A DNA stretch of 64,000 bases, taken from assembly GCA_963555755.3 (NCBI GenBank), contig OY820905.2:1600001-1664000 (forward strand), read 5' to 3'. Under the pieces are notes generated by a model. It did no database searches, was not told the origin of the DNA, and saw nothing but the letters and a program-made list of their open reading frames with translations. This stretch comes from Nitrospirales bacterium. GTDB taxonomy: Bacteria > Nitrospirota > Nitrospiria > Nitrospirales > UBA8639. The position numbers and the translations under genes are program-made. This document shows positions 1-64,000 of the stretch, piece by piece. Within the stretch, counting starts at the first letter, position 1. Every line of letters begins with the position of its first letter.

Positions 1-451
1 CGGTATGCGGCTCGCCATCGTGGGTCACAATATCTTTGACCAGAAAGCCCTCCTGCATCTCAATCCCGAGCGCATCATTGGACGTTCGGACATCATTTTC
101 GAACAGGCCGCGATCCAGTTGGTAAGCCGGAAGGCCCGTGTATGGCTGGGCTCGCGCCGTATACTCAATCCGTTCTTGAAACGAGTCCCCGCCGCCAACA
201 CCGATAAAATGGAGACCATACTTCTCTACGTGCTTGTCAACTTGCGACTCCAGATTTAGGATCTTTCGCAGCCAGAAGGTAGGCGCCGTGCCAATGGACT
301 CTCCCACCTTGTAGGCTGCCACCGGCAGCGGTCGCTTCGTCCGTTCGATGACGAGAATCGACAAATCGGGGAGTTTCATGCGAAGTTGACGCGCAAGTGT
401 CAGCCCCGCAAACCCTCCGCCACAGATCACCACGTCGTAGTATTTTCCCAT
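1..451 (-). CDS. FAD-dependent oxidoreductase, flavin-dependent halogenase-like (5' part only, runs off the window)
   Basis: Manual translation from ATG at 451, with AGAAAGGAGAAG RBS upstream: MGKYYDVVICGGGFAGLTLARQLRMKLPDLSILVIERTKRPLPVAAYKVGESIG...AYQLDRGLFENDV. GxGxxG, KVGES and QLDRG motifs; no stop before base 1. Absent from the ORF track. Confidence 0.8.
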   Translation of the reverse strand, partial: MGKYYDVVICGGGFAGLTLARQLRMKLPDLSILVIERTKRPLPVAAYKVGESIGTAPTFWLRKILNLESQVDKHVEKYGLHFIGVGGGDSFQERIEYTARAQPYTGLPAYQLDRGLFENDVRTSNDALGIEMQEGFLVKDIVTHDGEPHT

Positions 452-524
452 TCTTCTTCTCCTTTCTAGGACCCTGCCCGAGATGAGACTGATCTCGGAC
501 AGGCTCCTCGCCCATAGCCAGAAC

Positions 525-1409
525 TCATCTCTTAAGTCTTTGAAAGGCCTCACTCTCTTCACCGATAAACCACGGACACACAGACGTTCCTTTATAAAAC
601 GAGAAAACGTAAAGTGTAGGGATAGTAGCGATGAGTTCATGAAGTTCAGGTTTGGCATAGCAGAAATAAATATCGTCCGGATAGAGCTGATGATACCTTT
701 TGAGGCCAAACGTTCGAAAAGTCACGTACCGTTCAGCAACCTCTTCTTGAGTCAAGAAACCTCTTTTGACTAAAAGAGAGTGTTTTCCGGCTTGCTCGAT
801 TAATGTTCTAAAACGAGGGTCTTTAAGCGATGCATCGATCTTCGGGATCGATTGTTCAAACATGTTTTCCAGATCAAGCCGCTTCGCGAGTTCCATGACC
901 GAAAAACCCTCATTCCCGTTTAATGCAAAGGCATCCGACCAAAAGTGAGTGTTTAAGGATACAAGCTCAAAATTCTTACCTAGTGACTGAGTCATAACTT
1001 TAAGACTGTGCCAATAGCGATCTATTTGCTCCCTATTGTATCCTTGCAGAAATGAAGCATTGGTATCGGCGAAAAGAATTCTGATAATGAGGCGCGCTCC
1101 CAGGTTCTCAATGGGGGTCATGAATTGATCGCGTAAAAAAAGTAGCGTCGCGCGATCAACCTCATCGGCGACTCCCTGACTCGTCGTTTTGACTCCAAGC
1201 CAGGTTGTTGACAAATTGATAGGCTGATTCGTCTGAATTTTTTCTAATAGGGACTTTTTGACCCCAATGCTATCCAACGGCAAGTGTCGTCTTACCCTTC
1301 GGCTGGTTAAAATTCCATACACAGAATCAACCAAGACATTAGGCTCTACGTCACCAAAACACGTATCTTTTCGTTCAACGCGACGGGGCGTGACCGATAG
1401 TGAGTTCAT
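525..1409 (-). CDS. Uncharacterised protein resembling the PvcA/Dit1 isocyanide (isonitrile) synthase family
   Basis: 294-aa ORF with GGAG RBS. Motif order QPINL..W.G.K / DEVD.ATL.FL / IILFADTN / IDRYWHSL / C-terminal KGTSVCPWF recalls PvcA-like proteins (P.K, PD..E..AL, I.SDG, Y...L, TPWH). Confidence 0.55.
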   Translation of the reverse strand: MNSLSVTPRRVERKDTCFGDVEPNVLVDSVYGILTSRRVRRHLPLDSIGVKKSLLEKIQTNQPINLSTTWLGVKTTSQGVADEVDRATLLFLRDQFMTPIENLGARLIIRILFADTNASFLQGYNREQIDRYWHSLKVMTQSLGKNFELVSLNTHFWSDAFALNGNEGFSVMELAKRLDLENMFEQSIPKIDASLKDPRFRTLIEQAGKHSLLVKRGFLTQEEVAERYVTFRTFGLKRYHQLYPDDIYFCYAKPELHELIATIPTLYVFSFYKGTSVCPWFIGEESEAFQRLKR

Positions 1410-1421
1410 ATTGGCTCCTCC

Positions 1422-3065
1422 TTATCTTTTTCTAAACATAAGCTGGGGTTCCCCGTTGCTTTGTTTGATAATGAAGTTTCCTATGTATTGTTCATTTGTC
1501 TCGGGATAATCTTTACGAAAATGTGAACCACGACTTTCTTTCCGTTTTTGCGCACTCATAGAAACAAGCTTCGCGGTGATATACATATTCCTCAGCTCAA
1601 ACAGTCGGCTTAACTCCTCCCGAGAATTTGCCGCCCATTTGGAGAATCCTCCAAGGCTGCGGTCGATATATTGCACGAGCCTCGTAAGCCCCTCCCCTGT
1701 TCGGATTAAGCCTCCATCGACCCACATACGTTGCTTCAGTGTACTCTGTAGCTGCTCTACGTGATTATCTTCCCCGATATGCCGATCGAGGTTTTGGATA
1801 TACGCTTCCACTTCTGGACAGAACGGCTCTTCATTCCCTGGAGGATTCTTCATAATAAATTCAACGACTGACTGGCCGGCAATCGTTCCAAACACGACAC
1901 AATCAGGCAACGAATTACAGGCAAGTCTATTAGCCCCATGAACCCCACCCGTGACTTCTCCACAGGCAAATAATCCAGGAATGCTCGTTTGAGCCTGTGT
2001 ATCGATAACAATTCCCCCCATGAAATAGTGAGCGCCCGGAGAAACAATCACTTTCCATTCTTTTCTTGGTATTCTTTGTTCGAGAAAATAGGCATAATAA
2101 TCAGGCATGGTTTCTTTTACGGCTTGAGCTTTCACGCCAGAGAGGTCAAGCCACACACCATTTCTTACACCTCGCCCAGCAAGAATCTCTTGAAACATTC
2201 CTCGCGCATGAATATCACGAGTGGCGAGGTCCCCTCGACTATCATGCTTGTTCATAAAAGGCTCTCCGAGAGCGTTCTTTGTCTTTGCCCCAAGACTCGG
2301 AAGACTTGCCGGGATATCCGCGTGAAGGGTCTCGCTTCTCGGCCACGCAACTTCGAGTGGATAATGTTGTACGAATTCCATATCAACCAGTTCCGCTCCC
2401 AGGTTAAAAGCCAAGGCGAATCCATCACCCGTCGCCTCAAGCGGAGTTCGGGTGACTTGGTAGATCTGCCCTGCTCCTCCGGTGGCCACGATAACCGTTC
2501 TGGCGACAAACACTTGGAAAGTCCCTTTTTCTTGGTTCAGGCAAATGACGTAGAACAGAGCGTTCTTCTTCAAAACATCAAATACGAAAAGACCTTTGTG
2601 TATTTCGATGTTTTGATTCCGGATTTTCTGAATCAGAGGGATACTGATATCCGGTCCGTTTTTATGAATTGTGTAAATCATTCGGGGATGTGTATGACCA
2701 CCACCCAGATAGGTTTTCAGACGACCATCTTTCCCTCGATCAAAGGTCACGCCATGTTTTTCAAGTTCAGGAACATATCGAATCGATTGATGCACATAAG
2801 TCGACACCAGGTCTGGATCACATAATCCCCGTCCTGAGGAGAGCGTATCCTCTATGTGAGACCTGAGGCTATCTTCGGACCCATTTTGAACAACACTAAA
2901 GCCTGCTCGAGCAATGGCAGTGGCTCCATTTTTTTCGCTTTTGCCTTTTGTGATAAGAATCGGCTCAATCCCCCGGTCTTTTATCTGTAGGGCCGCGGCC
3001 ATTCCAGCTAATCCGCTCCCCAGTATAATCGTATCGTTTGTGGGATGAACTCTAAATTGAGACAT
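1422..3065 (-). CDS. L-aspartate oxidase / succinate dehydrogenase-fumarate reductase flavoprotein family protein
   Basis: GSGLAG, LGGGHTHPR, DMEFVQHYP, GAHYFMGGI, GVHGANRLACNSL and ESRGSHFRKDYP motifs. No nadA or sdhB adjacent. Confidence 0.9.
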   Translation of the reverse strand: MSQFRVHPTNDTIILGSGLAGMAAALQIKDRGIEPILITKGKSEKNGATAIARAGFSVVQNGSEDSLRSHIEDTLSSGRGLCDPDLVSTYVHQSIRYVPELEKHGVTFDRGKDGRLKTYLGGGHTHPRMIYTIHKNGPDISIPLIQKIRNQNIEIHKGLFVFDVLKKNALFYVICLNQEKGTFQVFVARTVIVATGGAGQIYQVTRTPLEATGDGFALAFNLGAELVDMEFVQHYPLEVAWPRSETLHADIPASLPSLGAKTKNALGEPFMNKHDSRGDLATRDIHARGMFQEILAGRGVRNGVWLDLSGVKAQAVKETMPDYYAYFLEQRIPRKEWKVIVSPGAHYFMGGIVIDTQAQTSIPGLFACGEVTGGVHGANRLACNSLPDCVVFGTIAGQSVVEFIMKNPPGNEEPFCPEVEAYIQNLDRHIGEDNHVEQLQSTLKQRMWVDGGLIRTGEGLTRLVQYIDRSLGGFSKWAANSREELSRLFELRNMYITAKLVSMSAQKRKESRGSHFRKDYPETNEQYIGNFIIKQSNGEPQLMFRKR

Positions 3066-3376
3066 GTTTTTAATAGATCCTTAAGCGATTAAGTGGGTCC
3101 CGGTTGGTCTTTGAACGCGATGATTCAGGCCGCGTTAACCAGACCTAAAAACCGCTACTAGAGACACCCAGCACCCAGATATGGTTTTTCATGAAGGCGT
3201 ACCTCACAGACTTTGGCGTGCAGAGTACAAGGCAAGACGCACGTCTTTTGTGTTTGTGATCATGTCTTCTTCCTTTTCGATCATTTTGATCGGCTGCATG
3301 TGTTGTGAAAGAAGAGTCATCCATCCACCATTTTTCCATAGGATGCTGCCTGTGAGATGCACATGCGTCTCACAGA

Positions 3377-4981
3377 TCAATGAACCATTGCAGACATCCC
3401 CGTCGCGACGTCCGCTCCAACAGGAACCCCGGGAGTTCCCGTCCCGAATTCTTCTTGGAAGAACCGACAGAGCGGCTCGAGGTGGTCATGGTCTTTTTTC
3501 CATTCGCCCAAGATATTTTCAATCACATGATGAGTGCGGAGTAGCTTGTCCTGACGGAAACGCCGAACAATGGGATGGATGACGGTGCTCAATTCCGAAT
3601 GCGCCGTGTCTTCCTTATGAATCCGGTTCACACAAAAGGGATCAACCGCCGCATCGATCAGGTTCTGTCCAAACTCCAGCGCCACGATATAATACTGCTC
3701 GTACCGGCTAAAGGGGCTGTCCTGAACATAGTCGAGGGGCATCTCCTCGTAGTAGCGCACGTCCGCCCCCTCAACCACGAGCAGGTCAATGATATAGTCC
3801 GTCTGTTGCCAGAGGGCCGAACTTCGATTGATGCGCTCGAGGATGACCGCCGCCACCTTCTCGGCCGTAGGCTCAATGCGCCGGGAGGGCCAGTCCTGCC
3901 CATGGTACTTATGCTCAAAGAGCCGCGCTAACCACGAGGTGTTGTAGCGAAAACCATGAATGAAGGCCGACTGATCCTTTTTGAAATCCCGCATTTGCAT
4001 CAACGCCCCGGCAAAATACAGATGCGGCACATTGGTCGACTCCCACTGACTCGTTTGTGCCGGGAAGCGATTCCCGATGGCCAGCGCCGGTTGGCAGGAC
4101 GGATCAAAGATAGAGTCATCGAATTGAAAGCCGGTACAGGTGATGATGCGATCATAGTCCAGGACTTCCTCCTCCCGATGCCCATGGGACGAGATGAACG
4201 TCACTCGAAACCCGTCCCCGGTTCGCTCAATCCGTTTCACCGTCGCATCAATAAAGACATTTTGGGATTTCAAGAGGTAGCTGTCCGCCAAGGTTATATT
4301 CACCGAGCGCAGGTGCCCAATGTGGTGGGTTTTCCAGGCCAGGGTAATGGGGTTGGGGCTCACCAGGTGCATCAATGCCGTGGTCCCAATTAAATGCTCC
4401 GCACTCTCAAAGGCGGAATTGCCTTTGCCGATAAACAGGACCCGCTGGCCGGCAAAGTCTTGGGGATCGATCGAGACGTCCGCATAATTTTCGGTTTGCT
4501 CAATCCCCGGTATCGCAGGCATATAGGGCCGTGACAGCCCGGACGCGACAATCAGCCGATGTCCGGCATACCGGCGGCCTTTTTGATCAACCACCTCAAA
4601 GACCCCGTTTTGTCGTGCGACGCTGATGACCTGGGTTTGATACTGAATGGCGAGATCGAAGTGCCGAGCAAAGCGACCAAGATAGCGCACTAAATCATCG
4701 CCGGTAGGCCAATACGCCTTGGTCTCATCTTTGAGGAGCACGCCTTCCTCATTTAAGAGGGAATTCCAATCCCATCGCAGATTGACACCCGGATCCTCCT
4801 GCCCTGTATGGACTTTGTTGATCGAGAGCAGTGCCCGATGTCGGGGAAACCGCTCAAAAAAACTCCCCGGTTTCTCGGCGCCTTCTAGAATGAGGTACTC
4901 GCGCCGGTTCTTTTGGAGACAGTACCCCAGCTGGAGGCCTCCCGGACCGGCACCAATGATCAGATAGTCATGGATCCGCAT
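3377..4981 (-). CDS. NAD(P)/FAD-dependent oxidoreductase, FOXRED2-like
   Basis: DYLIIGAGPGGLQLG, FPRHRALLSINK, LRWDWNSLL, GKGNSAFE, SAFIHGFRY. Start moved to ATG 4981, which is well spaced from the AGGAG RBS. Confidence 0.85.
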   Translation of the reverse strand: MRIHDYLIIGAGPGGLQLGYCLQKNRREYLILEGAEKPGSFFERFPRHRALLSINKVHTGQEDPGVNLRWDWNSLLNEEGVLLKDETKAYWPTGDDLVRYLGRFARHFDLAIQYQTQVISVARQNGVFEVVDQKGRRYAGHRLIVASGLSRPYMPAIPGIEQTENYADVSIDPQDFAGQRVLFIGKGNSAFESAEHLIGTTALMHLVSPNPITLAWKTHHIGHLRSVNITLADSYLLKSQNVFIDATVKRIERTGDGFRVTFISSHGHREEEVLDYDRIITCTGFQFDDSIFDPSCQPALAIGNRFPAQTSQWESTNVPHLYFAGALMQMRDFKKDQSAFIHGFRYNTSWLARLFEHKYHGQDWPSRRIEPTAEKVAAVILERINRSSALWQQTDYIIDLLVVEGADVRYYEEMPLDYVQDSPFSRYEQYYIVALEFGQNLIDAAVDPFCVNRIHKEDTAHSELSTVIHPIVRRFRQDKLLRTHHVIENILGEWKKDHDHLEPLCRFFQEEFGTGTPGVPVGADVATGMSAMVH

Positions 4982-5344
4982 TTTCATTCTCCTTCTTTGT
5001 AATGAGCCTGTTGAAGGCTGAGGGGTTCGGGAATCTTTCACAATCATGCTCTTCACTTGGAGACGGAGAGTTGCCTTAGTTCGTCCACCTTTTTGATTTT
5101 TTCTCCACAAGTGGATCGTACCGGGAGACCGTTTCCCCTTAGAAAACCTTGCGTGGTCTGTTCGCAGGTAAATAGTCTGGGAGAATAGCCCGCCTGGCTA
5201 CGACCCCACCCAGGTTGTCTTCTGCGTCGACCACGGGCGCGCCGAAAATTGAAATGAAGTATATTGAAATTGGTTTTCTATTTAAATCAGCGGAATCCTG
5301 AAAATATGGTCAGACTTTGCCTCGGGCCCGTGTCCGATTATGTC

Positions 5345-6467
5345 CTAGTGTTTAATTGCTAAGTTAAACTATATTATGTAATTTTGGCCTAATGCCGAGA
5401 ACTGCCCCCCCCCATAGAGATCCCCCCAGAGGACAAGAGAACGTTACGAAACCGGACAAAGAGCCGAACATTGCCCAAGCAAACGGTGGCCCGAGCGAAA
5501 ATGATTTTGGAGAGCGAAGCGGGAAAACCGGTCAAACAGATCGCGCAGGAACTCACCACGTACCCCAACAAAGTCATTGATTGGCGATAACGCTATGTCG
5601 AGAATGGGCTAGCCGGCCTTCAGGATCAGCCCCGCTCGGGTCGACCACCCAAGTATGGTAAAACGTTTCGCAATGATCTGCTCAAGGTGTTAAGCCCACC
5701 GCCGCCCCAAGGGTTGGCCCTGTGGGACGGGCCTGCCGTGGCCGAGGAGTTGGAGGCACCCGTTGACGCGGTCTGGAAAGTGTTACGCAAAGAAGGCATC
5801 AATCTGCAACGGCACCGGTCATGGTGTATCAGCACCGATACAAACTTTGCCAGCAAGGCCGCGGATATTGTGGGGCTCTATTTAGCCCCGCCGGTCAACG
5901 CCATCGTGCTCTGTGTGGATGAAAAACCCAGCATTCAGGCCCTGGAACGAAAAACCGGCTATATCAAAACAGAGAGTGGAAAAGTCATCCGCGCCTACCA
6001 AAGCACCTATACACGACATGGCACGCTCAATCTCTTTGCTGCGCTGGAAGTCTCAACAGGAAAAATTCAGGGCAAAGTGACGCCAGAGAAAAAGCGAACG
6101 GATTTTCAAGCCTTTCTGGATGAAATTGTGGAGGAATACTCTCCAGCCCAAGAGATTCACGTCGTGTTAGATAATGACGGCACCCACAAGAAGAACGACG
6201 AGTGGCTCGCACGCCATAACAATGTCCACTTTCATTTTCCCCCGACATCCGCAAGCTGGCTCAATCAGGTCGAAATCTGGTTTGGGATCTTTTCCCGGAA
6301 AGCTCTCCGGGGCGCTTCCTTTGCCAGTCCTCACCAACTGAGACAGCGTATCGAAGATTGTATCGAACACGACAACCCAACAGCCAAACCATTTAAATGG
6401 CGGAAAAGGGAAGTCAAGGGATCGCAGCTTAAAGATAATATAGCTAACTTAACAAATTAAACACTAG
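5345..6467 (+). mobile_element. IS630-family insertion sequence, full length, with inactivated transposase
   Basis: Terminal IRs CTAGTGTTTAATTGCTAAGTTA and TAACTTAACAAATTAAACACTAG. DDE motifs CVDEK, VLDN and WLNQVE. Confidence 0.92.
5392..6460 (+). pseudogene. IS630 transposase pseudogene
   Basis: +1 frameshift in a 9-C run at about 5405-5413, and in-frame TAA at 5588-5590 where the second copy at 35 kb has CAA. Confidence 0.85.
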
Positions 6468-6574
6468 CCCTTGTCATAGCACCTCCTCCACCCCTTTGAA
6501 AGCCGGCTAGTATCCCACTGGTTACGGGGGGTGTTCCGGCTGCACGTTAGTGTCGCTTGATTTGAGACTCCTAG

Positions 6575-6838
6575 CCTGGATTTCTCACCGGCTGAATTGA
6601 ATAAGGCCGCATTTCATGGCATAACCATTGGGAGCTCAATAGGTTAGAGCCAGAGGAGAGAGTAGCCTTATGAATACAGCGTGTACAGCAGGACAATTGG
6701 AATTTCACGGCCTTGGGCGTCGTGCGGTGGTGGGGCAATTCGATGGGGGAAAGATCAGTTCAGATAGTGGCGGACTGTTATTGCGTGAGGTTGAACAGCG
6801 GGCGCATATTCTCAAACGCCTCGCCGAGTGTTTCGTGA
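6575..6838 (+). mobile_element. IS1380-family element, left end and N-terminal transposase fragment
   Basis: MNTACTAGQLEFHGLGRRAVVGQFDGGKISSDSGGLLLREVEQR is a typical IS1380 N-terminus. It breaks off at the GGGGTCA repeat. The left boundary is approximate. Confidence 0.8.
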
Positions 6839-6839
6839 G

Positions 6840-7036
6840 AAGGGGTCAGAAGGGGTCAAGAAGGGGTCAAATCTTTGGTTGAGAGTTTCGTTTTTAACTC
6901 TTCGGCTTTCTTTTAGCCACTAACCTTTTTATGTGCAAGTGATCTTCTATTCCGAGAAGGGGGCGTGAGCTGAAGTATTAGTCAACAAAAGATTTGACCC
7001 CTTTTTCAAAAGATTTGACCCCTTTTTGACCCCTTT
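6840..7036. repeat. Short element with about 24-bp inverted repeats and stuttered AAGGGGTCA / TGACCCCTT ends (REP/MITE-like)
   Basis: AAGGGGTCAAATCTTTGGTTGA pairs with TCAACAAAAGATTTGACCCCTT. The core is repeated 3 times at each end. Confidence 0.8.
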
Positions 7037-7058
7037 TTCGCGTACCCGCTGTTCTCTT

Positions 7059-8155
7059 GAATTCAAGTAGCAAGTGCAATTCTTTCTCAAATAAGTGGGA
7101 CGAAGAGATTGTTGAAGAGTTGGTTGGGGGTTCGATACCCTCGTGTTTTTCTTGGACGATTATTGAGGAGGTCGACGGCCTCAGTCACCTGTTGCCAGGA
7201 GATCGTCCGAAAATCCGTGTGTTTCGGGAAGAACTGTCGAAGGAGTCCGTTGGTGTTTTCATTGATGCCTCGCTCCCAGGAGGAATAGGGATGGGCAAAA
7301 TAGGTCGTGGCCTCAAGGGCGCGGGCAATTCGTTCATGTTTCACAAACTCTGAGCCATTATCAAAGGTGAGGGTCTTCACACGCTCTTTGAAGGGGCGAA
7401 GGAGTCGGATGATGGCTTGGCTCAATACGTGGGCGGACCGACTCAAGACTCGAGAGCAGACCGTATACAAGGAGGCTCGGTCCACCACCGTCACCAGCAC
7501 GCTTTTTCGATCTTTCCCAATTACCGTATCACACTCCCAATCCCCGAGGCGTTCTTTCTTGTCCACTTCGTGGGGACGCTCCGTGATCGAAATGCGATTG
7601 GGAATACAGGAGGCGCGGGCTCCCGAGCCATATCGCTTGCGGCGATGGCGACGCCCTTGACGAAGAAATGGTTGTCATGCCGCTTTTCGGGTGGCATCAC
7701 TGTAGATGACCCGATAAATCGTTTCATGACTGAGGCTGAGAGCATGGTGTTGTTTCAGGTACCCGCTGACTTGCTCCGGGCTTACGTATTGCCGCACGAG
7801 CTGCGTGATCAAGTGCGCGTGTTCATCCGTGAGCGTGCGAGACTTCTGTCGATTCGCGTCGTATTTTCGATGTTTCACGATCTGCCTGGCCCAGTGATAG
7901 GTATACACATGACACTGCGGATAGGTATTCCGTTTGAGTTCTCGACTGACTGTTGAGGGGTGACGGCCAAGGGCCTCAGCAATCTGCTGTTGTGTTTTCC
8001 CTTCCCGTCGCGCTTGCCAGATGTAAAACCGTTCTTCGGTGCCTAGGTGTTGGTAGTGTTTCATAGATGCAATTCCTCCGGTGACATGGATTGGTTCAGC
8101 CCCTCATCCTACCCAATTCGGGTGGCGAGAGAAATTGCACTTATTGTATGAATCC
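7059..8155 (-). mobile_element. IS30-family insertion sequence
   Basis: Imperfect IRs GAATTCAAGTAGCAAGTGCAATT and AATTGCACTTATTGTATGAATCC. HTH IAEALGRHPSTVSRELKRN; GDWECDTV, TFDNGSEF and SWERGINENTNGLLRQFFPK. Confidence 0.92.
7087..8064 (-). pseudogene. IS30 transposase with a single in-frame TGA (7675-7677)
   Basis: The two ORFs share one frame, and read-through gives ...ATRKAA*QPFLRQGRRHRRKRYG...ISITERPHEVDKKERLGDWE. Confidence 0.88.
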
Positions 8156-8348
8156 GCGTCTTGAATGCGATGGTTTCGACATCTTGAAACCCTTCATTTT
8201 GACCAAACAAAATGGTACCGACAGAGGCCGCAGGGTGTCAATTCGCATTCCGGGCATCCATCTTGTCCCCTGACAGAAACGCCATCTTCCCCCTCCGTCA
8301 CCCCGTCAGTGGTTATCGGGGGTCCATCCGGAAAGGCCTGAAAGAGAA

Positions 8349-8527
8349 CCTGGATTCCCGATTAAAAATGTCGGGAATGACGAGGAAGGGACAAGCACCC
8401 TCCGTCCTTCATCCCCACACTTACGCACAAAGGTGCATCAACACGCAGGCGCAATTTGTTAGCGGGGATCCATCTTGGCCCCAGGCAGAAACGGTAACCT
8501 GGATTCCCGATAAAGGATGTCGGGAAT
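8349..8527. repeat. Two REP-like hairpins CCTGGATTCCCGAT-N6-ATGTCGGGAAT (8349-8381 and 8498-8527)
   Basis: Directly repeated palindromic units. The second abuts the IS91 fragment. Confidence 0.75.
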
Positions 8528-9132
8528 CAACGTCTGGCGGCACTTGTTCCGCGTCCCCGCCTCCATCTCATTCGTTTCCATGGCGTGCTGGCACCCAACG
8601 CGGCGTTGCGGTCCCAGATCGTCCCCGGCGCGGCCGACCCGGCACCGAACCTCGTCAATGGAGACGGCGATCGCTCCTCGGCCTCCACGCGGGCCCGCAT
8701 GAGCTGGGGCCAATTACTCAAACGCGTCTTCGCCATCGACATTACCACCTGTCCACAATGCGGCGGGCCATTGACCATCCTCGCGGGGATCGAAGATCCC
8801 ACCGTGATCATCAAGATTCTGGGCCACCTGGGCCTACCCCGCCGCGCCCCACCACGAGCCCCAGCCCGCCTCGACGCATTCATGCAAACAGCCTAATCCC
8901 TCCCCGGATTCCGGTTCGGTACCCGAACCGACACTCCCCCTTTGCCCGTTTCCACCCTACACGCCACGAGCAAGCCACAGATTTGGCATAATCCCTGGCA
9001 AAAGGGCCAGGAAGCCCCGACTCACCGGATGCACTCCCGCCTTTCAGACGGCGAAGTGTGCGGATGGACCCCTCACCGCGTTCTTTGGTACGTGGCGATC
9101 TAGTCAAAAAGGCCTTTTGAATTTCCTATTCC
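8528..9132 (+). mobile_element. IS91/ISCR-family remnant: transposase C-terminus (8528-8896) plus oriIS-like end
   Basis: Frame reads QRLAALVPRPRLHLIRFHGVLAPNAALR...WGQLLKRVFAIDITTCPQCGG...KILGHLGLP. Downstream TTTGAATTTCCTATTCC resembles the ISCR oriIS terminus. Confidence 0.85.
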
Positions 9133-9245
9133 CTACATACAAAACCCAGGGTGTTGTGCCCACTTCCCTCCGGTGGTGAACTGAACATTTATAAGTTTTT
9201 TACCCTAGGTTAAAAAACGTGAGTACTTTTTTTTAATAAAAACTC

Positions 9246-9276
9246 TTGACAAAAATAAAAAAAACCGCAATATATT
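9246..9276 (+). promoter_or_regulatory. Candidate sigma70 promoter in an AT-rich spacer
   Basis: Perfect TTGACA at 9246. -10 candidates are CAATAT (16-bp spacer) or TATATT (19-bp spacer). Confidence 0.45.
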
Positions 9277-9442
9277 GTGGAACCCGCTTAGCTCACATAC
9301 AGGATACATGTTTTAATAAATAGTGAAAATCAGGCAAAATGTACCATTTTCATCATGAAATTTTTCTTTAAAATAATCGTAGCAGGAGTCGAAACGCCAG
9401 GTTGATTCACGGAAAGAATCACAGCGCGAAAGGAGGCACCCT

Positions 9443-9694
9443 ATGGCTAGTCATGTAACAATAGAACGAGAAGGGGTGGTTTTCAGAAAACGCACATCAA
9501 AAAGTAACGAACAGTGGTTTGTGCGAGTCTCCTGCAATTTGTTCCAGCCACGCGTGTACGGCCCGTTTATCGCGGTGCAGGATGCCGAGCACTTTCGGGA
9601 AGGGGCAGCGTTTGAATTACGAAAGTTGTTGGATTGCCAACTTTCCACCCTTTCCGGTGACGATCATCTCTCCCCCCCACGCATCGAGTTATAA
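9443..9694 (+). CDS. Small hypothetical protein (83 aa)
   Basis: Strong AAGGAGG RBS, ATG start and an upstream promoter candidate. Confidence 0.7.
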   Translation: MASHVTIEREGVVFRKRTSKSNEQWFVRVSCNLFQPRVYGPFIAVQDAEHFREGAAFELRKLLDCQLSTLSGDDHLSPPRIEL

Positions 9695-9776
9695 TGGTCG
9701 GGTTCGATATTCAGTACCAGGAGCCAATCCATACCGTTGGGTTGAGCGGGACGGCTATTCCCCACCCAAATTCTTT

Positions 9777-9919
9777 AGGGTACCTCTAAAAACTAGGCAT
9801 TTTTTGTGAGGGCAAGGAAGCCGCGCGCGGAAAACCGGAGTGTATGGGCGAATACATGAGGATGTGAGCACGCGGCTGACGCCGCCATCACGGAAAAGGA
9901 CGGTCTTTAGAGGTGCCCT
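9777..9919. mobile_element. MITE with terminal IRs AGGGTACCTCTAAA / TTTAGAGGTGCCCT
   Basis: 14-bp near-perfect IRs around a 143-bp non-coding structured interior. Confidence 0.75.
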
Positions 9920-10483
9920 TTACTTCGCCGACTCACATTCCCTCCACCTGATACGTTTATTTCTGAGAAATACTACGCCCTTGGCCATAAGCATAATCGG
10001 CGCCCACACGAAGAGAGCTTCACTGGCGATCACGTGTAACCCGCGCAGTCCAAAAAAATCTGCCCCAATCGGGGAAACCACAATTGGGGTCCAGGGGAAA
10101 AAATACCGGGTATTATCAAAGGGCGCAAAAAACGCCACACCCAAGCCCCCATTCGTCAGTGCATCCAACACCCCATGAGACGCCGTCACCAGAAAGAAAT
10201 GCGTGACCAAGACCCACCACGTTTTTGATCCTCGTGGTATTCCGGGAAATCCCCACACGACAGTCAGCATTGCCACACCAAAGGCAAAACACAGTGAGTG
10301 CATCAAGCCACGATGCCCCAACACGTGGCTATACTCAATGCCCCAGGCATAGCCAAGGACATCCGCATCGGGCACAATCGAACAGAAGATTGATAACACC
10401 CAAAAGCGCGTGGTCCGGATATGAAATGGCTGGGCCTTTCCCAAGGCTCCAGCCAAAAAGGCATGTGTCAACCAAGAGGCCAT
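9920..10483 (-). CDS. Membrane metal-dependent hydrolase (YdjM/DUF457-like)
   Basis: THA, PDAD, GHRGLMHS, SHGVLDALTNGG.GV..FAPF motifs. Confidence 0.9.
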   Translation of the reverse strand: MASWLTHAFLAGALGKAQPFHIRTTRFWVLSIFCSIVPDADVLGYAWGIEYSHVLGHRGLMHSLCFAFGVAMLTVVWGFPGIPRGSKTWWVLVTHFFLVTASHGVLDALTNGGLGVAFFAPFDNTRYFFPWTPIVVSPIGADFFGLRGLHVIASEALFVWAPIMLMAKGVVFLRNKRIRWRECESAK

Positions 10484-10661
10484 AGATTCTCACCCACGTT
10501 TAGCCGTGACTTCCGTACCACACATTCTCCCCCCCATAATAGAAAGATTATAATGAATCCACGAAAGACGCACTCAATTCTTTTACGGCAACCTTTCCCC
10601 TCTGCTTTATGGCTATTTCAATTAACTTCCGTTGTCTCTGCGGCTGGCGGGAGCACAAGAG

Positions 10662-10779
10662 CGTAAACCCGAAACTCGAATATCGAAATCCGAAACACAT
10701 GAGAATGACCAATTTGAAAAACTCGAATTTAAGATTTCGGATGTATTTCGACATTCGATATTCGTATTTCGAGTTTATG
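10662..10779. repeat. Long hairpin built from 7-mer repeats (AAAYYCG-type / CGRRTTT-type)
   Basis: CGTAAACCCGAAACTCGAATATCGAAATCCGAAAC pairs with ATTTCGACATTCGATATTCGTATTTCGAGTTTATG. Confidence 0.75.
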
Positions 10780-10834
10780 GAACTGATTTGAAATGACTAT
10801 AATCACCAAGAGGGTCCCCCACCGATAACTCGCC

Positions 10835-12688
10835 ATGTCACGCAATACCATTATGACCCATGTGTGGCTGCTGACTGGCTTCCTGCTCCTGCTGCCAGTT
10901 CAGGGCATTGGGCAACAACCCAGCCCTTATCAGATCCAAACCCAGGGAGAAGACATTTCATATACTCGGACATCCCGGTACCTCATGATGCGAGATGGCA
11001 TCAAACTCGCCATCGATGTGTATCTTCCTACCTCCTGGCAAGCTGGCCAACGACTGCCCACCATGCTTCATCAAACACGGTATTGGCGAGCCATGGCCTA
11101 CCGATGGCCCCTGAGCGTGTTTAAAGAGACCCTTCCACGAGGGCTCATCGGCCAATACACCAAGCGCTTTTTGGCGAATGGATACGCGTGGGTGAGTATC
11201 GACGTTCGTGGGTCGGGAGCCTCTTTTGGCAGTCGCCGATATTCTCATTCCCCGGAAGAAATCAAAGATGGCGCGGAAATCGTCGAATGGATTGTTCAGC
11301 AGCCATGGTCGAATGGCAAGGTCGGCTCTTTAGGGATTTCATACTCCGGCGCCTCGGCTGAACTCCTCTTGGTGAACCAGCACCCAGCTGTCAAAGCCGT
11401 GGCACCGATGTTTTCAGGCTTCGACTTGTATCCGGAAATTATCTATCCCGGTGGCATTCATCTGAGCTGGTTTACGAAAACGTGGTATCACATCACCAAA
11501 AACCTGGATCGCAATACCCTGCCTTTCGGCAGTTGGCTGGGCGCACTCGCTATCCAGGGAGTACACCCCGTCGATGTGGATCGTGATGAGAGGTTGCTTG
11601 ATCAAGCCATCGCCGCTCACGCGTTCAATTGGAACCCACACAAAGAAGCATTGGGAATCATCTTTCGTGATGATGCGCCCTCCTCGAGCCCAGTCCCCAA
11701 CATCGATGCCTTGGGACCGGTGTGGTACCACGAAAAAATCGACAGCTCGGGCGCCGCGATGTATAGCTATACCGGATGGTTTGATGGAGGCTATCAACAT
11801 GCCGCCATTCGACGACATCTGACGAACCCCAATAATAAATTGATCATCGGCCCGTGGGACCATGGGGGACGCCGGCGCATCAGCCCTTACAGCATCGGGC
11901 CGGTTCAGTTTGATCACGCCGGCGAACTATTGAAATTTTTTGATTACCATCTCAAAGGCATCCAAACAGGGATTAATCGGGAAAAGCCAATCCACTATTT
12001 CACCATGGGCGAGGAGCAATGGAAATCGACCACCTCCTGGCCACCAACGGCAACACCCGTCACATTGCACCTCGCACCAAATTTTGAGTTGCGCGAAGAA
12101 CCGCCTGCAGACGAACACACACAAGACATCTACAAGGTCGATCCCACAGCCGGCACGGGACGGGAGTCCCGCTGGCATACGCTTGTCGGCTTGCCAATCA
12201 ACGATCCCTATCCCGACAGAATAGAACAAGACAAAAAGTTGTTGGTATATACCTCCCCTCCCCTGGAGGATGACTGGGAAGTCACGGGCCATCCTTCTGT
12301 GACCCTGTACTTCAACATCTCAGGCAAAGACGCCACGGTCTTCGCCTATCTCGAAGACGTGAACGAAGAAGGCACCGTCTCGTACGTGACGGAAGGCATG
12401 CTCAGGGCCATTCATAGGAAATTGAGCCAAACACCCGCCCCTTACCGTGATCCTGTTCCCTACCGAACCTACCTCCAAGCCGATAGCCAACCGATCATTC
12501 CTGGGAAGGTCACCACTCTAACATTCAACCTGCTTCCCACCTCCTACCTCTTCAAAAAAGGGCACCGAATTCGCTTGGCCATTGCCGGTAGTGATAGGGA
12601 TCATTTTCGACCATTGCCAGGTCTCTTGCCCTTATTTAGGGTCATAAGAAATCATATGCCTTCCCATTTGACTAAGGTTAGTCCCTAG
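10835..12688 (+). CDS. CocE/NonD family hydrolase with signal peptide; native C-terminus displaced by IS1595
   Basis: MRDGIKLAIDVYLP, DVRGSGASFG, GISYSG nucleophile motif, IIGPWDH. The native tail QMSPSHLILPIVTN* lies after the IS and ends at 13717. Confidence 0.92.
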   Translation: MSRNTIMTHVWLLTGFLLLLPVQGIGQQPSPYQIQTQGEDISYTRTSRYLMMRDGIKLAIDVYLPTSWQAGQRLPTMLHQTRYWRAMAYRWPLSVFKETLPRGLIGQYTKRFLANGYAWVSIDVRGSGASFGSRRYSHSPEEIKDGAEIVEWIVQQPWSNGKVGSLGISYSGASAELLLVNQHPAVKAVAPMFSGFDLYPEIIYPGGIHLSWFTKTWYHITKNLDRNTLPFGSWLGALAIQGVHPVDVDRDERLLDQAIAAHAFNWNPHKEALGIIFRDDAPSSSPVPNIDALGPVWYHEKIDSSGAAMYSYTGWFDGGYQHAAIRRHLTNPNNKLIIGPWDHGGRRRISPYSIGPVQFDHAGELLKFFDYHLKGIQTGINREKPIHYFTMGEEQWKSTTSWPPTATPVTLHLAPNFELREEPPADEHTQDIYKVDPTAGTGRESRWHTLVGLPINDPYPDRIEQDKKLLVYTSPPLEDDWEVTGHPSVTLYFNISGKDATVFAYLEDVNEEGTVSYVTEGMLRAIHRKLSQTPAPYRDPVPYRTYLQADSQPIIPGKVTTLTFNLLPTSYLFKKGHRIRLAIAGSDRDHFRPLPGLLPLFRVIRNHMPSHLTKVSP

Positions 12689-13666
12689 ACTAGTCTGCTG
12701 GACTATGGACACAGGGTATGCTGCTGATATCTTGGATTTTTCTGTTAGGTTCCACACCGAAGAAGCGTGCTTCGAGTACTTGCGGGCGATTCGGTGGCCA
12801 GACGGGTTTATGTGTCCAGCTTGCGGTCATCGCGGTGGTTGGTGGCTCAAAAAATATTTCCGGTTTGAGTGTTCGTCGTGTCATAGACAGACATCACCGC
12901 TAAGCGGCACAGTGATGCATAGATCGCACTTGCCGCTACGGCTTTGGTTTTGGGCTGCCTATTTCGTCTCCACGCACACACCTGGCATCAGTGCTGTGCA
13001 ATTGCAGCGTCAACTCAGTATCAAGAAGGTGGATAGCGCCTGGTATTTGCTCCACAGATTGCGACGAGGAATGGTACGACAGAACCGTGAACGGCTCGCA
13101 GGAACAGTTGAAGCCGATGAAACCCATATCGGTGGACCGGTAAAAGGCAAAACGGGCCGTGGCGTCGCGAAAGCGAAAACCAAGACGTTAATAGCCGGAG
13201 CCGTAGAAATTGTCACGTACACACAAGGGGATCACTTTCGAGAGAAAGCAGGGCGTTTACGATTAGCGATTCTTCAAGACGCTGGAGAGAACGAGATCAA
13301 AGCATTCCTCAATAGCCATGTCGCTGAGGGCAGTAAGATCAAGTCCGATGGTTGGAAGGGATACTCGGCAAAAGCCTTGGCAGGATACGAACACCTGAGA
13401 CGGACCCAGGGTGACCCAGCAAGTGCTGGGAAGCACGCTCCACACATCCATAGAGCGTTCGGCAATCTGCAGACCTGGCTGAACGGGATTCACCATGGAG
13501 TGGATTCAAAATACCTGCAACACTATCTTGATGAGTTTGTCTTTCGCTATAACCGCCGTGAGACTCCAATGAGTACCTTCCAGAGTTTGTTGAAAATCCT
13601 GACCAGCAGCTCAAAACCCTTGGGATTCAATAAACTGAAGCAACCTTAGTTAAATGGGAAGGCATA
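12655..13666 (+). mobile_element. IS1595-family insertion sequence with 8-bp target duplication AGAAATCA
   Basis: IRs TATGCCTTCCCATTTGACTAAGG and CCTTAGTTAAATGGGAAGGCATA. TSD at 12647-12654 and 13667-13674. Confidence 0.95.
12705..13649 (+). CDS. IS1595-family transposase (ISXo2-like domain)
   Basis: Zinc ribbon RWPDGFMCPAC..C..C, VEADET, IKSDG, HGVDSKYLQHYLDEFVFRYNRR. The ORF is intact. Confidence 0.93.
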   Translation: MDTGYAADILDFSVRFHTEEACFEYLRAIRWPDGFMCPACGHRGGWWLKKYFRFECSSCHRQTSPLSGTVMHRSHLPLRLWFWAAYFVSTHTPGISAVQLQRQLSIKKVDSAWYLLHRLRRGMVRQNRERLAGTVEADETHIGGPVKGKTGRGVAKAKTKTLIAGAVEIVTYTQGDHFREKAGRLRLAILQDAGENEIKAFLNSHVAEGSKIKSDGWKGYSAKALAGYEHLRRTQGDPASAGKHAPHIHRAFGNLQTWLNGIHHGVDSKYLQHYLDEFVFRYNRRETPMSTFQSLLKILTSSSKPLGFNKLKQP

Positions 13667-14265
13667 AGAAATCAAATGTCCCCATCCCATCTTATATTGC
13701 CCATCGTGACCAATTAGAAGTCCTCATACACCATTTATTCACAGATACTTGCTGCATTCTACGTAAAAAAAATTCCGCAACCATTTGAATACTTGTGAAT
13801 TTTTAAACAAGTTTGTCTTCGTCCACTAAAATTGGGGACAACCTTGTGGATTAGTTTCGTACAACAGAAAATGACTAAGATAGGATGGGATTTTTGACCT
13901 AGTTGCCTATTAAAAAGGCATTGTGGTTACGACATTCACACCACAAAATCCATGGTGGGGAAGACCCTTGCGGGAGGTTACGTAGACCGATGGGTACACC
14001 CCTCAACCTGACTTCGAGGGAATGTTCAAAAAGCGGATCAGTGGCAACTTTGGTGGAGTCGGGGCCTATTGTGTGGCCATGCTGTGGTGATGCCCAACCA
14101 GGGTCCCAGCATCATCCTTGTAATGGCGCCCCTTATAGGTACCCCATCCCTTTCCCTAAACCAGGGCAGGCAAGGTCAACCTCTCGTCTAGTGTTTCTCT
14201 CTGTTCTTGCTCGTATGGACGCTCACTCTCTACCGTGATGGTTATGGGGAAACGGCCTTCCCTTT

Positions 14266-14362
14266 GTGTCATGTCGAACGGATGTGAGAAATCCTTGAAA
14301 GGTTGGAAGAGATCTCTCGCTTTGCTCGAGACAAGGATTTCTCTCGTTGGTCGAAATGACAC
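14266..14362. repeat. REP-like nested inverted repeat (GTGTCATGTCGA...TCGAAATGACAC)
   Basis: Terminal IR plus an internal GAGAAATCCTTG / CAAGGATTTCTC pair. Confidence 0.7.
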
Positions 14363-14500
14363 GAGCCTGAGGTTCATCGAATAGGCACACGCATTGATGA
14401 AACCCTACCCTAGGAGTGGGGGCATGGTCTAGGCATCCACATCCGGGACCCCCTTGACGGGAATACCAAACGAGGGGCTAGCCTCACTCCACCAAAATTG

Positions 14501-14752
14501 TGATTGATCCCAAAAAGCATGCCCTCGCGGAGGCGGAGGGTTGGTCCAATCCTGTCCTGAGTTTATCGAAGGAAAGGCCGCAGCCATGTTGACGTACGGA
14601 GCGTACATGGAGTACGTGAGCACGGCAAAATGGCGACCTGCCTGCGGGCTGCGCGTTGTGGCGGCTACAGCGCGTACACGCGGAGGCAAGGAACGCCGCT
14701 GGCATGTCTGCCGTGGCCTTGGCGAAGGCTGGCGGCTTTTTTCAACATTCTC
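14501..14752 (-). mobile_element. MITE of the same family as 23172-23293, carrying extra inserted palindromes
   Basis: Shares GAATGTTGAAAAA, GTGCTCACGTAC..GTACGCTCCG and GCTGCGGCCTT with the 23.2-kb copy, on the reverse strand. Confidence 0.7.
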
Positions 14753-14791
14753 AATGTTCGCTTTTTTAACCAAACCGGGTAGGATTGGGAA

Positions 14792-14950
14792 AGGGTTCGC
14801 GCAAGAATAACTTCCCCTGTTTGGGTGCTGAGACGCATGTCTGGCAAGACGCGAGGACTGCGCATACTCCTCGTATGGAAAGGACGAGCAACGCTGCCAG
14901 ACGGGATGGATCAACGCCCAAACATGGGAAGTTATTTTTGTGCGAGCCCT
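14792..14950 (+). mobile_element. MITE family A, copy 1 (159 bp)
   Basis: Long terminal IRs AGGGTTCGCGCAAGAATAACTTCCC; near-identical to 18504-18662 and 21697-21855. Confidence 0.9.
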
Positions 14951-15002
14951 AACACACACAAAGAAAAGATACTGACATCTGTCCCTCATCAGGAGAATTG
15001 TT

Positions 15003-15773
15003 ATGCCAAAAACATTCATGAGCCTCTTCATACTCTTAATGAGTGTGTGTTGGCACACCCAGGATGCTCAAGCCAAATTCGGCTGGGCCGATGCGGATAT
15101 CGTTCTGGACTATGGAGTAGAAGTCGAGCCGGGGGAGAGACAGGTCATCATCGACCAAGCAGAAGTGGGCTATCCATTTCAAGTGGATGTCGTGTGGCGA
15201 CTGCACCCAAAAGACTGCCTCATCCAAACCCTACAAGACCGAGATGGTGACGGCACACCAGAATGGCAGACGCAATCAGATGACCAGCTGTTTCATGGTA
15301 ACCCTCGGCACGCCATCGCCTCCAATATTGAAACCCTGGCTGTCAGCGCAAAAGAAGGAAAGCCCTGTTACATGGATCCACAGAAAGATGAATTCCTCGT
15401 GGTCTCCGAAATACAACACCTCGAGGAAAAGAACACAGCGCCAACATCATCCATACCGCTGGGCGCACCGCTGGGCGCCACCGTGATGATTCTCCGGGCT
15501 ACCTCATTTTTTACCCCACAGGTGGTGACCATCAAAGCCGGAGAACGCATCGTCTGGATTTACGCCGATGGCGCGAAGGAACCACATACCGCAAGGAGTG
15601 GAGCATGCCGCGGAACAGATTGCACCGAAGGCGGGAGAAAATTCGACAGCGGCGAAACGCTCAACAAAGCCGGCCACCGTTTTGAACACATCTTCAAACA
15701 CCCAGGAACCTTTCCCTACCATTGTGCCCTACATACCGCCAGCATGATCGGAACCATCATCGTCAAACCATAA
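15003..15773 (+). CDS. Secreted protein with a C-terminal cupredoxin (plastocyanin/azurin-like) domain
   Basis: AGGAG RBS and signal peptide. F.PQVVTIKAGE.IVW, PHT and FKHPGTFPYHCALHTASMIGTIIV give the type-1 Cu ligands H/C/H/M. Confidence 0.88.
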   Translation: MPKTFMSLFILLMSVCWHTQDAQAKFGWADADIVLDYGVEVEPGERQVIIDQAEVGYPFQVDVVWRLHPKDCLIQTLQDRDGDGTPEWQTQSDDQLFHGNPRHAIASNIETLAVSAKEGKPCYMDPQKDEFLVVSEIQHLEEKNTAPTSSIPLGAPLGATVMILRATSFFTPQVVTIKAGERIVWIYADGAKEPHTARSGACRGTDCTEGGRKFDSGETLNKAGHRFEHIFKHPGTFPYHCALHTASMIGTIIVKP

Positions 15774-15994
15774 TTAAAAAGTGAAAAATCTCTGAGCGCT
15801 CAGTATTGCGCTCCAGACCTGTGTGAGTTCCAGTAAAAAAGGAACTTGCCGTTAAGGCCCCTGGGAAGGCTCCGACATGGTAACCCCATAGCCCAAATGG
15901 CAAGTGGAATAAGAATTACACTGCCATGGTTCTCGGACGCTCACGCAGCAGAGCAAGCAAACTGTTAAAAAAAACAGATTTCACCAGCCTTACA

Positions 15995-16028
15995 ATGAAC
16001 TGCCCCACTGCAGGCAGCGGGGCATCAA
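15995..16028. repeat. Short palindrome TGCCCCACTGCAGGCAGCGGGGCA, resembling an IS200/IS605-type end hairpin
   Basis: GC-rich stem preceded by ATGAAC. Confidence 0.45.
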
Positions 16029-16624
16029 ATTTCCAAGATTCGAATTTGCACACGGCACACCGCGGAAAGTGACACATTTAAATCGAGTCTGACCCCTTTA
16101 ATTTTCTCTCGGCTTGCGGAAAGGTAAGATCTGATCAAAACGTGGTGAACAGGGACTATGAGGAAATAGGGCAATCCGATGATCTGTTGGAATATGCCGA
16201 ACGGGAGATCTTTCAACGAGCTCAGAGCCGATTAGGCTGTTTGTTTGTTTCCGTTTCGTCAAATCATTAAGAAAAGCATCGAGATTGTCGATCGGTGATA
16301 TACATGGTCTTACCCATAGCCCTCCTTTCTGGATCGAATCGCCATATCGTGAAACGGTATGTGTCGGCTCATCCTAAACACCTCGTGGAATTCTGTGAAG
16401 CGCATGTGTCATTCGATGGACACGGGACTTGAAGAGCACGTTGTGGCGTGGAAAGTTTTGGTTAAATGGCAACGATATGGAGACCGTGGGTGAGGGTGGG
16501 AATGAGCGGGTTGTCGAACCGTTTGTGCAGGAGAAAGGCACACCGCGAGAAGAAAAACGTCGGTTAAATCTTTTGTATATCCCCTGGTCTAGCCATGGGG
16601 TTCTGAATTGATCAATCGTTTGGG

Positions 16625-18424
16625 ATGGTGATGTTTGATCACAGAGAGGAAGGTGTCGTCACGTCACGAGTGATGCACATGAGAGAAAAACTGGCAGCTG
16701 TAGGATGCCTAATTCGCAAGAGGAGCGGGGTGTGTTCATCCTTTTTTTCCTGGAATACCTTCTGCCTCATTGTGATTGGATTGTCGGTTCTGATCTTAAG
16801 TACGAAAGGGCTAACGAATAGTGGAACCTTTTCGTTACAAGGGGATATGCCCCGATACATAATGAATGGGGTCTTCTTTCATGATTCGATCCAAGATTTT
16901 CCTTTCTCCGATCCCGTCCAATATGTGAAGGAATATTATGTTAGATATCCTGCTCTGAGTCTTGGCCATCATCCCCTTCTTCCTAGTCTTGCCGAGGTGC
17001 CGTTCTTTTTCCTATTTGGGATTTCAGTGTTCTCCGCCAAGGCCACCACGTTGGCCTTTGTGTTTCTTGGGATATTTGCTTGGTTTGAATTAGTGAAGAC
17101 ACTCTACAATTCTCATATTGCCTTCTTATCATCATTATTATTCCTGACCTCACCCATGATTGTGAAATTTTCCAGGGTCATGATGGCAGAAATCCCTGCT
17201 CTAGCCCTTATTATCGTGGCGACTTATTGGTTTTTTCGATACTGCAAGAACGAGCGGCCAAACGAGGCCTTTGGGTATGTGTTGAGTTTTGTGCTCGCCT
17301 GCTATGCGAAGCAAATGGTGATCTTCATGTTCCCAATTTTCTTTGTGTATCTGGGTGTGACTAAGGGAATACGGTTCCTCATGAAACAACAGACGATCAT
17401 GTCTTGTTTGGCCATCATCATTCTGTTAATACCCCTCGCCGTCATGACGTGGACACTTTCCCCAACCAATGTTTCGATGGTAACACAAAATATTGTGAAA
17501 CCTCTGGCGCCTCAGGCCGAGGAAGTCGAGAAGGGAAAAGAAGGAATTTTTCAGTCGGTGGGTTCCTACATCCATTGGAAACTTATCTCTACTGAATGGC
17601 TTTTTTACCCTACGGTACTGTGGAAGACGCAGGTCTCAGTCGTTCCCTTAGTATTGAGCGTGGGCGCGGTCGTGATGATGATCTGGCGGCGAGAAAAAAG
17701 GTCCTTGTATTTTTTCCTGTGGATTATAGCCATGTATGGAATGGTGACGTATATGGGAGTGCACATTCCTCGCTTAGGGATTTATTGGATTCCACCAGTC
17801 TGTCTTTTTGCGGCCTTAAGTCTAGAGGCTGTCAATTCCCGTGTGTGGCGGGTCGTGGTGGCGCTGTTACTGATTGGTTCAGTGGGATATCAGTTTGGGG
17901 TGGGGTATGCCTCTGAACCTGATTATGCCAAAGGATATGAGGAAGCGGCTTCCTATGTGGTGAATCATTCAAAGGGTGCGAGTGTGTTATATAGTGCAAA
18001 GGTGGATACCGGATACTTTATTTTCTTTGTGAGGAAATTTGACCCTGAAGGTCGTCTGGTCGTTCTTCGAGCCGATAAGGTACTGAGCACATCGCGTCTG
18101 GATCGAATAGTAGAGGAAAAAATTTCAACTCCAGGCGAACTGTATGATGTGCTTCAAGATTATGGAACCTGTTATATAGTGTTGGAAGAAGGGCACTATA
18201 CGTCACCAGCCCTTAATTTGTTGGCTGAAGAAGTTCAAAGCGAACAGTTTATTCGTAAACATACCATTTCGATGGATTCGAATAATCGACGGTTGCAGGG
18301 TGTGAATCTCGGAATTTTTGAATATCGAGAGTGTGGTCCTCCAAATAAAAATGCGCTGGTCAATTTCAATATCCCTCTCGCCAATCTGTCCATTCGTCTG
18401 AAATTTTCAGACGTCATTGACTAA
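16625..18424 (+). CDS. GT-C fold glycosyltransferase (ArnT/PMT, GT39/83-like)
   Basis: Multi-TM protein; GD..RY, HHPLLP, VMMAEIP, YAKQ and a periplasmic C-terminal domain. Exact start uncertain. Confidence 0.85.
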   Translation: MVMFDHREEGVVTSRVMHMREKLAAVGCLIRKRSGVCSSFFSWNTFCLIVIGLSVLILSTKGLTNSGTFSLQGDMPRYIMNGVFFHDSIQDFPFSDPVQYVKEYYVRYPALSLGHHPLLPSLAEVPFFFLFGISVFSAKATTLAFVFLGIFAWFELVKTLYNSHIAFLSSLLFLTSPMIVKFSRVMMAEIPALALIIVATYWFFRYCKNERPNEAFGYVLSFVLACYAKQMVIFMFPIFFVYLGVTKGIRFLMKQQTIMSCLAIIILLIPLAVMTWTLSPTNVSMVTQNIVKPLAPQAEEVEKGKEGIFQSVGSYIHWKLISTEWLFYPTVLWKTQVSVVPLVLSVGAVVMMIWRREKRSLYFFLWIIAMYGMVTYMGVHIPRLGIYWIPPVCLFAALSLEAVNSRVWRVVVALLLIGSVGYQFGVGYASEPDYAKGYEEAASYVVNHSKGASVLYSAKVDTGYFIFFVRKFDPEGRLVVLRADKVLSTSRLDRIVEEKISTPGELYDVLQDYGTCYIVLEEGHYTSPALNLLAEEVQSEQFIRKHTISMDSNNRRLQGVNLGIFEYRECGPPNKNALVNFNIPLANLSIRLKFSDVID

Positions 18425-18503
18425 ATCACGTTTAATCTTCATATTTCCCGAAAACATTCCACCGATACCCATTGAGCTCCCTTGGCCATGTCCACCCGGC
18501 TTA

Positions 18504-18662
18504 AGGGTTCGCGTAAGAATAACTTCCCCTGTTTGGGTGCTGAGACACCTGGCTGGCAAGGCGCGAGGACTGCGCATACTCCTCGTATGGAAAGGACGAG
18601 CAACGCCGCCAAACTGGATGGATCGACGCCCAAACAGGGGAAGTTATTCTTGCGCGAGCCCT
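18504..18662 (+). mobile_element. MITE family A, copy 2
   Basis: Matches 14792-14950. Confidence 0.9.
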
Positions 18663-18721
18663 AAGGGCTGCAATGCGGTTTTTTGCCCCTTCAGAATTGA
18701 TGACGGTAAGAAGTTCAAAAA

Positions 18722-20281
18722 TTGTCTTCCTCCATTCCATCACAGAGTCATGACAGCATCGAGAGGGTGAGTCCCAAGGAGAGGGTCGTCATCATTGGAG
18801 GTGGTCCTGCTGGGTTGACCGCAGCCTATCAGTTGTCACAGGGAAATATCCCCTGTGTGGTCTTAGAGAAAGATCACACCGTAGGGGGAATATCCCGAAC
18901 GGTGAACTATAAAGGATTTTTATTTGATATTGGAGGACATCGGTTTTTTACCAAGGTACAGGCTGTAGAAGACATTTGGCATGAGATTCTTTCCGATCAA
19001 GATTTTCGTGTGTGTGCTCGACTTTCTCGCATTTATTACAACCGAAAATTTCTCCCCTACCCCTTAGATCCCATCTACACACTGCGACAGCTAGGAATTG
19101 TGAATAGTCTTGGCATACTGGGAAGTTATCTCCACTCCCAATGCTTTCCGGAATTACCAGAGGACAATTTTGAACGGTGGGTGTCTAACCGTTTTGGCAA
19201 GCGGTTGTACAAGACTTTTTTTGAAGCCTATACGAAGAAGGTTTGGGGAATCCCTCCCAATCAGATTTCCTCGGAATGGGCCGAGCAACGGATCAAAGAT
19301 TTGTCAATTCCGACTCTGCTGAAAAATGCCATTTTCAAGGTGGGTTCCAAAGACGGGTCGGTGATCAAAACATTGATTCATCAATTTCACTATCCGAGGA
19401 AGGGGCCAGGCATGATGTGGGAAGCGGCGGCCCACCTTGTCGCGAAAAAAGGGGGCCGGGTTCGATTGGGCGCCAGTGTAGAAAAAATATATTGGTCGAA
19501 GGGTCGAGTCGATGCCCTGGACATTTCGATAAATGGCCGCCTGGAAACCATCGGTACGTGGCAAGTGATTAGCAGTATGCCACTTCGAGAACTTCTGCAA
19601 AAATTTGAGCCACCTGTTCCACCGGAATATCTTGAAGCTGCGGAACGGCTTCGCTATCGAGACTTTTTGACCGTAGCTCTGATCATCAATCGACGGGATG
19701 TGTTCCCGGACAATTGGATTTATATTCATGATCCTGACGTGAAGGTAGGACGAATCCAGAATTTTAAAAATTGGAGTGCAGATATGGTTCCGGACCACAA
19801 TAAAACCTGCTTGGGATTGGAGTATTTTTGTTTCGAAGGGGACGGGCTGTGGTCCGCCGAGGATGCCGATCTTCTTGAGCTTGGGAAACGGGAACTCGAA
19901 ATGATCGGGTTGGCCAACAGCTCGGAAGTAGAAGACGGCACGGTCGTGCGAATGCCAAAAGCCTATCCGGTGTATGATCAGTCGTATCGTGAGGCCTTAG
20001 GGACAATCCGTCAATTTCTGGTTACCTTGAACAACCTACAAGTAGTTGGGCGGAATGGAATGCACAAGTATAACAATCAAGATCATTCCATGCTGACAGC
20101 TCTGCTAGCTGTTAAAAATATTCAGGGCGCCCAGCATGATCTGTGGAGCGTCAATGTGGAGGAATCGTATCACGAAGAGACGCGGGACGACTATTTGGAG
20201 GATGAGGATTTTTCGGCTTTGAGTGCCACGCAACCAAAGGTGCCGGTATCGACAGAAAGAAAACCCCCTTTATCCCCTTAA
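18722..20281 (+). CDS. NAD(P)/FAD-dependent oxidoreductase (UDP-galactopyranose mutase / protoporphyrinogen oxidase-like, glycan-cluster type)
   Basis: GGGPAGLTAA, FDIGGHRFFTK, GRIQNFKNWS, PKAYPVY, GRNGMHKYNNQDHSM. Confidence 0.88.
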   Translation: MSSSIPSQSHDSIERVSPKERVVIIGGGPAGLTAAYQLSQGNIPCVVLEKDHTVGGISRTVNYKGFLFDIGGHRFFTKVQAVEDIWHEILSDQDFRVCARLSRIYYNRKFLPYPLDPIYTLRQLGIVNSLGILGSYLHSQCFPELPEDNFERWVSNRFGKRLYKTFFEAYTKKVWGIPPNQISSEWAEQRIKDLSIPTLLKNAIFKVGSKDGSVIKTLIHQFHYPRKGPGMMWEAAAHLVAKKGGRVRLGASVEKIYWSKGRVDALDISINGRLETIGTWQVISSMPLRELLQKFEPPVPPEYLEAAERLRYRDFLTVALIINRRDVFPDNWIYIHDPDVKVGRIQNFKNWSADMVPDHNKTCLGLEYFCFEGDGLWSAEDADLLELGKRELEMIGLANSSEVEDGTVVRMPKAYPVYDQSYREALGTIRQFLVTLNNLQVVGRNGMHKYNNQDHSMLTALLAVKNIQGAQHDLWSVNVEESYHEETRDDYLEDEDFSALSATQPKVPVSTERKPPLSP

Positions 20282-20338
20282 GGTTTTTCGCCCTTAAGGT
20301 TTTTCGCCACTAAGGTTTTTCGCCACTAAGGTTTTTCG
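20275..20338 (+). repeat. Tandem repeat, 4 x 16 bp (CCCTTAAGGTTTTTCG x2, CCACTAAGGTTTTTCG x2)
   Basis: Directly visible; the first unit overlaps the upstream stop codon. Confidence 0.95.
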
Positions 20339-20362
20339 ATTGTCCATTAGCACGTTTAACTA

Positions 20363-20377
20363 TGGCCTGATACTTGC
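20363..20377 (+). promoter_or_regulatory. sigma54 -24/-12 promoter candidate TGGCCTGATACTTGC
   Basis: TGG-N10-GC with TTGC, 65 bp before the GT2 start. Confidence 0.65.
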
Positions 20378-20442
20378 AACTCATTTTAAATTGGTAAATG
20401 AATCCCGATTTTGGTATTACTACATTCCATTGAAGGTACGGT

Positions 20443-21513
20443 ATGAGCCATTCAATGAGTGATCCAGTCCTCATATCCATTATTATCCCCACCTACAATG
20501 GTGGCCGGCATCTTGATTCCTGCCTGTCCGCTATTCGCCGGTGCCTGTATGTGCCCCATGAAATCATCGTGGTCGACAATGGTTCTGTTGACGATACCCG
20601 TCAGATTGCTGGTCGGTATAGTGTGGTCATTGTTGACTGTCCTGGACCTTCTGGACCAGGGGCGGCACGCAATGAGGGAGCAAAATTTGCCCAGGGAAAA
20701 ATTTTGTTGTTTGTTGACACGGATGTCATGATTCACCCTGATGTGCTCCATCGTGTTTTGAACATATTCAAGACCCAACCGGAATTGGCAGCGGTGTTTG
20801 GTTCCTATGATACGCGCCCGGCTGCTCAAAACTTTATTTCCCAATACAAGAATTTATTGAACCATTTTGTTCATCAACATGCTCAAAACGAGGCGAGTAC
20901 GTTCTGGGGAGCCTGTGGAGCCATCCGATCAGATGTGTTTCACAAAATTGGTGGTTTTGACACCCACTGTAACAAGCCGGCAATCGAGGATATTGAGATG
21001 GGATACCGTTTGCGTCGAGCAGGGTATCGCATTGTGTTGGACAAACACATGCAGGGGCAACACTTGAAACGGTGGAGTTTTTCCTCCTTGATTCACACGG
21101 ATATTTTCTGTCGAGCCATTCCGTGGACTAAACTGGTATTGGAAAGTCGAACTCAGGTGAATGACCTGAACCTTCACCGGTCGCAAAGAGCCAGCGCCGG
21201 GTTGGTTGGTATGGCCACGATCGGGGCGCCACTTACCATGATTGAACCCCTTGTCTCATTGGCGGTGTTATCGTGTCTCATGGGTGTGTTCCTCTTGAAT
21301 CGAGAGTTATTTAGATTTTTCTTTCGTGAAAGAGGAATGCAGTTTGCCATGTCCTCTTTTCCAATTCACCTGTTGTATTTCTTGTACAGTGGGACCGTCT
21401 TTTCCTCCTACTGGGCCAGTCATACTCTTGTTCGTAGGTCTGTATCTTTTCTGCAATGGTTGGAAAAAGGGAAATTATTTTTCTTTCGGCCTAGGGAATC
21501 GACTGATCCTTAG
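20443..21513 (+). CDS. Glycosyltransferase family 2 with C-terminal TM segments
   Basis: SIIIPTYN, VVDNGSVD, GAARNEG, FVDTD, IEDIEMGYRL. Confidence 0.92.
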   Translation: MSHSMSDPVLISIIIPTYNGGRHLDSCLSAIRRCLYVPHEIIVVDNGSVDDTRQIAGRYSVVIVDCPGPSGPGAARNEGAKFAQGKILLFVDTDVMIHPDVLHRVLNIFKTQPELAAVFGSYDTRPAAQNFISQYKNLLNHFVHQHAQNEASTFWGACGAIRSDVFHKIGGFDTHCNKPAIEDIEMGYRLRRAGYRIVLDKHMQGQHLKRWSFSSLIHTDIFCRAIPWTKLVLESRTQVNDLNLHRSQRASAGLVGMATIGAPLTMIEPLVSLAVLSCLMGVFLLNRELFRFFFRERGMQFAMSSFPIHLLYFLYSGTVFSSYWASHTLVRRSVSFLQWLEKGKLFFFRPRESTDP

Positions 21514-21623
21514 GGTTCACGCCTAAGGGTTACATCAGGATCACCTTCCTCAAGACCTTTTGTGCAAGGTTGCTGCTCCTAAAAGTTATCAGTAGCCAAA
21601 CACAATTTCCCCATTCGTTTGCT

Positions 21624-21950
21624 GTCAATTTTCCCAACACACTGTCGGTTAATTAGCACTATTATTCCATCCCTTCGACTGTTCCCCCTTTGCTTAAGGG
21701 TTTGCGCAAAAATAACTTCCCCTGTTTAGACGTCGATTCATCCCGTCAGGCGGCGTTGCTCGTCCTTTCCATACGAGGAGTATGTGCAGTCCTCGCGCCT
21801 TGCCAGACAGGCGTCTCAGCACCCAAACATGGAAAGTTATTCTTGCGCGAACCCTAAGGGCTAAAGTCCCACTTCTTCTCATGACGAACGTGCATTTCAT
21901 TGAGTCTGGTTGTGACAGGCTGTCACTGATATTCCTGGCATGAGGCTTGC
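21624..21950 (+). promoter_or_regulatory. sigma54 promoter cassette F (upstream box 21624; TGGCATGAGGCTTGC 21936-21950), interrupted by a MITE
   Basis: Shares CTGTCAATTT..CAAC and CCCTTCGACTGTTC with cassettes at 29.5 and 63 kb. Confidence 0.7.
21697..21855 (-). mobile_element. MITE family A, copy 3 (inverted)
   Basis: Reverse complement of copies 1 and 2. Confidence 0.9.
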
Positions 21951-22070
21951 CTATAAAAAGGTTGAGAGCGCTCCCTTACAGGAGAGGAAATGGTTGTGCC
22001 AGGCGAACGTCAGGATCCTGACGGAGACGGGCAGCGTGGTGTATGTCATGAAAAGGGAACGTGAAACACG

Positions 22071-23162
22071 ATGATTGGTCAAAAGCAGAGTTGGTTAAGG
22101 ACTCATCGAATGTTAGCTGGGCTGTTGGCTGTGGGGGTACTTGTGTCGTTGGGTGCAACCGTTGGAGGAATTCCTCTTTCTGAAACCATTTTCGGAATTG
22201 ATGGAGTACATCAGGTCGATGGTCAAAATAATTCCCCAGTTCAGGTCGAACTACCCAAACCCTCTTGGCACCTGAATACATATGATGAGAACAAAGCCAA
22301 ACTCATTGTCCTGCCCAGCAATCCAAATATACGGCGAGTCGAAGTGACCCAAGCTGATACGACAGCCAGATGGCACATTCAATTAAGCCACAAACCTATT
22401 ATTGTGGAGGGGCAGGAGTGGTACTCCCTGCGTTTCCGAGCCCGAGCGGATGATGTGCGATCAATGGGGGCGGCCGTCAGTCAAGCACATGGTCCATGGG
22501 AAGTTCTTGGTCTGTATCGTTCAGTTCCCCTGATGAGGCAGTGGCAAGATTATAAATGGGAATTTCTTGCGACAGAGGATGATATCAATGCTCAGATCAC
22601 TTTTGATTTGGGTGGGTGGAAAGTCCCGGTTGAAGTCACAGCGGTTCGGCTCCTGAAACTCTCCAATGGAACGCTAAGGTGGAAGCTACAATTTCGAGAG
22701 GGAAGTGAAGCTGGGTTGCTGGGAATCCCAGAATTACCTCTTGGCACTCGAGTGGCTATTACCAAATCGCTCAACAACAACCCCAAACATATTCAATTGG
22801 TTCAACAAGGGGTAAACCTCCAGGTGAATGAACGATACCGACTACGATTTCACGCACGTGCTGACACACCACGAGACATGTATTTGGCGGTAAACCAGGC
22901 CCAGTATCCTTGGGAGGGCTTGGGTTTGAATCAAAAGGTTTCGCTCACCTCTGAATGGCAGCTCTTCGATTTGGAATTTGTCGCGACGAGCACAGATGAG
23001 AACGCAAGACTTATTTTTGAGCTAGGCGGACACAATATTCCCGTGGATATCAACGCCGTGTTGTTGCAGAGAAATTCCGAGATGGTGATACACAGTGGGG
23101 ATTCCTCAGCCCCTTCCTTGGGCAGAGCTACAGACACCCTGGTTGCGGTGGAGCCAACCTAA
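22071..23162 (+). CDS. Membrane-anchored or secreted protein with two tandem CBM4/9-like carbohydrate-binding domains
   Basis: Duplicated pattern W/H.IQL.....Y.LRF.ARAD..R...AV.QA..PWE.LGL...V.L...WQ....EF.AT.....A...F.LGG. Confidence 0.8.
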   Translation: MIGQKQSWLRTHRMLAGLLAVGVLVSLGATVGGIPLSETIFGIDGVHQVDGQNNSPVQVELPKPSWHLNTYDENKAKLIVLPSNPNIRRVEVTQADTTARWHIQLSHKPIIVEGQEWYSLRFRARADDVRSMGAAVSQAHGPWEVLGLYRSVPLMRQWQDYKWEFLATEDDINAQITFDLGGWKVPVEVTAVRLLKLSNGTLRWKLQFREGSEAGLLGIPELPLGTRVAITKSLNNNPKHIQLVQQGVNLQVNERYRLRFHARADTPRDMYLAVNQAQYPWEGLGLNQKVSLTSEWQLFDLEFVATSTDENARLIFELGGHNIPVDINAVLLQRNSEMVIHSGDSSAPSLGRATDTLVAVEPT

Positions 23163-23171
23163 ATCCCTTTT

Positions 23172-23293
23172 GGGAATGTTGAAAAAGGGCGTCAGCGGCG
23201 TTCTCGCCCCTTTGTCGTGCTCACGTACTATGAGTACGCTCCGCGCGTCAAAGGGGCTGCGGCCTTGCTGAGCGCTCCTTTTTGAACATCCCC
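23172..23293 (+). mobile_element. MITE with IRs GGGAATGTTGAAAAAG / CTTTTTGAACATCCCC
   Basis: Terminal IRs and internal hairpins; related copy at 14.5-14.75 kb. Confidence 0.8.
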
Positions 23294-23630
23294 TGTTGCT
23301 CTTGGTGTTTCATAAGATGAGTCACATGTGAACGGCATTATGAAAACGTTTCAATTATTCAACGGTCCCCTTTGGTGAATAATAATGGGAATGCCGTTTG
23401 GTCCACTAGGCCAAGCGATATCTCATTTCTGCTACCTGTTTCCTCCTGGTTTCTTGGTGGAAGGGAATTCGAACCCTCCTTGATGGAGGATTGATACATA
23501 AGTTGCATCGCCATATTTTGATTTTTCACTATACCCAAACTCGGGGATGTTTTAATCCAACACGTTCCACTGAGTATTGCCAAAATGGCCATTGGGTAAA
23601 CCAACGAACTCTCTGCCTTGACGGTTATTC

Positions 23631-26621
23631 ATGAAAGCCATTTCGATCCGTGTTGTAGAATCGGTTAAACAACATCCGGTCCTAGCGGGAATACTCGTTA
23701 TGGGGTTTCTGCTTCGGATCTCGGTTGTGTTTTGGGGAACCCCTTTCTTTGGCCCTTTTGAGGGATATTATCACCCTGATGAGTGGAACATTATTCAGGG
23801 TGCTATCCAATTTCCGAACCATGCCGTTGACAATCTAAGATTCGTCTATCCCACCTTCTTCCACTATTTCTTGGGGATTCTGACCTTTCCCTTACGAATA
23901 TTCTTTGAAGACTTTAGTTCTCCCACGCTGGATACTGTAGGTTCAAATTTCTATTGGGTCGTGACGGTCGTCGGACGACTCTGCTCGGTGTTAGCGGGAA
24001 TGGGGACGATAGTTCTGACTTACCTTCTTGCCAAAGATGTGTTGGATCAAAAACGGGCCCTTTTGGCCAGTGCATTTCTGGCCTTTACGATGTTACACGC
24101 CACGAACTCTGCTGTGGTGACTCCTGATGTGCTCACTTCTTTCTTCCTTGTCTTGTTTCTTTTGGTACTTCGCCGTGCATTCTTACAACCTCAATCTTCT
24201 TTTTTGTTTGTGTGTTCGGGGATGGTTCTTGGACTCTTGGTCGGAACCAAATACACCGGAGCGTTTGCGATTTATGCGATGGTGGTACTCTATGGCTATA
24301 CGTTGGTGTCACATGTCCGCCGTGAAAACAGCAATATTCGATTTGATCACCGAAAATTTCATGGGAATCTCCTCCTGTGTGGTGGCGTGGCTCTGGTCAC
24401 ATTTTTTCTGACGACACCAGGAATTTTGCTTCATTTTGATGCCTTCCTTGATTCCATGAATGACGTGACGAGGCAAATTGGGTGGAAATCCAAACCTAGG
24501 AGCGATATGCAAACCTGGGTGACGGTGTTTCATAAATTTGAACGAGGTGTCGGTTTGCCATTAGCGTGTCTTTTTTTATTTGGGATGTTCTTCCCATACA
24601 AAAAGAATGTGTATGAATGGAGTTTTTTGGCGATAGTGGCTGGATTCTTTATGTATTTTGAGGCCAAATTCATTTCAAGGTACATCATATTTGTTGCACC
24701 ATTAATTGCCATCATCGCGAGCAATGCCGTGTTCTGGTTGATCGAAAGGAATCGCAAATCGCTTCGAGTCGCTGGATATTTTCTCATTATTGTTGTCTCG
24801 GTGTATTCCTTTGGCCATTCTGCCACTGGGGTATCTATGCGTCTTGATGATACGCGCACTCAAGCTGCTCATTATATTCACAACAGATTCCCTGACGAGA
24901 CGACCCTCGGAATAACCTATGCTCCCAGAGACGGGGATTATAAATTGCATCGTTGGAGGAACCCAAGAATTAATTTCACCAAGTTCAGAGACATGGATAT
25001 TTTCGATTATCCGGAAGTGGTGATCGTTTCTTCCCTTGTGAAACTAAGACCTATCAAAAAAGCGCTGCACTCCGATAAGTTGTCTGAAGATTTTGTGTGG
25101 GACCAACGGTATAACCATAAATGGCGGTGGGACTCACCTCCCTCACCTCGTATGTTTCGCTTCTACCATGAACTCTTCGAGGCCGATCGCTCAAGATATC
25201 GTCTAGTAAAAACCTTCAAAAAAAAGCTATCCGTCTGGTTAGAACATAGCTCACCCCAAATGGACATTTATGTTCGCCAATCCTATGGCCCACAAATGGA
25301 GAGGAGAGTTTATTATCCCAGCAATCCGCGTGATTACTTTCAAGAGAAAGATATGCGGGATTGGCGCTGGCAGCTTCGAGTGGAAGAGGGCAACAAGGCA
25401 AAGCTGAAATTTCCATCAAAAGACCTGAACGCGATCCGGATTGCCATTAAGAAGGCGGACGTTGGTCCTCCTTGGGCTATTCAACTCAACCAACGGCCAG
25501 TCGCCATACTGAATAATGAGGCGTACGTCTTACATTTTCGTATTCGAGCCGATAATGCCCGATTAGTAGCTGTGGCGGTTGGGCAAACCTCCGCGCCCTG
25601 GCAGACGGTGGGATTGTATCAGCACGTGCAGGTGACGGAGGACTGGCAGGAGTATGCCTTGTCGTTTCGAGCCGAAGCCGATGAGCCTCAAGCGCGCGTA
25701 TTTTTCGATTTGGGGGAGAGTGCTGTATCCGTTGAAATCGGTGATGTGCAACTTCGACACAAGTCGGACGTGGTGTTGGCCAGTCTGACTAGGAGCCGAC
25801 AGGGATGGCGTTCGGCAAATGAATTAATCGAACCCGATTATCCGGATAAGTTTTATGTGGACTATCAGTTCAATACCATGGGGTGTCGGGGCCGGGACTA
25901 TCCTATCCCACGTACGAGCGAGGGCACGCGCATTCTGGTCTTGGGAGATTCGTTGGCCTTGGGTGCCGGGGTGCATCAAGAGGATACATTGGCTAGTCAA
26001 CTCGAAGGGATGTTGAATCAAGGCCGGCAAGGAACAATCACAGGACCGGGCTATGAAGTCATCAACTGTGGGGTAGAAGGGTACGGAACCCAGGAGGCAG
26101 CTAGATTCTACGAAACATTTGGGTCGACCTATGCGCCGGATATCGTGCTGCTGGTTATGGCACCGGACGATGATCACTCGTTGTTCCAGGAAAGGAGGCA
26201 GAAGATATTGAGGAGCCCAGGAAGTCAATTTGTAGCTTGGTCGGACCAACAAGAGAGACTATTTAATCGTTCGGCTCCGGATTATTCGGGGAGCCTCAAA
26301 GAGGTGGCTAACCTTCAACAATTGGTTGAAGGGCGGGGTGGAAAATTGGCAGTGGTGGTCTTTCGACATACTCAGCATCAAGCCTGGAAGCCTCTGATCC
26401 AGCAACTGACCCAATCATTTCGAAACACGACTGTGCAGGTGTTAGATCTCGGGGAGACCTTGCTGGCAAGCCATTCAGAAGATGAGCTGATAGTTCATGA
26501 AGAGGATAAACATCCTAATGATTTGGCACACAGGATCGCGGCACAGGGCCTACGAGATTTTTTAACTCGGAAAGGACTGCTCGTTGGGCAGCCTATCGCT
26601 AGATTGGATGCAACGCTGTAA
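23631..26621 (+). CDS. Fusion: GT-C (ArnT/PMT-like) + CBM4/9-like + SGNH/GDSL hydrolase
   Basis: YHPDE, YPTFFHY, GTKYTG and many TM helices; CBM WAIQLNQ..LHFRIRAD; SGNH VLGDSLALG, INCGVEGYG, DKHPN. Confidence 0.88.
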   Translation: MKAISIRVVESVKQHPVLAGILVMGFLLRISVVFWGTPFFGPFEGYYHPDEWNIIQGAIQFPNHAVDNLRFVYPTFFHYFLGILTFPLRIFFEDFSSPTLDTVGSNFYWVVTVVGRLCSVLAGMGTIVLTYLLAKDVLDQKRALLASAFLAFTMLHATNSAVVTPDVLTSFFLVLFLLVLRRAFLQPQSSFLFVCSGMVLGLLVGTKYTGAFAIYAMVVLYGYTLVSHVRRENSNIRFDHRKFHGNLLLCGGVALVTFFLTTPGILLHFDAFLDSMNDVTRQIGWKSKPRSDMQTWVTVFHKFERGVGLPLACLFLFGMFFPYKKNVYEWSFLAIVAGFFMYFEAKFISRYIIFVAPLIAIIASNAVFWLIERNRKSLRVAGYFLIIVVSVYSFGHSATGVSMRLDDTRTQAAHYIHNRFPDETTLGITYAPRDGDYKLHRWRNPRINFTKFRDMDIFDYPEVVIVSSLVKLRPIKKALHSDKLSEDFVWDQRYNHKWRWDSPPSPRMFRFYHELFEADRSRYRLVKTFKKKLSVWLEHSSPQMDIYVRQSYGPQMERRVYYPSNPRDYFQEKDMRDWRWQLRVEEGNKAKLKFPSKDLNAIRIAIKKADVGPPWAIQLNQRPVAILNNEAYVLHFRIRADNARLVAVAVGQTSAPWQTVGLYQHVQVTEDWQEYALSFRAEADEPQARVFFDLGESAVSVEIGDVQLRHKSDVVLASLTRSRQGWRSANELIEPDYPDKFYVDYQFNTMGCRGRDYPIPRTSEGTRILVLGDSLALGAGVHQEDTLASQLEGMLNQGRQGTITGPGYEVINCGVEGYGTQEAARFYETFGSTYAPDIVLLVMAPDDDHSLFQERRQKILRSPGSQFVAWSDQQERLFNRSAPDYSGSLKEVANLQQLVEGRGGKLAVVVFRHTQHQAWKPLIQQLTQSFRNTTVQVLDLGETLLASHSEDELIVHEEDKHPNDLAHRIAAQGLRDFLTRKGLLVGQPIARLDATL

Positions 26622-26767
26622 ACAGTCTTGCGAAGATGGCAAGAGAGAAACGTGGAAAATGGGTCTATTGGCGCTCCCGCCATTTCTTGTAGATAGGTAA
26701 TGAACGGTCAATGAGGCTAGATGGGTGAGGACTTTCATCCGTCAGAATGAGACGGTCTGAGGGCTGG

Positions 26768-28300
26768 CTAGGCTTTGATGTGGCCAATGTTCGGTGCAGT
26801 AATGGTGGTTTTCAAGCGAGAAATTTTCTTCAAATAGGCAGGAAGATTCGCAAGGAATTTAGATAATAGAGCAAGGATTACCAGGCCTTCTACAATGAAG
26901 CCTAAACGAAACATGATCACGCCTACTAGTATATGACGGCCGACTTCAGCGGCATCCCCATGATAACATACGAAGGCTTGCACCCACGCGTTCATGAGTA
27001 ACCAAAGCGCGACCCATGAGGGCATGCGAACTCCAGAAGCGTAACGTACGCTCCATAAAGCTCCGCACACAGCGAGGAACCAGAGTCCTAAAGGAACTGG
27101 AATATTGGGATACATGAATTGAGTGAGGGTTTGGGTCGCTGCCGTCTGGCCGGCTTCCTGGCCATACACTCTATTCTGGTCATTAATGGTTTCTTGCAAT
27201 GCATGAGTCGCCCCAAGGATTGCGTGAAATGGTCTGTCTAGGGTCAGGTACCGCTGATAAGAGGAACGTCCCTGCTCTGTAATCCAGGTATTAACATCCG
27301 ACAAATTCTTGTCTTTCTTTACATGGCTCAGGAGCCATTTGCCATCTGGTTCTTGGTCCCAAGCCCTTTTTCCTGCCCAAGTTTCGAACCGTTGATTTTG
27401 GGGGAACTCATATTTGTTCTGCCAGTATGTGTAGACATCAGGTTTGGTCAAGACTCGCTCCAACACAACATTAAAGAATGGTATCTCCCATCTCGGTGAT
27501 TGTATCGTTGACCAATATCCGAAACACACGACTATGCCAATTGCAACAGTCGAGATACAAAGACTTGCCGAGACCCCTCTGGAGTCAACTTGAATTCTTT
27601 TTCCAGTGGCCTGGACCAGGATCCAGGTTGCCAGTGCTCCACAGAAAGTTGCCAGAGAAAAGGTCATTGCATCACGAGTGGAGACCAAAAACAGGGATAA
27701 CACGGCCCAGCCAATAATAGCTGTAAATGGAAGCTCTTCCTGTCGATGAAGAAGACGGACATAACGAATGGACACGGCACCGAAGAGCGCCAACAGCGAG
27801 AAAGTTATGGACTCCGATCGGATGACATAATCCCACTGGTTGATCGGGATGCTTAATGAAAAAGCTGAAATGGATGCCGTTGCGATAATCTGAAGGAACA
27901 CTGATTTAAAGCATGCAGCCACCGAGAGTCCCAGGGCAAACCAGCATAAGACAGAGAATATGCTTTGGAACACCACGATGCGGTCTTCATCGGCATTGGC
28001 CAGTTTGTAGAGAAGTGGGACGACAAAGGGTCGTCCACCGAGGTAAAAATGTTTCTCAAGTACGGAATACTTTGCGGCCGAGGCCCACACCCCCGAGTCT
28101 CCAGAATGAACAGGACCCGGGGTGTTTTGAAACGATTGTTGTTCCCCGTACGCCAGGCCAAGAAATAGCAGCGTGAATAGGCCCACCTTAACGATCATCA
28201 AAGCCTGTGGGGGCGGGCTGCATTTCAGGAATTTTAGGAGAATGTGAATGCGCTCCTTAAACAAACGGAGGAATTTGAAGGCCATAGACCATGGCATCAT
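26768..28300 (-). CDS. Multi-pass membrane protein, probably GT-C-like
   Basis: GDS..W, RPFVVPLLY, IRSESITFSL and TRD motifs in the usual GT-C positions. Confidence 0.65.
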   Translation of the reverse strand: MMPWSMAFKFLRLFKERIHILLKFLKCSPPPQALMIVKVGLFTLLFLGLAYGEQQSFQNTPGPVHSGDSGVWASAAKYSVLEKHFYLGGRPFVVPLLYKLANADEDRIVVFQSIFSVLCWFALGLSVAACFKSVFLQIIATASISAFSLSIPINQWDYVIRSESITFSLLALFGAVSIRYVRLLHRQEELPFTAIIGWAVLSLFLVSTRDAMTFSLATFCGALATWILVQATGKRIQVDSRGVSASLCISTVAIGIVVCFGYWSTIQSPRWEIPFFNVVLERVLTKPDVYTYWQNKYEFPQNQRFETWAGKRAWDQEPDGKWLLSHVKKDKNLSDVNTWITEQGRSSYQRYLTLDRPFHAILGATHALQETINDQNRVYGQEAGQTAATQTLTQFMYPNIPVPLGLWFLAVCGALWSVRYASGVRMPSWVALWLLMNAWVQAFVCYHGDAAEVGRHILVGVIMFRLGFIVEGLVILALLSKFLANLPAYLKKISRLKTTITAPNIGHIKA

Positions 28301-28525
28301 GAAGGGTATTCCTTACCTGATAAGCCTGTAATGAAAATAAGCGTTCGAAAAAAACTAACATAACCGGTATCAAGAAACGTTTGCTCGCTCATGTCCAATT
28401 GCATATTCATCAACGCTTCGATGAGCACTTACTTCTATTCGGAGAATTGAGTGGTTTTCTAAAAAACGACGTAGCGTTTTGGTGAAAACCACGGTTGATC
28501 TGATGCCTCCTGAAAAAAACTGGTT

Positions 28526-28692
28526 ACCAATTTCCCAACATTCGTCAAAACACTCCACGAAAATACATCTATACCCTTCCATGGCTTAACAGGTTTAATG
28601 GAGCATTTTTTTCCCACCCCACCGGTAAAACCTGGTCCTTTTCGCTATCTTTTGCTTCCCCCCAGAAAGAAGAGCCGTGGCATAAGCTTTGC
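28526..28692 (+). promoter_or_regulatory. sigma54 promoter cassette D (TGGCATAAGCTTTGC 28678-28692), upstream of gmd
   Basis: Homologous block CAATTTCCCAACATTCGTCAAAACACTCCACGAAAA 153 bp upstream of the GG. Confidence 0.8.
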
Positions 28693-28763
28693 ATAGTGTG
28701 CGAGGTTCTTCTTCTGTTGTGGACGTTCAGTATGTCTCTTTAGACTTCCTTCTCGGCACCTGA

Positions 28764-29490
<727 letters not shown>

Positions 29491-29557
29491 GGCCACAAGT
29501 ACGTTTGCTATTTCCTTACCGATCTTTTCGGAGGAACAGTCCTTTGACGGAAAGCAG

Positions 29558-29770
29558 CCTGTCAATTTCTCAACGCTCGTCAAAACCTTCCACGAAAAAG
29601 AATCCAAACCCTTCGACTGTTCTAAGGGTTAATTGGGTTCGCCTTTCTCACTCCACGCATAGATCGGGGGTATTTTCGAGATCTTTCACTGCCACCTGAG
29701 AAAAAATCCGTGGCATATATTTTGCAAGAATTTCAACGAGTTTCTCCCTTTTCACCGTAGGGTTTGGGTG
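29558..29770 (+). promoter_or_regulatory. sigma54 promoter cassette A (TGGCATATATTTTGC 29711-29725)
   Basis: About 210-bp block homologous to 52575-52780 and to the reverse complement of 62905-63085. Confidence 0.85.
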
Positions 29771-29988
29771 ATGGGGGCTGATCCCAGCGATCACGCCAGA
29801 AAGAAGACGCCGATAAACCATTCAACGGCAAATGGCCAAGCCGTGGGCATTTCAGGAAAATTTTTCGTCATCGCTTCCGATAATAGCGTGCGACACCTTC
29901 GCCAATACTTAGGTACGATACCTGATCAGAGGGTCATATACCTATTTGAAGTCAGTTTCCCCTGTCTATTCCCCGTCATGGTTTTGCG

Positions 29989-32900
29989 ATGAAAATATTA
30001 TCTGAACGAATAATGAAAGTGTTAAAAGAACATCAGATGCTCGCGGCGATACTGGGTATCGGGTTTCTGCTTCGGATATGGGGAATTTTATGGGGAATCC
30101 CTTTCCCAGACCCGTTGGAGGGAATTTATCACCCCGATGAACCTAAAATTATTAAAGGTGCCGTTGAATTTCCCGGACATATTCTCACCAATCAAAATTT
30201 TATTTACCCAACTTTTTTCTCCTATTTTTTAGGATTCATTACGTTTCCGCTTCGGTTATTTTTCGATGGATTTAATGTACCGGGGCCTGGAGGCATAGGT
30301 TCAAATTTTTATTATGTCGTCACGGTGATAGGTCGGCTCTGTTCGGCTCTCGCTGGAACGGGCTCGATTTTCCTCACCTATTTGCTGGCCAAAGATATTT
30401 ATGATGAGAGACGTGCTCTGTTAGCCGGTGCATTTCTTGCGTTGACCTTCTATCACGCGAGTAATTCTTCTGTGGCTACGACTGATGTGCTCACTTCATT
30501 TTTTTTGGTGTTGTTTCTCTTTGTACTCCGCCGTGCCTTTCTCGCCCCAGAATCTCCTTCCTTGTTTATGATATCAGGCATGATCCTGGGCCTCCTGATG
30601 GGTACAAAATATACCGGAGCTATTGTCAGTTTGGCCATTGTGGTGATGTATGTGGACATGCTATGGGGCCGATCGCGTAGTCACAATGAAGGAGGGCACT
30701 TCAACTTACGCACATTGCATGTTCATCTCCTCCTGTGTTGTGGAGCGACTATTGTCACGTTTTTTCTCACGACCCCCGGAATCCTTATCCAATTTAATGG
30801 CTTCATTGATTCAATGGCTTACAATTTCAGGTATGTCGGTCGGTGGGCCATGCCCAGAAACGACTTGGATGTCTGGGTGGCTGTGTTACAAAAGATCGTG
30901 ATGGTGGTTGGGCTTCCCTTGACGAGTGTGTTTCTCCTCGGTCTCTTTTTCCCATACAAGAAGAACGTGCATGAAGTCATCTATATCCTGATTTTGGTTG
31001 TTTACTTTTTATATCTTGAGAACAGGTTGCTACCGAGATACGTGATTTTGGTTGCACCATTGGTGGCTATCATTGCGAGTAATGGATTGGTCTGGTTTTA
31101 TGAGTCGGCGAAAAAACCAGTTCATATCCTTGGGCTTTCGATGATGACGATCGTTTTAGTGTACTCCCTAGGCTATTGTTTGACTGGTGGGTACTTGCGC
31201 TATAACGACACGCGAACCCAGGCGGCACATTTTATCCAGGACACGTTTCCTCAAGGGACAACGGTGGGGCTTGGGTATGTTGCAGAAGAGATCGGTTGGG
31301 CTGCTCACCCTTGGAGGTATCCCCAAATCGATCTGACGCGGTTCACGTATATGGATTTTCTGGATTACCCTGAGGTGTTGGTGACCTCCTCCGAGTATGA
31401 CACCACACGAATTGAAGATGCGCTGAAATCAGATAAGCTGTCAAAGGATTATGTTTGGAATGTGGAGTACAACAAAAATTGGTTTGAATTCTCCCCTCCC
31501 TCTCCTCGGATATTTCGTTTCTATGAAAAATTGTGGTCTTCCGAACGATCACATTATCTGCTCCTGAAAACCTTTAAAATGAAGAATGTCGTTCCTCTGG
31601 AGTTTGGTTCTCCTGAAATTAACATCTATGTTCGTCAGTCCTATGGTCCAAATTTAGTTCGACGGACGTATTATCCTAACAATCCGCGTGGGTATTTTCA
31701 GGAGGAAGATCCGAGAGTTTGGCGGTGGCAGTCTAAGGTTTGGGAGGGGTCCGAGGCCAATCTGGTGTTTCCTGATGAGGATCCCCAAGGCGTACGAATT
31801 GCTATTAGCCGTGCAGGTTCTGATGTGCCTTGGCATATTCAATTGAATCAGGCGCCTGTGGCGGTTAAGGCAATGGAAAAGTACTTGTTACGATTCAGGG
31901 CCCGTGCCGACCACCCGCGTTCCATGGTCCTTGCTCTCAGTCAAGCTGACAATCCATGGCGTAATCTTGGATTGTATCAGGAGGTGGCCCTCACTACGGA
32001 GTGGCAAGACTTTGATGCCGAGTTTATTGCCACGCGGGATGAACTGCGCGCACAAGTGCATTTTGCTCTTGGAGGGAAGGCCGTATCCGTGGAGATCGCA
32101 GGGGTGAGATTGCAGCGAAAATCTGACATTCTGTTAGCAAGCTTGAGCACAACAACACTCTCCTCGTTCGGCTGGGGTATTCATGCGGTCTCCAGTGACC
32201 AAAGTCAATTTATAGAACCTGATCTGCCCGATAGATATTACGTGGAATACCGGCTTAATGCCCAGGGTTGTCGTGGACGGGATTATCCCATACCTCGGTC
32301 TAATCAAGGGATGCGCATTTTGGTCCTTGGCGACTCCTATGCACTGGGGGCTGGGGTGCACGAGGCTGATACTATGGCCAGTCAACTTGAAAGTCTATTA
32401 CATCAAGATAAATTAGGTGCGAGTTCTAGCATGAGCTATGAGGTCATCAATTGTGGGGCAGGTGGGTACGGCACACGAGATGAGGCGGTGTTATCTGAAA
32501 AATTGGTGTCGAGGTATCAGCCGGATGTGGTCTTACTCGTTATGACACCCGACGACGATCAATCCTGGGTTGAAGGGGCAAAACGTGGTGAGTTTGATCA
32601 TCTGAGGAAAGATCGAGATCAATTTGTCTCCTGGTCTGACCACAAAGAAAAACTTTTTCAACGATCTTCTCCGGATTATTCAGGGAGCCTCCGAGCGATA
32701 CATGATCTTCGACAATCGGTTCAAGGTCGTGGCGCACGTTTGGTTGTGGTCCTATTTCGAAATAATCAAGATCAAGCATGGACGCCGCTAGTCAGTCAGA
32801 TAACCGAGGGGCTGAAGGAAACCGGTATCCCCGTATTGGATCTTGGTACAGTATTGTTAAAAAACCAGCCTGGACAGGATCTAACCGTTCACGAGAATGA

Positions 32901-33006
32901 CAAGCATCCAAATGAGATTGCGCACAAGATTGCTGCAGGGGCAATTCTTGCCTCTTTAAATAAAGAAGATTTTTTTAGTCCCCTCGTAGTGCCGAGCAAA
33001 CCCTAA
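29989..33006 (+). CDS. Fusion: GT-C + CBM4/9-like + SGNH hydrolase (paralogue of 23631-26621)
   Basis: Same collinear motifs: YHPDE, GTKYTG, WHIQLNQ..LRFRARAD, VLGDSYALG, DKHPNE. Confidence 0.88.
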   Translation: MKILSERIMKVLKEHQMLAAILGIGFLLRIWGILWGIPFPDPLEGIYHPDEPKIIKGAVEFPGHILTNQNFIYPTFFSYFLGFITFPLRLFFDGFNVPGPGGIGSNFYYVVTVIGRLCSALAGTGSIFLTYLLAKDIYDERRALLAGAFLALTFYHASNSSVATTDVLTSFFLVLFLFVLRRAFLAPESPSLFMISGMILGLLMGTKYTGAIVSLAIVVMYVDMLWGRSRSHNEGGHFNLRTLHVHLLLCCGATIVTFFLTTPGILIQFNGFIDSMAYNFRYVGRWAMPRNDLDVWVAVLQKIVMVVGLPLTSVFLLGLFFPYKKNVHEVIYILILVVYFLYLENRLLPRYVILVAPLVAIIASNGLVWFYESAKKPVHILGLSMMTIVLVYSLGYCLTGGYLRYNDTRTQAAHFIQDTFPQGTTVGLGYVAEEIGWAAHPWRYPQIDLTRFTYMDFLDYPEVLVTSSEYDTTRIEDALKSDKLSKDYVWNVEYNKNWFEFSPPSPRIFRFYEKLWSSERSHYLLLKTFKMKNVVPLEFGSPEINIYVRQSYGPNLVRRTYYPNNPRGYFQEEDPRVWRWQSKVWEGSEANLVFPDEDPQGVRIAISRAGSDVPWHIQLNQAPVAVKAMEKYLLRFRARADHPRSMVLALSQADNPWRNLGLYQEVALTTEWQDFDAEFIATRDELRAQVHFALGGKAVSVEIAGVRLQRKSDILLASLSTTTLSSFGWGIHAVSSDQSQFIEPDLPDRYYVEYRLNAQGCRGRDYPIPRSNQGMRILVLGDSYALGAGVHEADTMASQLESLLHQDKLGASSSMSYEVINCGAGGYGTRDEAVLSEKLVSRYQPDVVLLVMTPDDDQSWVEGAKRGEFDHLRKDRDQFVSWSDHKEKLFQRSSPDYSGSLRAIHDLRQSVQGRGARLVVVLFRNNQDQAWTPLVSQITEGLKETGIPVLDLGTVLLKNQPGQDLTVHENDKHPNEIAHKIAAGAILASLNKEDFFSPLVVPSKP

Positions 33007-33162
33007 ATTTCCCAGTATCTTTTCCAATGGTGCTGGTTCTTCCTTTTCGTGATTGGATCAAAATTCGCAAGTTGGTTCGTCGTGATATTTTTGAGAAATT
33101 ACAACTCACAAAGCCCGACTTTGCTGTGAAGTCCGAGTTAGGCGCATGGGCCTTTCCGGAGA

Positions 33163-34961
33163 TTGAAACGCACCGTCATGTTGATCGACACATTAAGCCG
33201 TAAGAGTTCAATGTTTCTCCGATTCCCCCACGTGGGCACCACGGTCTTCCTCATTACTTTGACGGGCCTGTATCTCATTCAGCTAGTCAGCCAGGGCACG
33301 GCCTTATCCTTTTCCGTGATCGAATTAGAGCAGATACATCTTAAAAGCGGTCACGCTTTCGAGGTTAAATTGAGCCCAAATGAATTCCCCATACCGCAGG
33401 GATTCGCTCCCATACTCTATGAACACCTGAAAGCAAAGGGAGGCCCAATCATATATGCAAAACCGGTTATCGGAGAGACAAGGGTGTACTATTTTCTAAG
33501 CAATCTTTTGGATAAACGTTTCCCAGATTTATCGGCTGGAATTTGGACGAAACTTGGGCCAGAAGTACAAACCGTAGCAGAGGTTCGAAGCAAGGGGGAG
33601 GGCCGCTACGGCATAGCTGACGGTGGCCTCGTCTTTAGTGCATCGGATAATTCGAGCCCAATAACTAACGGGCGTGCTTATCAGCTTCGCGTCTCCCGGG
33701 TAGTACCTCCTTACCTTACAATCCCTTTGCAGGTCTTATGTTTCGTCGCAGCACTATTCTTTCTTATTCAAGTATTATCGAAGCTACCTCGAGTATGGAC
33801 AACGCTGTATACCCGTAGTTGTCTGTTCCGCAACCTTGCACCTGGAATTGTGGTCTCGGCGATAAGCATCATTGTGTTTTTTGTTGCCGGAGAGATCTAT
33901 CTACGAGCCACGATTCCCTTTACGGAAAGTAATAACGTATTTACCGTCGATCCGAACATCGGAAATTCGTATAAGCCAGGTGCAGAATTGCGTGCCACAA
34001 ATCACGTTGATTTCTGGACAGTTTCAACAATTAATTCCCTAGGTTTTGTTGATCGAGAACCAATGTTGCCAAAAGATGACGACACGTTCCGCATCGTCAT
34101 TATTGGTGATTCCTATGTTGAGGCGGTGCAAGTCGACATGCAGGATAAATTCTCTGTACTGCTTGAGACTCGTCTCAGACAGAGGTTTCCGGATCGCCCG
34201 ATTGATGTCGTGGCGATGGGAATTGCCGGGACTGGCCAGGTCAATCAACTGGCCTACCTTGAAACCTATGCCGAACTCCTTCGCCCGGTCCTGTGGTTAT
34301 GGTATTTGTCGGCAATGATTTCGCTGATAACTCTCCGCTACTCCAAATGATAGAGAAGGGCGTGAACCTTGCTTATTCGCCGTTATTATTCTTTATCCCG
34401 ACCGAAGATGGATATGATCGAACACAGCTAGCACAGGATGCCTGGTCCCATAGCCTGCATTTGGATTGGGGCGAGACAATCTTACGGCGGTTCGAGTACG
34501 CAAAATCTTTCGACCAATATGCTGAGCTTCTCCCAGAATGGAGCTTCTCTGATGGAAACAGCTATCGTTCCGCGATATGGGATATGTTTCACTATGAGGA
34601 GTTACCGCCGGTGGGCTCGCAAGCGATCAAAATTACGGAATATGCTTTGGATCAATATGTCTCGATGGCCGAGCAACACAACTTCCATCTTCTCCTCGTA
34701 TCAGGAGGGCTTACCAAATTTTGGAGTCATAACAATGCTGATGGAAGACAAAGATTAGAGCGGGGTGCAGTCGAACGCGTTGAACGGTTTGCCGAGGAGC
34801 GTAACCTTCCCTTTCTCGATTTGTATCCGGAGTTGGTGCCTCAAGGAAAATTGAGCGAGATACGTTTTAGATATGATGGACACTGGAACGAAGAAGGGCA
34901 CCGTCGTGCTGCGAAGGGGATGTTTGAATTTCTAGTAAAAAATCCTGAGCTTTTGCGCTAA
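33163..34961 (+). pseudogene. Membrane-anchored SGNH/AlgX-like protein split by a 1-bp frameshift near 34293
   Basis: ORF1 has NSLGFVDRE and IIGDSYVEA; ORF2 continues VMVFVGND...DGHWNEEGH. Adding one G restores RPVLVVMVFVGND. Confidence 0.8.
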
Positions 34962-35039
34962 GGGATCCTGGGCTCACTTTCCTTTATTGAAGGTGTGGGG
35001 TGGAAAAATTTCTCATTGATTGACTGTACCTCACTCCTT

Positions 35040-35940
35040 AACAAAGTCATTTATTGGCGGCAACGCTATGTCGAGAATGGGCTAGCCGGCCTTCAGGACC
35101 AGCCCCGCTCGGGTCGACCACCCAAGTATGGTAAAACGTTTCGCAATGATCTGCTCAAGGTGTTAAGCCAACCGCCGCCCCAAGGGTTGGCCCTGTGGGA
35201 CGGGCCTGCCGTGGCCGAGGAGTTGGAGGCACCCGTTGACGCGGTCTGGAAAGTGTTACGCAAAGAAGGCATCAATCTGCAACGGCACCGGTCATGGTGT
35301 ATCAGCACCGATACAAACTTTGCCAGCAAGGCCGCGGATATTGTGGGGCTCTATTTAGCCCCGCCGGTCAACGCCATCGTGCTCTGTGTGGATGAAAAAC
35401 CCAGCATTCAGGCCCTGGAACGAAAAACCGGCTATATCAAAACAGAGAGTGGAAAAGTCATCCGCGCCTACCAAAGCACCTATACACGACATGGCACGCT
35501 CAATCTCTTTGCTGCGCTGGAAGTCTCAACAGGAAAAATTCAGGGCAAAGTGACGCCAGAGAAAAAGCGAACGGATTTTCAAGCCTTTCTGGATGAAATT
35601 GTGGAGGAATACTCTCCAGCCCAAGAGATTCACGTCGTGTTAGATAATGACGGCACCCACAAGAAGAACGACGAGTGGCTCGCACGCCATAACAATGTCC
35701 ACTTTCATTTTCCCCCGACATCCGCAAGCTGGCTCAATCAGGTCGAAATCTGGTTTGGGATCTTTTCCCGGAAAGCTCTCCGGGGCGCTTCCTTTGCCAG
35801 TCCTCACCAACTGAGACAGCGTATCGAAGATTGTATCGAACACGACAACCCAAACGCCAAACCATTTAAATGGCGGAAAAGGGAAGTCAAGGGATCGCAG
35901 CTTAAAGATAATATAGCTAACTTAACAAATTAAACACTAG
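35040..35940 (+). mobile_element. IS630 second copy, 5'-truncated (no left IR)
   Basis: Near-identical to about 5567-6467, including the right IR ...AATTAAACACTAG. Confidence 0.92.
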
Positions 35941-36766
35941 CAATGATTTCTTGACCTTCTTTTTCACCTCTTTCCAGAAACAATTTTCGAGTATTGAATT
36001 ACACATTGCTGGGTCCCTGGCATACACGAGTTCTCCCGTTTCCCCTAAACTGTAGGGGGAACCTTCCCAATGATTCAGATTTGCAACCCGGTGAACATGG
36101 TCAATGATACCTTGATACATGATAATGTGTGGCTTCACCTTGATAACAGGATCCACTAATCCATGTTCAATAGCCGCGAGCATGTGTTGCGGCCCGTATC
36201 CGGGGGTTCCAAAATTGTATATTTGATACTGTTCATGAGTAAGGATTCCCACCGTATACGGCATGGCTTCGTGATTATTGACGCCTTCTCCAAATGTCAC
36301 AGAACACCCAAAGAACACAAGAGATCTCCCTCCAGAGTTGGTGCTCTGGTTATAGGGAGGCGCAATACGAAGTCCGTATTCATCAGTTGTGATGGCCACT
36401 TCGTACACGGGTGTATTATCGTGTATTCGAATCTTTCGTGCGATTCGGTCAGAATTTGGCTCTTCCGTCCAACCGAGTATGTCGTCGCCCCTACCGTTAT
36501 AGACATTCTCCATCCGGTACTTGTTTTCCCCCACAGACTGGTCGAGTTGAAAACTCAAATACCATTCCCCTAAGACGAGAATGACCAATAGGGCCATTAA
36601 TGTTGATCGATGCTAATTTGAGAAAGGTCCCACGACAGACAATCCCCGAAACAAGGAGGGCTCCTCCCCAAAGTGCCACGACCCACATGTTTGGGTTTGG
36701 TATGTATTCAAGTAAAAGCCATGAAAGGAACAGGGGGATTATCCAAAACAGTATGCGTGCGTTCAT
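35941..36766 (-). pseudogene. SGNH-like membrane protein, frameshifted near 36600 and truncated by IS630
   Basis: TM-rich start MNARILFWIIP; other frame has TDEYGLR, FFGCSVTFGEGV, NFGTPGYGPQH. Ends at the IS right end. Confidence 0.75.
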
Positions 36767-37279
36767 TCTTTTGCCGCTTTTTGGTGTTGCAATGGATTTT
36801 TTTAAAAAGACCAAGGAAGCCAAAGACTTAGTGTACGAAAACATTTCCAGGAAATTCATCGGCGCACATAGGCGTGATCTGAAATTCAGCAAGTAATTAT
36901 ATCTAGCATTTTCTGTCATACCTGAATCTTTGGAACTCGTTATTGATATTTAAGTGTTGTTGAGTGAAATCGTTCAGGAGAAAAGGTATCTTGAAAAAAA
37001 CTCCGAAACAATTAGGCGGGGTCCTTCATAGCAATATCAGATCTGAACAGGCTCCAAATCCTGATAGCCCTGTGACGTTGATGGATAAGATCGATCATCT
37101 TGGCCGGAGACATATTGCATTTTATTGGCGCTTCACCGCCTCCCTTCCTGGGCTCGGCTAATCCGATTCTAACCATTCCCCAATTGGGCCTTTGGCTTTC
37201 GAAATATTTGAGGCATAGCTCACGCATGTCGAATCGTTGTACACACTTCTGATAATTTCCCGTTTTGGTTCTACCGACT

Positions 37280-37446
37280 GTCAGATTTCCGACATTCCGT
37301 CAGAATCTCCGCGAGAATTTAACCTCCCCCCTCTCTTTCTCAATCTCAGAGAGAGTCCCTTAGGCAAGAAATTCACTGCATTTTTACACATTAATTAGAA
37401 GTTTTGGTGGATGCCCAGAGGAAATATCTTCTGGTATCTGTCTTGC
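37280..37446 (+). promoter_or_regulatory. sigma54 promoter cassette E (box GTCAGATTTCCGAC; TGGTATCTGTCTTGC 37432-37446)
   Basis: GTC-N8-GAC box 153 bp upstream of a GG-N10-GC element. Confidence 0.7.
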
Positions 37447-37571
37447 TTGTATGAAAACGGAATCATCTGTTTCTCACCCTTGGTTTGTTCAAGGCTTCTC
37501 AGGGTGGCCCGTGGGTATCTGGATAGTGGGTTGATTCCCCTTTGGTGTGATCAATATTTATCAAGGAGGAG

Positions 37572-38576
37572 ATGGACATGGTGAGTAGTGAACAGCCGAC
37601 GCAAACCCTGCCCCCCCCGGACGTCTCAGTCATCATTCCCTCCTTTAACAGTGCCCCTCATGTCCGCCAATGCCTGGATGCCCTGAAGGCCCAAATTACC
37701 ACATGTTCCTATGAAGTGATTCTGGTTGACAGCTCACAAGACGCCACACATGACATCGTGACTGACGAATATCCTGACGTGAGACTGTTCCATTTTGATG
37801 AGCGATGCTCAGTGGGCAAAGCACGCAATATTGGGGTTGAGAAAGCCAAGGCGGAAATCGTGTTATTTTTGGATACGGATTGCGTGCCCATTCCCACATG
37901 GCTCGAGCAACTGTACTCGGCCCTTCAGAGTCATCATGTGGTGGGGGTTGGAGGGGCCATCGAGAATGGCACTCCGACAAATATCATGGGGTCGGTGGGG
38001 TTTTACCTCGAATTTTTTCGGTTCCTTTCCTGCAAGGGTTCACCGTGTTTTTCCACATTTCTCATGGGAGGCAATTCGGGGTTTAGAAAAACGGTGTGCC
38101 AATCTCTTCCATTTAAGGATGCCAGTATTGGCGATGATTTCCTGTTTACATGGCATTTGGTTCACAGTGGAAGGCCGTTGTTGTTTGTACCCTCCGCGGT
38201 TGTTCGACACATTAATAAAACCGGACTCCGAAACGTATTAAATTATCAATACCAATTGGGGCTTGGGGCTTGTGCCTATCGTCAAACGGTGTCACCCAGG
38301 CTCAGTTCCTCTATGAAGCGCCTCCCGCCGGCCATTTTCTTGTCTTCAGTTTTTGTCCTGTTCTGGATTGGATGCCTCGTTCTGAAACGGGAAAAGGTTT
38401 TTGATGGGATCAAGTTTTTCCTATTACTTCCCTTTCTCTTGTTTGGACATTTGGTGTGGGCCACGGGTTTCTTTCGGGAAATCATGCGAATACGAAAACT
38501 TCAACCTCACCGACACCCACAAGATCCTTTGATGAGAATGCCACAGTCTGAAGCAGGAGGACAGGCAAAGGGATGA
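37572..38576 (+). CDS. Glycosyltransferase family 2
   Basis: AAGGAGGAG RBS; VSVIIPSFN, VILVDSSQD, ARNIG, FLDTDC. Confidence 0.92.
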   Translation: MDMVSSEQPTQTLPPPDVSVIIPSFNSAPHVRQCLDALKAQITTCSYEVILVDSSQDATHDIVTDEYPDVRLFHFDERCSVGKARNIGVEKAKAEIVLFLDTDCVPIPTWLEQLYSALQSHHVVGVGGAIENGTPTNIMGSVGFYLEFFRFLSCKGSPCFSTFLMGGNSGFRKTVCQSLPFKDASIGDDFLFTWHLVHSGRPLLFVPSAVVRHINKTGLRNVLNYQYQLGLGACAYRQTVSPRLSSSMKRLPPAIFLSSVFVLFWIGCLVLKREKVFDGIKFFLLLPFLLFGHLVWATGFFREIMRIRKLQPHRHPQDPLMRMPQSEAGGQAKG

Positions 38577-38679
38577 GCATGTGCTCAAGCAATAGCTACT
38601 CGACATTCCAGTTTTCAGGGCACGTCCAAGGGGGAAGGAATAGTTGCGTCACTCAACACCCCTCGATGAGGATCACCTC

Positions 38680-39498
38680 ATGAATCATCCACCTATGTCA
38701 TCACACCTGAATCTGGATGGGTATTTTGGGTTGCGAGAAGTCTGGCGATGCCGAAGTCTTTTCCACATTCTCGTAATGAGGGATCTGAAAATCAAATACC
38801 AGCGGTCTCCCCTTGGGTTTCTTTGGACGTTGCTGAACCCCTTATGTACTTCCCTCATTTTGATCACGGTCTTTACTTATATTATCAAAGTGCCAGTTGA
38901 CCATTATTGGGCCTTCCTGCTGAGCGGGTATTTTGTCTGGAATTTTATGCACCAGGTGCTCCTTCAATCCACGAATTTGTTGAGAGACCATGCCAACCTC
39001 AGGCGTAATATGGCGTTTCCAAGTGAAATTCTTATTTGGAGTGCTGCATTTTCAAGGCTGCTGGAATTTCTGATCGAAATCAGTCTGGTAATAATCGGCC
39101 TGATGGTGTTTCATCATCAGGGCATTCCGACCAGCCTGGTTCTGTTCCCCTTGCTCATTGTTATTCAGATATTTCTCACCGTCGGGTTGATGTACCCCCT
39201 CTCGACGCTCTCAGTTTTTTTCCACGATGTGTCGTATGCGTTGCCAGTTGTTATTTTTACGTTGTTTTATCTCTCTCCCGTATTTTATCCCATAGAAATG
39301 ATCCCGGAGATTGTTCGGCCATACAGTTTTCTCAATCCTTTCTCCGGAATTCTAACCCTGTATCACGCGGTTTTGTACGATGGGCTCTGGCCTTCAATGT
39401 TTTTGCTCAGTTCAGTCTTCGGTAGCGCACTTGTTATTTGTTTGATTGGGTATGCCATCTTTAATCGGTTCAAACATACCTGTGTCGAGATTGCCTGA
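38680..39498 (+). CDS. wzm: ABC-2 polysaccharide transporter permease
   Basis: RDLKIKYQRSPLGFLWTLLNPL, FYLSPVFYP, LNPF. Confidence 0.92.
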   Translation: MNHPPMSSHLNLDGYFGLREVWRCRSLFHILVMRDLKIKYQRSPLGFLWTLLNPLCTSLILITVFTYIIKVPVDHYWAFLLSGYFVWNFMHQVLLQSTNLLRDHANLRRNMAFPSEILIWSAAFSRLLEFLIEISLVIIGLMVFHHQGIPTSLVLFPLLIVIQIFLTVGLMYPLSTLSVFFHDVSYALPVVIFTLFYLSPVFYPIEMIPEIVRPYSFLNPFSGILTLYHAVLYDGLWPSMFLLSSVFGSALVICLIGYAIFNRFKHTCVEIA

Positions 39499-39637
39499 CC
39501 GGTCGGCTGTCATAGCGGTCGAGTGTCGAGGAGTTGTGAAAGGATATTAGCGTACCAACACCGTACGCCTCTATCCGCAGTTGGTACTTTTCTGCGGCAA
39601 CTGACTGGCTGCTCGCGAAACAGTCGTCTGGGAGGGG

Positions 39638-40876
39638 GTGCCCATGCTGGAAGTAAAAGTTCGTTCCGCTAAGCAGACTGCGGAGCCCGCAACAATAGGC
39701 CAGATTGAACGGCCGCTCGAGGATGTCGGCACTCGCCCCATAGTATCCGTTGTCATGCCATGCCTCAACGAGAGTGAGACAATCGGCGCATGCATCGAGA
39801 AGATTCAAGACACGTTCGCCGCTTTCAATATCCAAGGGGAGATCGTCGTTTGTGACAATGGGTCAACTGATAGCTCTGTCACGATCGCTGAGTGTTTGGG
39901 TGCGCGCGTAGTTCACCAACCGATCCGTGGGTACGGCAATGCTTACCTGAAAGGATTCGCTTGCGCACGTGGAGTGTACCTTATCATGGGTGATGCCGAT
40001 GACACCTACGATTTCACGCTGATCCCTAAGTTTTTGGACCTCCTAATGAATCAGGATTGCGACTTTGTCACCGGGAGTCGCTACCTTGAGGGAGGGCACA
40101 GGCACATCACTAGCCTACATCGTATCCTAGGCAATCCGGCGCTGACCGGAATCCTCAACGCCCTATTCGGGACCGTGTACACGGACGTGTATTGCGGCTT
40201 TCGCGGGTTTAGCCGGAAGGCCTATGACCTCATCCAGCCGGTTAGCCCTGGGATGGAGTTTAACCTCGAGCTGGCGATCAATGCAGGTCTGGCGGGGCTG
40301 AAGATAGCTGAAGTGCCAATCCAACTGGGCCCCCGCAAGGGGGAGTCGAAGTTACGAACGTTCCAGGATGGGTGGCGCAGCCTGCGAATGATGCTTCTCT
40401 ACTGCCCGAACAAGGTCTTTTTCTGGCCTGGTGCTTTGCTCCTTTGCAGTGGCATGCTAACGCATGTAGCGGTATTACTCGGTTTAGTGATGTGGAATGG
40501 CCGATCAGCGGGTGGTGTCACCGGAGTCTTTGGGACAATCTTCAGCGTCGTGGGGTTCCAAATCCTGACCCTGGGCCTTCACGCCAAAACCTACTCTTGG
40601 AGCCGACGTTTCGACAAAAACAACACAGCGCTGGAGAGGTTCTACCGATTCTTCAATCTGGAAGCTGGACTTGCTATGGCTGCCGGGTTGATCGGCACCG
40701 GTGGGACTATCCTCATCATCCTCATCAACCAATGGCTGAAGGCAAACATGCTGCCTCTGCCACACCCGGAATGGGCATCCTTTGCGGCTACCATGATTAT
40801 CATCGGTTTTAGCACACTTTTCTCATCTCTGTTTATTTCAACCATGTCAATGGACAAGGGAAAGGGGGGTGGTTGA
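39638..40876 (+). CDS. GT2, polyprenyl-phosphate glycosyltransferase (DPM1-like) with C-terminal TMs
   Basis: SVVMPCLNE, DNGSTD, GYGNA, MGDADDTYD, VTGSR, GESKLRTFQDGWRSL. Confidence 0.92.
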   Translation: MPMLEVKVRSAKQTAEPATIGQIERPLEDVGTRPIVSVVMPCLNESETIGACIEKIQDTFAAFNIQGEIVVCDNGSTDSSVTIAECLGARVVHQPIRGYGNAYLKGFACARGVYLIMGDADDTYDFTLIPKFLDLLMNQDCDFVTGSRYLEGGHRHITSLHRILGNPALTGILNALFGTVYTDVYCGFRGFSRKAYDLIQPVSPGMEFNLELAINAGLAGLKIAEVPIQLGPRKGESKLRTFQDGWRSLRMMLLYCPNKVFFWPGALLLCSGMLTHVAVLLGLVMWNGRSAGGVTGVFGTIFSVVGFQILTLGLHAKTYSWSRRFDKNNTALERFYRFFNLEAGLAMAAGLIGTGGTILIILINQWLKANMLPLPHPEWASFAATMIIIGFSTLFSSLFISTMSMDKGKGGG

Positions 40877-41054
40877 GGATTTCATGGCCTGCTCCTCCAT
40901 ATGTTATTCACATCCCCACCAAGCTCCTTTTAAAAGGTCCTCACGGGAATACCGCGGTGACGACTCGCGCTCTAATTTGGAGTGTAGGACTGTTTGTCTG
41001 GAGCGTATCCTTTCGACGTAACGAATGTCCGGGGGATCCCTCTGACTCTTAGGG

Positions 41055-42113
41055 TTGGCCTGGTACCCGAATGTCATGATGTTAGGTTTCCTTAAACGGC
41101 TTTCTTTTTTTTCCGACGAGCAACTCGCTCCGGTGGATGACTGGTCCGAGAGGTTCTGGGAGTTTGTAGTCCGGCCGCTCGTGCTTCGGTGGAAAGTCTG
41201 CCATATTGCTGGGCCCGAGACAGTGGATTACGCCCCAGACGAACTCATCGCCATTTGTGTCGTACGTAATGGCGCGTCTCACATTCGACAGTTTGTCGAA
41301 CATCACTTTGAACTAGGAGTGCGGCATATCGTTTTTTTGGATAACAACTCCTCTGATGATACCGTTCGAATCGCGGCTTCGTACTCCAATGTCACTGTTC
41401 TACAGACTAACTGCCCTTATCGATTCTATGAAAATGTCATGAAGCGGTATCTTGTGAAGCGTTTTGCAAAAAAACGCTGGAGTCTGTGCGTCGATATCGA
41501 TGAACGTTTCGAATATCCATGCGCCAATGTGCTCTCCATAAGGTCCTTTCTTGCCTATCTCAACGAGCATTCTTACACCGCTGTGGTAGCTCAGATGCTT
41601 GATCTTTTTGCGGATAATCCTGTTGATGAGTCTCAATGGGGACCTGACCAACCGGTTGAGGATGTTTGTAATTACTACGATATTTCTAATATCGAAAAAA
41701 CACATTACAAATGGGGGATCCTGTCGAATGAGAAGGTAGACATGCACTTCGGTGGAATCCGCAGAACATTGTTCGGGACTAGAAACGGGCTGACTAAGGC
41801 AGCCATGGTGTTTCTTGACGGGCAGGTCCTGCCATTCGTCGAATGGCACCACGCACTGCACGCCCGAATTGCCGATATTTCCTGCCTACTGCGGCATTAT
41901 CCCTTCGCTGGTTCCTTTTATGAAAAAGTATTAGATGCTGTGGAGACTGGTAGGTACGGCAGTTTTACGACTCTTGAATATCAGAATTACTGGCAGATTT
42001 TAAAGCAAAATCCAGCACTTGGTAAAAAGCGGGAAACTGGCCGGAAATTGGAATGTGTTGATGCACTGGTGAACGAAGGTTTTCTAGTAGTCTCCGAGGC
42101 GTATCAGCAGTAG
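41055..42113 (+). CDS. Glycosyltransferase family 2 (Glyco_tranf_2_4-like)
   Basis: VVRNG...FVEHH..LGV, LDNNSSDDT, WSLCVDIDE. Start uncertain. Confidence 0.85.
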   Translation: MAWYPNVMMLGFLKRLSFFSDEQLAPVDDWSERFWEFVVRPLVLRWKVCHIAGPETVDYAPDELIAICVVRNGASHIRQFVEHHFELGVRHIVFLDNNSSDDTVRIAASYSNVTVLQTNCPYRFYENVMKRYLVKRFAKKRWSLCVDIDERFEYPCANVLSIRSFLAYLNEHSYTAVVAQMLDLFADNPVDESQWGPDQPVEDVCNYYDISNIEKTHYKWGILSNEKVDMHFGGIRRTLFGTRNGLTKAAMVFLDGQVLPFVEWHHALHARIADISCLLRHYPFAGSFYEKVLDAVETGRYGSFTTLEYQNYWQILKQNPALGKKRETGRKLECVDALVNEGFLVVSEAYQQ

Positions 42114-42167
42114 GCGAAATCACATACTTGAAAGGCGCACAGGTAGAACTCAGGGCGTTCTGGATTC

Positions 42168-43880
42168 ATGGCGTTCTCTTCAACGATAGCCAGATCTTGG
42201 TTAGCGAGTCGGTTTAAGAATGAGAGGGCCATTCCTCTCCTCTTAATTGCCATTGTCGTACTGATTTGGATTCCCCGGTTGGATGGTCCTATCGATCTGC
42301 GGTGGGATGCGGGCGTGTACTACATTCTGGGCACTTCAATTGCTCAAGGTGAGGGATATAGGCTTCTCAATGAGCCTGAGGAGATTGAAGCCGTCCAGTA
42401 TCCTCCGCTACTCCCGCTGATTGTTGCGGCGCATCAGTGGCTGCTGGGGACAAGCGATTTCCTGGTGGTCGGACAATGGCTAAGGGTCTTCTATTTCTTC
42501 CTGTACATAGGCGTTTCCGTTTCTGTGTACTGGCTCGCACGGCTCTATTTGACTCCAGGGTATGCCTTCCTTGCAGCGTTTGTGTGCATCCTGGATTTAA
42601 ATATGTATTACCTGTCCAACCTATTGTTTACCGAAATCCCCTTTACGCTCCTGACGACGCTCTTTGTCATTTGGAATCAGAAAAGCGAAAAGTTCGGATA
42701 TGCCATGTTAACCGCAGTAGCAGGGGTGGCAACGTACTTTCTGCGGACGGCAGGGATTGCCCTACTCGCCGCCTGGGTGGTTGAAAGCTTTCTGCACCGC
42801 CGATTTAAACAGATGGCTGTCCGAGCACTGGTGGCACTGATCCCGATCCTGATCTGGCAGGCCCACATTAGTGAAGTGAAATACAGCCAGGAGTACAGGC
42901 AACCCGCATACGAGTATCAACGTGCACCCTACCAGCAACACAACGTTACTTACCTGGAGAATATATCGCTGATCAATCCGTTCAGTCCTGAATTGGGCCA
43001 AGTGACAGCAGAGGAGATGATCAGGCGTATTGCGATGAACGTAATCGCCATTCCGGCGGCGCTGGGAGAAGCCTTGTCGGCCCCGATTTGGTTGTGGACA
43101 TTGTCGCTGAGGGAGGCCTCCAAACTGCCGGGCTTCCCGCTGCTCCCAATGTGGCTGGGCGATATACCGTTGTTGCTTTTCGCGAGCCTGGTGATTGCCG
43201 GAATGATATTGCTGGCGGCCCGCGGAAAGTGGTTCATCCCGCTTTACTTTGCTAGCTCTGTTGTCCTAATCCTTTTGACTCCCTTCCAAGGGCAGTTTAC
43301 ACGTTACTTCACGCCCCTAGCCCCCTTCCTAATCCTTTCCCTATTTTACGCCCTTGCGTGTGTCCAGGAGCGTTGCATCCGATGGTTTGTGGGGCCATGG
43401 AAGAAAGCCGGCCCACTGCTGAGTATTCTGGTTATATCGATAATTTTCCTCGTGGAGGGAGCATCTCTGGCCGCGCTATACAGCAAGCGGCGCTATGCTG
43501 TGAGTTACTATGATGCCCATGGAAATGAGGCGGTGCACCATTTATTTTTTTACTTCCCACCATGGAAAGCATTGGACGCTTCACTGGAATGGTTGCGGCA
43601 GCGGTCCAAGTCCGATGAGGTGATCGCGACGACAGTGCCACACTGGGCTTTTCTGCGTATTGGGCGCAAGGCGGTGTCGCCTCCCATGGTCGTAGGGAGT
43701 GAAAACGTACAGCGGCTGTTGGATTCAGTCCCGGTGAAGTATGTCGTCGTGGACGAATTACACAGTCCGGGCATCAGCCAACGGTACCTCGCGCCCGCGA
43801 TCGAGAAACTTCCGGATTTTTGGAAGCTTGTCTACGTTGCGCCGGAGGGGAAGTCCCAAATCTATGAGCGTATAAAATGA
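42168..43880 (+). CDS. GT-C-like multi-pass membrane glycosyltransferase, copy 1
   Basis: WDAGVYYILG, QYPPLLP, LFTEIPF, FLRTAGI. Confidence 0.8.
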   Translation: MAFSSTIARSWLASRFKNERAIPLLLIAIVVLIWIPRLDGPIDLRWDAGVYYILGTSIAQGEGYRLLNEPEEIEAVQYPPLLPLIVAAHQWLLGTSDFLVVGQWLRVFYFFLYIGVSVSVYWLARLYLTPGYAFLAAFVCILDLNMYYLSNLLFTEIPFTLLTTLFVIWNQKSEKFGYAMLTAVAGVATYFLRTAGIALLAAWVVESFLHRRFKQMAVRALVALIPILIWQAHISEVKYSQEYRQPAYEYQRAPYQQHNVTYLENISLINPFSPELGQVTAEEMIRRIAMNVIAIPAALGEALSAPIWLWTLSLREASKLPGFPLLPMWLGDIPLLLFASLVIAGMILLAARGKWFIPLYFASSVVLILLTPFQGQFTRYFTPLAPFLILSLFYALACVQERCIRWFVGPWKKAGPLLSILVISIIFLVEGASLAALYSKRRYAVSYYDAHGNEAVHHLFFYFPPWKALDASLEWLRQRSKSDEVIATTVPHWAFLRIGRKAVSPPMVVGSENVQRLLDSVPVKYVVVDELHSPGISQRYLAPAIEKLPDFWKLVYVAPEGKSQIYERIK

Positions 43881-44136
43881 GTTGGACATTTGTCGTGTCA
43901 ATCAAGTGGCTTTTCACCAATACCCAGTCGTATGCGGCGCGGTCAAACAAGGGCGCGGGAGGGGAATCTTTAGCCGGGTCCCCATGACAGGTGGGTGACC
44001 ATGGCGCAGCGATTTCTTCTAACCAGCGCATCGGTCACACTCATCCTGTGTCTCCTTGAAGGCCGCGTCCTTGTTAGAATTGTGGACTTCACATACTTGA
44101 AAGGCGCACAGGTAGAACTTAGGGGGTTCTGGATTC

Positions 44137-45852
44137 ATGGCGTTCTCTTCAACGATAGCCAGATCTTGGTTAGTGAGTCGGTTTAAGAATGAGAGGGCCA
44201 TTCCTCTCCTCTTAATTGCCATTGTCGTACTGATTTGGATTCCCCGGTTGGATGGACCTATCGATCTGCGGTGGGATGGGGGCGTGTACTACATTCTGGG
44301 CACCTCAATTGCTCAAGGTGAGGGATATAGGCTTCTCAATGAGCCTGAGGAGATCGAAGCTGTCCAGTATCCTCCGCTGCTCCCGCTGATCGTTGCGGCG
44401 CATCAGTGGCTGCTGGGGACAAGCGATTTCCTGGTGGTTGGACAATGGCTAAGGATCTTCTATTTCTTCCTGTACATAGGCGTTTCTATTTCTGTGTACT
44501 GGCTCGCACGGCTGTATTTGACTCCAGGGTATGCCTTACTTGCAGCGGTCGTGTGCATCCTGGATTTAAATATGTATTACCTGTCCAACCTATTGTTCGC
44601 GGAACTCCCCTTTACGCTTCTGACGACGCTCTTTGTCATTTTGAATCAGAAAAGCGAAAAGTTTGGATATGCCATGTTAACCGCAGTAGCAGGGGTGGCA
44701 ACGTACTTTCTGCGGACGGCAGGGATTGCCCTACTCGCCGCCTGGGTGGTTGAAAGCTTTCTGCACCGTCGATTTAAACAGATGGCTGTCCGAGCACTGG
44801 TGGCACTGATCCCGATCCTGATCTGGCAGGCACACATTGATGGAGTGCAGTACAGCCCGGAGTACACGCAACCCGCATACGAGTATCAACGTGCACCCTA
44901 CCAGCAACACAACGTTACTTACCTGGAGAATATTTCGCTGATCAAACCGTTCAGTCCTGAATTGGGCCAAGTGACAGCAGAGGAGATGATCAGGCGTATT
45001 GCGATGAACGCGATCGCCATTCCGGAGGCGCTGGGAGGAGCCGTGGCGGCCTCGAATTGGTTGTGGTTTTTGGGGGTGGTGATGGAGGCCTCTGAACTGC
45101 CTGGCTTCCCGCTGCTCCCAACGTGGCTGGACGATGTAACGTCGTTGCTTTTCGCGAGCCTGGTGATTGCCGGAATGATATTGCTGGCGGCCCGCGGAAA
45201 GTGGTTCATCCCGCTTTATTTTGCTAGCTCTGTCGGCCTCATTCTATTGACTCCCTTCCAAGGGCAGTTTACACGTTACTTCACGCCCTTAGCCCCCTTC
45301 CTGATCCTTTCCCTATTTTACGCCCTTGCGTGTGTCCAGGAGCGTTGCCTCCGATGGTTTGTGGGGCCATGGAAGAAAGCCGGCCCACTGCTGAGTATTC
45401 TGGTTATATCGATAATTTTCATCGTGGAGGGAGTATCTCTGGCCGGGACATACAGCAAGCGGCGCTATGCTGTGAGTTACTATGATGCCCATGGGAATGA
45501 GGCGGTACACCATTTATTTTTTTACTTCCCATCATGGAAAGCGCTGGACGCTTCACTGGAATGGTTGCGGCAGCGGTCCAAGCCGGATGAGGTGATCGCG
45601 ACGAGCGTGCCCCACTGGGCTTTTCTGCGTATTGGGCGCAAGGCGGTGTCGCCTCCTATGGTCGTAGGGAGTGAAAACGTACAGCGGTTGTTGGATTCAG
45701 TCCCGGTGAAGTATGTCGTCGTGGACAAATTAGAATGGCCAGATATCAGCCAACGGTACCTCGCGCCCGCGATCGAGAAACTTCCGGATTTTTGGAAGCT
45801 TGTCTACGTTGCGCCGGAGGGGAAGTCCCAAATCTATGAGCGAATACAATGA
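44137..45852 (+). CDS. GT-C-like multi-pass membrane glycosyltransferase, copy 2
   Basis: Paralogue of 42168-43880. Confidence 0.8.
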   Translation: MAFSSTIARSWLVSRFKNERAIPLLLIAIVVLIWIPRLDGPIDLRWDGGVYYILGTSIAQGEGYRLLNEPEEIEAVQYPPLLPLIVAAHQWLLGTSDFLVVGQWLRIFYFFLYIGVSISVYWLARLYLTPGYALLAAVVCILDLNMYYLSNLLFAELPFTLLTTLFVILNQKSEKFGYAMLTAVAGVATYFLRTAGIALLAAWVVESFLHRRFKQMAVRALVALIPILIWQAHIDGVQYSPEYTQPAYEYQRAPYQQHNVTYLENISLIKPFSPELGQVTAEEMIRRIAMNAIAIPEALGGAVAASNWLWFLGVVMEASELPGFPLLPTWLDDVTSLLFASLVIAGMILLAARGKWFIPLYFASSVGLILLTPFQGQFTRYFTPLAPFLILSLFYALACVQERCLRWFVGPWKKAGPLLSILVISIIFIVEGVSLAGTYSKRRYAVSYYDAHGNEAVHHLFFYFPSWKALDASLEWLRQRSKPDEVIATSVPHWAFLRIGRKAVSPPMVVGSENVQRLLDSVPVKYVVVDKLEWPDISQRYLAPAIEKLPDFWKLVYVAPEGKSQIYERIQ

Positions 45853-46234
45853 GTCGGACATAGGTCGTGTCAATCAAGTGGATTTTCACCAATGCTTAGT
45901 CGTATATGGCGCGGTCAAACAAGGTCGCAGGGTGGAATCTTTAGCTGGGTCCCCATGGCAGGTGGGTGACCTGATGGTCTGGCAGTCAGCACAAGGTAAA
46001 ACCCAGGTTCATCGTCCCGTTCAGATGGGCCTCCGGCTAGTTAAGCTGAAATGGTTACAGCCAACCAAGTAACAGGGGTGCGGAAGGCTGCACTGGGCTA
46101 CGCGGTCATTATCATTTGGCTCAGCACATGGATTTTCTACTCGTCAGTGAAACCCAATCACCAACCCAACTGTTACACGCTGGGCATAATCACCCTATCT
46201 TAATCTGGCACTTTGGAGCCTGGCCTTTCTGATC

Positions 46235-47374
46235 ATGAATGCATCTAAGACGAATCTGGCAAAGAGGTTTTTCCTCACCACCGTTTCGCTATTATTCACT
46301 GTGGGTCTCCTTGAAATCCTCGTCTTGGCCAAAATCGTTGACTTTAGGCTAGTACTGGGTACAGCCCGTAGCCAACCATGGCATCATCCAAACAACCTGC
46401 TCGATCCGAAGCTCTTGCACATACGCAAGCCATACCAATACTTCAAGTGGGCAGGGATCGAGTACCGCTACGATCAGCATGGTCTGAGGAACGAGGCGGA
46501 CCTCGAAACTGCAGACATTGTCGTGATTGGTGATTCATTCATCGAGGGTTGGGGAGTGTCTTCTGCCGACCTCCTCACTTCGCACCTGGGAAAGCAACTG
46601 GGCCGAACGGTAGCGAACCTTGGACAGTCGTGGTATGGCCCTCAACAGGAATTGGAGTTACTTCGGCGATATGGCGTACAGCTGCGTCCAAAAGTTTGCA
46701 CTTGGGTTTTCTACGAAGGCAACGACCTCTGGGACGTGGGCCGTTACAAGGAGGCAACAAAGAATTGGGTGAATTTTTCAAAGGACCTACACTCCTTCCG
46801 CCAGCGGTCCTTTACGAAAAACGCCATCGCTGCCATGCGCAAGCTCTTCTTCTCCGTAATGCCCCCTCGTGATGACAACGCCTTTATTATCAAGGACTGG
46901 TCAGGCGTATTCGAAATGTCATCAGGCCGTAAGGTCCGACTTATTTATTTGCAACCGAACCGTGGTAACTTGTCTCCCGTCGACCTCGAAGCCCTACAAC
47001 TCGTCCGTGCCAGCCTTGCGGAGGCACATGAGCTTTGTCGGAAGGTTGGAGCTAAATTCTGGGTCGTTTTTGCCCCGGTCACGTTCCGGGTCTATAAGGA
47101 ATTCCTCGAATTCGATCCTCAGGCGCAGGCACGAACCTGGGTGGCCAACGACCTTCCCGTAAAGCTTGAGATGATTGTCCGAAACGCGTTGCCTGGCGCA
47201 GAATTCTTGGACCTGACCCCCGCTCTCACTGCGAAGGCGGCAGAGGGACGGCTCCTGTATTTTCCAGAATGGGACACCCATTGGTCCCCGGAAGGCCATC
47301 GTGTTGCTGCCAACGCAATCGCCCAATCCTTGATCCAATGGGAGCAGAACCCTGTCTCAACACCACATCGCTGA
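46235..47374 (+). CDS. SGNH / AlgX-AlgJ-like protein (putative O-acyltransferase or esterase)
   Basis: N-terminal TM; DQHGLRN, VIGDSFIEG, YEGND, DTHWSPEGH. Confidence 0.85.
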   Translation: MNASKTNLAKRFFLTTVSLLFTVGLLEILVLAKIVDFRLVLGTARSQPWHHPNNLLDPKLLHIRKPYQYFKWAGIEYRYDQHGLRNEADLETADIVVIGDSFIEGWGVSSADLLTSHLGKQLGRTVANLGQSWYGPQQELELLRRYGVQLRPKVCTWVFYEGNDLWDVGRYKEATKNWVNFSKDLHSFRQRSFTKNAIAAMRKLFFSVMPPRDDNAFIIKDWSGVFEMSSGRKVRLIYLQPNRGNLSPVDLEALQLVRASLAEAHELCRKVGAKFWVVFAPVTFRVYKEFLEFDPQAQARTWVANDLPVKLEMIVRNALPGAEFLDLTPALTAKAAEGRLLYFPEWDTHWSPEGHRVAANAIAQSLIQWEQNPVSTPHR

Positions 47375-47472
47375 GACGCTAGGGAGCACCAGATTTGGGA
47401 AAGAAAGTTTTTTTCAAGGGATGTTCGTAACAGCGAGTTCACTCATCGTGGACTCGTTGTTGGCCGGGGACA

Positions 47473-49146
47473 TCACTCGATGTTAATGGGCCTCGATGCT
47501 GCAGATGTTGCCGAAACCGTGGGAGCTGATCCACTTCTCCGTAAACATTGGGTAACGGATGTGCCGTTGGGTAACTCGGGAAGGAAGTACAGTATCTCCG
47601 TAAATTGGTGAACGACCTCTTTGTGGTCGAGCGTCGCGTATTCTTGAAGCCATATCTCAGCAGGAGAGGGCTTCCCCAGGTCATGGACTTTCACGACTGC
47701 CACTCGGCAGCGGTTGTCGAGCAAATCATTCATATCGTCAGGCAGGTGCCGTTGTTCTAGTTGAACGACCCAGGAAGCCAGGGGTGTGGATGTCTCCAAA
47801 TAGCGACTGACACCCAAAACGCCAGAGGGAATAGAGTGGACGATGATGAGATCGGAGGGCGTAGACCAGGCCGCTAACCGAGTGCCTATTTCAGGATATG
47901 CCCATGGGCGGGATGGTTCTGCAAACACGTCCCTGATCCCTGGAAGCCAAGTGAGAAGGATCAGCATGAGAAAGGCAACCGCCCCCCTGGGTGGGAGCCG
48001 GCTTATGTAAAAGCCTGCCAACAGCATGGCTGCCGGAAAACCCGGCAGCGCATACCGCCAAACAGTAGAAGTTCTTGTGTGCATGAGTGAATCAAACAGA
48101 ACCGGGCCTAAGCACGAAGCGACCACCCACAACCAAATCAGGCTCCGCCCGTGAGAGGAAAGGCGCCAGACCCTTTTGTAGAGTAGTAGGACGATGAGGA
48201 ATGCATACAGGCAAACAATGATTCTGTCTGGCCACACGAAGTCGCTCCAGGGAACTCGGCTCCCAAGCAGGCTAGACGCCAAGTTGAACGGTGCTGCAAG
48301 CAGTTGCTGCCAAGTCATCTGCGAGTCTAACCAACCCGCGGTGACCCGCCACCGGCTGAGGCTGTCCGGAATTTGTATGTACCACGGAAGAATAACCAGC
48401 CCCGTCATAAGGATAAGTCCTACAAGAACACCTCGCTTCACTTTATTTGTGTGGATCCAAAACCACGCAAAGCAGGCAAGCCAACAGAAGGCGAAAAAAT
48501 AGTGAGTCAGGAGACCGGCTGCGCCAGTTACGCACCAAAGTAGCAAAAGATGTGGTCGCGGTCCGCGCCGGTTTAACAAAAAAGTACACAAGGCAAGGCT
48601 CAAGCCGAGAACCCACACCAGCGAATACATTCGTCCCTCCGCAGAGTAATAAAGCCCGGGCGGTGAAAAGGTGAACAGAAGGCAGGTTGCCCAGGCCGTC
48701 TTCTTTCCACCCACCTCCCGTCCGAGAATCCAAAGAAGTGGTAAACATGCCAAGGCAAACACAGTTGAAAAGAGACGGAGAGCAAAGTCACTGGTTCCGG
48801 TGATCCGGGTATACACGTTAAGGAGTAGGTAATAAAAGGGAGGGCTCGTGTCTGACAGAAACACCGCACGGATGACGCGGCTCGCTCCAGCCGGCGGCGT
48901 CTCGTGCTCCATGTAACGGCGAAATGCCGATGCTGGTTCTGCTGATTGCGGCTCTACAAAATCCCCCAACTTCGGGTCTGCATCCTCGGGCGGATGCTCC
49001 AGGCTGTGGCCTGTAGCCATGGCGAGTGAAAAGATTTCATCAGCCCATAGGCCCGGGTGCACTGCCGCTGGCATCCTCATGAGCGCTGCAATACACAAGA
49101 GGAGGATAAAAAGGGTGAATTGCCAGGTGTATTGGGATCGGCTCAA
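47473..49146 (-). CDS. GT-C fold glycosyltransferase (GT39/ArnT-like)
   Basis: LWADE, DTSPPFYYLLL, ALRLFS, AEGRMYSL, LTHYF. Confidence 0.9.
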   Translation of the reverse strand: MSRSQYTWQFTLFILLLCIAALMRMPAAVHPGLWADEIFSLAMATGHSLEHPPEDADPKLGDFVEPQSAEPASAFRRYMEHETPPAGASRVIRAVFLSDTSPPFYYLLLNVYTRITGTSDFALRLFSTVFALACLPLLWILGREVGGKKTAWATCLLFTFSPPGLYYSAEGRMYSLVWVLGLSLALCTFLLNRRGPRPHLLLLWCVTGAAGLLTHYFFAFCWLACFAWFWIHTNKVKRGVLVGLILMTGLVILPWYIQIPDSLSRWRVTAGWLDSQMTWQQLLAAPFNLASSLLGSRVPWSDFVWPDRIIVCLYAFLIVLLLYKRVWRLSSHGRSLIWLWVVASCLGPVLFDSLMHTRTSTVWRYALPGFPAAMLLAGFYISRLPPRGAVAFLMLILLTWLPGIRDVFAEPSRPWAYPEIGTRLAAWSTPSDLIIVHSIPSGVLGVSRYLETSTPLASWVVQLEQRHLPDDMNDLLDNRCRVAVVKVHDLGKPSPAEIWLQEYATLDHKEVVHQFTEILYFLPELPNGTSVTQCLRRSGSAPTVSATSAASRPINIE

Positions 49147-49589
49147 TCTGTCACACTGGTCGGTCAGAAAATATACTATTCAGCAGTCTTTGGTGATGAT
49201 GCTGGGTGGTATTCTGTTACGATCGACCCTAGAGTATAAATTTTCCCCGGCCAGCGTCAAAGTCAACAACTGATTAGCGTCAAAAACATCAACAGAGTTT
49301 TCTAAAGAGAGGCAAGCCCGGGATTTCTGCGCAAGAGTTGTCCTATTCAAAAAGGACGAGGGTCCAACTAATGACTATTGCCTTTAGGCGATTTTTAAAC
49401 GGTAATACAACCGCTGAAGCATTGGGAACTAGCCTTTTTCTCCTTACCAGACAGAATCGTTAATCCCATTATGCTATTCCGTGGGAGGAATAGGCAGGGG
49501 TAAAAATTTTTATGATATTAGGAATGGATTTTGCAGGTTCATTTGGGTACCTCGTTATTGACCGGTTTGTCTAAGGAATCATTTCTGAT

Positions 49590-50696
49590 ATGTCAGTGGT
49601 AATTGTAACAGGAAGTGCTGGCCTTATTGGGGCCGAGACCGTTCGATTCTTTTCCAGGAAGAATCTTACTGTCATTGGCATCGACAATGATATGCGCCGG
49701 TATTATTTCGGGAACGGTGCCAGCACTGCATGGAGTAGAGAAAGTCTGAAACAGAGCGTCCAGGGATATATTCATGCGGATATCGATATCCGCGATTATG
49801 GGTCTCTGGAATCCATATTTAAGCGGTATCATCGTAACATTGTCGCGATTGTCCACACTGCCGCTCAACCGTCACACGACTGGGCAGCGAGAGAACCGAT
49901 GACCGACTTTGCGGTGAACGCGACCGGCACTCTCAACCTTCTTGAGCTGACCCGACTGCACTGTCCCGCAGCGGTCTTTCTCTTCACCAGTACGAACAAA
50001 GTTTACGGTGACACACCCAATCGACTTCCTCTCATTGAGCAAGACAAACGATGGGAACTTACTCATACTCATCCATTCAGTACCTACGGCATTGATGAGT
50101 CCATGAGCATAGACCAGACCCTCCATAGCCTCTTTGGAGCATCAAAGCTCGGAGCTGATGTGCTGGTGCAGGAATATGGACGATATTTCGATATGAAAAC
50201 AGCCTGCTTCCGAGCTGGCTGTTTAACTGGGCCTGGCCATTCGGGCACCCAACTTCATGGCTTTCTCGCGTATCTCGTCAGGTGTACCATCACTGGCCAG
50301 GCGTACACCGTTTTTGGATACAAAGGTAAACAAGTACGGGATAATCTTCACTCGTACGACTTGGTAAGGGCTTTCTGGCAGTTTTTCCTGAAGCCGCGAG
50401 TTGCGGAGGTCTACAATATGGGTGGCGGGCTCCTCGCCAATTGTTCAATGCTGGAAGCGATTGACCTATGTGAATGGGTTATTGGTCGACCATTGCGTTG
50501 GTCATACAGTGAGTCAAATCGGGCTGGTGATCATATCTGGTGGATCAGTGACATTAGGAAATTCCAATTGCACTATCCCGATTGGCGTCCGACATATGAT
50601 ATTGAGCAAATCATTACCGAAATTCGTGATGGCTTGATGGATCACTTTGCTTCGAAAAAGTCGGTTGAAGCCCATAGCATGACCGTCACCCGTTAA
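49590..50696 (+). CDS. NAD-dependent epimerase/dehydratase (CDP-paratose 2-epimerase-like)
   Basis: [43 protein letters not shown]. Confidence 0.9.
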
Positions 50697-50897
50697 ATGC
50701 AACGCCTTTGGAGTAAGAATGCGCTGGAGCCCATAGTCTCCGTGGATAGTACCAAGAACCGAATGGGGTCGACGATTCGGGACTTGATGCGCTCCTAATA
50801 GGAAGGCCGTGAGGGGTTGTGCTGAGGGGTGTGCCATTCAGAAAGATCTTCGGTATTTAGTTCAAGGGTCTGGTTCCATTCTTGTTGAGGCTTCTCT

Positions 50898-52457
50898 GTG
50901 ATGAGGAAAGATACATCCTGCATTAAAACCCTGGCAATCCGCGAGCAATTTCGGGACGCGTATCTGCAACACCGCGATCCGATCCCTCAGGACCGGTTGC
51001 TGTGGCGGGCTCAGAGTTTCCGTCACATGACGCATGTTATGCCCGGGCAGACTATTTTAGAGCTGGGCTGCGGTCAGGGTATGTTCACCCAGCAACTGGT
51101 TCGGGTGACGCGGGAGGAAAATCCGATTACGGCGGTCGGGTTTACTCCCGACAGTACAGGGCCTTCAGTATCGTCTGCAGCGGTTGAATTCATTCACGCA
51201 CCGGAATCATTAGAGTCCCTGAAGGGCAGACAGTTTGATTTTATTGTCGCGATGGACCTTTTGGATCAGCGCACCGGTTCGTGGCTGCTGGAAAACGTAT
51301 ACCAACTTCTGAAGCCGGGAGGGCAGTTGGTGTTTTATGAGAGCAATCCCTGGAACGTGGTGCTTAAACTTCGAACGATTTTTCAAAGACTTTGGGGTCG
51401 GCCCGATCCACGATTTTTGCTCAGTCGCCTGCAATTGTACGAACTGATGTCGGAAGTAGGATTTATCCGAGTGTTTTCGATTTATAACGACTTTGTTTAT
51501 GCACCGCTCACTCAAGGGCTTTCCTGGATTCTCCGCAACCTGTCAATCGTGCTGGAAAATACTCCGGCAATCCGGACTCTGGCCGGGTCGATCTTGGTCC
51601 ATGGCCAAAAACCACCACGCAAAATTGTTCATCCCAAAAACTCCCTATTCGCCTACGAGCACCTTCGCCATGCCATTTCCGTCGTGATTCCGTGTCGCAA
51701 CGAGGAGAAAAACATCGGCTCCCTCGTGACAGGCCTGCTAGATTTATTTGGGGAGTACATTCACGAGATTATCATCGTCGACGACAACAGTGAGGACAAC
51801 ACTCGAGACGTTCTTCGCAGACTGGCTAAGAAAGCCTCTCGCATCAAACCCATTTTCCGCTCACCCCCGAATGGCGTAGGAAGAGCCATTGCTGATGGAT
51901 ATCGAGCCGTCACAGGTCAGTATGTCCTATCGATGGATTGCGACTTTTGGTATCTATTGCCGGAAATCCGCGACCTATTTGACGCTGCCGCAGAGGGTCA
52001 TGAAGTCGTCATAGGCAGCCGTTTCTCCCGGCACAGCGTTTTGTTGAACTACCCATTTCATAAGATCATTGCGAATCGAACCTTTCATCTCCTGGCTCAG
52101 TTGATGCTGCGATACTCCTTTCGAGACTTGACCAATAACCTCAAACTGATGCGTCGAGATGTCGTCGAGAAATTGCAGCTTAAGGAGCCAGAATTTGCTG
52201 TGAACGCAGAGATTGGTTTGCAGCTCGTGTTGATGGGCTGCAGGGTTAAGGAGGTTCCGATTTCCTGGATCGAGCGTACTTTTGATATGGACATTTCCTC
52301 ATTCAATATGGCTCGAGTCGGCGGCGGATATTGGAGAGTTCTGCGTCGCCTTTGGCTCAAGCGCGTCTTCGGCATCGGCGCTTACAAAACCCTTCCAATA
52401 CCGAAAAGACATCAGATAGAAAAATCCCGAAAGTCATTTTTTATGAAAAACGCATGA
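50898..52457 (+). CDS. Class I SAM methyltransferase-like + GT2 (DPM1-like) fusion
   Basis: LELGCGQG and LLKPGG, then SVVIPCRNEE, VDDNSED, SMDCD, IGSRF. Confidence 0.88.
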   Translation: MMRKDTSCIKTLAIREQFRDAYLQHRDPIPQDRLLWRAQSFRHMTHVMPGQTILELGCGQGMFTQQLVRVTREENPITAVGFTPDSTGPSVSSAAVEFIHAPESLESLKGRQFDFIVAMDLLDQRTGSWLLENVYQLLKPGGQLVFYESNPWNVVLKLRTIFQRLWGRPDPRFLLSRLQLYELMSEVGFIRVFSIYNDFVYAPLTQGLSWILRNLSIVLENTPAIRTLAGSILVHGQKPPRKIVHPKNSLFAYEHLRHAISVVIPCRNEEKNIGSLVTGLLDLFGEYIHEIIIVDDNSEDNTRDVLRRLAKKASRIKPIFRSPPNGVGRAIADGYRAVTGQYVLSMDCDFWYLLPEIRDLFDAAAEGHEVVIGSRFSRHSVLLNYPFHKIIANRTFHLLAQLMLRYSFRDLTNNLKLMRRDVVEKLQLKEPEFAVNAEIGLQLVLMGCRVKEVPISWIERTFDMDISSFNMARVGGGYWRVLRRLWLKRVFGIGAYKTLPIPKRHQIEKSRKSFFMKNA

Positions 52458-52574
52458 GTGCGGGAGGAACGACAACTCCCGGCGTGCCTTTGAAGACGGT
52501 CTGATTCCGGACCCCTCTTGCAAAATCTCTGCTTGGCCATCCACTCTCGGTGGCAGCTCTCTGATAGACAGTCT

Positions 52575-52780
52575 CCTGTCAACTTCTCGACGCTTTGTCA
52601 AAACCCTCCACGAAAAAGAAACCAATCCCACGGGTTGAATGGGGTTAGCCTTCTTCCAACCCAAGCGTTAAACAGGTCGTATTTGGTGTTCTTCACCACT
52701 GCCCTGAGAGAAAGTCCGTGGCATATACTTTGCACTAAATTCAACGAGACTCTCTCTCTGAATCCGTAGGGTCTGGATAA
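52575..52780 (+). promoter_or_regulatory. sigma54 promoter cassette B (box GTCAACTTCTCGAC; TGGCATATACTTTGC 52719-52733)
   Basis: Homologous to cassettes A and C, with a deletion of about 10 bp between box and promoter. Confidence 0.85.
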
Positions 52781-52899
52781 TAGGGTTGGTTTCTGCGGAA
52801 TGGAAAAAACGAAGTGTAGGTTGAGACGTCCAAAGGCTAATAGTCAAAAGGTCCCGACCAAGATATATCAGGCAACATCATGGATCACTCTCGGTTGAG

Positions 52900-54183
52900 A
52901 TGAAGATAGCCCTCCTGTCATTTGAATATCCTGAAGAAACCGGGTTCGGCGGGATCGGTACCTATACCTGGTACCAGGCTCGCGCCTTAGTCAAGCTGGG
53001 GCACGAAGTGCATGTGTTGGCTGGGGCCACCGAGCCAACCGCACTTCGGATGGAAGCACATGATGGGGTTTTTGTGCACCGATATCGGAGCCATGGCTTC
53101 TTTCATCATTTTCCGACACTGCTGAATACGAGGAAATTGCTGAATAAAAACAAATTGGGGTGGACCAGTAATCGTGCAGAAAATGCCCTCAATATGTATC
53201 AGGCCTGGAAGGTGTTAGACCGTGAGCATCATTTTGATGTTGTGGAAATGCCGGAATGCGGGGCCGACGGTGCACTGATTAATCACATCACCTCGGCACG
53301 TACGATTATGAAGTTTCACTCACCGTCGCGCCTGATCATGCCACATTATGACGTGACGGCAACCGACATCGCGCTCTGTTCCTGGTTAGAGAAAATCGGG
53401 ATGTGGGGAGCCCAGGCATTTTCTTCTTGTTCGAAATTCCTTGCCGATGAAGCGCACAAGAAACTTGGGATTCGAGGTCCGATTCAGGTTATTCCCAATG
53501 GGATCGACCTGCAGTTATTCGACACGTCCGCGCGTGTGAATATTAGAAAGAAGTTCGGATTGTCCCCCACTCGGCTAATTATCTTTTTCTCAGGTCGAAT
53601 GGAACCTCGTAAGGGAATTCATCTGTGTAAGGATATTGCCACCTCAATTTTGGAACGATATGAGGTGGACTTTGTGTTTGCCGGACAGGACTTATTCAAT
53701 TACATGTCGGACACATTGCTTCCCTACCTCAAGGGGAGAACGTTGAAAGGGGCCGTGCATTACCTGGGAAAGCTTAACCTCACTGATGTTCGTTCCTTTC
53801 TCACTCAAGCTGATATTTTTCTCCTTCCAAGTCTTTGGGAGAACTGTCCTTATTCATGTCTTGAAGCCATGGCGTCTGGATGTGCCATTGTATGCTCGAA
53901 TCAGGGAGGCCTGCCTGAATTGATTCAGGACGGGCAGAATGGACTCCTCACGCCCAACGAACATGCCCCCTCATATATCGCCAATCTTGAACGATTGATT
54001 GAAGACCAACCCCTTCGTGAACGTTTAGGGGTGGCGGCCAGAAACACGATCGAGGACCGGTACACGGATATACATATTGCCCGCCAGTCTTTGGCGTATT
54101 ACGCAAAGGGTGTATGTCAGGGAATGCCTACCGCGGGAGAGGCCATCGGGACAGATCGTTTAGGAGAAAAGTGTGCAGAATAA
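52900..54183 (+). CDS. Glycosyltransferase family 4
   Basis: EYP..GGIGTY, IPNGID, GRMEPRKG, PSLWENCPYSCLEAMASG. Confidence 0.93.
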   Translation: MKIALLSFEYPEETGFGGIGTYTWYQARALVKLGHEVHVLAGATEPTALRMEAHDGVFVHRYRSHGFFHHFPTLLNTRKLLNKNKLGWTSNRAENALNMYQAWKVLDREHHFDVVEMPECGADGALINHITSARTIMKFHSPSRLIMPHYDVTATDIALCSWLEKIGMWGAQAFSSCSKFLADEAHKKLGIRGPIQVIPNGIDLQLFDTSARVNIRKKFGLSPTRLIIFFSGRMEPRKGIHLCKDIATSILERYEVDFVFAGQDLFNYMSDTLLPYLKGRTLKGAVHYLGKLNLTDVRSFLTQADIFLLPSLWENCPYSCLEAMASGCAIVCSNQGGLPELIQDGQNGLLTPNEHAPSYIANLERLIEDQPLRERLGVAARNTIEDRYTDIHIARQSLAYYAKGVCQGMPTAGEAIGTDRLGEKCAE

Positions 54184-54242
54184 TGTGGGGGCCATAGCTC
54201 GTTCAATCGTGAGCGAAGAACGAAGACTGAAAGGGTTTTGAA

Positions 54243-57200
54243 ATGGGCAGGCTGTTCATCGAAAAAGAAAATGTAATTCAGCTCGACAAAGAACAGTATG
54301 ACCTTTGGCGGAGCGATGACTTCTCTGGAAAGACTGTGTGCCATGCACCTTTTGTTTCCCTAGATGTTCGTGAATCTGGCGCGGTGCATGCATGCCCCTA
54401 TTCCGAGATGGATTTGGGCCACGTAGGTGGTCAGCCCCTTGAATCGATCTGGAATGGTCCAGGTTTTGGTGAAGTGCGTCACCGCTTTCGGGAATATCGT
54501 GTCAAGGTTGATGAATGTGGTGGTTGTGTCAATTCTTGGAAGGAGGGCGTACCAGGGAAAAGCCCGGCTCTCGTAGAGTTCGATAGCATAAAACCTGCTC
54601 GATGGGGATCTCCGTATGTTCCTCAAATTCTCAGACTCGATCTGCGCGCACCGCTTTCGGCAATGGATACCAAGACGGTGTTTCGATGGTTACCACGGCT
54701 CGCTCGGCTGGATTTGGGTATCTCCTGGCCTCTACCAACCGATTCACTTTTTCGGACACTCATAGATCGGGCGGCCACGCTTCCTGACGGCAAGCGTCCG
54801 AAGATCACATTACAGGTGTTCGAAAACATTCCAGAAGCCAATAACATTCCCCACGGGATTGCGGTCGTCAGACTCAACCTTGCCATGAATGATGAGGATC
54901 TTTCTTCTCATCAGGGTGAGGTATTGGAGGAGCTGGCCCGATCTCTTCAAGCTCGAGGTGCGGAGCTTGTCCTTGAGGTTTCCGTCCATCAGGGAAACTG
55001 GATTCATCTTCGATCCTGGCTCTTGCGCGCGCACACTCTCGGAATCACGCTTGTACCGTTGCTAGCTCCGACATCAGAGAACGCATCACTTGCCACCCTT
55101 GATGGTGATGCACTGGCTTGCCTCCACAGCATCTTTGAGCAGTGGCTGTCTGAACACCCACACGCCACCCAGCTAGGGTCAGCATCCCCAACAAGACATG
55201 CCATGCTTGATCAACTCCGACGGTGGCAGCATGAAGCTGCTGGGCGTCCTCCGCAGCGAACCGTTCTCTCCTTTCCTGGTCCTGACCATTCCATTGTTCA
55301 GGATGAAACAGCGTTGGAACCGTTTCTGGCCGGTTTACTCCGGATCTATTCTGACTTTTCCATCGAGCGTTGGCTGATGGGGCTCACTGAAAGTAAGGGA
55401 TTTGTCGCGAAGGCCCGGCGCCGGCGTTCGTTCCGTCTCGCGGCATGGTGGCTTGGCTGTGTGTTCGACCGTGCCGAGGTTCTTCCACTCCTAGGTCGGG
55501 TCTTTCGGACTCATGAGGAGGCTCGCCGCCTCATTGACAAAGATCGGAACGCTCTGGCTGGTACGATTTGGGAAAGTTGGTTCGATGGCTGGACGAGGCA
55601 GCTATACCTTAATTCCCTGCAGCCGCGGGGACGACGCTTTGATGTTGGCGCACCCCGGCGAGAAACTGCGGAAGAAACTGCTCAGATCACCGTGATCATG
55701 GCCTCCTACAATCACCAGGCCTTTATCGGGAAGGCAATCCGTAGTGTCCTGGCCCAGACACGAACCGACTTTCGTCTACTTATAGTCGACGATGCATCAG
55801 TGGATGAAACAGTTAAACAGGCTGAAAAAATCCAGGATCCTCGAATCCTCATTCGTCGAAACTCGAAAAACCTAAGACACGGCCCAAACTTGGCACGGGC
55901 ATTGGAGAACGTCGAAACAGAATATGTGGCCTTCATGGACGCCGATGACCTCTTCCATCCAAAACGTTTAGAACACTGTCTTTCCGCCTTGGAAGAAACT
56001 CCTCGAGGAGCTCTGGTCGCGACGGGCTTGGCTGTAGTCGACAAGGAAGGCCGGTTCTGCTCAACAGCCGACTCCTCCCCAGTCTTTGAGGGTTTGAAGA
56101 ATTATAATTGGTTGCGTTTCTATGAAGAGCAGGCCCGCCTGACCAAAACTCCTGCCGATTTTCTGGGAAACCTCTTGGAAGGGAATTCGCTAATTACGAC
56201 TTCAAATCTCGTGGCACGTACGGAGTTTCTCAGGCGCCACCAAAGTCAGTGGCAGCGTCTCGAGTTCTGCGTAGACTGGCAGCTTTTTTTGGCTGCGGCC
56301 TTAGAAAACAGATTGTGCTATGTGCCAGAAACCTTGTTGGGATACAGGCTCCACCCATCCAATTTTAAGTGGACCCACTGTTTCGATAAGGGGTCCAACT
56401 GGCACTACTACTTGGAGTACAACCAGGTTGTCGCAAGGACACTGGGTCATCTACTCCAAAGGTCCGACGGGTCGGATGCCAAGGGATTCACCACTGTTTT
56501 GAGTGCCCTGACTGACCACTTGAACTCAAACACGTCCATGGATTGGCCTGGGGTGGTATTAGGGTTCCTGTTGGAACGTTTGGGCTTGTCACCCCGTGAC
56601 CTAAAAAGCGATTCAGTGGCCGACCGTGTCCAAGCACTGATTCAAGCCCGAGACTTTCGTTTGCAGACAAGGTTTTGGCCCCCAGATTACGTGGACGATA
56701 TCGCGGAGCAGTACCGGATGCGAGGAGAAGCACCGTTCCTCCGTTCCCTACGGAACAAGTATGAAGGGCTTCAGAACAGTCATGACCGACTTCAAGGCGA
56801 GGTCACAGGACTGCTGTTTGATCGTGCCAATGCTAAAAAATGGTGGCGCAAGGCCGAGCAGGAGCGTGACCAGGCCCTGGCAATACAGCAAGACCTGCAG
56901 CACCAACTCGGAGGACTGCAGGGGGAGCACGACCAGGCCCTTACGAAACAACAGGGCTTGTCTTGCCAAATTGGGGAACTGCAAGGAGAGATCGAGAAGG
57001 TCCGTGCCTCATGGAAATGCGTGGAGAATGAGCGGGATCAAGCCATACATGACAAGGGCGAACTCTTTCAAGAAATTGGCCTGTCCAAGAAGAAACTCGA
57101 CTGTGTGCATACGCAGTTAGAAGAACGTACCACCGAACGCAATGCCTTATTACATTCCCTGGAATATCGAGGCGGGCAACTCTTGATCCAAGGGTTCCAT

Positions 57201-58637
57201 TGCCGTCCATTGATTCGAGGGGTTGAGTGGATGACCGTGAAGATTCAACGGCATCTGGCTTTCTTGGGCTTAACCCTCGCACGATGGTCATCAGGATGGC
57301 GTCAGGAGAGCTCTAGGGTGTTGGCGACAGTGTGTGCGGCCTTTCCTATTTATTCGCAGACTTTTGTGCATCAGGAACTTTCACAGTTAGCGAAACGTGG
57401 GTTTCAGATACGGCTGATCTATTCATCCCTGCAGTCCAGGGGAAATCTTCATCACCAATTCGACTCTCTCTGGAAACATAAAAGCCGTCTTTCAATATAT
57501 GACAAAATCCATGAACAAGATTTTGACCGATTTCGAAATCAGTTTCCTGAGAAGGTTGAACGACTCATTCATATGGTCGGTGATTCATCCGGTGTCACCC
57601 GAGAGAAATTAATTCGACATCCACATTTCTTGCAGGCCTTTTCGTTTACGCGAATGGCTGAGGTGTACCGTCCTCACTACTTGCATTCGTATTTCTTTTA
57701 TGACCGGTCCTTTATGGCTCTCGTGGCTGGCTATATACTCGATATTCCGCGAGGCATCAGTTGTTATGCCGATCATGTCCTGGATGACTACAAACTCAAG
57801 GTGGTGCCGCTGCACCTTGAATTGTGTGATACGGTGATTGCCACATCTGAACGCATCAAAGCTGAACTCCTTGCGATGGCCCCAAAGACCGATCCGACAC
57901 GTATTGTGGTGAAACCTAATGCCATTGATACGACATGGTTTCCCAGGATTGAATGCCGTGAACCACAAACTGATGAGCCATTCCGGCTCGTATGTGTAAA
58001 TCGAATCGAACCCAAGAAGGGGTTGCTCTATCTCGTCGAAGCTATCCACTCTCTCCGTCAGCGAGGACATCATGTCGAGTTGCATGTGATCGGCACGGCA
58101 GATACAGGGATTCAATCCAGCCAAGATTATAAACACAAGTTAGATGAATGCATCTCTGATTATAATTTGTGGGGTGTGGTTCATCTAGAGGGGCAACAAA
58201 ATCAGGAAGGTGTTCTTCGATTTCTCAACATGTCTCAGGTATTTATTGCCCCATTTATTGAAACAGACTACGGAGATAAAGATGGGATCCCCACAGCCCT
58301 GTTGGAAGCCATGGCCACCGGGTTGCCGGTCGTGGCTACCGATGCAGGTTCCATGGGGGAAGTGATCCAACATGATCGAGAAGGAGACGTCGTTCCACAA
58401 CGTGATAGTCAGGCCCTCGCCGATTCTATTGCACGACTTCTTACTGATCCACAGCGCAGGAAGAAATTGGGACAGGCAGCCGCGGATACTGTGCGGCAGC
58501 GTTTTGATGTGAGCGTATGCGAACACCGCTTTCATGATCGTGTTTTGTCGGTCATTGAATCCAGAGGTCCTAATGGAATGTCGCGGCAATCCCCTGGTTT
58601 CGATTTCCTGCCGAGGTGGATCTCTCGAGTGTCCTAG
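54243..58637 (+). CDS. Multidomain protein: SPASM/Twitch-like Fe-S domain + unknown region + GT2 + coiled coil + GT4
   Basis: CHAPF..G.V.AC...LG......IWNG...R..C..C; TVIMASYN..VDDAS.D..FMDADD; heptad-rich segment; RIEPKKG..DGIPTALLEAMATG. Confidence 0.85.
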   Translation: MGRLFIEKENVIQLDKEQYDLWRSDDFSGKTVCHAPFVSLDVRESGAVHACPYSEMDLGHVGGQPLESIWNGPGFGEVRHRFREYRVKVDECGGCVNSWKEGVPGKSPALVEFDSIKPARWGSPYVPQILRLDLRAPLSAMDTKTVFRWLPRLARLDLGISWPLPTDSLFRTLIDRAATLPDGKRPKITLQVFENIPEANNIPHGIAVVRLNLAMNDEDLSSHQGEVLEELARSLQARGAELVLEVSVHQGNWIHLRSWLLRAHTLGITLVPLLAPTSENASLATLDGDALACLHSIFEQWLSEHPHATQLGSASPTRHAMLDQLRRWQHEAAGRPPQRTVLSFPGPDHSIVQDETALEPFLAGLLRIYSDFSIERWLMGLTESKGFVAKARRRRSFRLAAWWLGCVFDRAEVLPLLGRVFRTHEEARRLIDKDRNALAGTIWESWFDGWTRQLYLNSLQPRGRRFDVGAPRRETAEETAQITVIMASYNHQAFIGKAIRSVLAQTRTDFRLLIVDDASVDETVKQAEKIQDPRILIRRNSKNLRHGPNLARALENVETEYVAFMDADDLFHPKRLEHCLSALEETPRGALVATGLAVVDKEGRFCSTADSSPVFEGLKNYNWLRFYEEQARLTKTPADFLGNLLEGNSLITTSNLVARTEFLRRHQSQWQRLEFCVDWQLFLAAALENRLCYVPETLLGYRLHPSNFKWTHCFDKGSNWHYYLEYNQVVARTLGHLLQRSDGSDAKGFTTVLSALTDHLNSNTSMDWPGVVLGFLLERLGLSPRDLKSDSVADRVQALIQARDFRLQTRFWPPDYVDDIAEQYRMRGEAPFLRSLRNKYEGLQNSHDRLQGEVTGLLFDRANAKKWWRKAEQERDQALAIQQDLQHQLGGLQGEHDQALTKQQGLSCQIGELQGEIEKVRASWKCVENERDQAIHDKGELFQEIGLSKKKLDCVHTQLEERTTERNALLHSLEYRGGQLLIQGFHCRPLIRGVEWMTVKIQRHLAFLGLTLARWSSGWRQESSRVLATVCAAFPIYSQTFVHQELSQLAKRGFQIRLIYSSLQSRGNLHHQFDSLWKHKSRLSIYDKIHEQDFDRFRNQFPEKVERLIHMVGDSSGVTREKLIRHPHFLQAFSFTRMAEVYRPHYLHSYFFYDRSFMALVAGYILDIPRGISCYADHVLDDYKLKVVPLHLELCDTVIATSERIKAELLAMAPKTDPTRIVVKPNAIDTTWFPRIECREPQTDEPFRLVCVNRIEPKKGLLYLVEAIHSLRQRGHHVELHVIGTADTGIQSSQDYKHKLDECISDYNLWGVVHLEGQQNQEGVLRFLNMSQVFIAPFIETDYGDKDGIPTALLEAMATGLPVVATDAGSMGEVIQHDREGDVVPQRDSQALADSIARLLTDPQRRKKLGQAAADTVRQRFDVSVCEHRFHDRVLSVIESRGPNGMSRQSPGFDFLPRWISRVS

Positions 58638-58639
58638 CC

Positions 58640-59461
58640 ATGATGCACGCCGTTACGGAAACCCTATCTCATCCTTCGAAGACATTCCAAGGACTCCAGA
58701 AACCTGCCCTTGAGTGTCGGAATGTTGTGAAGGAGTATTTTTTATATCAGCAACGAACCACCTCTCTTCGCGAGTGGGTCATTCGAACCCTGTTGCGTCA
58801 TCCAATCCCTGCCGGGCAGTCGTTTTTTACGCTCACGAATTTCAATATGACAGTGTCCAAGGGTGAAAGTGTGGCGCTCATTGGGGATAACGGGTCGGGA
58901 AAAAGTACGGCTTTGCGCCTCATGGCTGGCATCTATCAACCGACGAGCGGATCCATTCACACGTTTGGACGGGTTGGTGTTGTCATGGAACTGGGTGCAG
59001 GCTTTCATATGGAACTCACCGGGGCAGAAAACGTGGAAATTTATGCGGTCTTAATGGGGCTGACTCGAGACCAGTTCGCCTTTCGCTTTCAAGATATCAT
59101 CGAATTCTCGGAACTGAGGGATTACGTGAACATTCCGGTGAAATATTATTCCTCAGGCATGCAGGCTCGATTAGCGTTTTCAGTCGCCATCTGTATCACT
59201 CCAGAAATTTTATTATTGGACGAAGTCTTAGCGGTTGGAGATCAAGGTTTCAGAGAAAAGTGTCTGGATCGTTTGCGAACCTATCATTCAGAAGGTGGAA
59301 CGTTGGTCATCGCCTCCCACAGCTTTGAAATAATTAGGGAGTTATGTTCAAGGGCCGTGTGGCTGGAACAGGGCGTGATCCAAATGGATGGGGAGATTAA
59401 CGAGGTACTTGATGTCTATCAATCGGCAAGCAAGTCACGGATACTGGCCGGCAAAATATAG
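58640..59461 (+). CDS. wzt: Polysaccharide ABC transporter ATP-binding protein, without C-terminal carbohydrate-binding domain
   Basis: GDNGSGKST, YSSGMQARLAF, LLLDEVLAVGD, ASH. Confidence 0.93.
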   Translation: MMHAVTETLSHPSKTFQGLQKPALECRNVVKEYFLYQQRTTSLREWVIRTLLRHPIPAGQSFFTLTNFNMTVSKGESVALIGDNGSGKSTALRLMAGIYQPTSGSIHTFGRVGVVMELGAGFHMELTGAENVEIYAVLMGLTRDQFAFRFQDIIEFSELRDYVNIPVKYYSSGMQARLAFSVAICITPEILLLDEVLAVGDQGFREKCLDRLRTYHSEGGTLVIASHSFEIIRELCSRAVWLEQGVIQMDGEINEVLDVYQSASKSRILAGKI

Positions 59462-59539
59462 GAACAATCGAAAGGTTAAGGATGGTGTGAGACATTGGTG
59501 CAGGGGTTTGCCCCCCAAGATGTTGGAGTTGTATTCCCC

Positions 59540-60910
59540 ATGAACATTCTTCAAGTGATCCACTCGTTCCCTCCCCATAGTCTTGGAGGGTCAGAAATTT
59601 ATACCTACAACCTGTCACGAGAATTGGCGAAGTCTCACGAGATCATGGTTTTTCATGCCATCAACGATCCGAAGGCCGAAGAATATGACATAAAGGTTGG
59701 TTCATGCGATGGCTTCAAAGTTTCGACTATTAACAATACTTTTAAACAGTGCACGTCGTTTGAAACACATTATCGCAATGAGATGATTGCCAAAAAATTT
59801 GGTGAACTACTCGACGAAGTCACCCCCGATATCGTGCACATCGGGCATCTCATTGACCTTTCTGTCACGTTGGTGGACGAAGCAAAGAAGAGAAGCATCC
59901 CTGTCGTATTGACGTTGCATGATTTTTGGTTGTTCTGTCCACTCGGACGACTCCTCAAGGCCGATCTCACGTTGTGCCAGGGACCTCAAATGTCAAAATG
60001 TGCCAAGTGCCTAGCCCCTCAATTGTCTACGACCAAAGGGTTAAGACGTTTGTATCAAGGTATTCAAAAGGTTATTCCAAATTTTAATGAGAGAATAGGG
60101 ATTCGGAAGATTCTGAGTGTGTTGTATCGTCAATATGCCAAAGTCAAAGCTGCTCAAAATAACAATAACTCCGCTCATATTGAAAACAGAGCCTTGGAAA
60201 TCAAGCGAATTTGCTCCTTAGTTGATGTCTTTATTGCTCCGTCAAGGTTTTTGCTGGAGAAATTTGTCGAGTTCGGGATTCCGAAACAGAAACTGGTTTA
60301 TTGTGATTATGGGTTTGATACCTTGCCCTTTAAAGGTGTACCCAAAAAGCACTCGAGGAAAATCCGATTTGGGTATATTGGAACCCTTATTCCTTCCAAA
60401 GGTCTTCATGTTCTCATGGAAGCCTTTCATGCCATTCACGATGAAGATGTCGAGCTTCGTATTCATGGATATTACTCATCCTTCCATCTTGGCTTTGAAG
60501 ACTATCCCAATTCCCTTCGTGCCATGTCCTCAAAACATAATGTGTACTGGGGTGGGAAGTACGACAATACCGATGTGGCCAAATTATTGTCTGAGATCGA
60601 TGTCTTGGTGGTTCCCTCGATTTGGTATGAGAATTCGCCGTTAACGATTCATGAAGCGTTTTTGGCAGGAGTCCCTGTCATTACCTCAAATATCGGTGGT
60701 ATGGCAGAACTAGTGGAAGATGGAGTGAATGGTCTTCATTTTCAGATGGGGAGTGCAGGGGATCTGGCCAGGCAATTACAGCGAGTGATTGATGACCCTG
60801 GACTTCTCACCAAGCTAAGACCGAATGGATCATCGGTGACGTCAATTGAAAGCCATGCGCTGAAAATCGAAACAATCTATAGAGGAGTGAATTGCAGGGA
60901 AACCGTTTAG
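59540..60910 (+). CDS. Glycosyltransferase family 4
   Basis: FPP..GGSE.Y, TLHDFWLFCP, PSKG, PSIWYENSPLTIHEA. Confidence 0.93.
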   Translation: MNILQVIHSFPPHSLGGSEIYTYNLSRELAKSHEIMVFHAINDPKAEEYDIKVGSCDGFKVSTINNTFKQCTSFETHYRNEMIAKKFGELLDEVTPDIVHIGHLIDLSVTLVDEAKKRSIPVVLTLHDFWLFCPLGRLLKADLTLCQGPQMSKCAKCLAPQLSTTKGLRRLYQGIQKVIPNFNERIGIRKILSVLYRQYAKVKAAQNNNNSAHIENRALEIKRICSLVDVFIAPSRFLLEKFVEFGIPKQKLVYCDYGFDTLPFKGVPKKHSRKIRFGYIGTLIPSKGLHVLMEAFHAIHDEDVELRIHGYYSSFHLGFEDYPNSLRAMSSKHNVYWGGKYDNTDVAKLLSEIDVLVVPSIWYENSPLTIHEAFLAGVPVITSNIGGMAELVEDGVNGLHFQMGSAGDLARQLQRVIDDPGLLTKLRPNGSSVTSIESHALKIETIYRGVNCRETV

Positions 60911-60941
60911 TTTGAATCTTGCCATTAAAATGAACAAGCGG

Positions 60942-61736
60942 CTACGTACAGGCAGTTCTTGCCACAATTTTTTGCCCAGATAAACCACGTAAAGAGGCGG
61001 ACCGTGAGCTCAAGATAATCGTTTTGTTCGCGGACCAATAGCAGTTGGAGAGGAGGTTGGGGTTGGAGCCACTCTCGAACAGGGCGGTGCATATCTGGTA
61101 CTCGCCTGCGATTTGAAAAACATCCACTGGTTCCGCGAGAATCTTCACCGCCTGAGGAGCTTGATCTTCGCTGAACTCGATGTCAGACCTGAAGGGCACT
61201 GCATATTCCTCAAAGTTCGGAAGAAAATAGATCACGTCATCGGGACTGCGGATGCCGACGAAAAGATCAGCGACCATGGGTTCGCCCTTGTAATGGAAAT
61301 CCAAGTTCACTTCCAGTATGTCGCCGGGCTGCACCACTTTGCGGTTCACCCGAAGCTCGCTCCGCTGCAGTTGTTCCCTTGCCTGGGAATGGGGGTCATG
61401 GGTCCCGGTCGCCTTGAAACTATTTGGACCCTTCATGCGATCGAGGATAAAGTGCTGATCGTCATCACGATAGATGGGGCACCTTGTAGACTGGCACTCT
61501 GGCGGTAGGCGTTGCTCGCTCAGGGCTTGCCGGATCCTCTGCATAATCGGCCCATTCCAGATTTGCTCAAAGGATTCCTCGTTGACACTACCTACCACCG
61601 CACTTGAGAAGCAGCAGAAATTTACGCTGGCATCGGAAAGGATTACTGAGGTGCCCTGCCAGGGTACGTCACATAAGGATTGCCGCAGTTGCGTCGCTAT
61701 CCATAGAACTTGGTTTGGGTTCCCCGCAGCAGTCAT
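60942..61736 (-). CDS. Stand-alone SPASM/Twitch-like domain plus C-terminal beta-sandwich-like domain
   Basis: GGAG RBS; CDVPW...VNFCC...VGSVNEESFEQIWNG...IRQ...PECQSTRCP. No CxxxCxxC. Confidence 0.75.
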   Translation of the reverse strand: MTAAGNPNQVLWIATQLRQSLCDVPWQGTSVILSDASVNFCCFSSAVVGSVNEESFEQIWNGPIMQRIRQALSEQRLPPECQSTRCPIYRDDDQHFILDRMKGPNSFKATGTHDPHSQAREQLQRSELRVNRKVVQPGDILEVNLDFHYKGEPMVADLFVGIRSPDDVIYFLPNFEEYAVPFRSDIEFSEDQAPQAVKILAEPVDVFQIAGEYQICTALFESGSNPNLLSNCYWSANKTIILSSRSASLRGLSGQKIVARTACT

Positions 61737-61783
61737 AAAATCTCCCCCTCCGTAAGTGTTAAACCCTCGTACTTCTATCTAGG

Positions 61784-62710
61784 CTATTTGTGAGCGGTCT
61801 TATATTTTCCAGAGAAAATTGAGAGAATTCGTGGCGCCCATTTAGGATTCTCACATTTAGTACCGGAGTTTTGCACTGACCGCTCTTCCTGGAGCTCCGC
61901 CTCTGTAGGGGGGCCAGGTAACTCGATATTTAGTCCCAAAACCTCCGCTGCCTGGCGGGTCCGCTCGCGCTCACGATTGTATTCCGTACCGAATTTTCTG
62001 GTGCACTCTTCACGGTAATCGAAGATGCCACCAGTTTTCGTCTCGACCTGCCAGTCGAGCCAGTCCCCCTCGTGTAGGTGATAGTATCTGACGCCATCCA
62101 CTTTTAATGCCTTCGCCAAATACATCAGTGGCATCATGTCCTGTACGCTACTCTTGGTAATCACGAAGGAGAGGGTGATCTGGGTCCTATCACGCCGTGC
62201 CTCAAACCGGTCGACGTAGGTTTTAATGTTGCGGACGATGGGCCAGAAGTGCTTGCCGCGGATCCTCAAGAAGGTTTCAGGAGTGGCAGCATCTATGGAA
62301 AAGTTAATCGAAAGATAATTAGGGTAGTTCGCCAAGGCATCGAGATATTTCGGCGTACAGACTGAGCCGTTAGTGTTAAGGGACAGTCCTACCCCAGCCT
62401 CCGCACATCGGCTGACGATATCAAAGAACTCCGGGTCGATCATGAACTCGCTGATGCCATGAAACGCGAGCGCCTCGGATCTTGGGATCAACTCCAGCAA
62501 TTTTTTCCAGGTATCCCCTTCGTTCTTGGTCCTGGGAATCTGGTTGCCAACCCGATGATCGATGCAGTAGACGCACCGAAAGTTACAAATGTTTGATCTT
62601 GCGATCTGCAAGTTTGGAGGGATAGATTTGACGTTGGCAATGCCGTGGGCGAGCTCCCATTGCGCCTGATACCTATTCTTCTGATTAAGTTTGAGTTTGT
62701 GAACTGACAT
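61784..62710 (-). CDS. Radical SAM protein lacking a C-terminal SPASM domain
   Basis: GGAGG RBS; CNFRCVYC, HGISEF, LNTNGS, FSIDAATPETFLRIRG. Confidence 0.9.
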   Translation of the reverse strand: MSVHKLKLNQKNRYQAQWELAHGIANVKSIPPNLQIARSNICNFRCVYCIDHRVGNQIPRTKNEGDTWKKLLELIPRSEALAFHGISEFMIDPEFFDIVSRCAEAGVGLSLNTNGSVCTPKYLDALANYPNYLSINFSIDAATPETFLRIRGKHFWPIVRNIKTYVDRFEARRDRTQITLSFVITKSSVQDMMPLMYLAKALKVDGVRYYHLHEGDWLDWQVETKTGGIFDYREECTRKFGTEYNRERERTRQAAEVLGLNIELPGPPTEAELQEERSVQNSGTKCENPKWAPRILSIFSGKYKTAHK

Positions 62711-62908
62711 CAAGTCTTCCTCCGCCGGTTCGAACGTTTGTCAAAACCTTGAGTGTGCCACAAGGCTGATGGTGTATCGTTACATCACAAAGGATGTTGA
62801 AGCAGGGTGAGACGAACGGAGCGTCGTATCTGGACCGAAATGTTTTGTTGGTAAATTCCCGCATGTCATCGAAAGCATTGCGAACAGATTCTTTCTATTG
62901 AGATAGAT

Positions 62909-63085
62909 GCAAAACCCATGCCACCGGCTTTCTCTCATGGCAATAGAAAAGAACACCAAAAACTATTCATATTAGGCTTGGGTTGGAAGAAGGCCAATCC
63001 AATTCAACCCATGGAACAGTCGGAGGGCTTAGAATCTTTTTCGTTGAGAATTTTGACAAAGTGTCGAGATTTCGACAGGAGACAG
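62909..63085 (-). promoter_or_regulatory. sigma54 promoter cassette C (box GTCGAAATCTCGAC; TGGCATGGGTTTTGC 62923-62909), upstream of the radical SAM pair
   Basis: Reverse complement aligns with cassettes A and B; box to GG distance is 154 bp. Confidence 0.85.
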
Positions 63086-63299
63086 TCTAGCAGAGGGTTG
63101 CCACTGGAAATGGGGAAAAAGAACCCTTTTGGGGCAACCAGGCAATTATCGAAGGAGCAGCTCATCGTCAAGATCCCCAGCTCATGTCCCTATGGAATAA
63201 AACGCCCATTCCCATATTCAAGAAAGAGCAATCCATGTCAAATACATGTCCTCCTTAGTTGAAATTTATGTTAATTTTATTCTCAGTGGAGTTTGAACA

Positions 63300-63555
63300 A
63301 TGTCAAAAAAATGTATTAATAACCGGGATGAGTGGCTTAATTGGGGGGTTGGCACGCCAACAGTTAAAAGGCAAGTATGAGCTAACGGGCCTAAATCGAA
63401 GTGAGGTGCCGGGCGTAAAATGCGTTCAGGCCGATCTGTCTGATCTTGAAGCCATTCGCCCGGCCTTTGAAGGCCAGGATGTGGTCATACATTTGGCGGC
63501 CAAATTAGGGGCCGACTTTTCATGGCAGGAGTTTCAGGACACGAACATCGCCGGC
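63300..63555 (+). pseudogene. N-terminal fragment of an NAD-dependent epimerase/dehydrogenase
   Basis: An extra A in the A7 run after ATG shifts the frame; NVLITGMSGLIGG, ADLSD, DVVIHLAA and TNIAG follow, then homology stops. Confidence 0.7.
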
Positions 63556-63832
63556 AAGTGGCATTGGCGTGTGCTGGCAGGAAATGCCAGGGCGAAGGCA
63601 GGAACAACTCGATTACATGGGTGGTGCCGGTTTTTTGTTTAAATCAATTGATGAAGTTCCGGAAATAATAGGCCAGCCTTACCCAGACGAAATGCGTAAA
63701 CTCGGCCTTGAGAACTCAAAGAAATGCGACGCCGATACCCATAAAAAAATGCTCGTAGAAACGTGGCGCAGGTATTAACGCGGAGCAATCAATCCGAGCC
63801 TGATCAATTCTCGACACCGGATTTTGGATCAA

Positions 63833-64000
63833 ATGAAGCGTTTTTGGCAGGAGTCCCTGTCATTACCTCAAATATCGGTGGTATGGCAGAGCTAGTGGAA
63901 GATGGAGTGAATGGTCTTCATTTTCAGATGGGAAATGCGGCGGATCTGACCAGGCAATTACAACGAATAATCGATGATCCTCCACTGATCGCTCAGCTTA
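63833..64000 (+). pseudogene. Duplicated 3' fragment of the GT4 gene (matches 60651-~60800)
   Basis: ATGAAGCGTTTTTGGCAGGAGTCCCTGTCATTACCTCAAATATCGG... is near-identical, with no upstream GT4 sequence. Confidence 0.85.

Follow-up and report, generated by a model that had tools for sequence, protein, structure and literature searches.

A predicted radical SAM pseudoenzyme with a retained twitch module heads a probable ruler-type glycosyltransferase in Nitrospirales

Introduction

The locus raises the question of why a glycosyltransferase encoded beside an ABC transporter of surface polysaccharide should begin with four cysteines in the arrangement of a radical SAM auxiliary-cluster module. The window is the whole 64,000-nucleotide stretch that was analysed, from contig OY820905.2 of a Nitrospirales genome (G000, 99.4% complete). 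The gene in question (54243..58637, + strand) is a single open frame of 1464 residues, with the order dead N-terminal-twitch radical SAM module, helical domain, GT2, coiled coil, basic helix and GT4. In runs X9 and X10 one contig each spanned the entire stretch with 0 differences, although these runs may be the DNA's own source. An assembly chimera was ruled out by homologues with the identical architecture. This architecture was not found described in the literature covered; subscription papers and supplements lay outside that search, and a survey table there could hold such proteins.

Results

Domain organization of the fusion protein

The order GT2, coiled coil and GT4, followed by wzt 2 bp after the stop, had been proposed from the sequence alone and was borne out by the Pfam matches, the heptad statistics and the ATG of wzt at 58640. 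The GT2 domain of GT-A type (aa 481-735, 55683..56447, + strand; Pfam match at aa 483-603), whose C-terminal limit is an estimate from alignment, carries DD516-517 and D-x-DD566-569. The GT4 domain of GT-B type (aa 1024-1440, 57312..58562, + strand; Pfam match at aa 1041-1414) contains the conserved D-X7-E motif and resembles EpsE/WcaL with a score below the cut-off. For aa 700-1464 the single-sequence AF2 model reached a pLDDT of 38.

Between the barrel and GT2 lies a family-specific helical domain (aa 340-465, 55260..55637, + strand), which was delimited by the AF2 model and alignments. Its first ~30 residues aligned to the tail of intact N-terminal-twitch enzymes in the whole-module alignment only; the profile comparison restricted to this tail was not significant (P 0.9), and an Atlas feature search with aa 336-477 gave no lead above 0.77.

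The N-terminal twitch module

The twitch module, of the single-auxiliary-cluster type, occupies aa 31-115 (54333..54587, + strand). The first 100 residues contain exactly four cysteines, C33, C51, C92 and C95, and the next one is C293. They are arranged as C33-X12-G46-X4-C51...C92-X2-C95, which agrees with the pattern C-X9-15-G-X4-C-gap-C-X2-C given for SPASM/twitch domains in the available part of PMC6231123. Pfam SPASM (PF13186) matched aa 33-95 with 30.9 bits against a cut-off of 21.5 (E 3.4e-7), and NF033640 matched over its positions 2-76 only, scoring 28.8 bits where 170 are required. A full two-cluster SPASM domain was rejected, the seven-cysteine motif being absent and only four cysteines preceding C293.

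The earlier sequence-only reading had pointed to the SPASM/twitch-like spacing together with an IWNG motif, and had named loss of the cysteines in homologues and failure to model as SPASM as outcomes that would speak against it. Neither outcome was observed. Both the spacing and the motif (I69-W70-N71-G72) are present in the window protein; IWNG varies among homologues. The four cysteines were kept in 10/10 homologues with a whole N-terminus, a count that omits P0017, P0018, other fragments and apparent frameshifts, while the barrel drifted. In the AF2 model, strands 39-42 and 47-49 formed a hairpin that was followed by helices 66-83 and 89-100, with a pLDDT of about 87-94. The cysteine pattern, the hairpin-then-helix arrangement and the four cysteines able to ligate one cluster fully are shared with the BtrN twitch as described in the accessible portion of PMC6231123. 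On the basis of the sequence, the four cysteines are predicted to hold one fully ligated cluster, which is assumed to be Fe-S, with zinc as an admissible occupant. Their invariance across 30-45% identity is fitted equally well by an electron-transfer or docking role and by a structural role.

The radical SAM barrel and loss of the catalytic cluster

The ~370 residues lacking CxxxCxxC after the cysteine module had been suspected to be a decayed radical SAM barrel; hhalign, the VIA structure search and AF2 agreed on this assignment, and resolved the region into a partial barrel (aa 126-335, 54618..55247, + strand) plus the helical domain. The AF2 model (pLDDT 85.7) showed six alternating strands at ~126-335 and then the helical domain at ~340-465. 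In the VIA search of this model, the first 16 rows were radical SAM proteins, with BlsE at the top (Z 9.3, rmsd 3.5, 189 aligned residues), a modest Z given that unrelated barrels reached 7.3. Foldseek with the head model returned no match at E 0.001.

Profile comparison of the whole module, ten dead against 14 intact members, gave P 99.7 over aa 5-368 with a single 29-column gap at the cluster loop. When the twitch, which had been used for selecting the relatives, was excluded, the barrel alone still gave P 93.2 with a score of 51.9; the best of 30 column shuffles scored 21.2, and the GT2, GT4 and helical controls scored 16.8 or less. After R135 the protein lacks the 29 residues of the CxxxCxxC loop, and the motif occurs nowhere in its 1464 residues. 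It was found in 14/14 intact N-terminal-twitch enzymes versus 0/10 dead modules. The GGEP motif that follows strand 2 and the TNG motif that follows strand 3 were both replaced at the aligned columns; TNG occurred in none of the ten dead modules, and the sole GEP string among them (in P0013) lies in the helical domain. An active radical SAM enzyme with a non-canonical motif was rejected, since the sole conserved cysteine of aa 100-335 is close to C293, in the last part of the barrel. Thus sequence and model comparisons provide good support for reading aa ~5-368 as a putative N-terminal-twitch radical SAM enzyme from which the CxxxCxxC loop was deleted.

The nearest relatives are the NF033640 N-terminal-twitch enzymes and a clade of glycan loci (L002, L010, P0058, P0059, P0063, P0029), in which twitch and barrel follow each other, co-linear with aa 5-368, and the same four cysteines and flanking motifs are present. 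Unlike these enzymes, the window protein has no CxxxCxxC loop, GGEP or TNG and belongs to a separate, fast-evolving clade. Mean pairwise identity was 42.2 for the twitch and 47.8 for the barrel in intact enzymes, and 45.8 and 29.9, respectively, in dead modules. In the tree, the dead modules were placed on a long stem beside the intact clade, not within it, and the barrel alone was not closer to the glycan-locus clade than to other N-terminal-twitch enzymes (P 84.6 vs 89.3).

Among solved structures, BlsE and DesII are the nearest folds to the head. BtrN, BlsE and DesII have sugar-like substrates. The window protein differs from these three in the N-terminal position of its twitch, the loss of the catalytic cluster and the fused glycosyltransferases. 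In the Atlas feature search with aa 100-475, the closest entries included the GeoRSP SPASM-domain protein (TIGR04304; score 0.90), a barrel that is not known to carry CxxxCxxC but has auxiliary cysteines. Its SPASM domain is C-terminal and the protein stands alone; its HMM matched only aa 32-95 here (E 0.014).

The coiled coil and the basic segment

The coiled-coil spacer (aa 836-970, 56748..57152, + strand) is variable in length between fixed flanks. The heptad periodicity of the 144-aa spacer exceeded that of 200/200 shuffles, and the spacer contains no Pro. Spacer length ranged from 31 to 441 aa in 15 family members, and in 11 of them the heptad signal was reached by at most 1/200 shuffles; the four spacers lacking heptad significance were all short (31-67 aa). 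Changes of length were also observed among close sequences: a 25-aa coil unit was gained inside one 90% cluster, L004 has three 84-nt repeats, and related strains differed by a net in-frame loss of 63 nt (21 aa). Directly after the coil, a basic and partly amphipathic segment (aa 972-1020, 57156..57302, + strand) forms a candidate membrane-docking helix. Its net charge was +3 to +11 in 15/15 members; its moment here was high at 0.60 but was equalled by other segments of the protein, with values up to 0.62.

According to the accessible part of PMC11231755, ruler synthases of ABC-dependent O-polysaccharide pathways include WbbB of K. pneumoniae O12, ORF6 of O7 and WbdD of E. coli O9a. The window protein resembles these, as they are portrayed there, in its N-terminal catalytic module(s), coil, C-terminal glycosyltransferase(s), candidate basic helix after the coil and wzm/wzt locus. 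It differs from them in that the distal head consists of a dead radical SAM module plus GT2 instead of a Kdo transferase or methyltransferase-kinase, only one glycosyltransferase follows the coil, the Wzt of G000 has no binding module, and some members are nearly coil-less. The natural variation of coil length fits a ruler role, and by analogy the variable stalk likely sets the length of the exported surface glycan chain. The ruler-like coil of an ABC-dependent glycan protein, for which the sequence-only reading had pointed to WbdD, was supported by the length variation, the heptad signal and the locus.

The wzm/wzt locus

The Wzt ATPase gene (58640..59461, + strand, 273 aa) has an alternative overlapping start, GTG 58616. 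The Wzm permease gene is at 38644..39498 (+ strand) in the window; in the close relative L006 it lies directly before the GT4 and fusion genes. The upstream neighbour of the fusion gene encodes a stand-alone GT4 (52900..54183, + strand), which was conserved at 60-93% identity in L002, L004 and L006. The Wzt of G000 lacks the C-terminal carbohydrate-binding module (no match to PF14524), and the homologous locus of genome G061 has it. The protein may be a polymerase or a terminator, as had been suggested; the two loci differ in the module that would bind a cap. Capping can be offered as a possibility only, since the G000 Wzt has no binding module and four short spacers lack a significant heptad signal.

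Discussion

The explanation that best accommodates these results, to which we give about an even chance, is that the dead head has no catalytic task and is instead a scaffold, made rigid by the predicted cluster, for a GT2 carried by a coiled-coil stalk with which the length of the exported glycan is likely measured. If the protein works as WbdD/WbbB-type systems do, the basic segment behind the coil would anchor it to the inner membrane, the GT4 and the adjacent stand-alone GT4 would extend the lipid-linked chain close to that membrane, and the distal GT2 would act when the chain has reached the length of the coil, adding a residue that may be a cap. Phylogeny and fusions suggest as ancestor of the head a radical SAM enzyme with an N-terminal twitch from glycan loci, which would have been fused before GT2 and would have lost its chemistry afterwards. 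The cluster in the head would be structural and droppable; since two homologues with DNA context (L003 and L007) have no twitch, it is likely dispensable for sugar transfer. Both of these truncated forms keep the second barrel half and the helical domain, which speaks for the scaffold. Ruler-type glycan synthases would gain a head of a new kind, in which a radical SAM pseudoenzyme still carries the site for an auxiliary cluster. The role of auxiliary clusters is called elusive in the available part of PMC10470005, and a twitch freed of the catalytic cluster offers a clean natural reagent for their function.

It is possible, if distinctly less probable, that lipid-linked surface glycans undergo radical chemistry by an undescribed N-terminal-twitch clade, with the window protein as the pseudoenzyme partner of that clade. 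In this view the dead module would dock an intact N-terminal-twitch paralogue, or pass electrons to it via the twitch cluster, so that a radical step tailors or caps the chain tip at the measured length, the partner having been lost in G000. This possibility is favoured by the presence of an intact paralogue in two of the three twitch-bearing genomes and its absence from the one twitch-less genome (G062). The paralogue lies in divergent orientation directly upstream of the fusion gene in L002/G061 (L002 7249-8817), and is also present in G063. The intact clade is rare, occurring in 1/400 genomes of the G061 phylum, namely G061 itself, when three candidates were scored per genome. Intact relatives are moreover fused to glycan enzymes, before GT2 in P0059, with GT4 plus a sulfotransferase in P0063 and with a pyruvyltransferase-like domain in P0058, and electron transfer by auxiliary clusters between radical SAM proteins is reported for PapB in the part of PMC10470005 that was available. 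However, G000 keeps all four cysteines and no intact paralogue was found in its 99.4% complete genome, and with four genomes only, co-inheritance on one island explains the co-occurrence equally well. This uncharacterised clade, whose members have been joined several times to domains that build or decorate glycans, makes radical chemistry on surface polysaccharides testable with named proteins.

That the head is an eroding vestige, a remnant of the fused radical SAM enzyme that is vanishing stepwise and has no role beyond not misfolding, appears unlikely. A series can be arranged from the intact fusion (P0059) through dead modules with a twitch to P0019, in which the N-terminal strand joins the barrel directly and the twitch is deleted, and to the DNA-verified truncations L003 and L007, which start mid-barrel and show no twitch remnant upstream in any frame. 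One family thus displays a stepwise route from intact enzyme to scaffold. The barrel identity of 30% is at the level of the coil, and dN/dS for aa 136-209 against L006 was 0.49, from merely 5 synonymous and 7 non-synonymous changes. Against erosion, 41/477 positions were invariant among eight divergent members, the four cysteines included, the twitch had a dN/dS of 0.20, and the module is retained in records of Nitrospirales, Electrothrix and Planctomycetota as well as in G000. In 60 relatives of G000 the module was not detected, and among samples of 401, 401 and 400 genomes it turned up in the seed genome alone; the profile used missed the intact enzyme of G061, so these searches say nothing on intact paralogues. 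Two further candidates, L005 and L009, were dropped as matches that were unrelated or due to chance.

A redox, oxygen or iron sensor, through which the condition of the cluster would turn glycan synthesis on or off, is still more doubtful. The invariant four-cysteine site is fused to biosynthetic enzymes, and a low-oxygen lifestyle is possible, G000 giving no match to heme-copper oxidase subunit I; yet with four protein ligands the cluster is expected to be of the BtrN type, fully ligated and with no open site, according to the accessible part of PMC6231123, and homologues without a twitch are maintained in glycan loci of a similar kind.

Finally, the proposal of the sequence-only reading that the head recruits the separate intact radical SAM barrel encoded 3 kb away (61784..62713, - strand, CxxxCxxC present) and supplies its missing twitch is very improbable, because the adjoining gene supplies one, no true member of that family occurs in G061, G062 or G063, and the barrel has no detectable kinship with the dead barrel (P 1.4). 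The adjoining gene (60942..61736, - strand) encodes a stand-alone twitch plus a ~150-aa domain with no Pfam match, and the two genes correspond to the two halves of the fusion P0075 (74% and 55% identity), which makes them natural partners. This barrel is not a conserved companion of the fusion gene. Its family, which differs from that of the dead head, gave 134 matches, mostly stand-alone; among the four carrier genomes it was found in G000 only, the single weak match in G061 being the intact N-terminal-twitch enzyme.

Architecture of the fusion protein

The open frame 54243-58637 (+) encoded a protein of 1464 aa, here called the fusion, which represents a real and well-supported case of a ruler-type glycan synthase with a radical SAM pseudoenzyme head, new for that class; no description of this architecture was found in the paper listings searched. 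Pfam placed SPASM (above the cut-off) at aa 33-95, GT2 at aa 483-603 and GT4 at aa 1041-1414, and wzt starts 2 bp past the stop codon, so the four-Cys SPASM/Twitch-like Fe-S module, the two glycosyltransferases and the wzt spacing of the sequence-only reading all held, the cluster itself being predicted. The four cysteines lie within the first 100 residues, and their spacing agrees with that of the initial four positions in the SPASM motif described in PMC6231123. Since no additional cysteines are available for a second cluster, the module is a twitch. C33, G46, C51, C92 and C95 were retained in all ten sequences with a whole N-terminus, fragments and twitch-less forms being excluded from the count. 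The twitch can be lost within the family. The fusions of loci L003 (on a 1.1-Mb contig) and L007 start mid-barrel with no upstream remnant in any frame, and P0019, a protein that has no DNA context, is missing only the twitch, as apparently is P0024, whose start is uncertain.

Five full-length relatives were found among 7993 candidates, and 22 proteins among 1.84 billion representatives matched at E 1e-10, with the order N-module, GT2, GT4 common to them wherever complete. An assembly chimera was rejected; the whole stretch occurred in a single contig of each of the sequencing runs X9 and X10 with zero differences, but both runs are possibly its source, and the homologous family with the same domain order is the better evidence. 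The anatomy described here carries high confidence. Across eight full-length members the identity was 51% for GT2, 60% for GT4 and 41% for the helical domain of the head.

The head as a catalytically dead radical SAM enzyme

Residues 100-477 were covered by no model in the profile libraries searched. The AF2 model of the N-terminal 477 residues (22 sequences; pLDDT 85.7, pTM 0.81) showed the twitch, a stretch at aa 129-331 in which six strands alternate with helices, and a helical domain. In a wide structural search the top 16 entries were radical SAM proteins, a few of them presumably so from their titles, and the best match was BlsE (Z 9.3, rmsd 3.5, 189 aligned); no unrelated barrel scored above 7.3. 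Foldseek gave no match at E 0.001, so the fold search counts as moderate support only.

Sequence profiles gave stronger support for the radical SAM ancestry. Among the representatives, the weaker matches proved to be intact radical SAM enzymes that carry a twitch at the N-terminus. The dead-family profile aligned with intact N-twitch enzymes over aa 4-299 (P 99.55). Against a closer set of 14, the alignment covered aa 5-368 (P 99.7), and its sole large gap, 29 columns after R135, was exactly the CxxxCxxC loop. CxxxCxxC was present in 14/14 intact and 0/10 dead sequences. Because the intact relatives had been found via the twitch, the barrel was tested alone, and it scored 51.9 (P 93.2); 30 column shuffles reached no more than 21.2, and four other domains no more than 16.8. 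The decayed barrel suspected earlier is thus well supported, and the profile match with the lost loop indicates that the head is an N-twitch radical SAM enzyme that is catalytically dead.

Mean pairwise identity in the intact enzymes was 47.8% for the barrel and 42.2% for the twitch, whereas the order was reversed in the dead family (29.9% and 45.8%). Comparison with the close relative L006, on few changes, gave the twitch a dN/dS of 0.20, the part of the barrel that was covered 0.49, and the upstream GT4 0.11.

Intact relatives and possible origin of the head

The intact relatives of the head are associated with glycan genes. In the Nitrospirales locus L002 one lies directly upstream of a fusion homologue in divergent orientation, and in the Electrothrix genome carrying the fusion one sits between a sulfotransferase and a GT4. 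Among eight long intact forms, P0059 continues with GT2, methyltransferase and deacetylase, P0063 with GT4 and sulfotransferase, and P0058 with a pyruvyltransferase-like domain. With intact forms fused to glycan domains, and P0059 to GT2, an intact enzyme-GT2 fusion is a plausible ancestor. In the tree the dead modules grouped together (100/100), their long stem lying outside the 14 intact sequences, and the dead barrel was equally close to other N-twitch enzymes in profile comparison, which argues against too neat an account of the origin.

The intact enzymes P0058, P0059, P0063, P0029, P0064, L002 7249-8817 and L010 635-2134, with fused GT2, GT4, sulfotransferase, methyltransferase, deacetylase, pyruvyltransferase-like or PAS domains among them, are a candidate glycan-modifying clade. 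Sulfotransferases repeatedly adjoin the fusion or the intact enzyme (L003 8130-9920, L010 1-597, P0063), a hint that the glycans of these loci are sulfated.

Coiled coil and ruler-like layout

The spacer between fixed flanks was 144 aa in the window's fusion and 31-441 aa in 15 members, with significant heptad periodicity in 11; the remaining four spacers were 31-67 aa. Its length changed by helical units: two members of one 90% cluster differed by one 25-aa repeat, the L004 coil contained three 84-nt repeats, and related strains in two marine-sediment runs of one study were shorter by 63 nt net (three heptads, aa 883-909) at the only joint listed in those runs. A basic segment followed the coil in 15/15 members. 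According to PMC11231755, WbdD, WbbB and the O7 protein carry a distal terminator, with an amphipathic helix and the polymerase near the membrane. The fusion shares this layout of distal module, coil, candidate helix and C-terminal GT, but its distal slot is occupied by the dead radical SAM module and GT2.

A binding module on Wzt is usual in such systems, according to the same paper. Wzt_C had no match in the source genome (99.4% complete) but was present in the L002-bearing G061 locus, which makes capping plausible for the family and only a possibility for this genome. L003 has wzm at 2666-3643 and no wzt among the ORFs of the 20 kb examined; the Wzt_C matches of its genome are on other contigs.

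Possible roles of the head

We give a scaffold role of the dead head an even chance. Docking of an intact N-twitch paralogue, a better form of the docking idea, is doubtful: the paralogue occurred in two of three twitch-bearing genomes and was not found in the twitch-less one, but it was not found in the source genome either, and four genomes are too few to decide. Docking of the separate radical SAM enzyme at 61784-62713 (-), as proposed earlier, is unlikely, as that enzyme is one protein with the adjacent twitch gene product in P0075, its family had no true member in the three other carrier genomes, and its barrel is unrelated to the dead barrel at profile level. Redox sensing by the cluster, likewise proposed, found no positive evidence; from its four protein ligands the cluster is predicted to be closed and of the BtrN type (PMC6231123).

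At 60942-62713 (-) the window encodes a radical SAM barrel on its own and, in a separate protein, a twitch plus a domain of ~150 aa that had no Pfam match. The barrel family has 134 matches, mostly of 270-300 aa.

Distribution and genomic context

The N-module was not found in 60 relatives of the source genome, and in samples of about 400 genomes from each of three other groups it occurred in the seed genome only. Transposases and a partial GDP-mannose dehydratase lie at 5687-6460, 12705-13649, 34995-35933 and 28967-29632, and L051 carries two fragments (1833-2072 and 4426-4689) of the GT4 gene at 59495; the island is partly decayed. With this rare distribution and the surrounding insertion sequences and gene fragments, the locus looks like a glycan island that is both rare and mobile. 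Heme-copper oxidase subunit I had no match in the source genome.

In L006, wzm is directly followed by GT4 and the fusion gene, and in the window ~13 kb of other glycan genes (39638-52457) lie between. The window also encodes two paralogous proteins of ~1000 aa (23631-26621 and 29989-33006) with GT-C (PMT_2), CBM_4_9 and GDSL domains, of which L002 carries a shorter CBM_4_9-GDSL relative.
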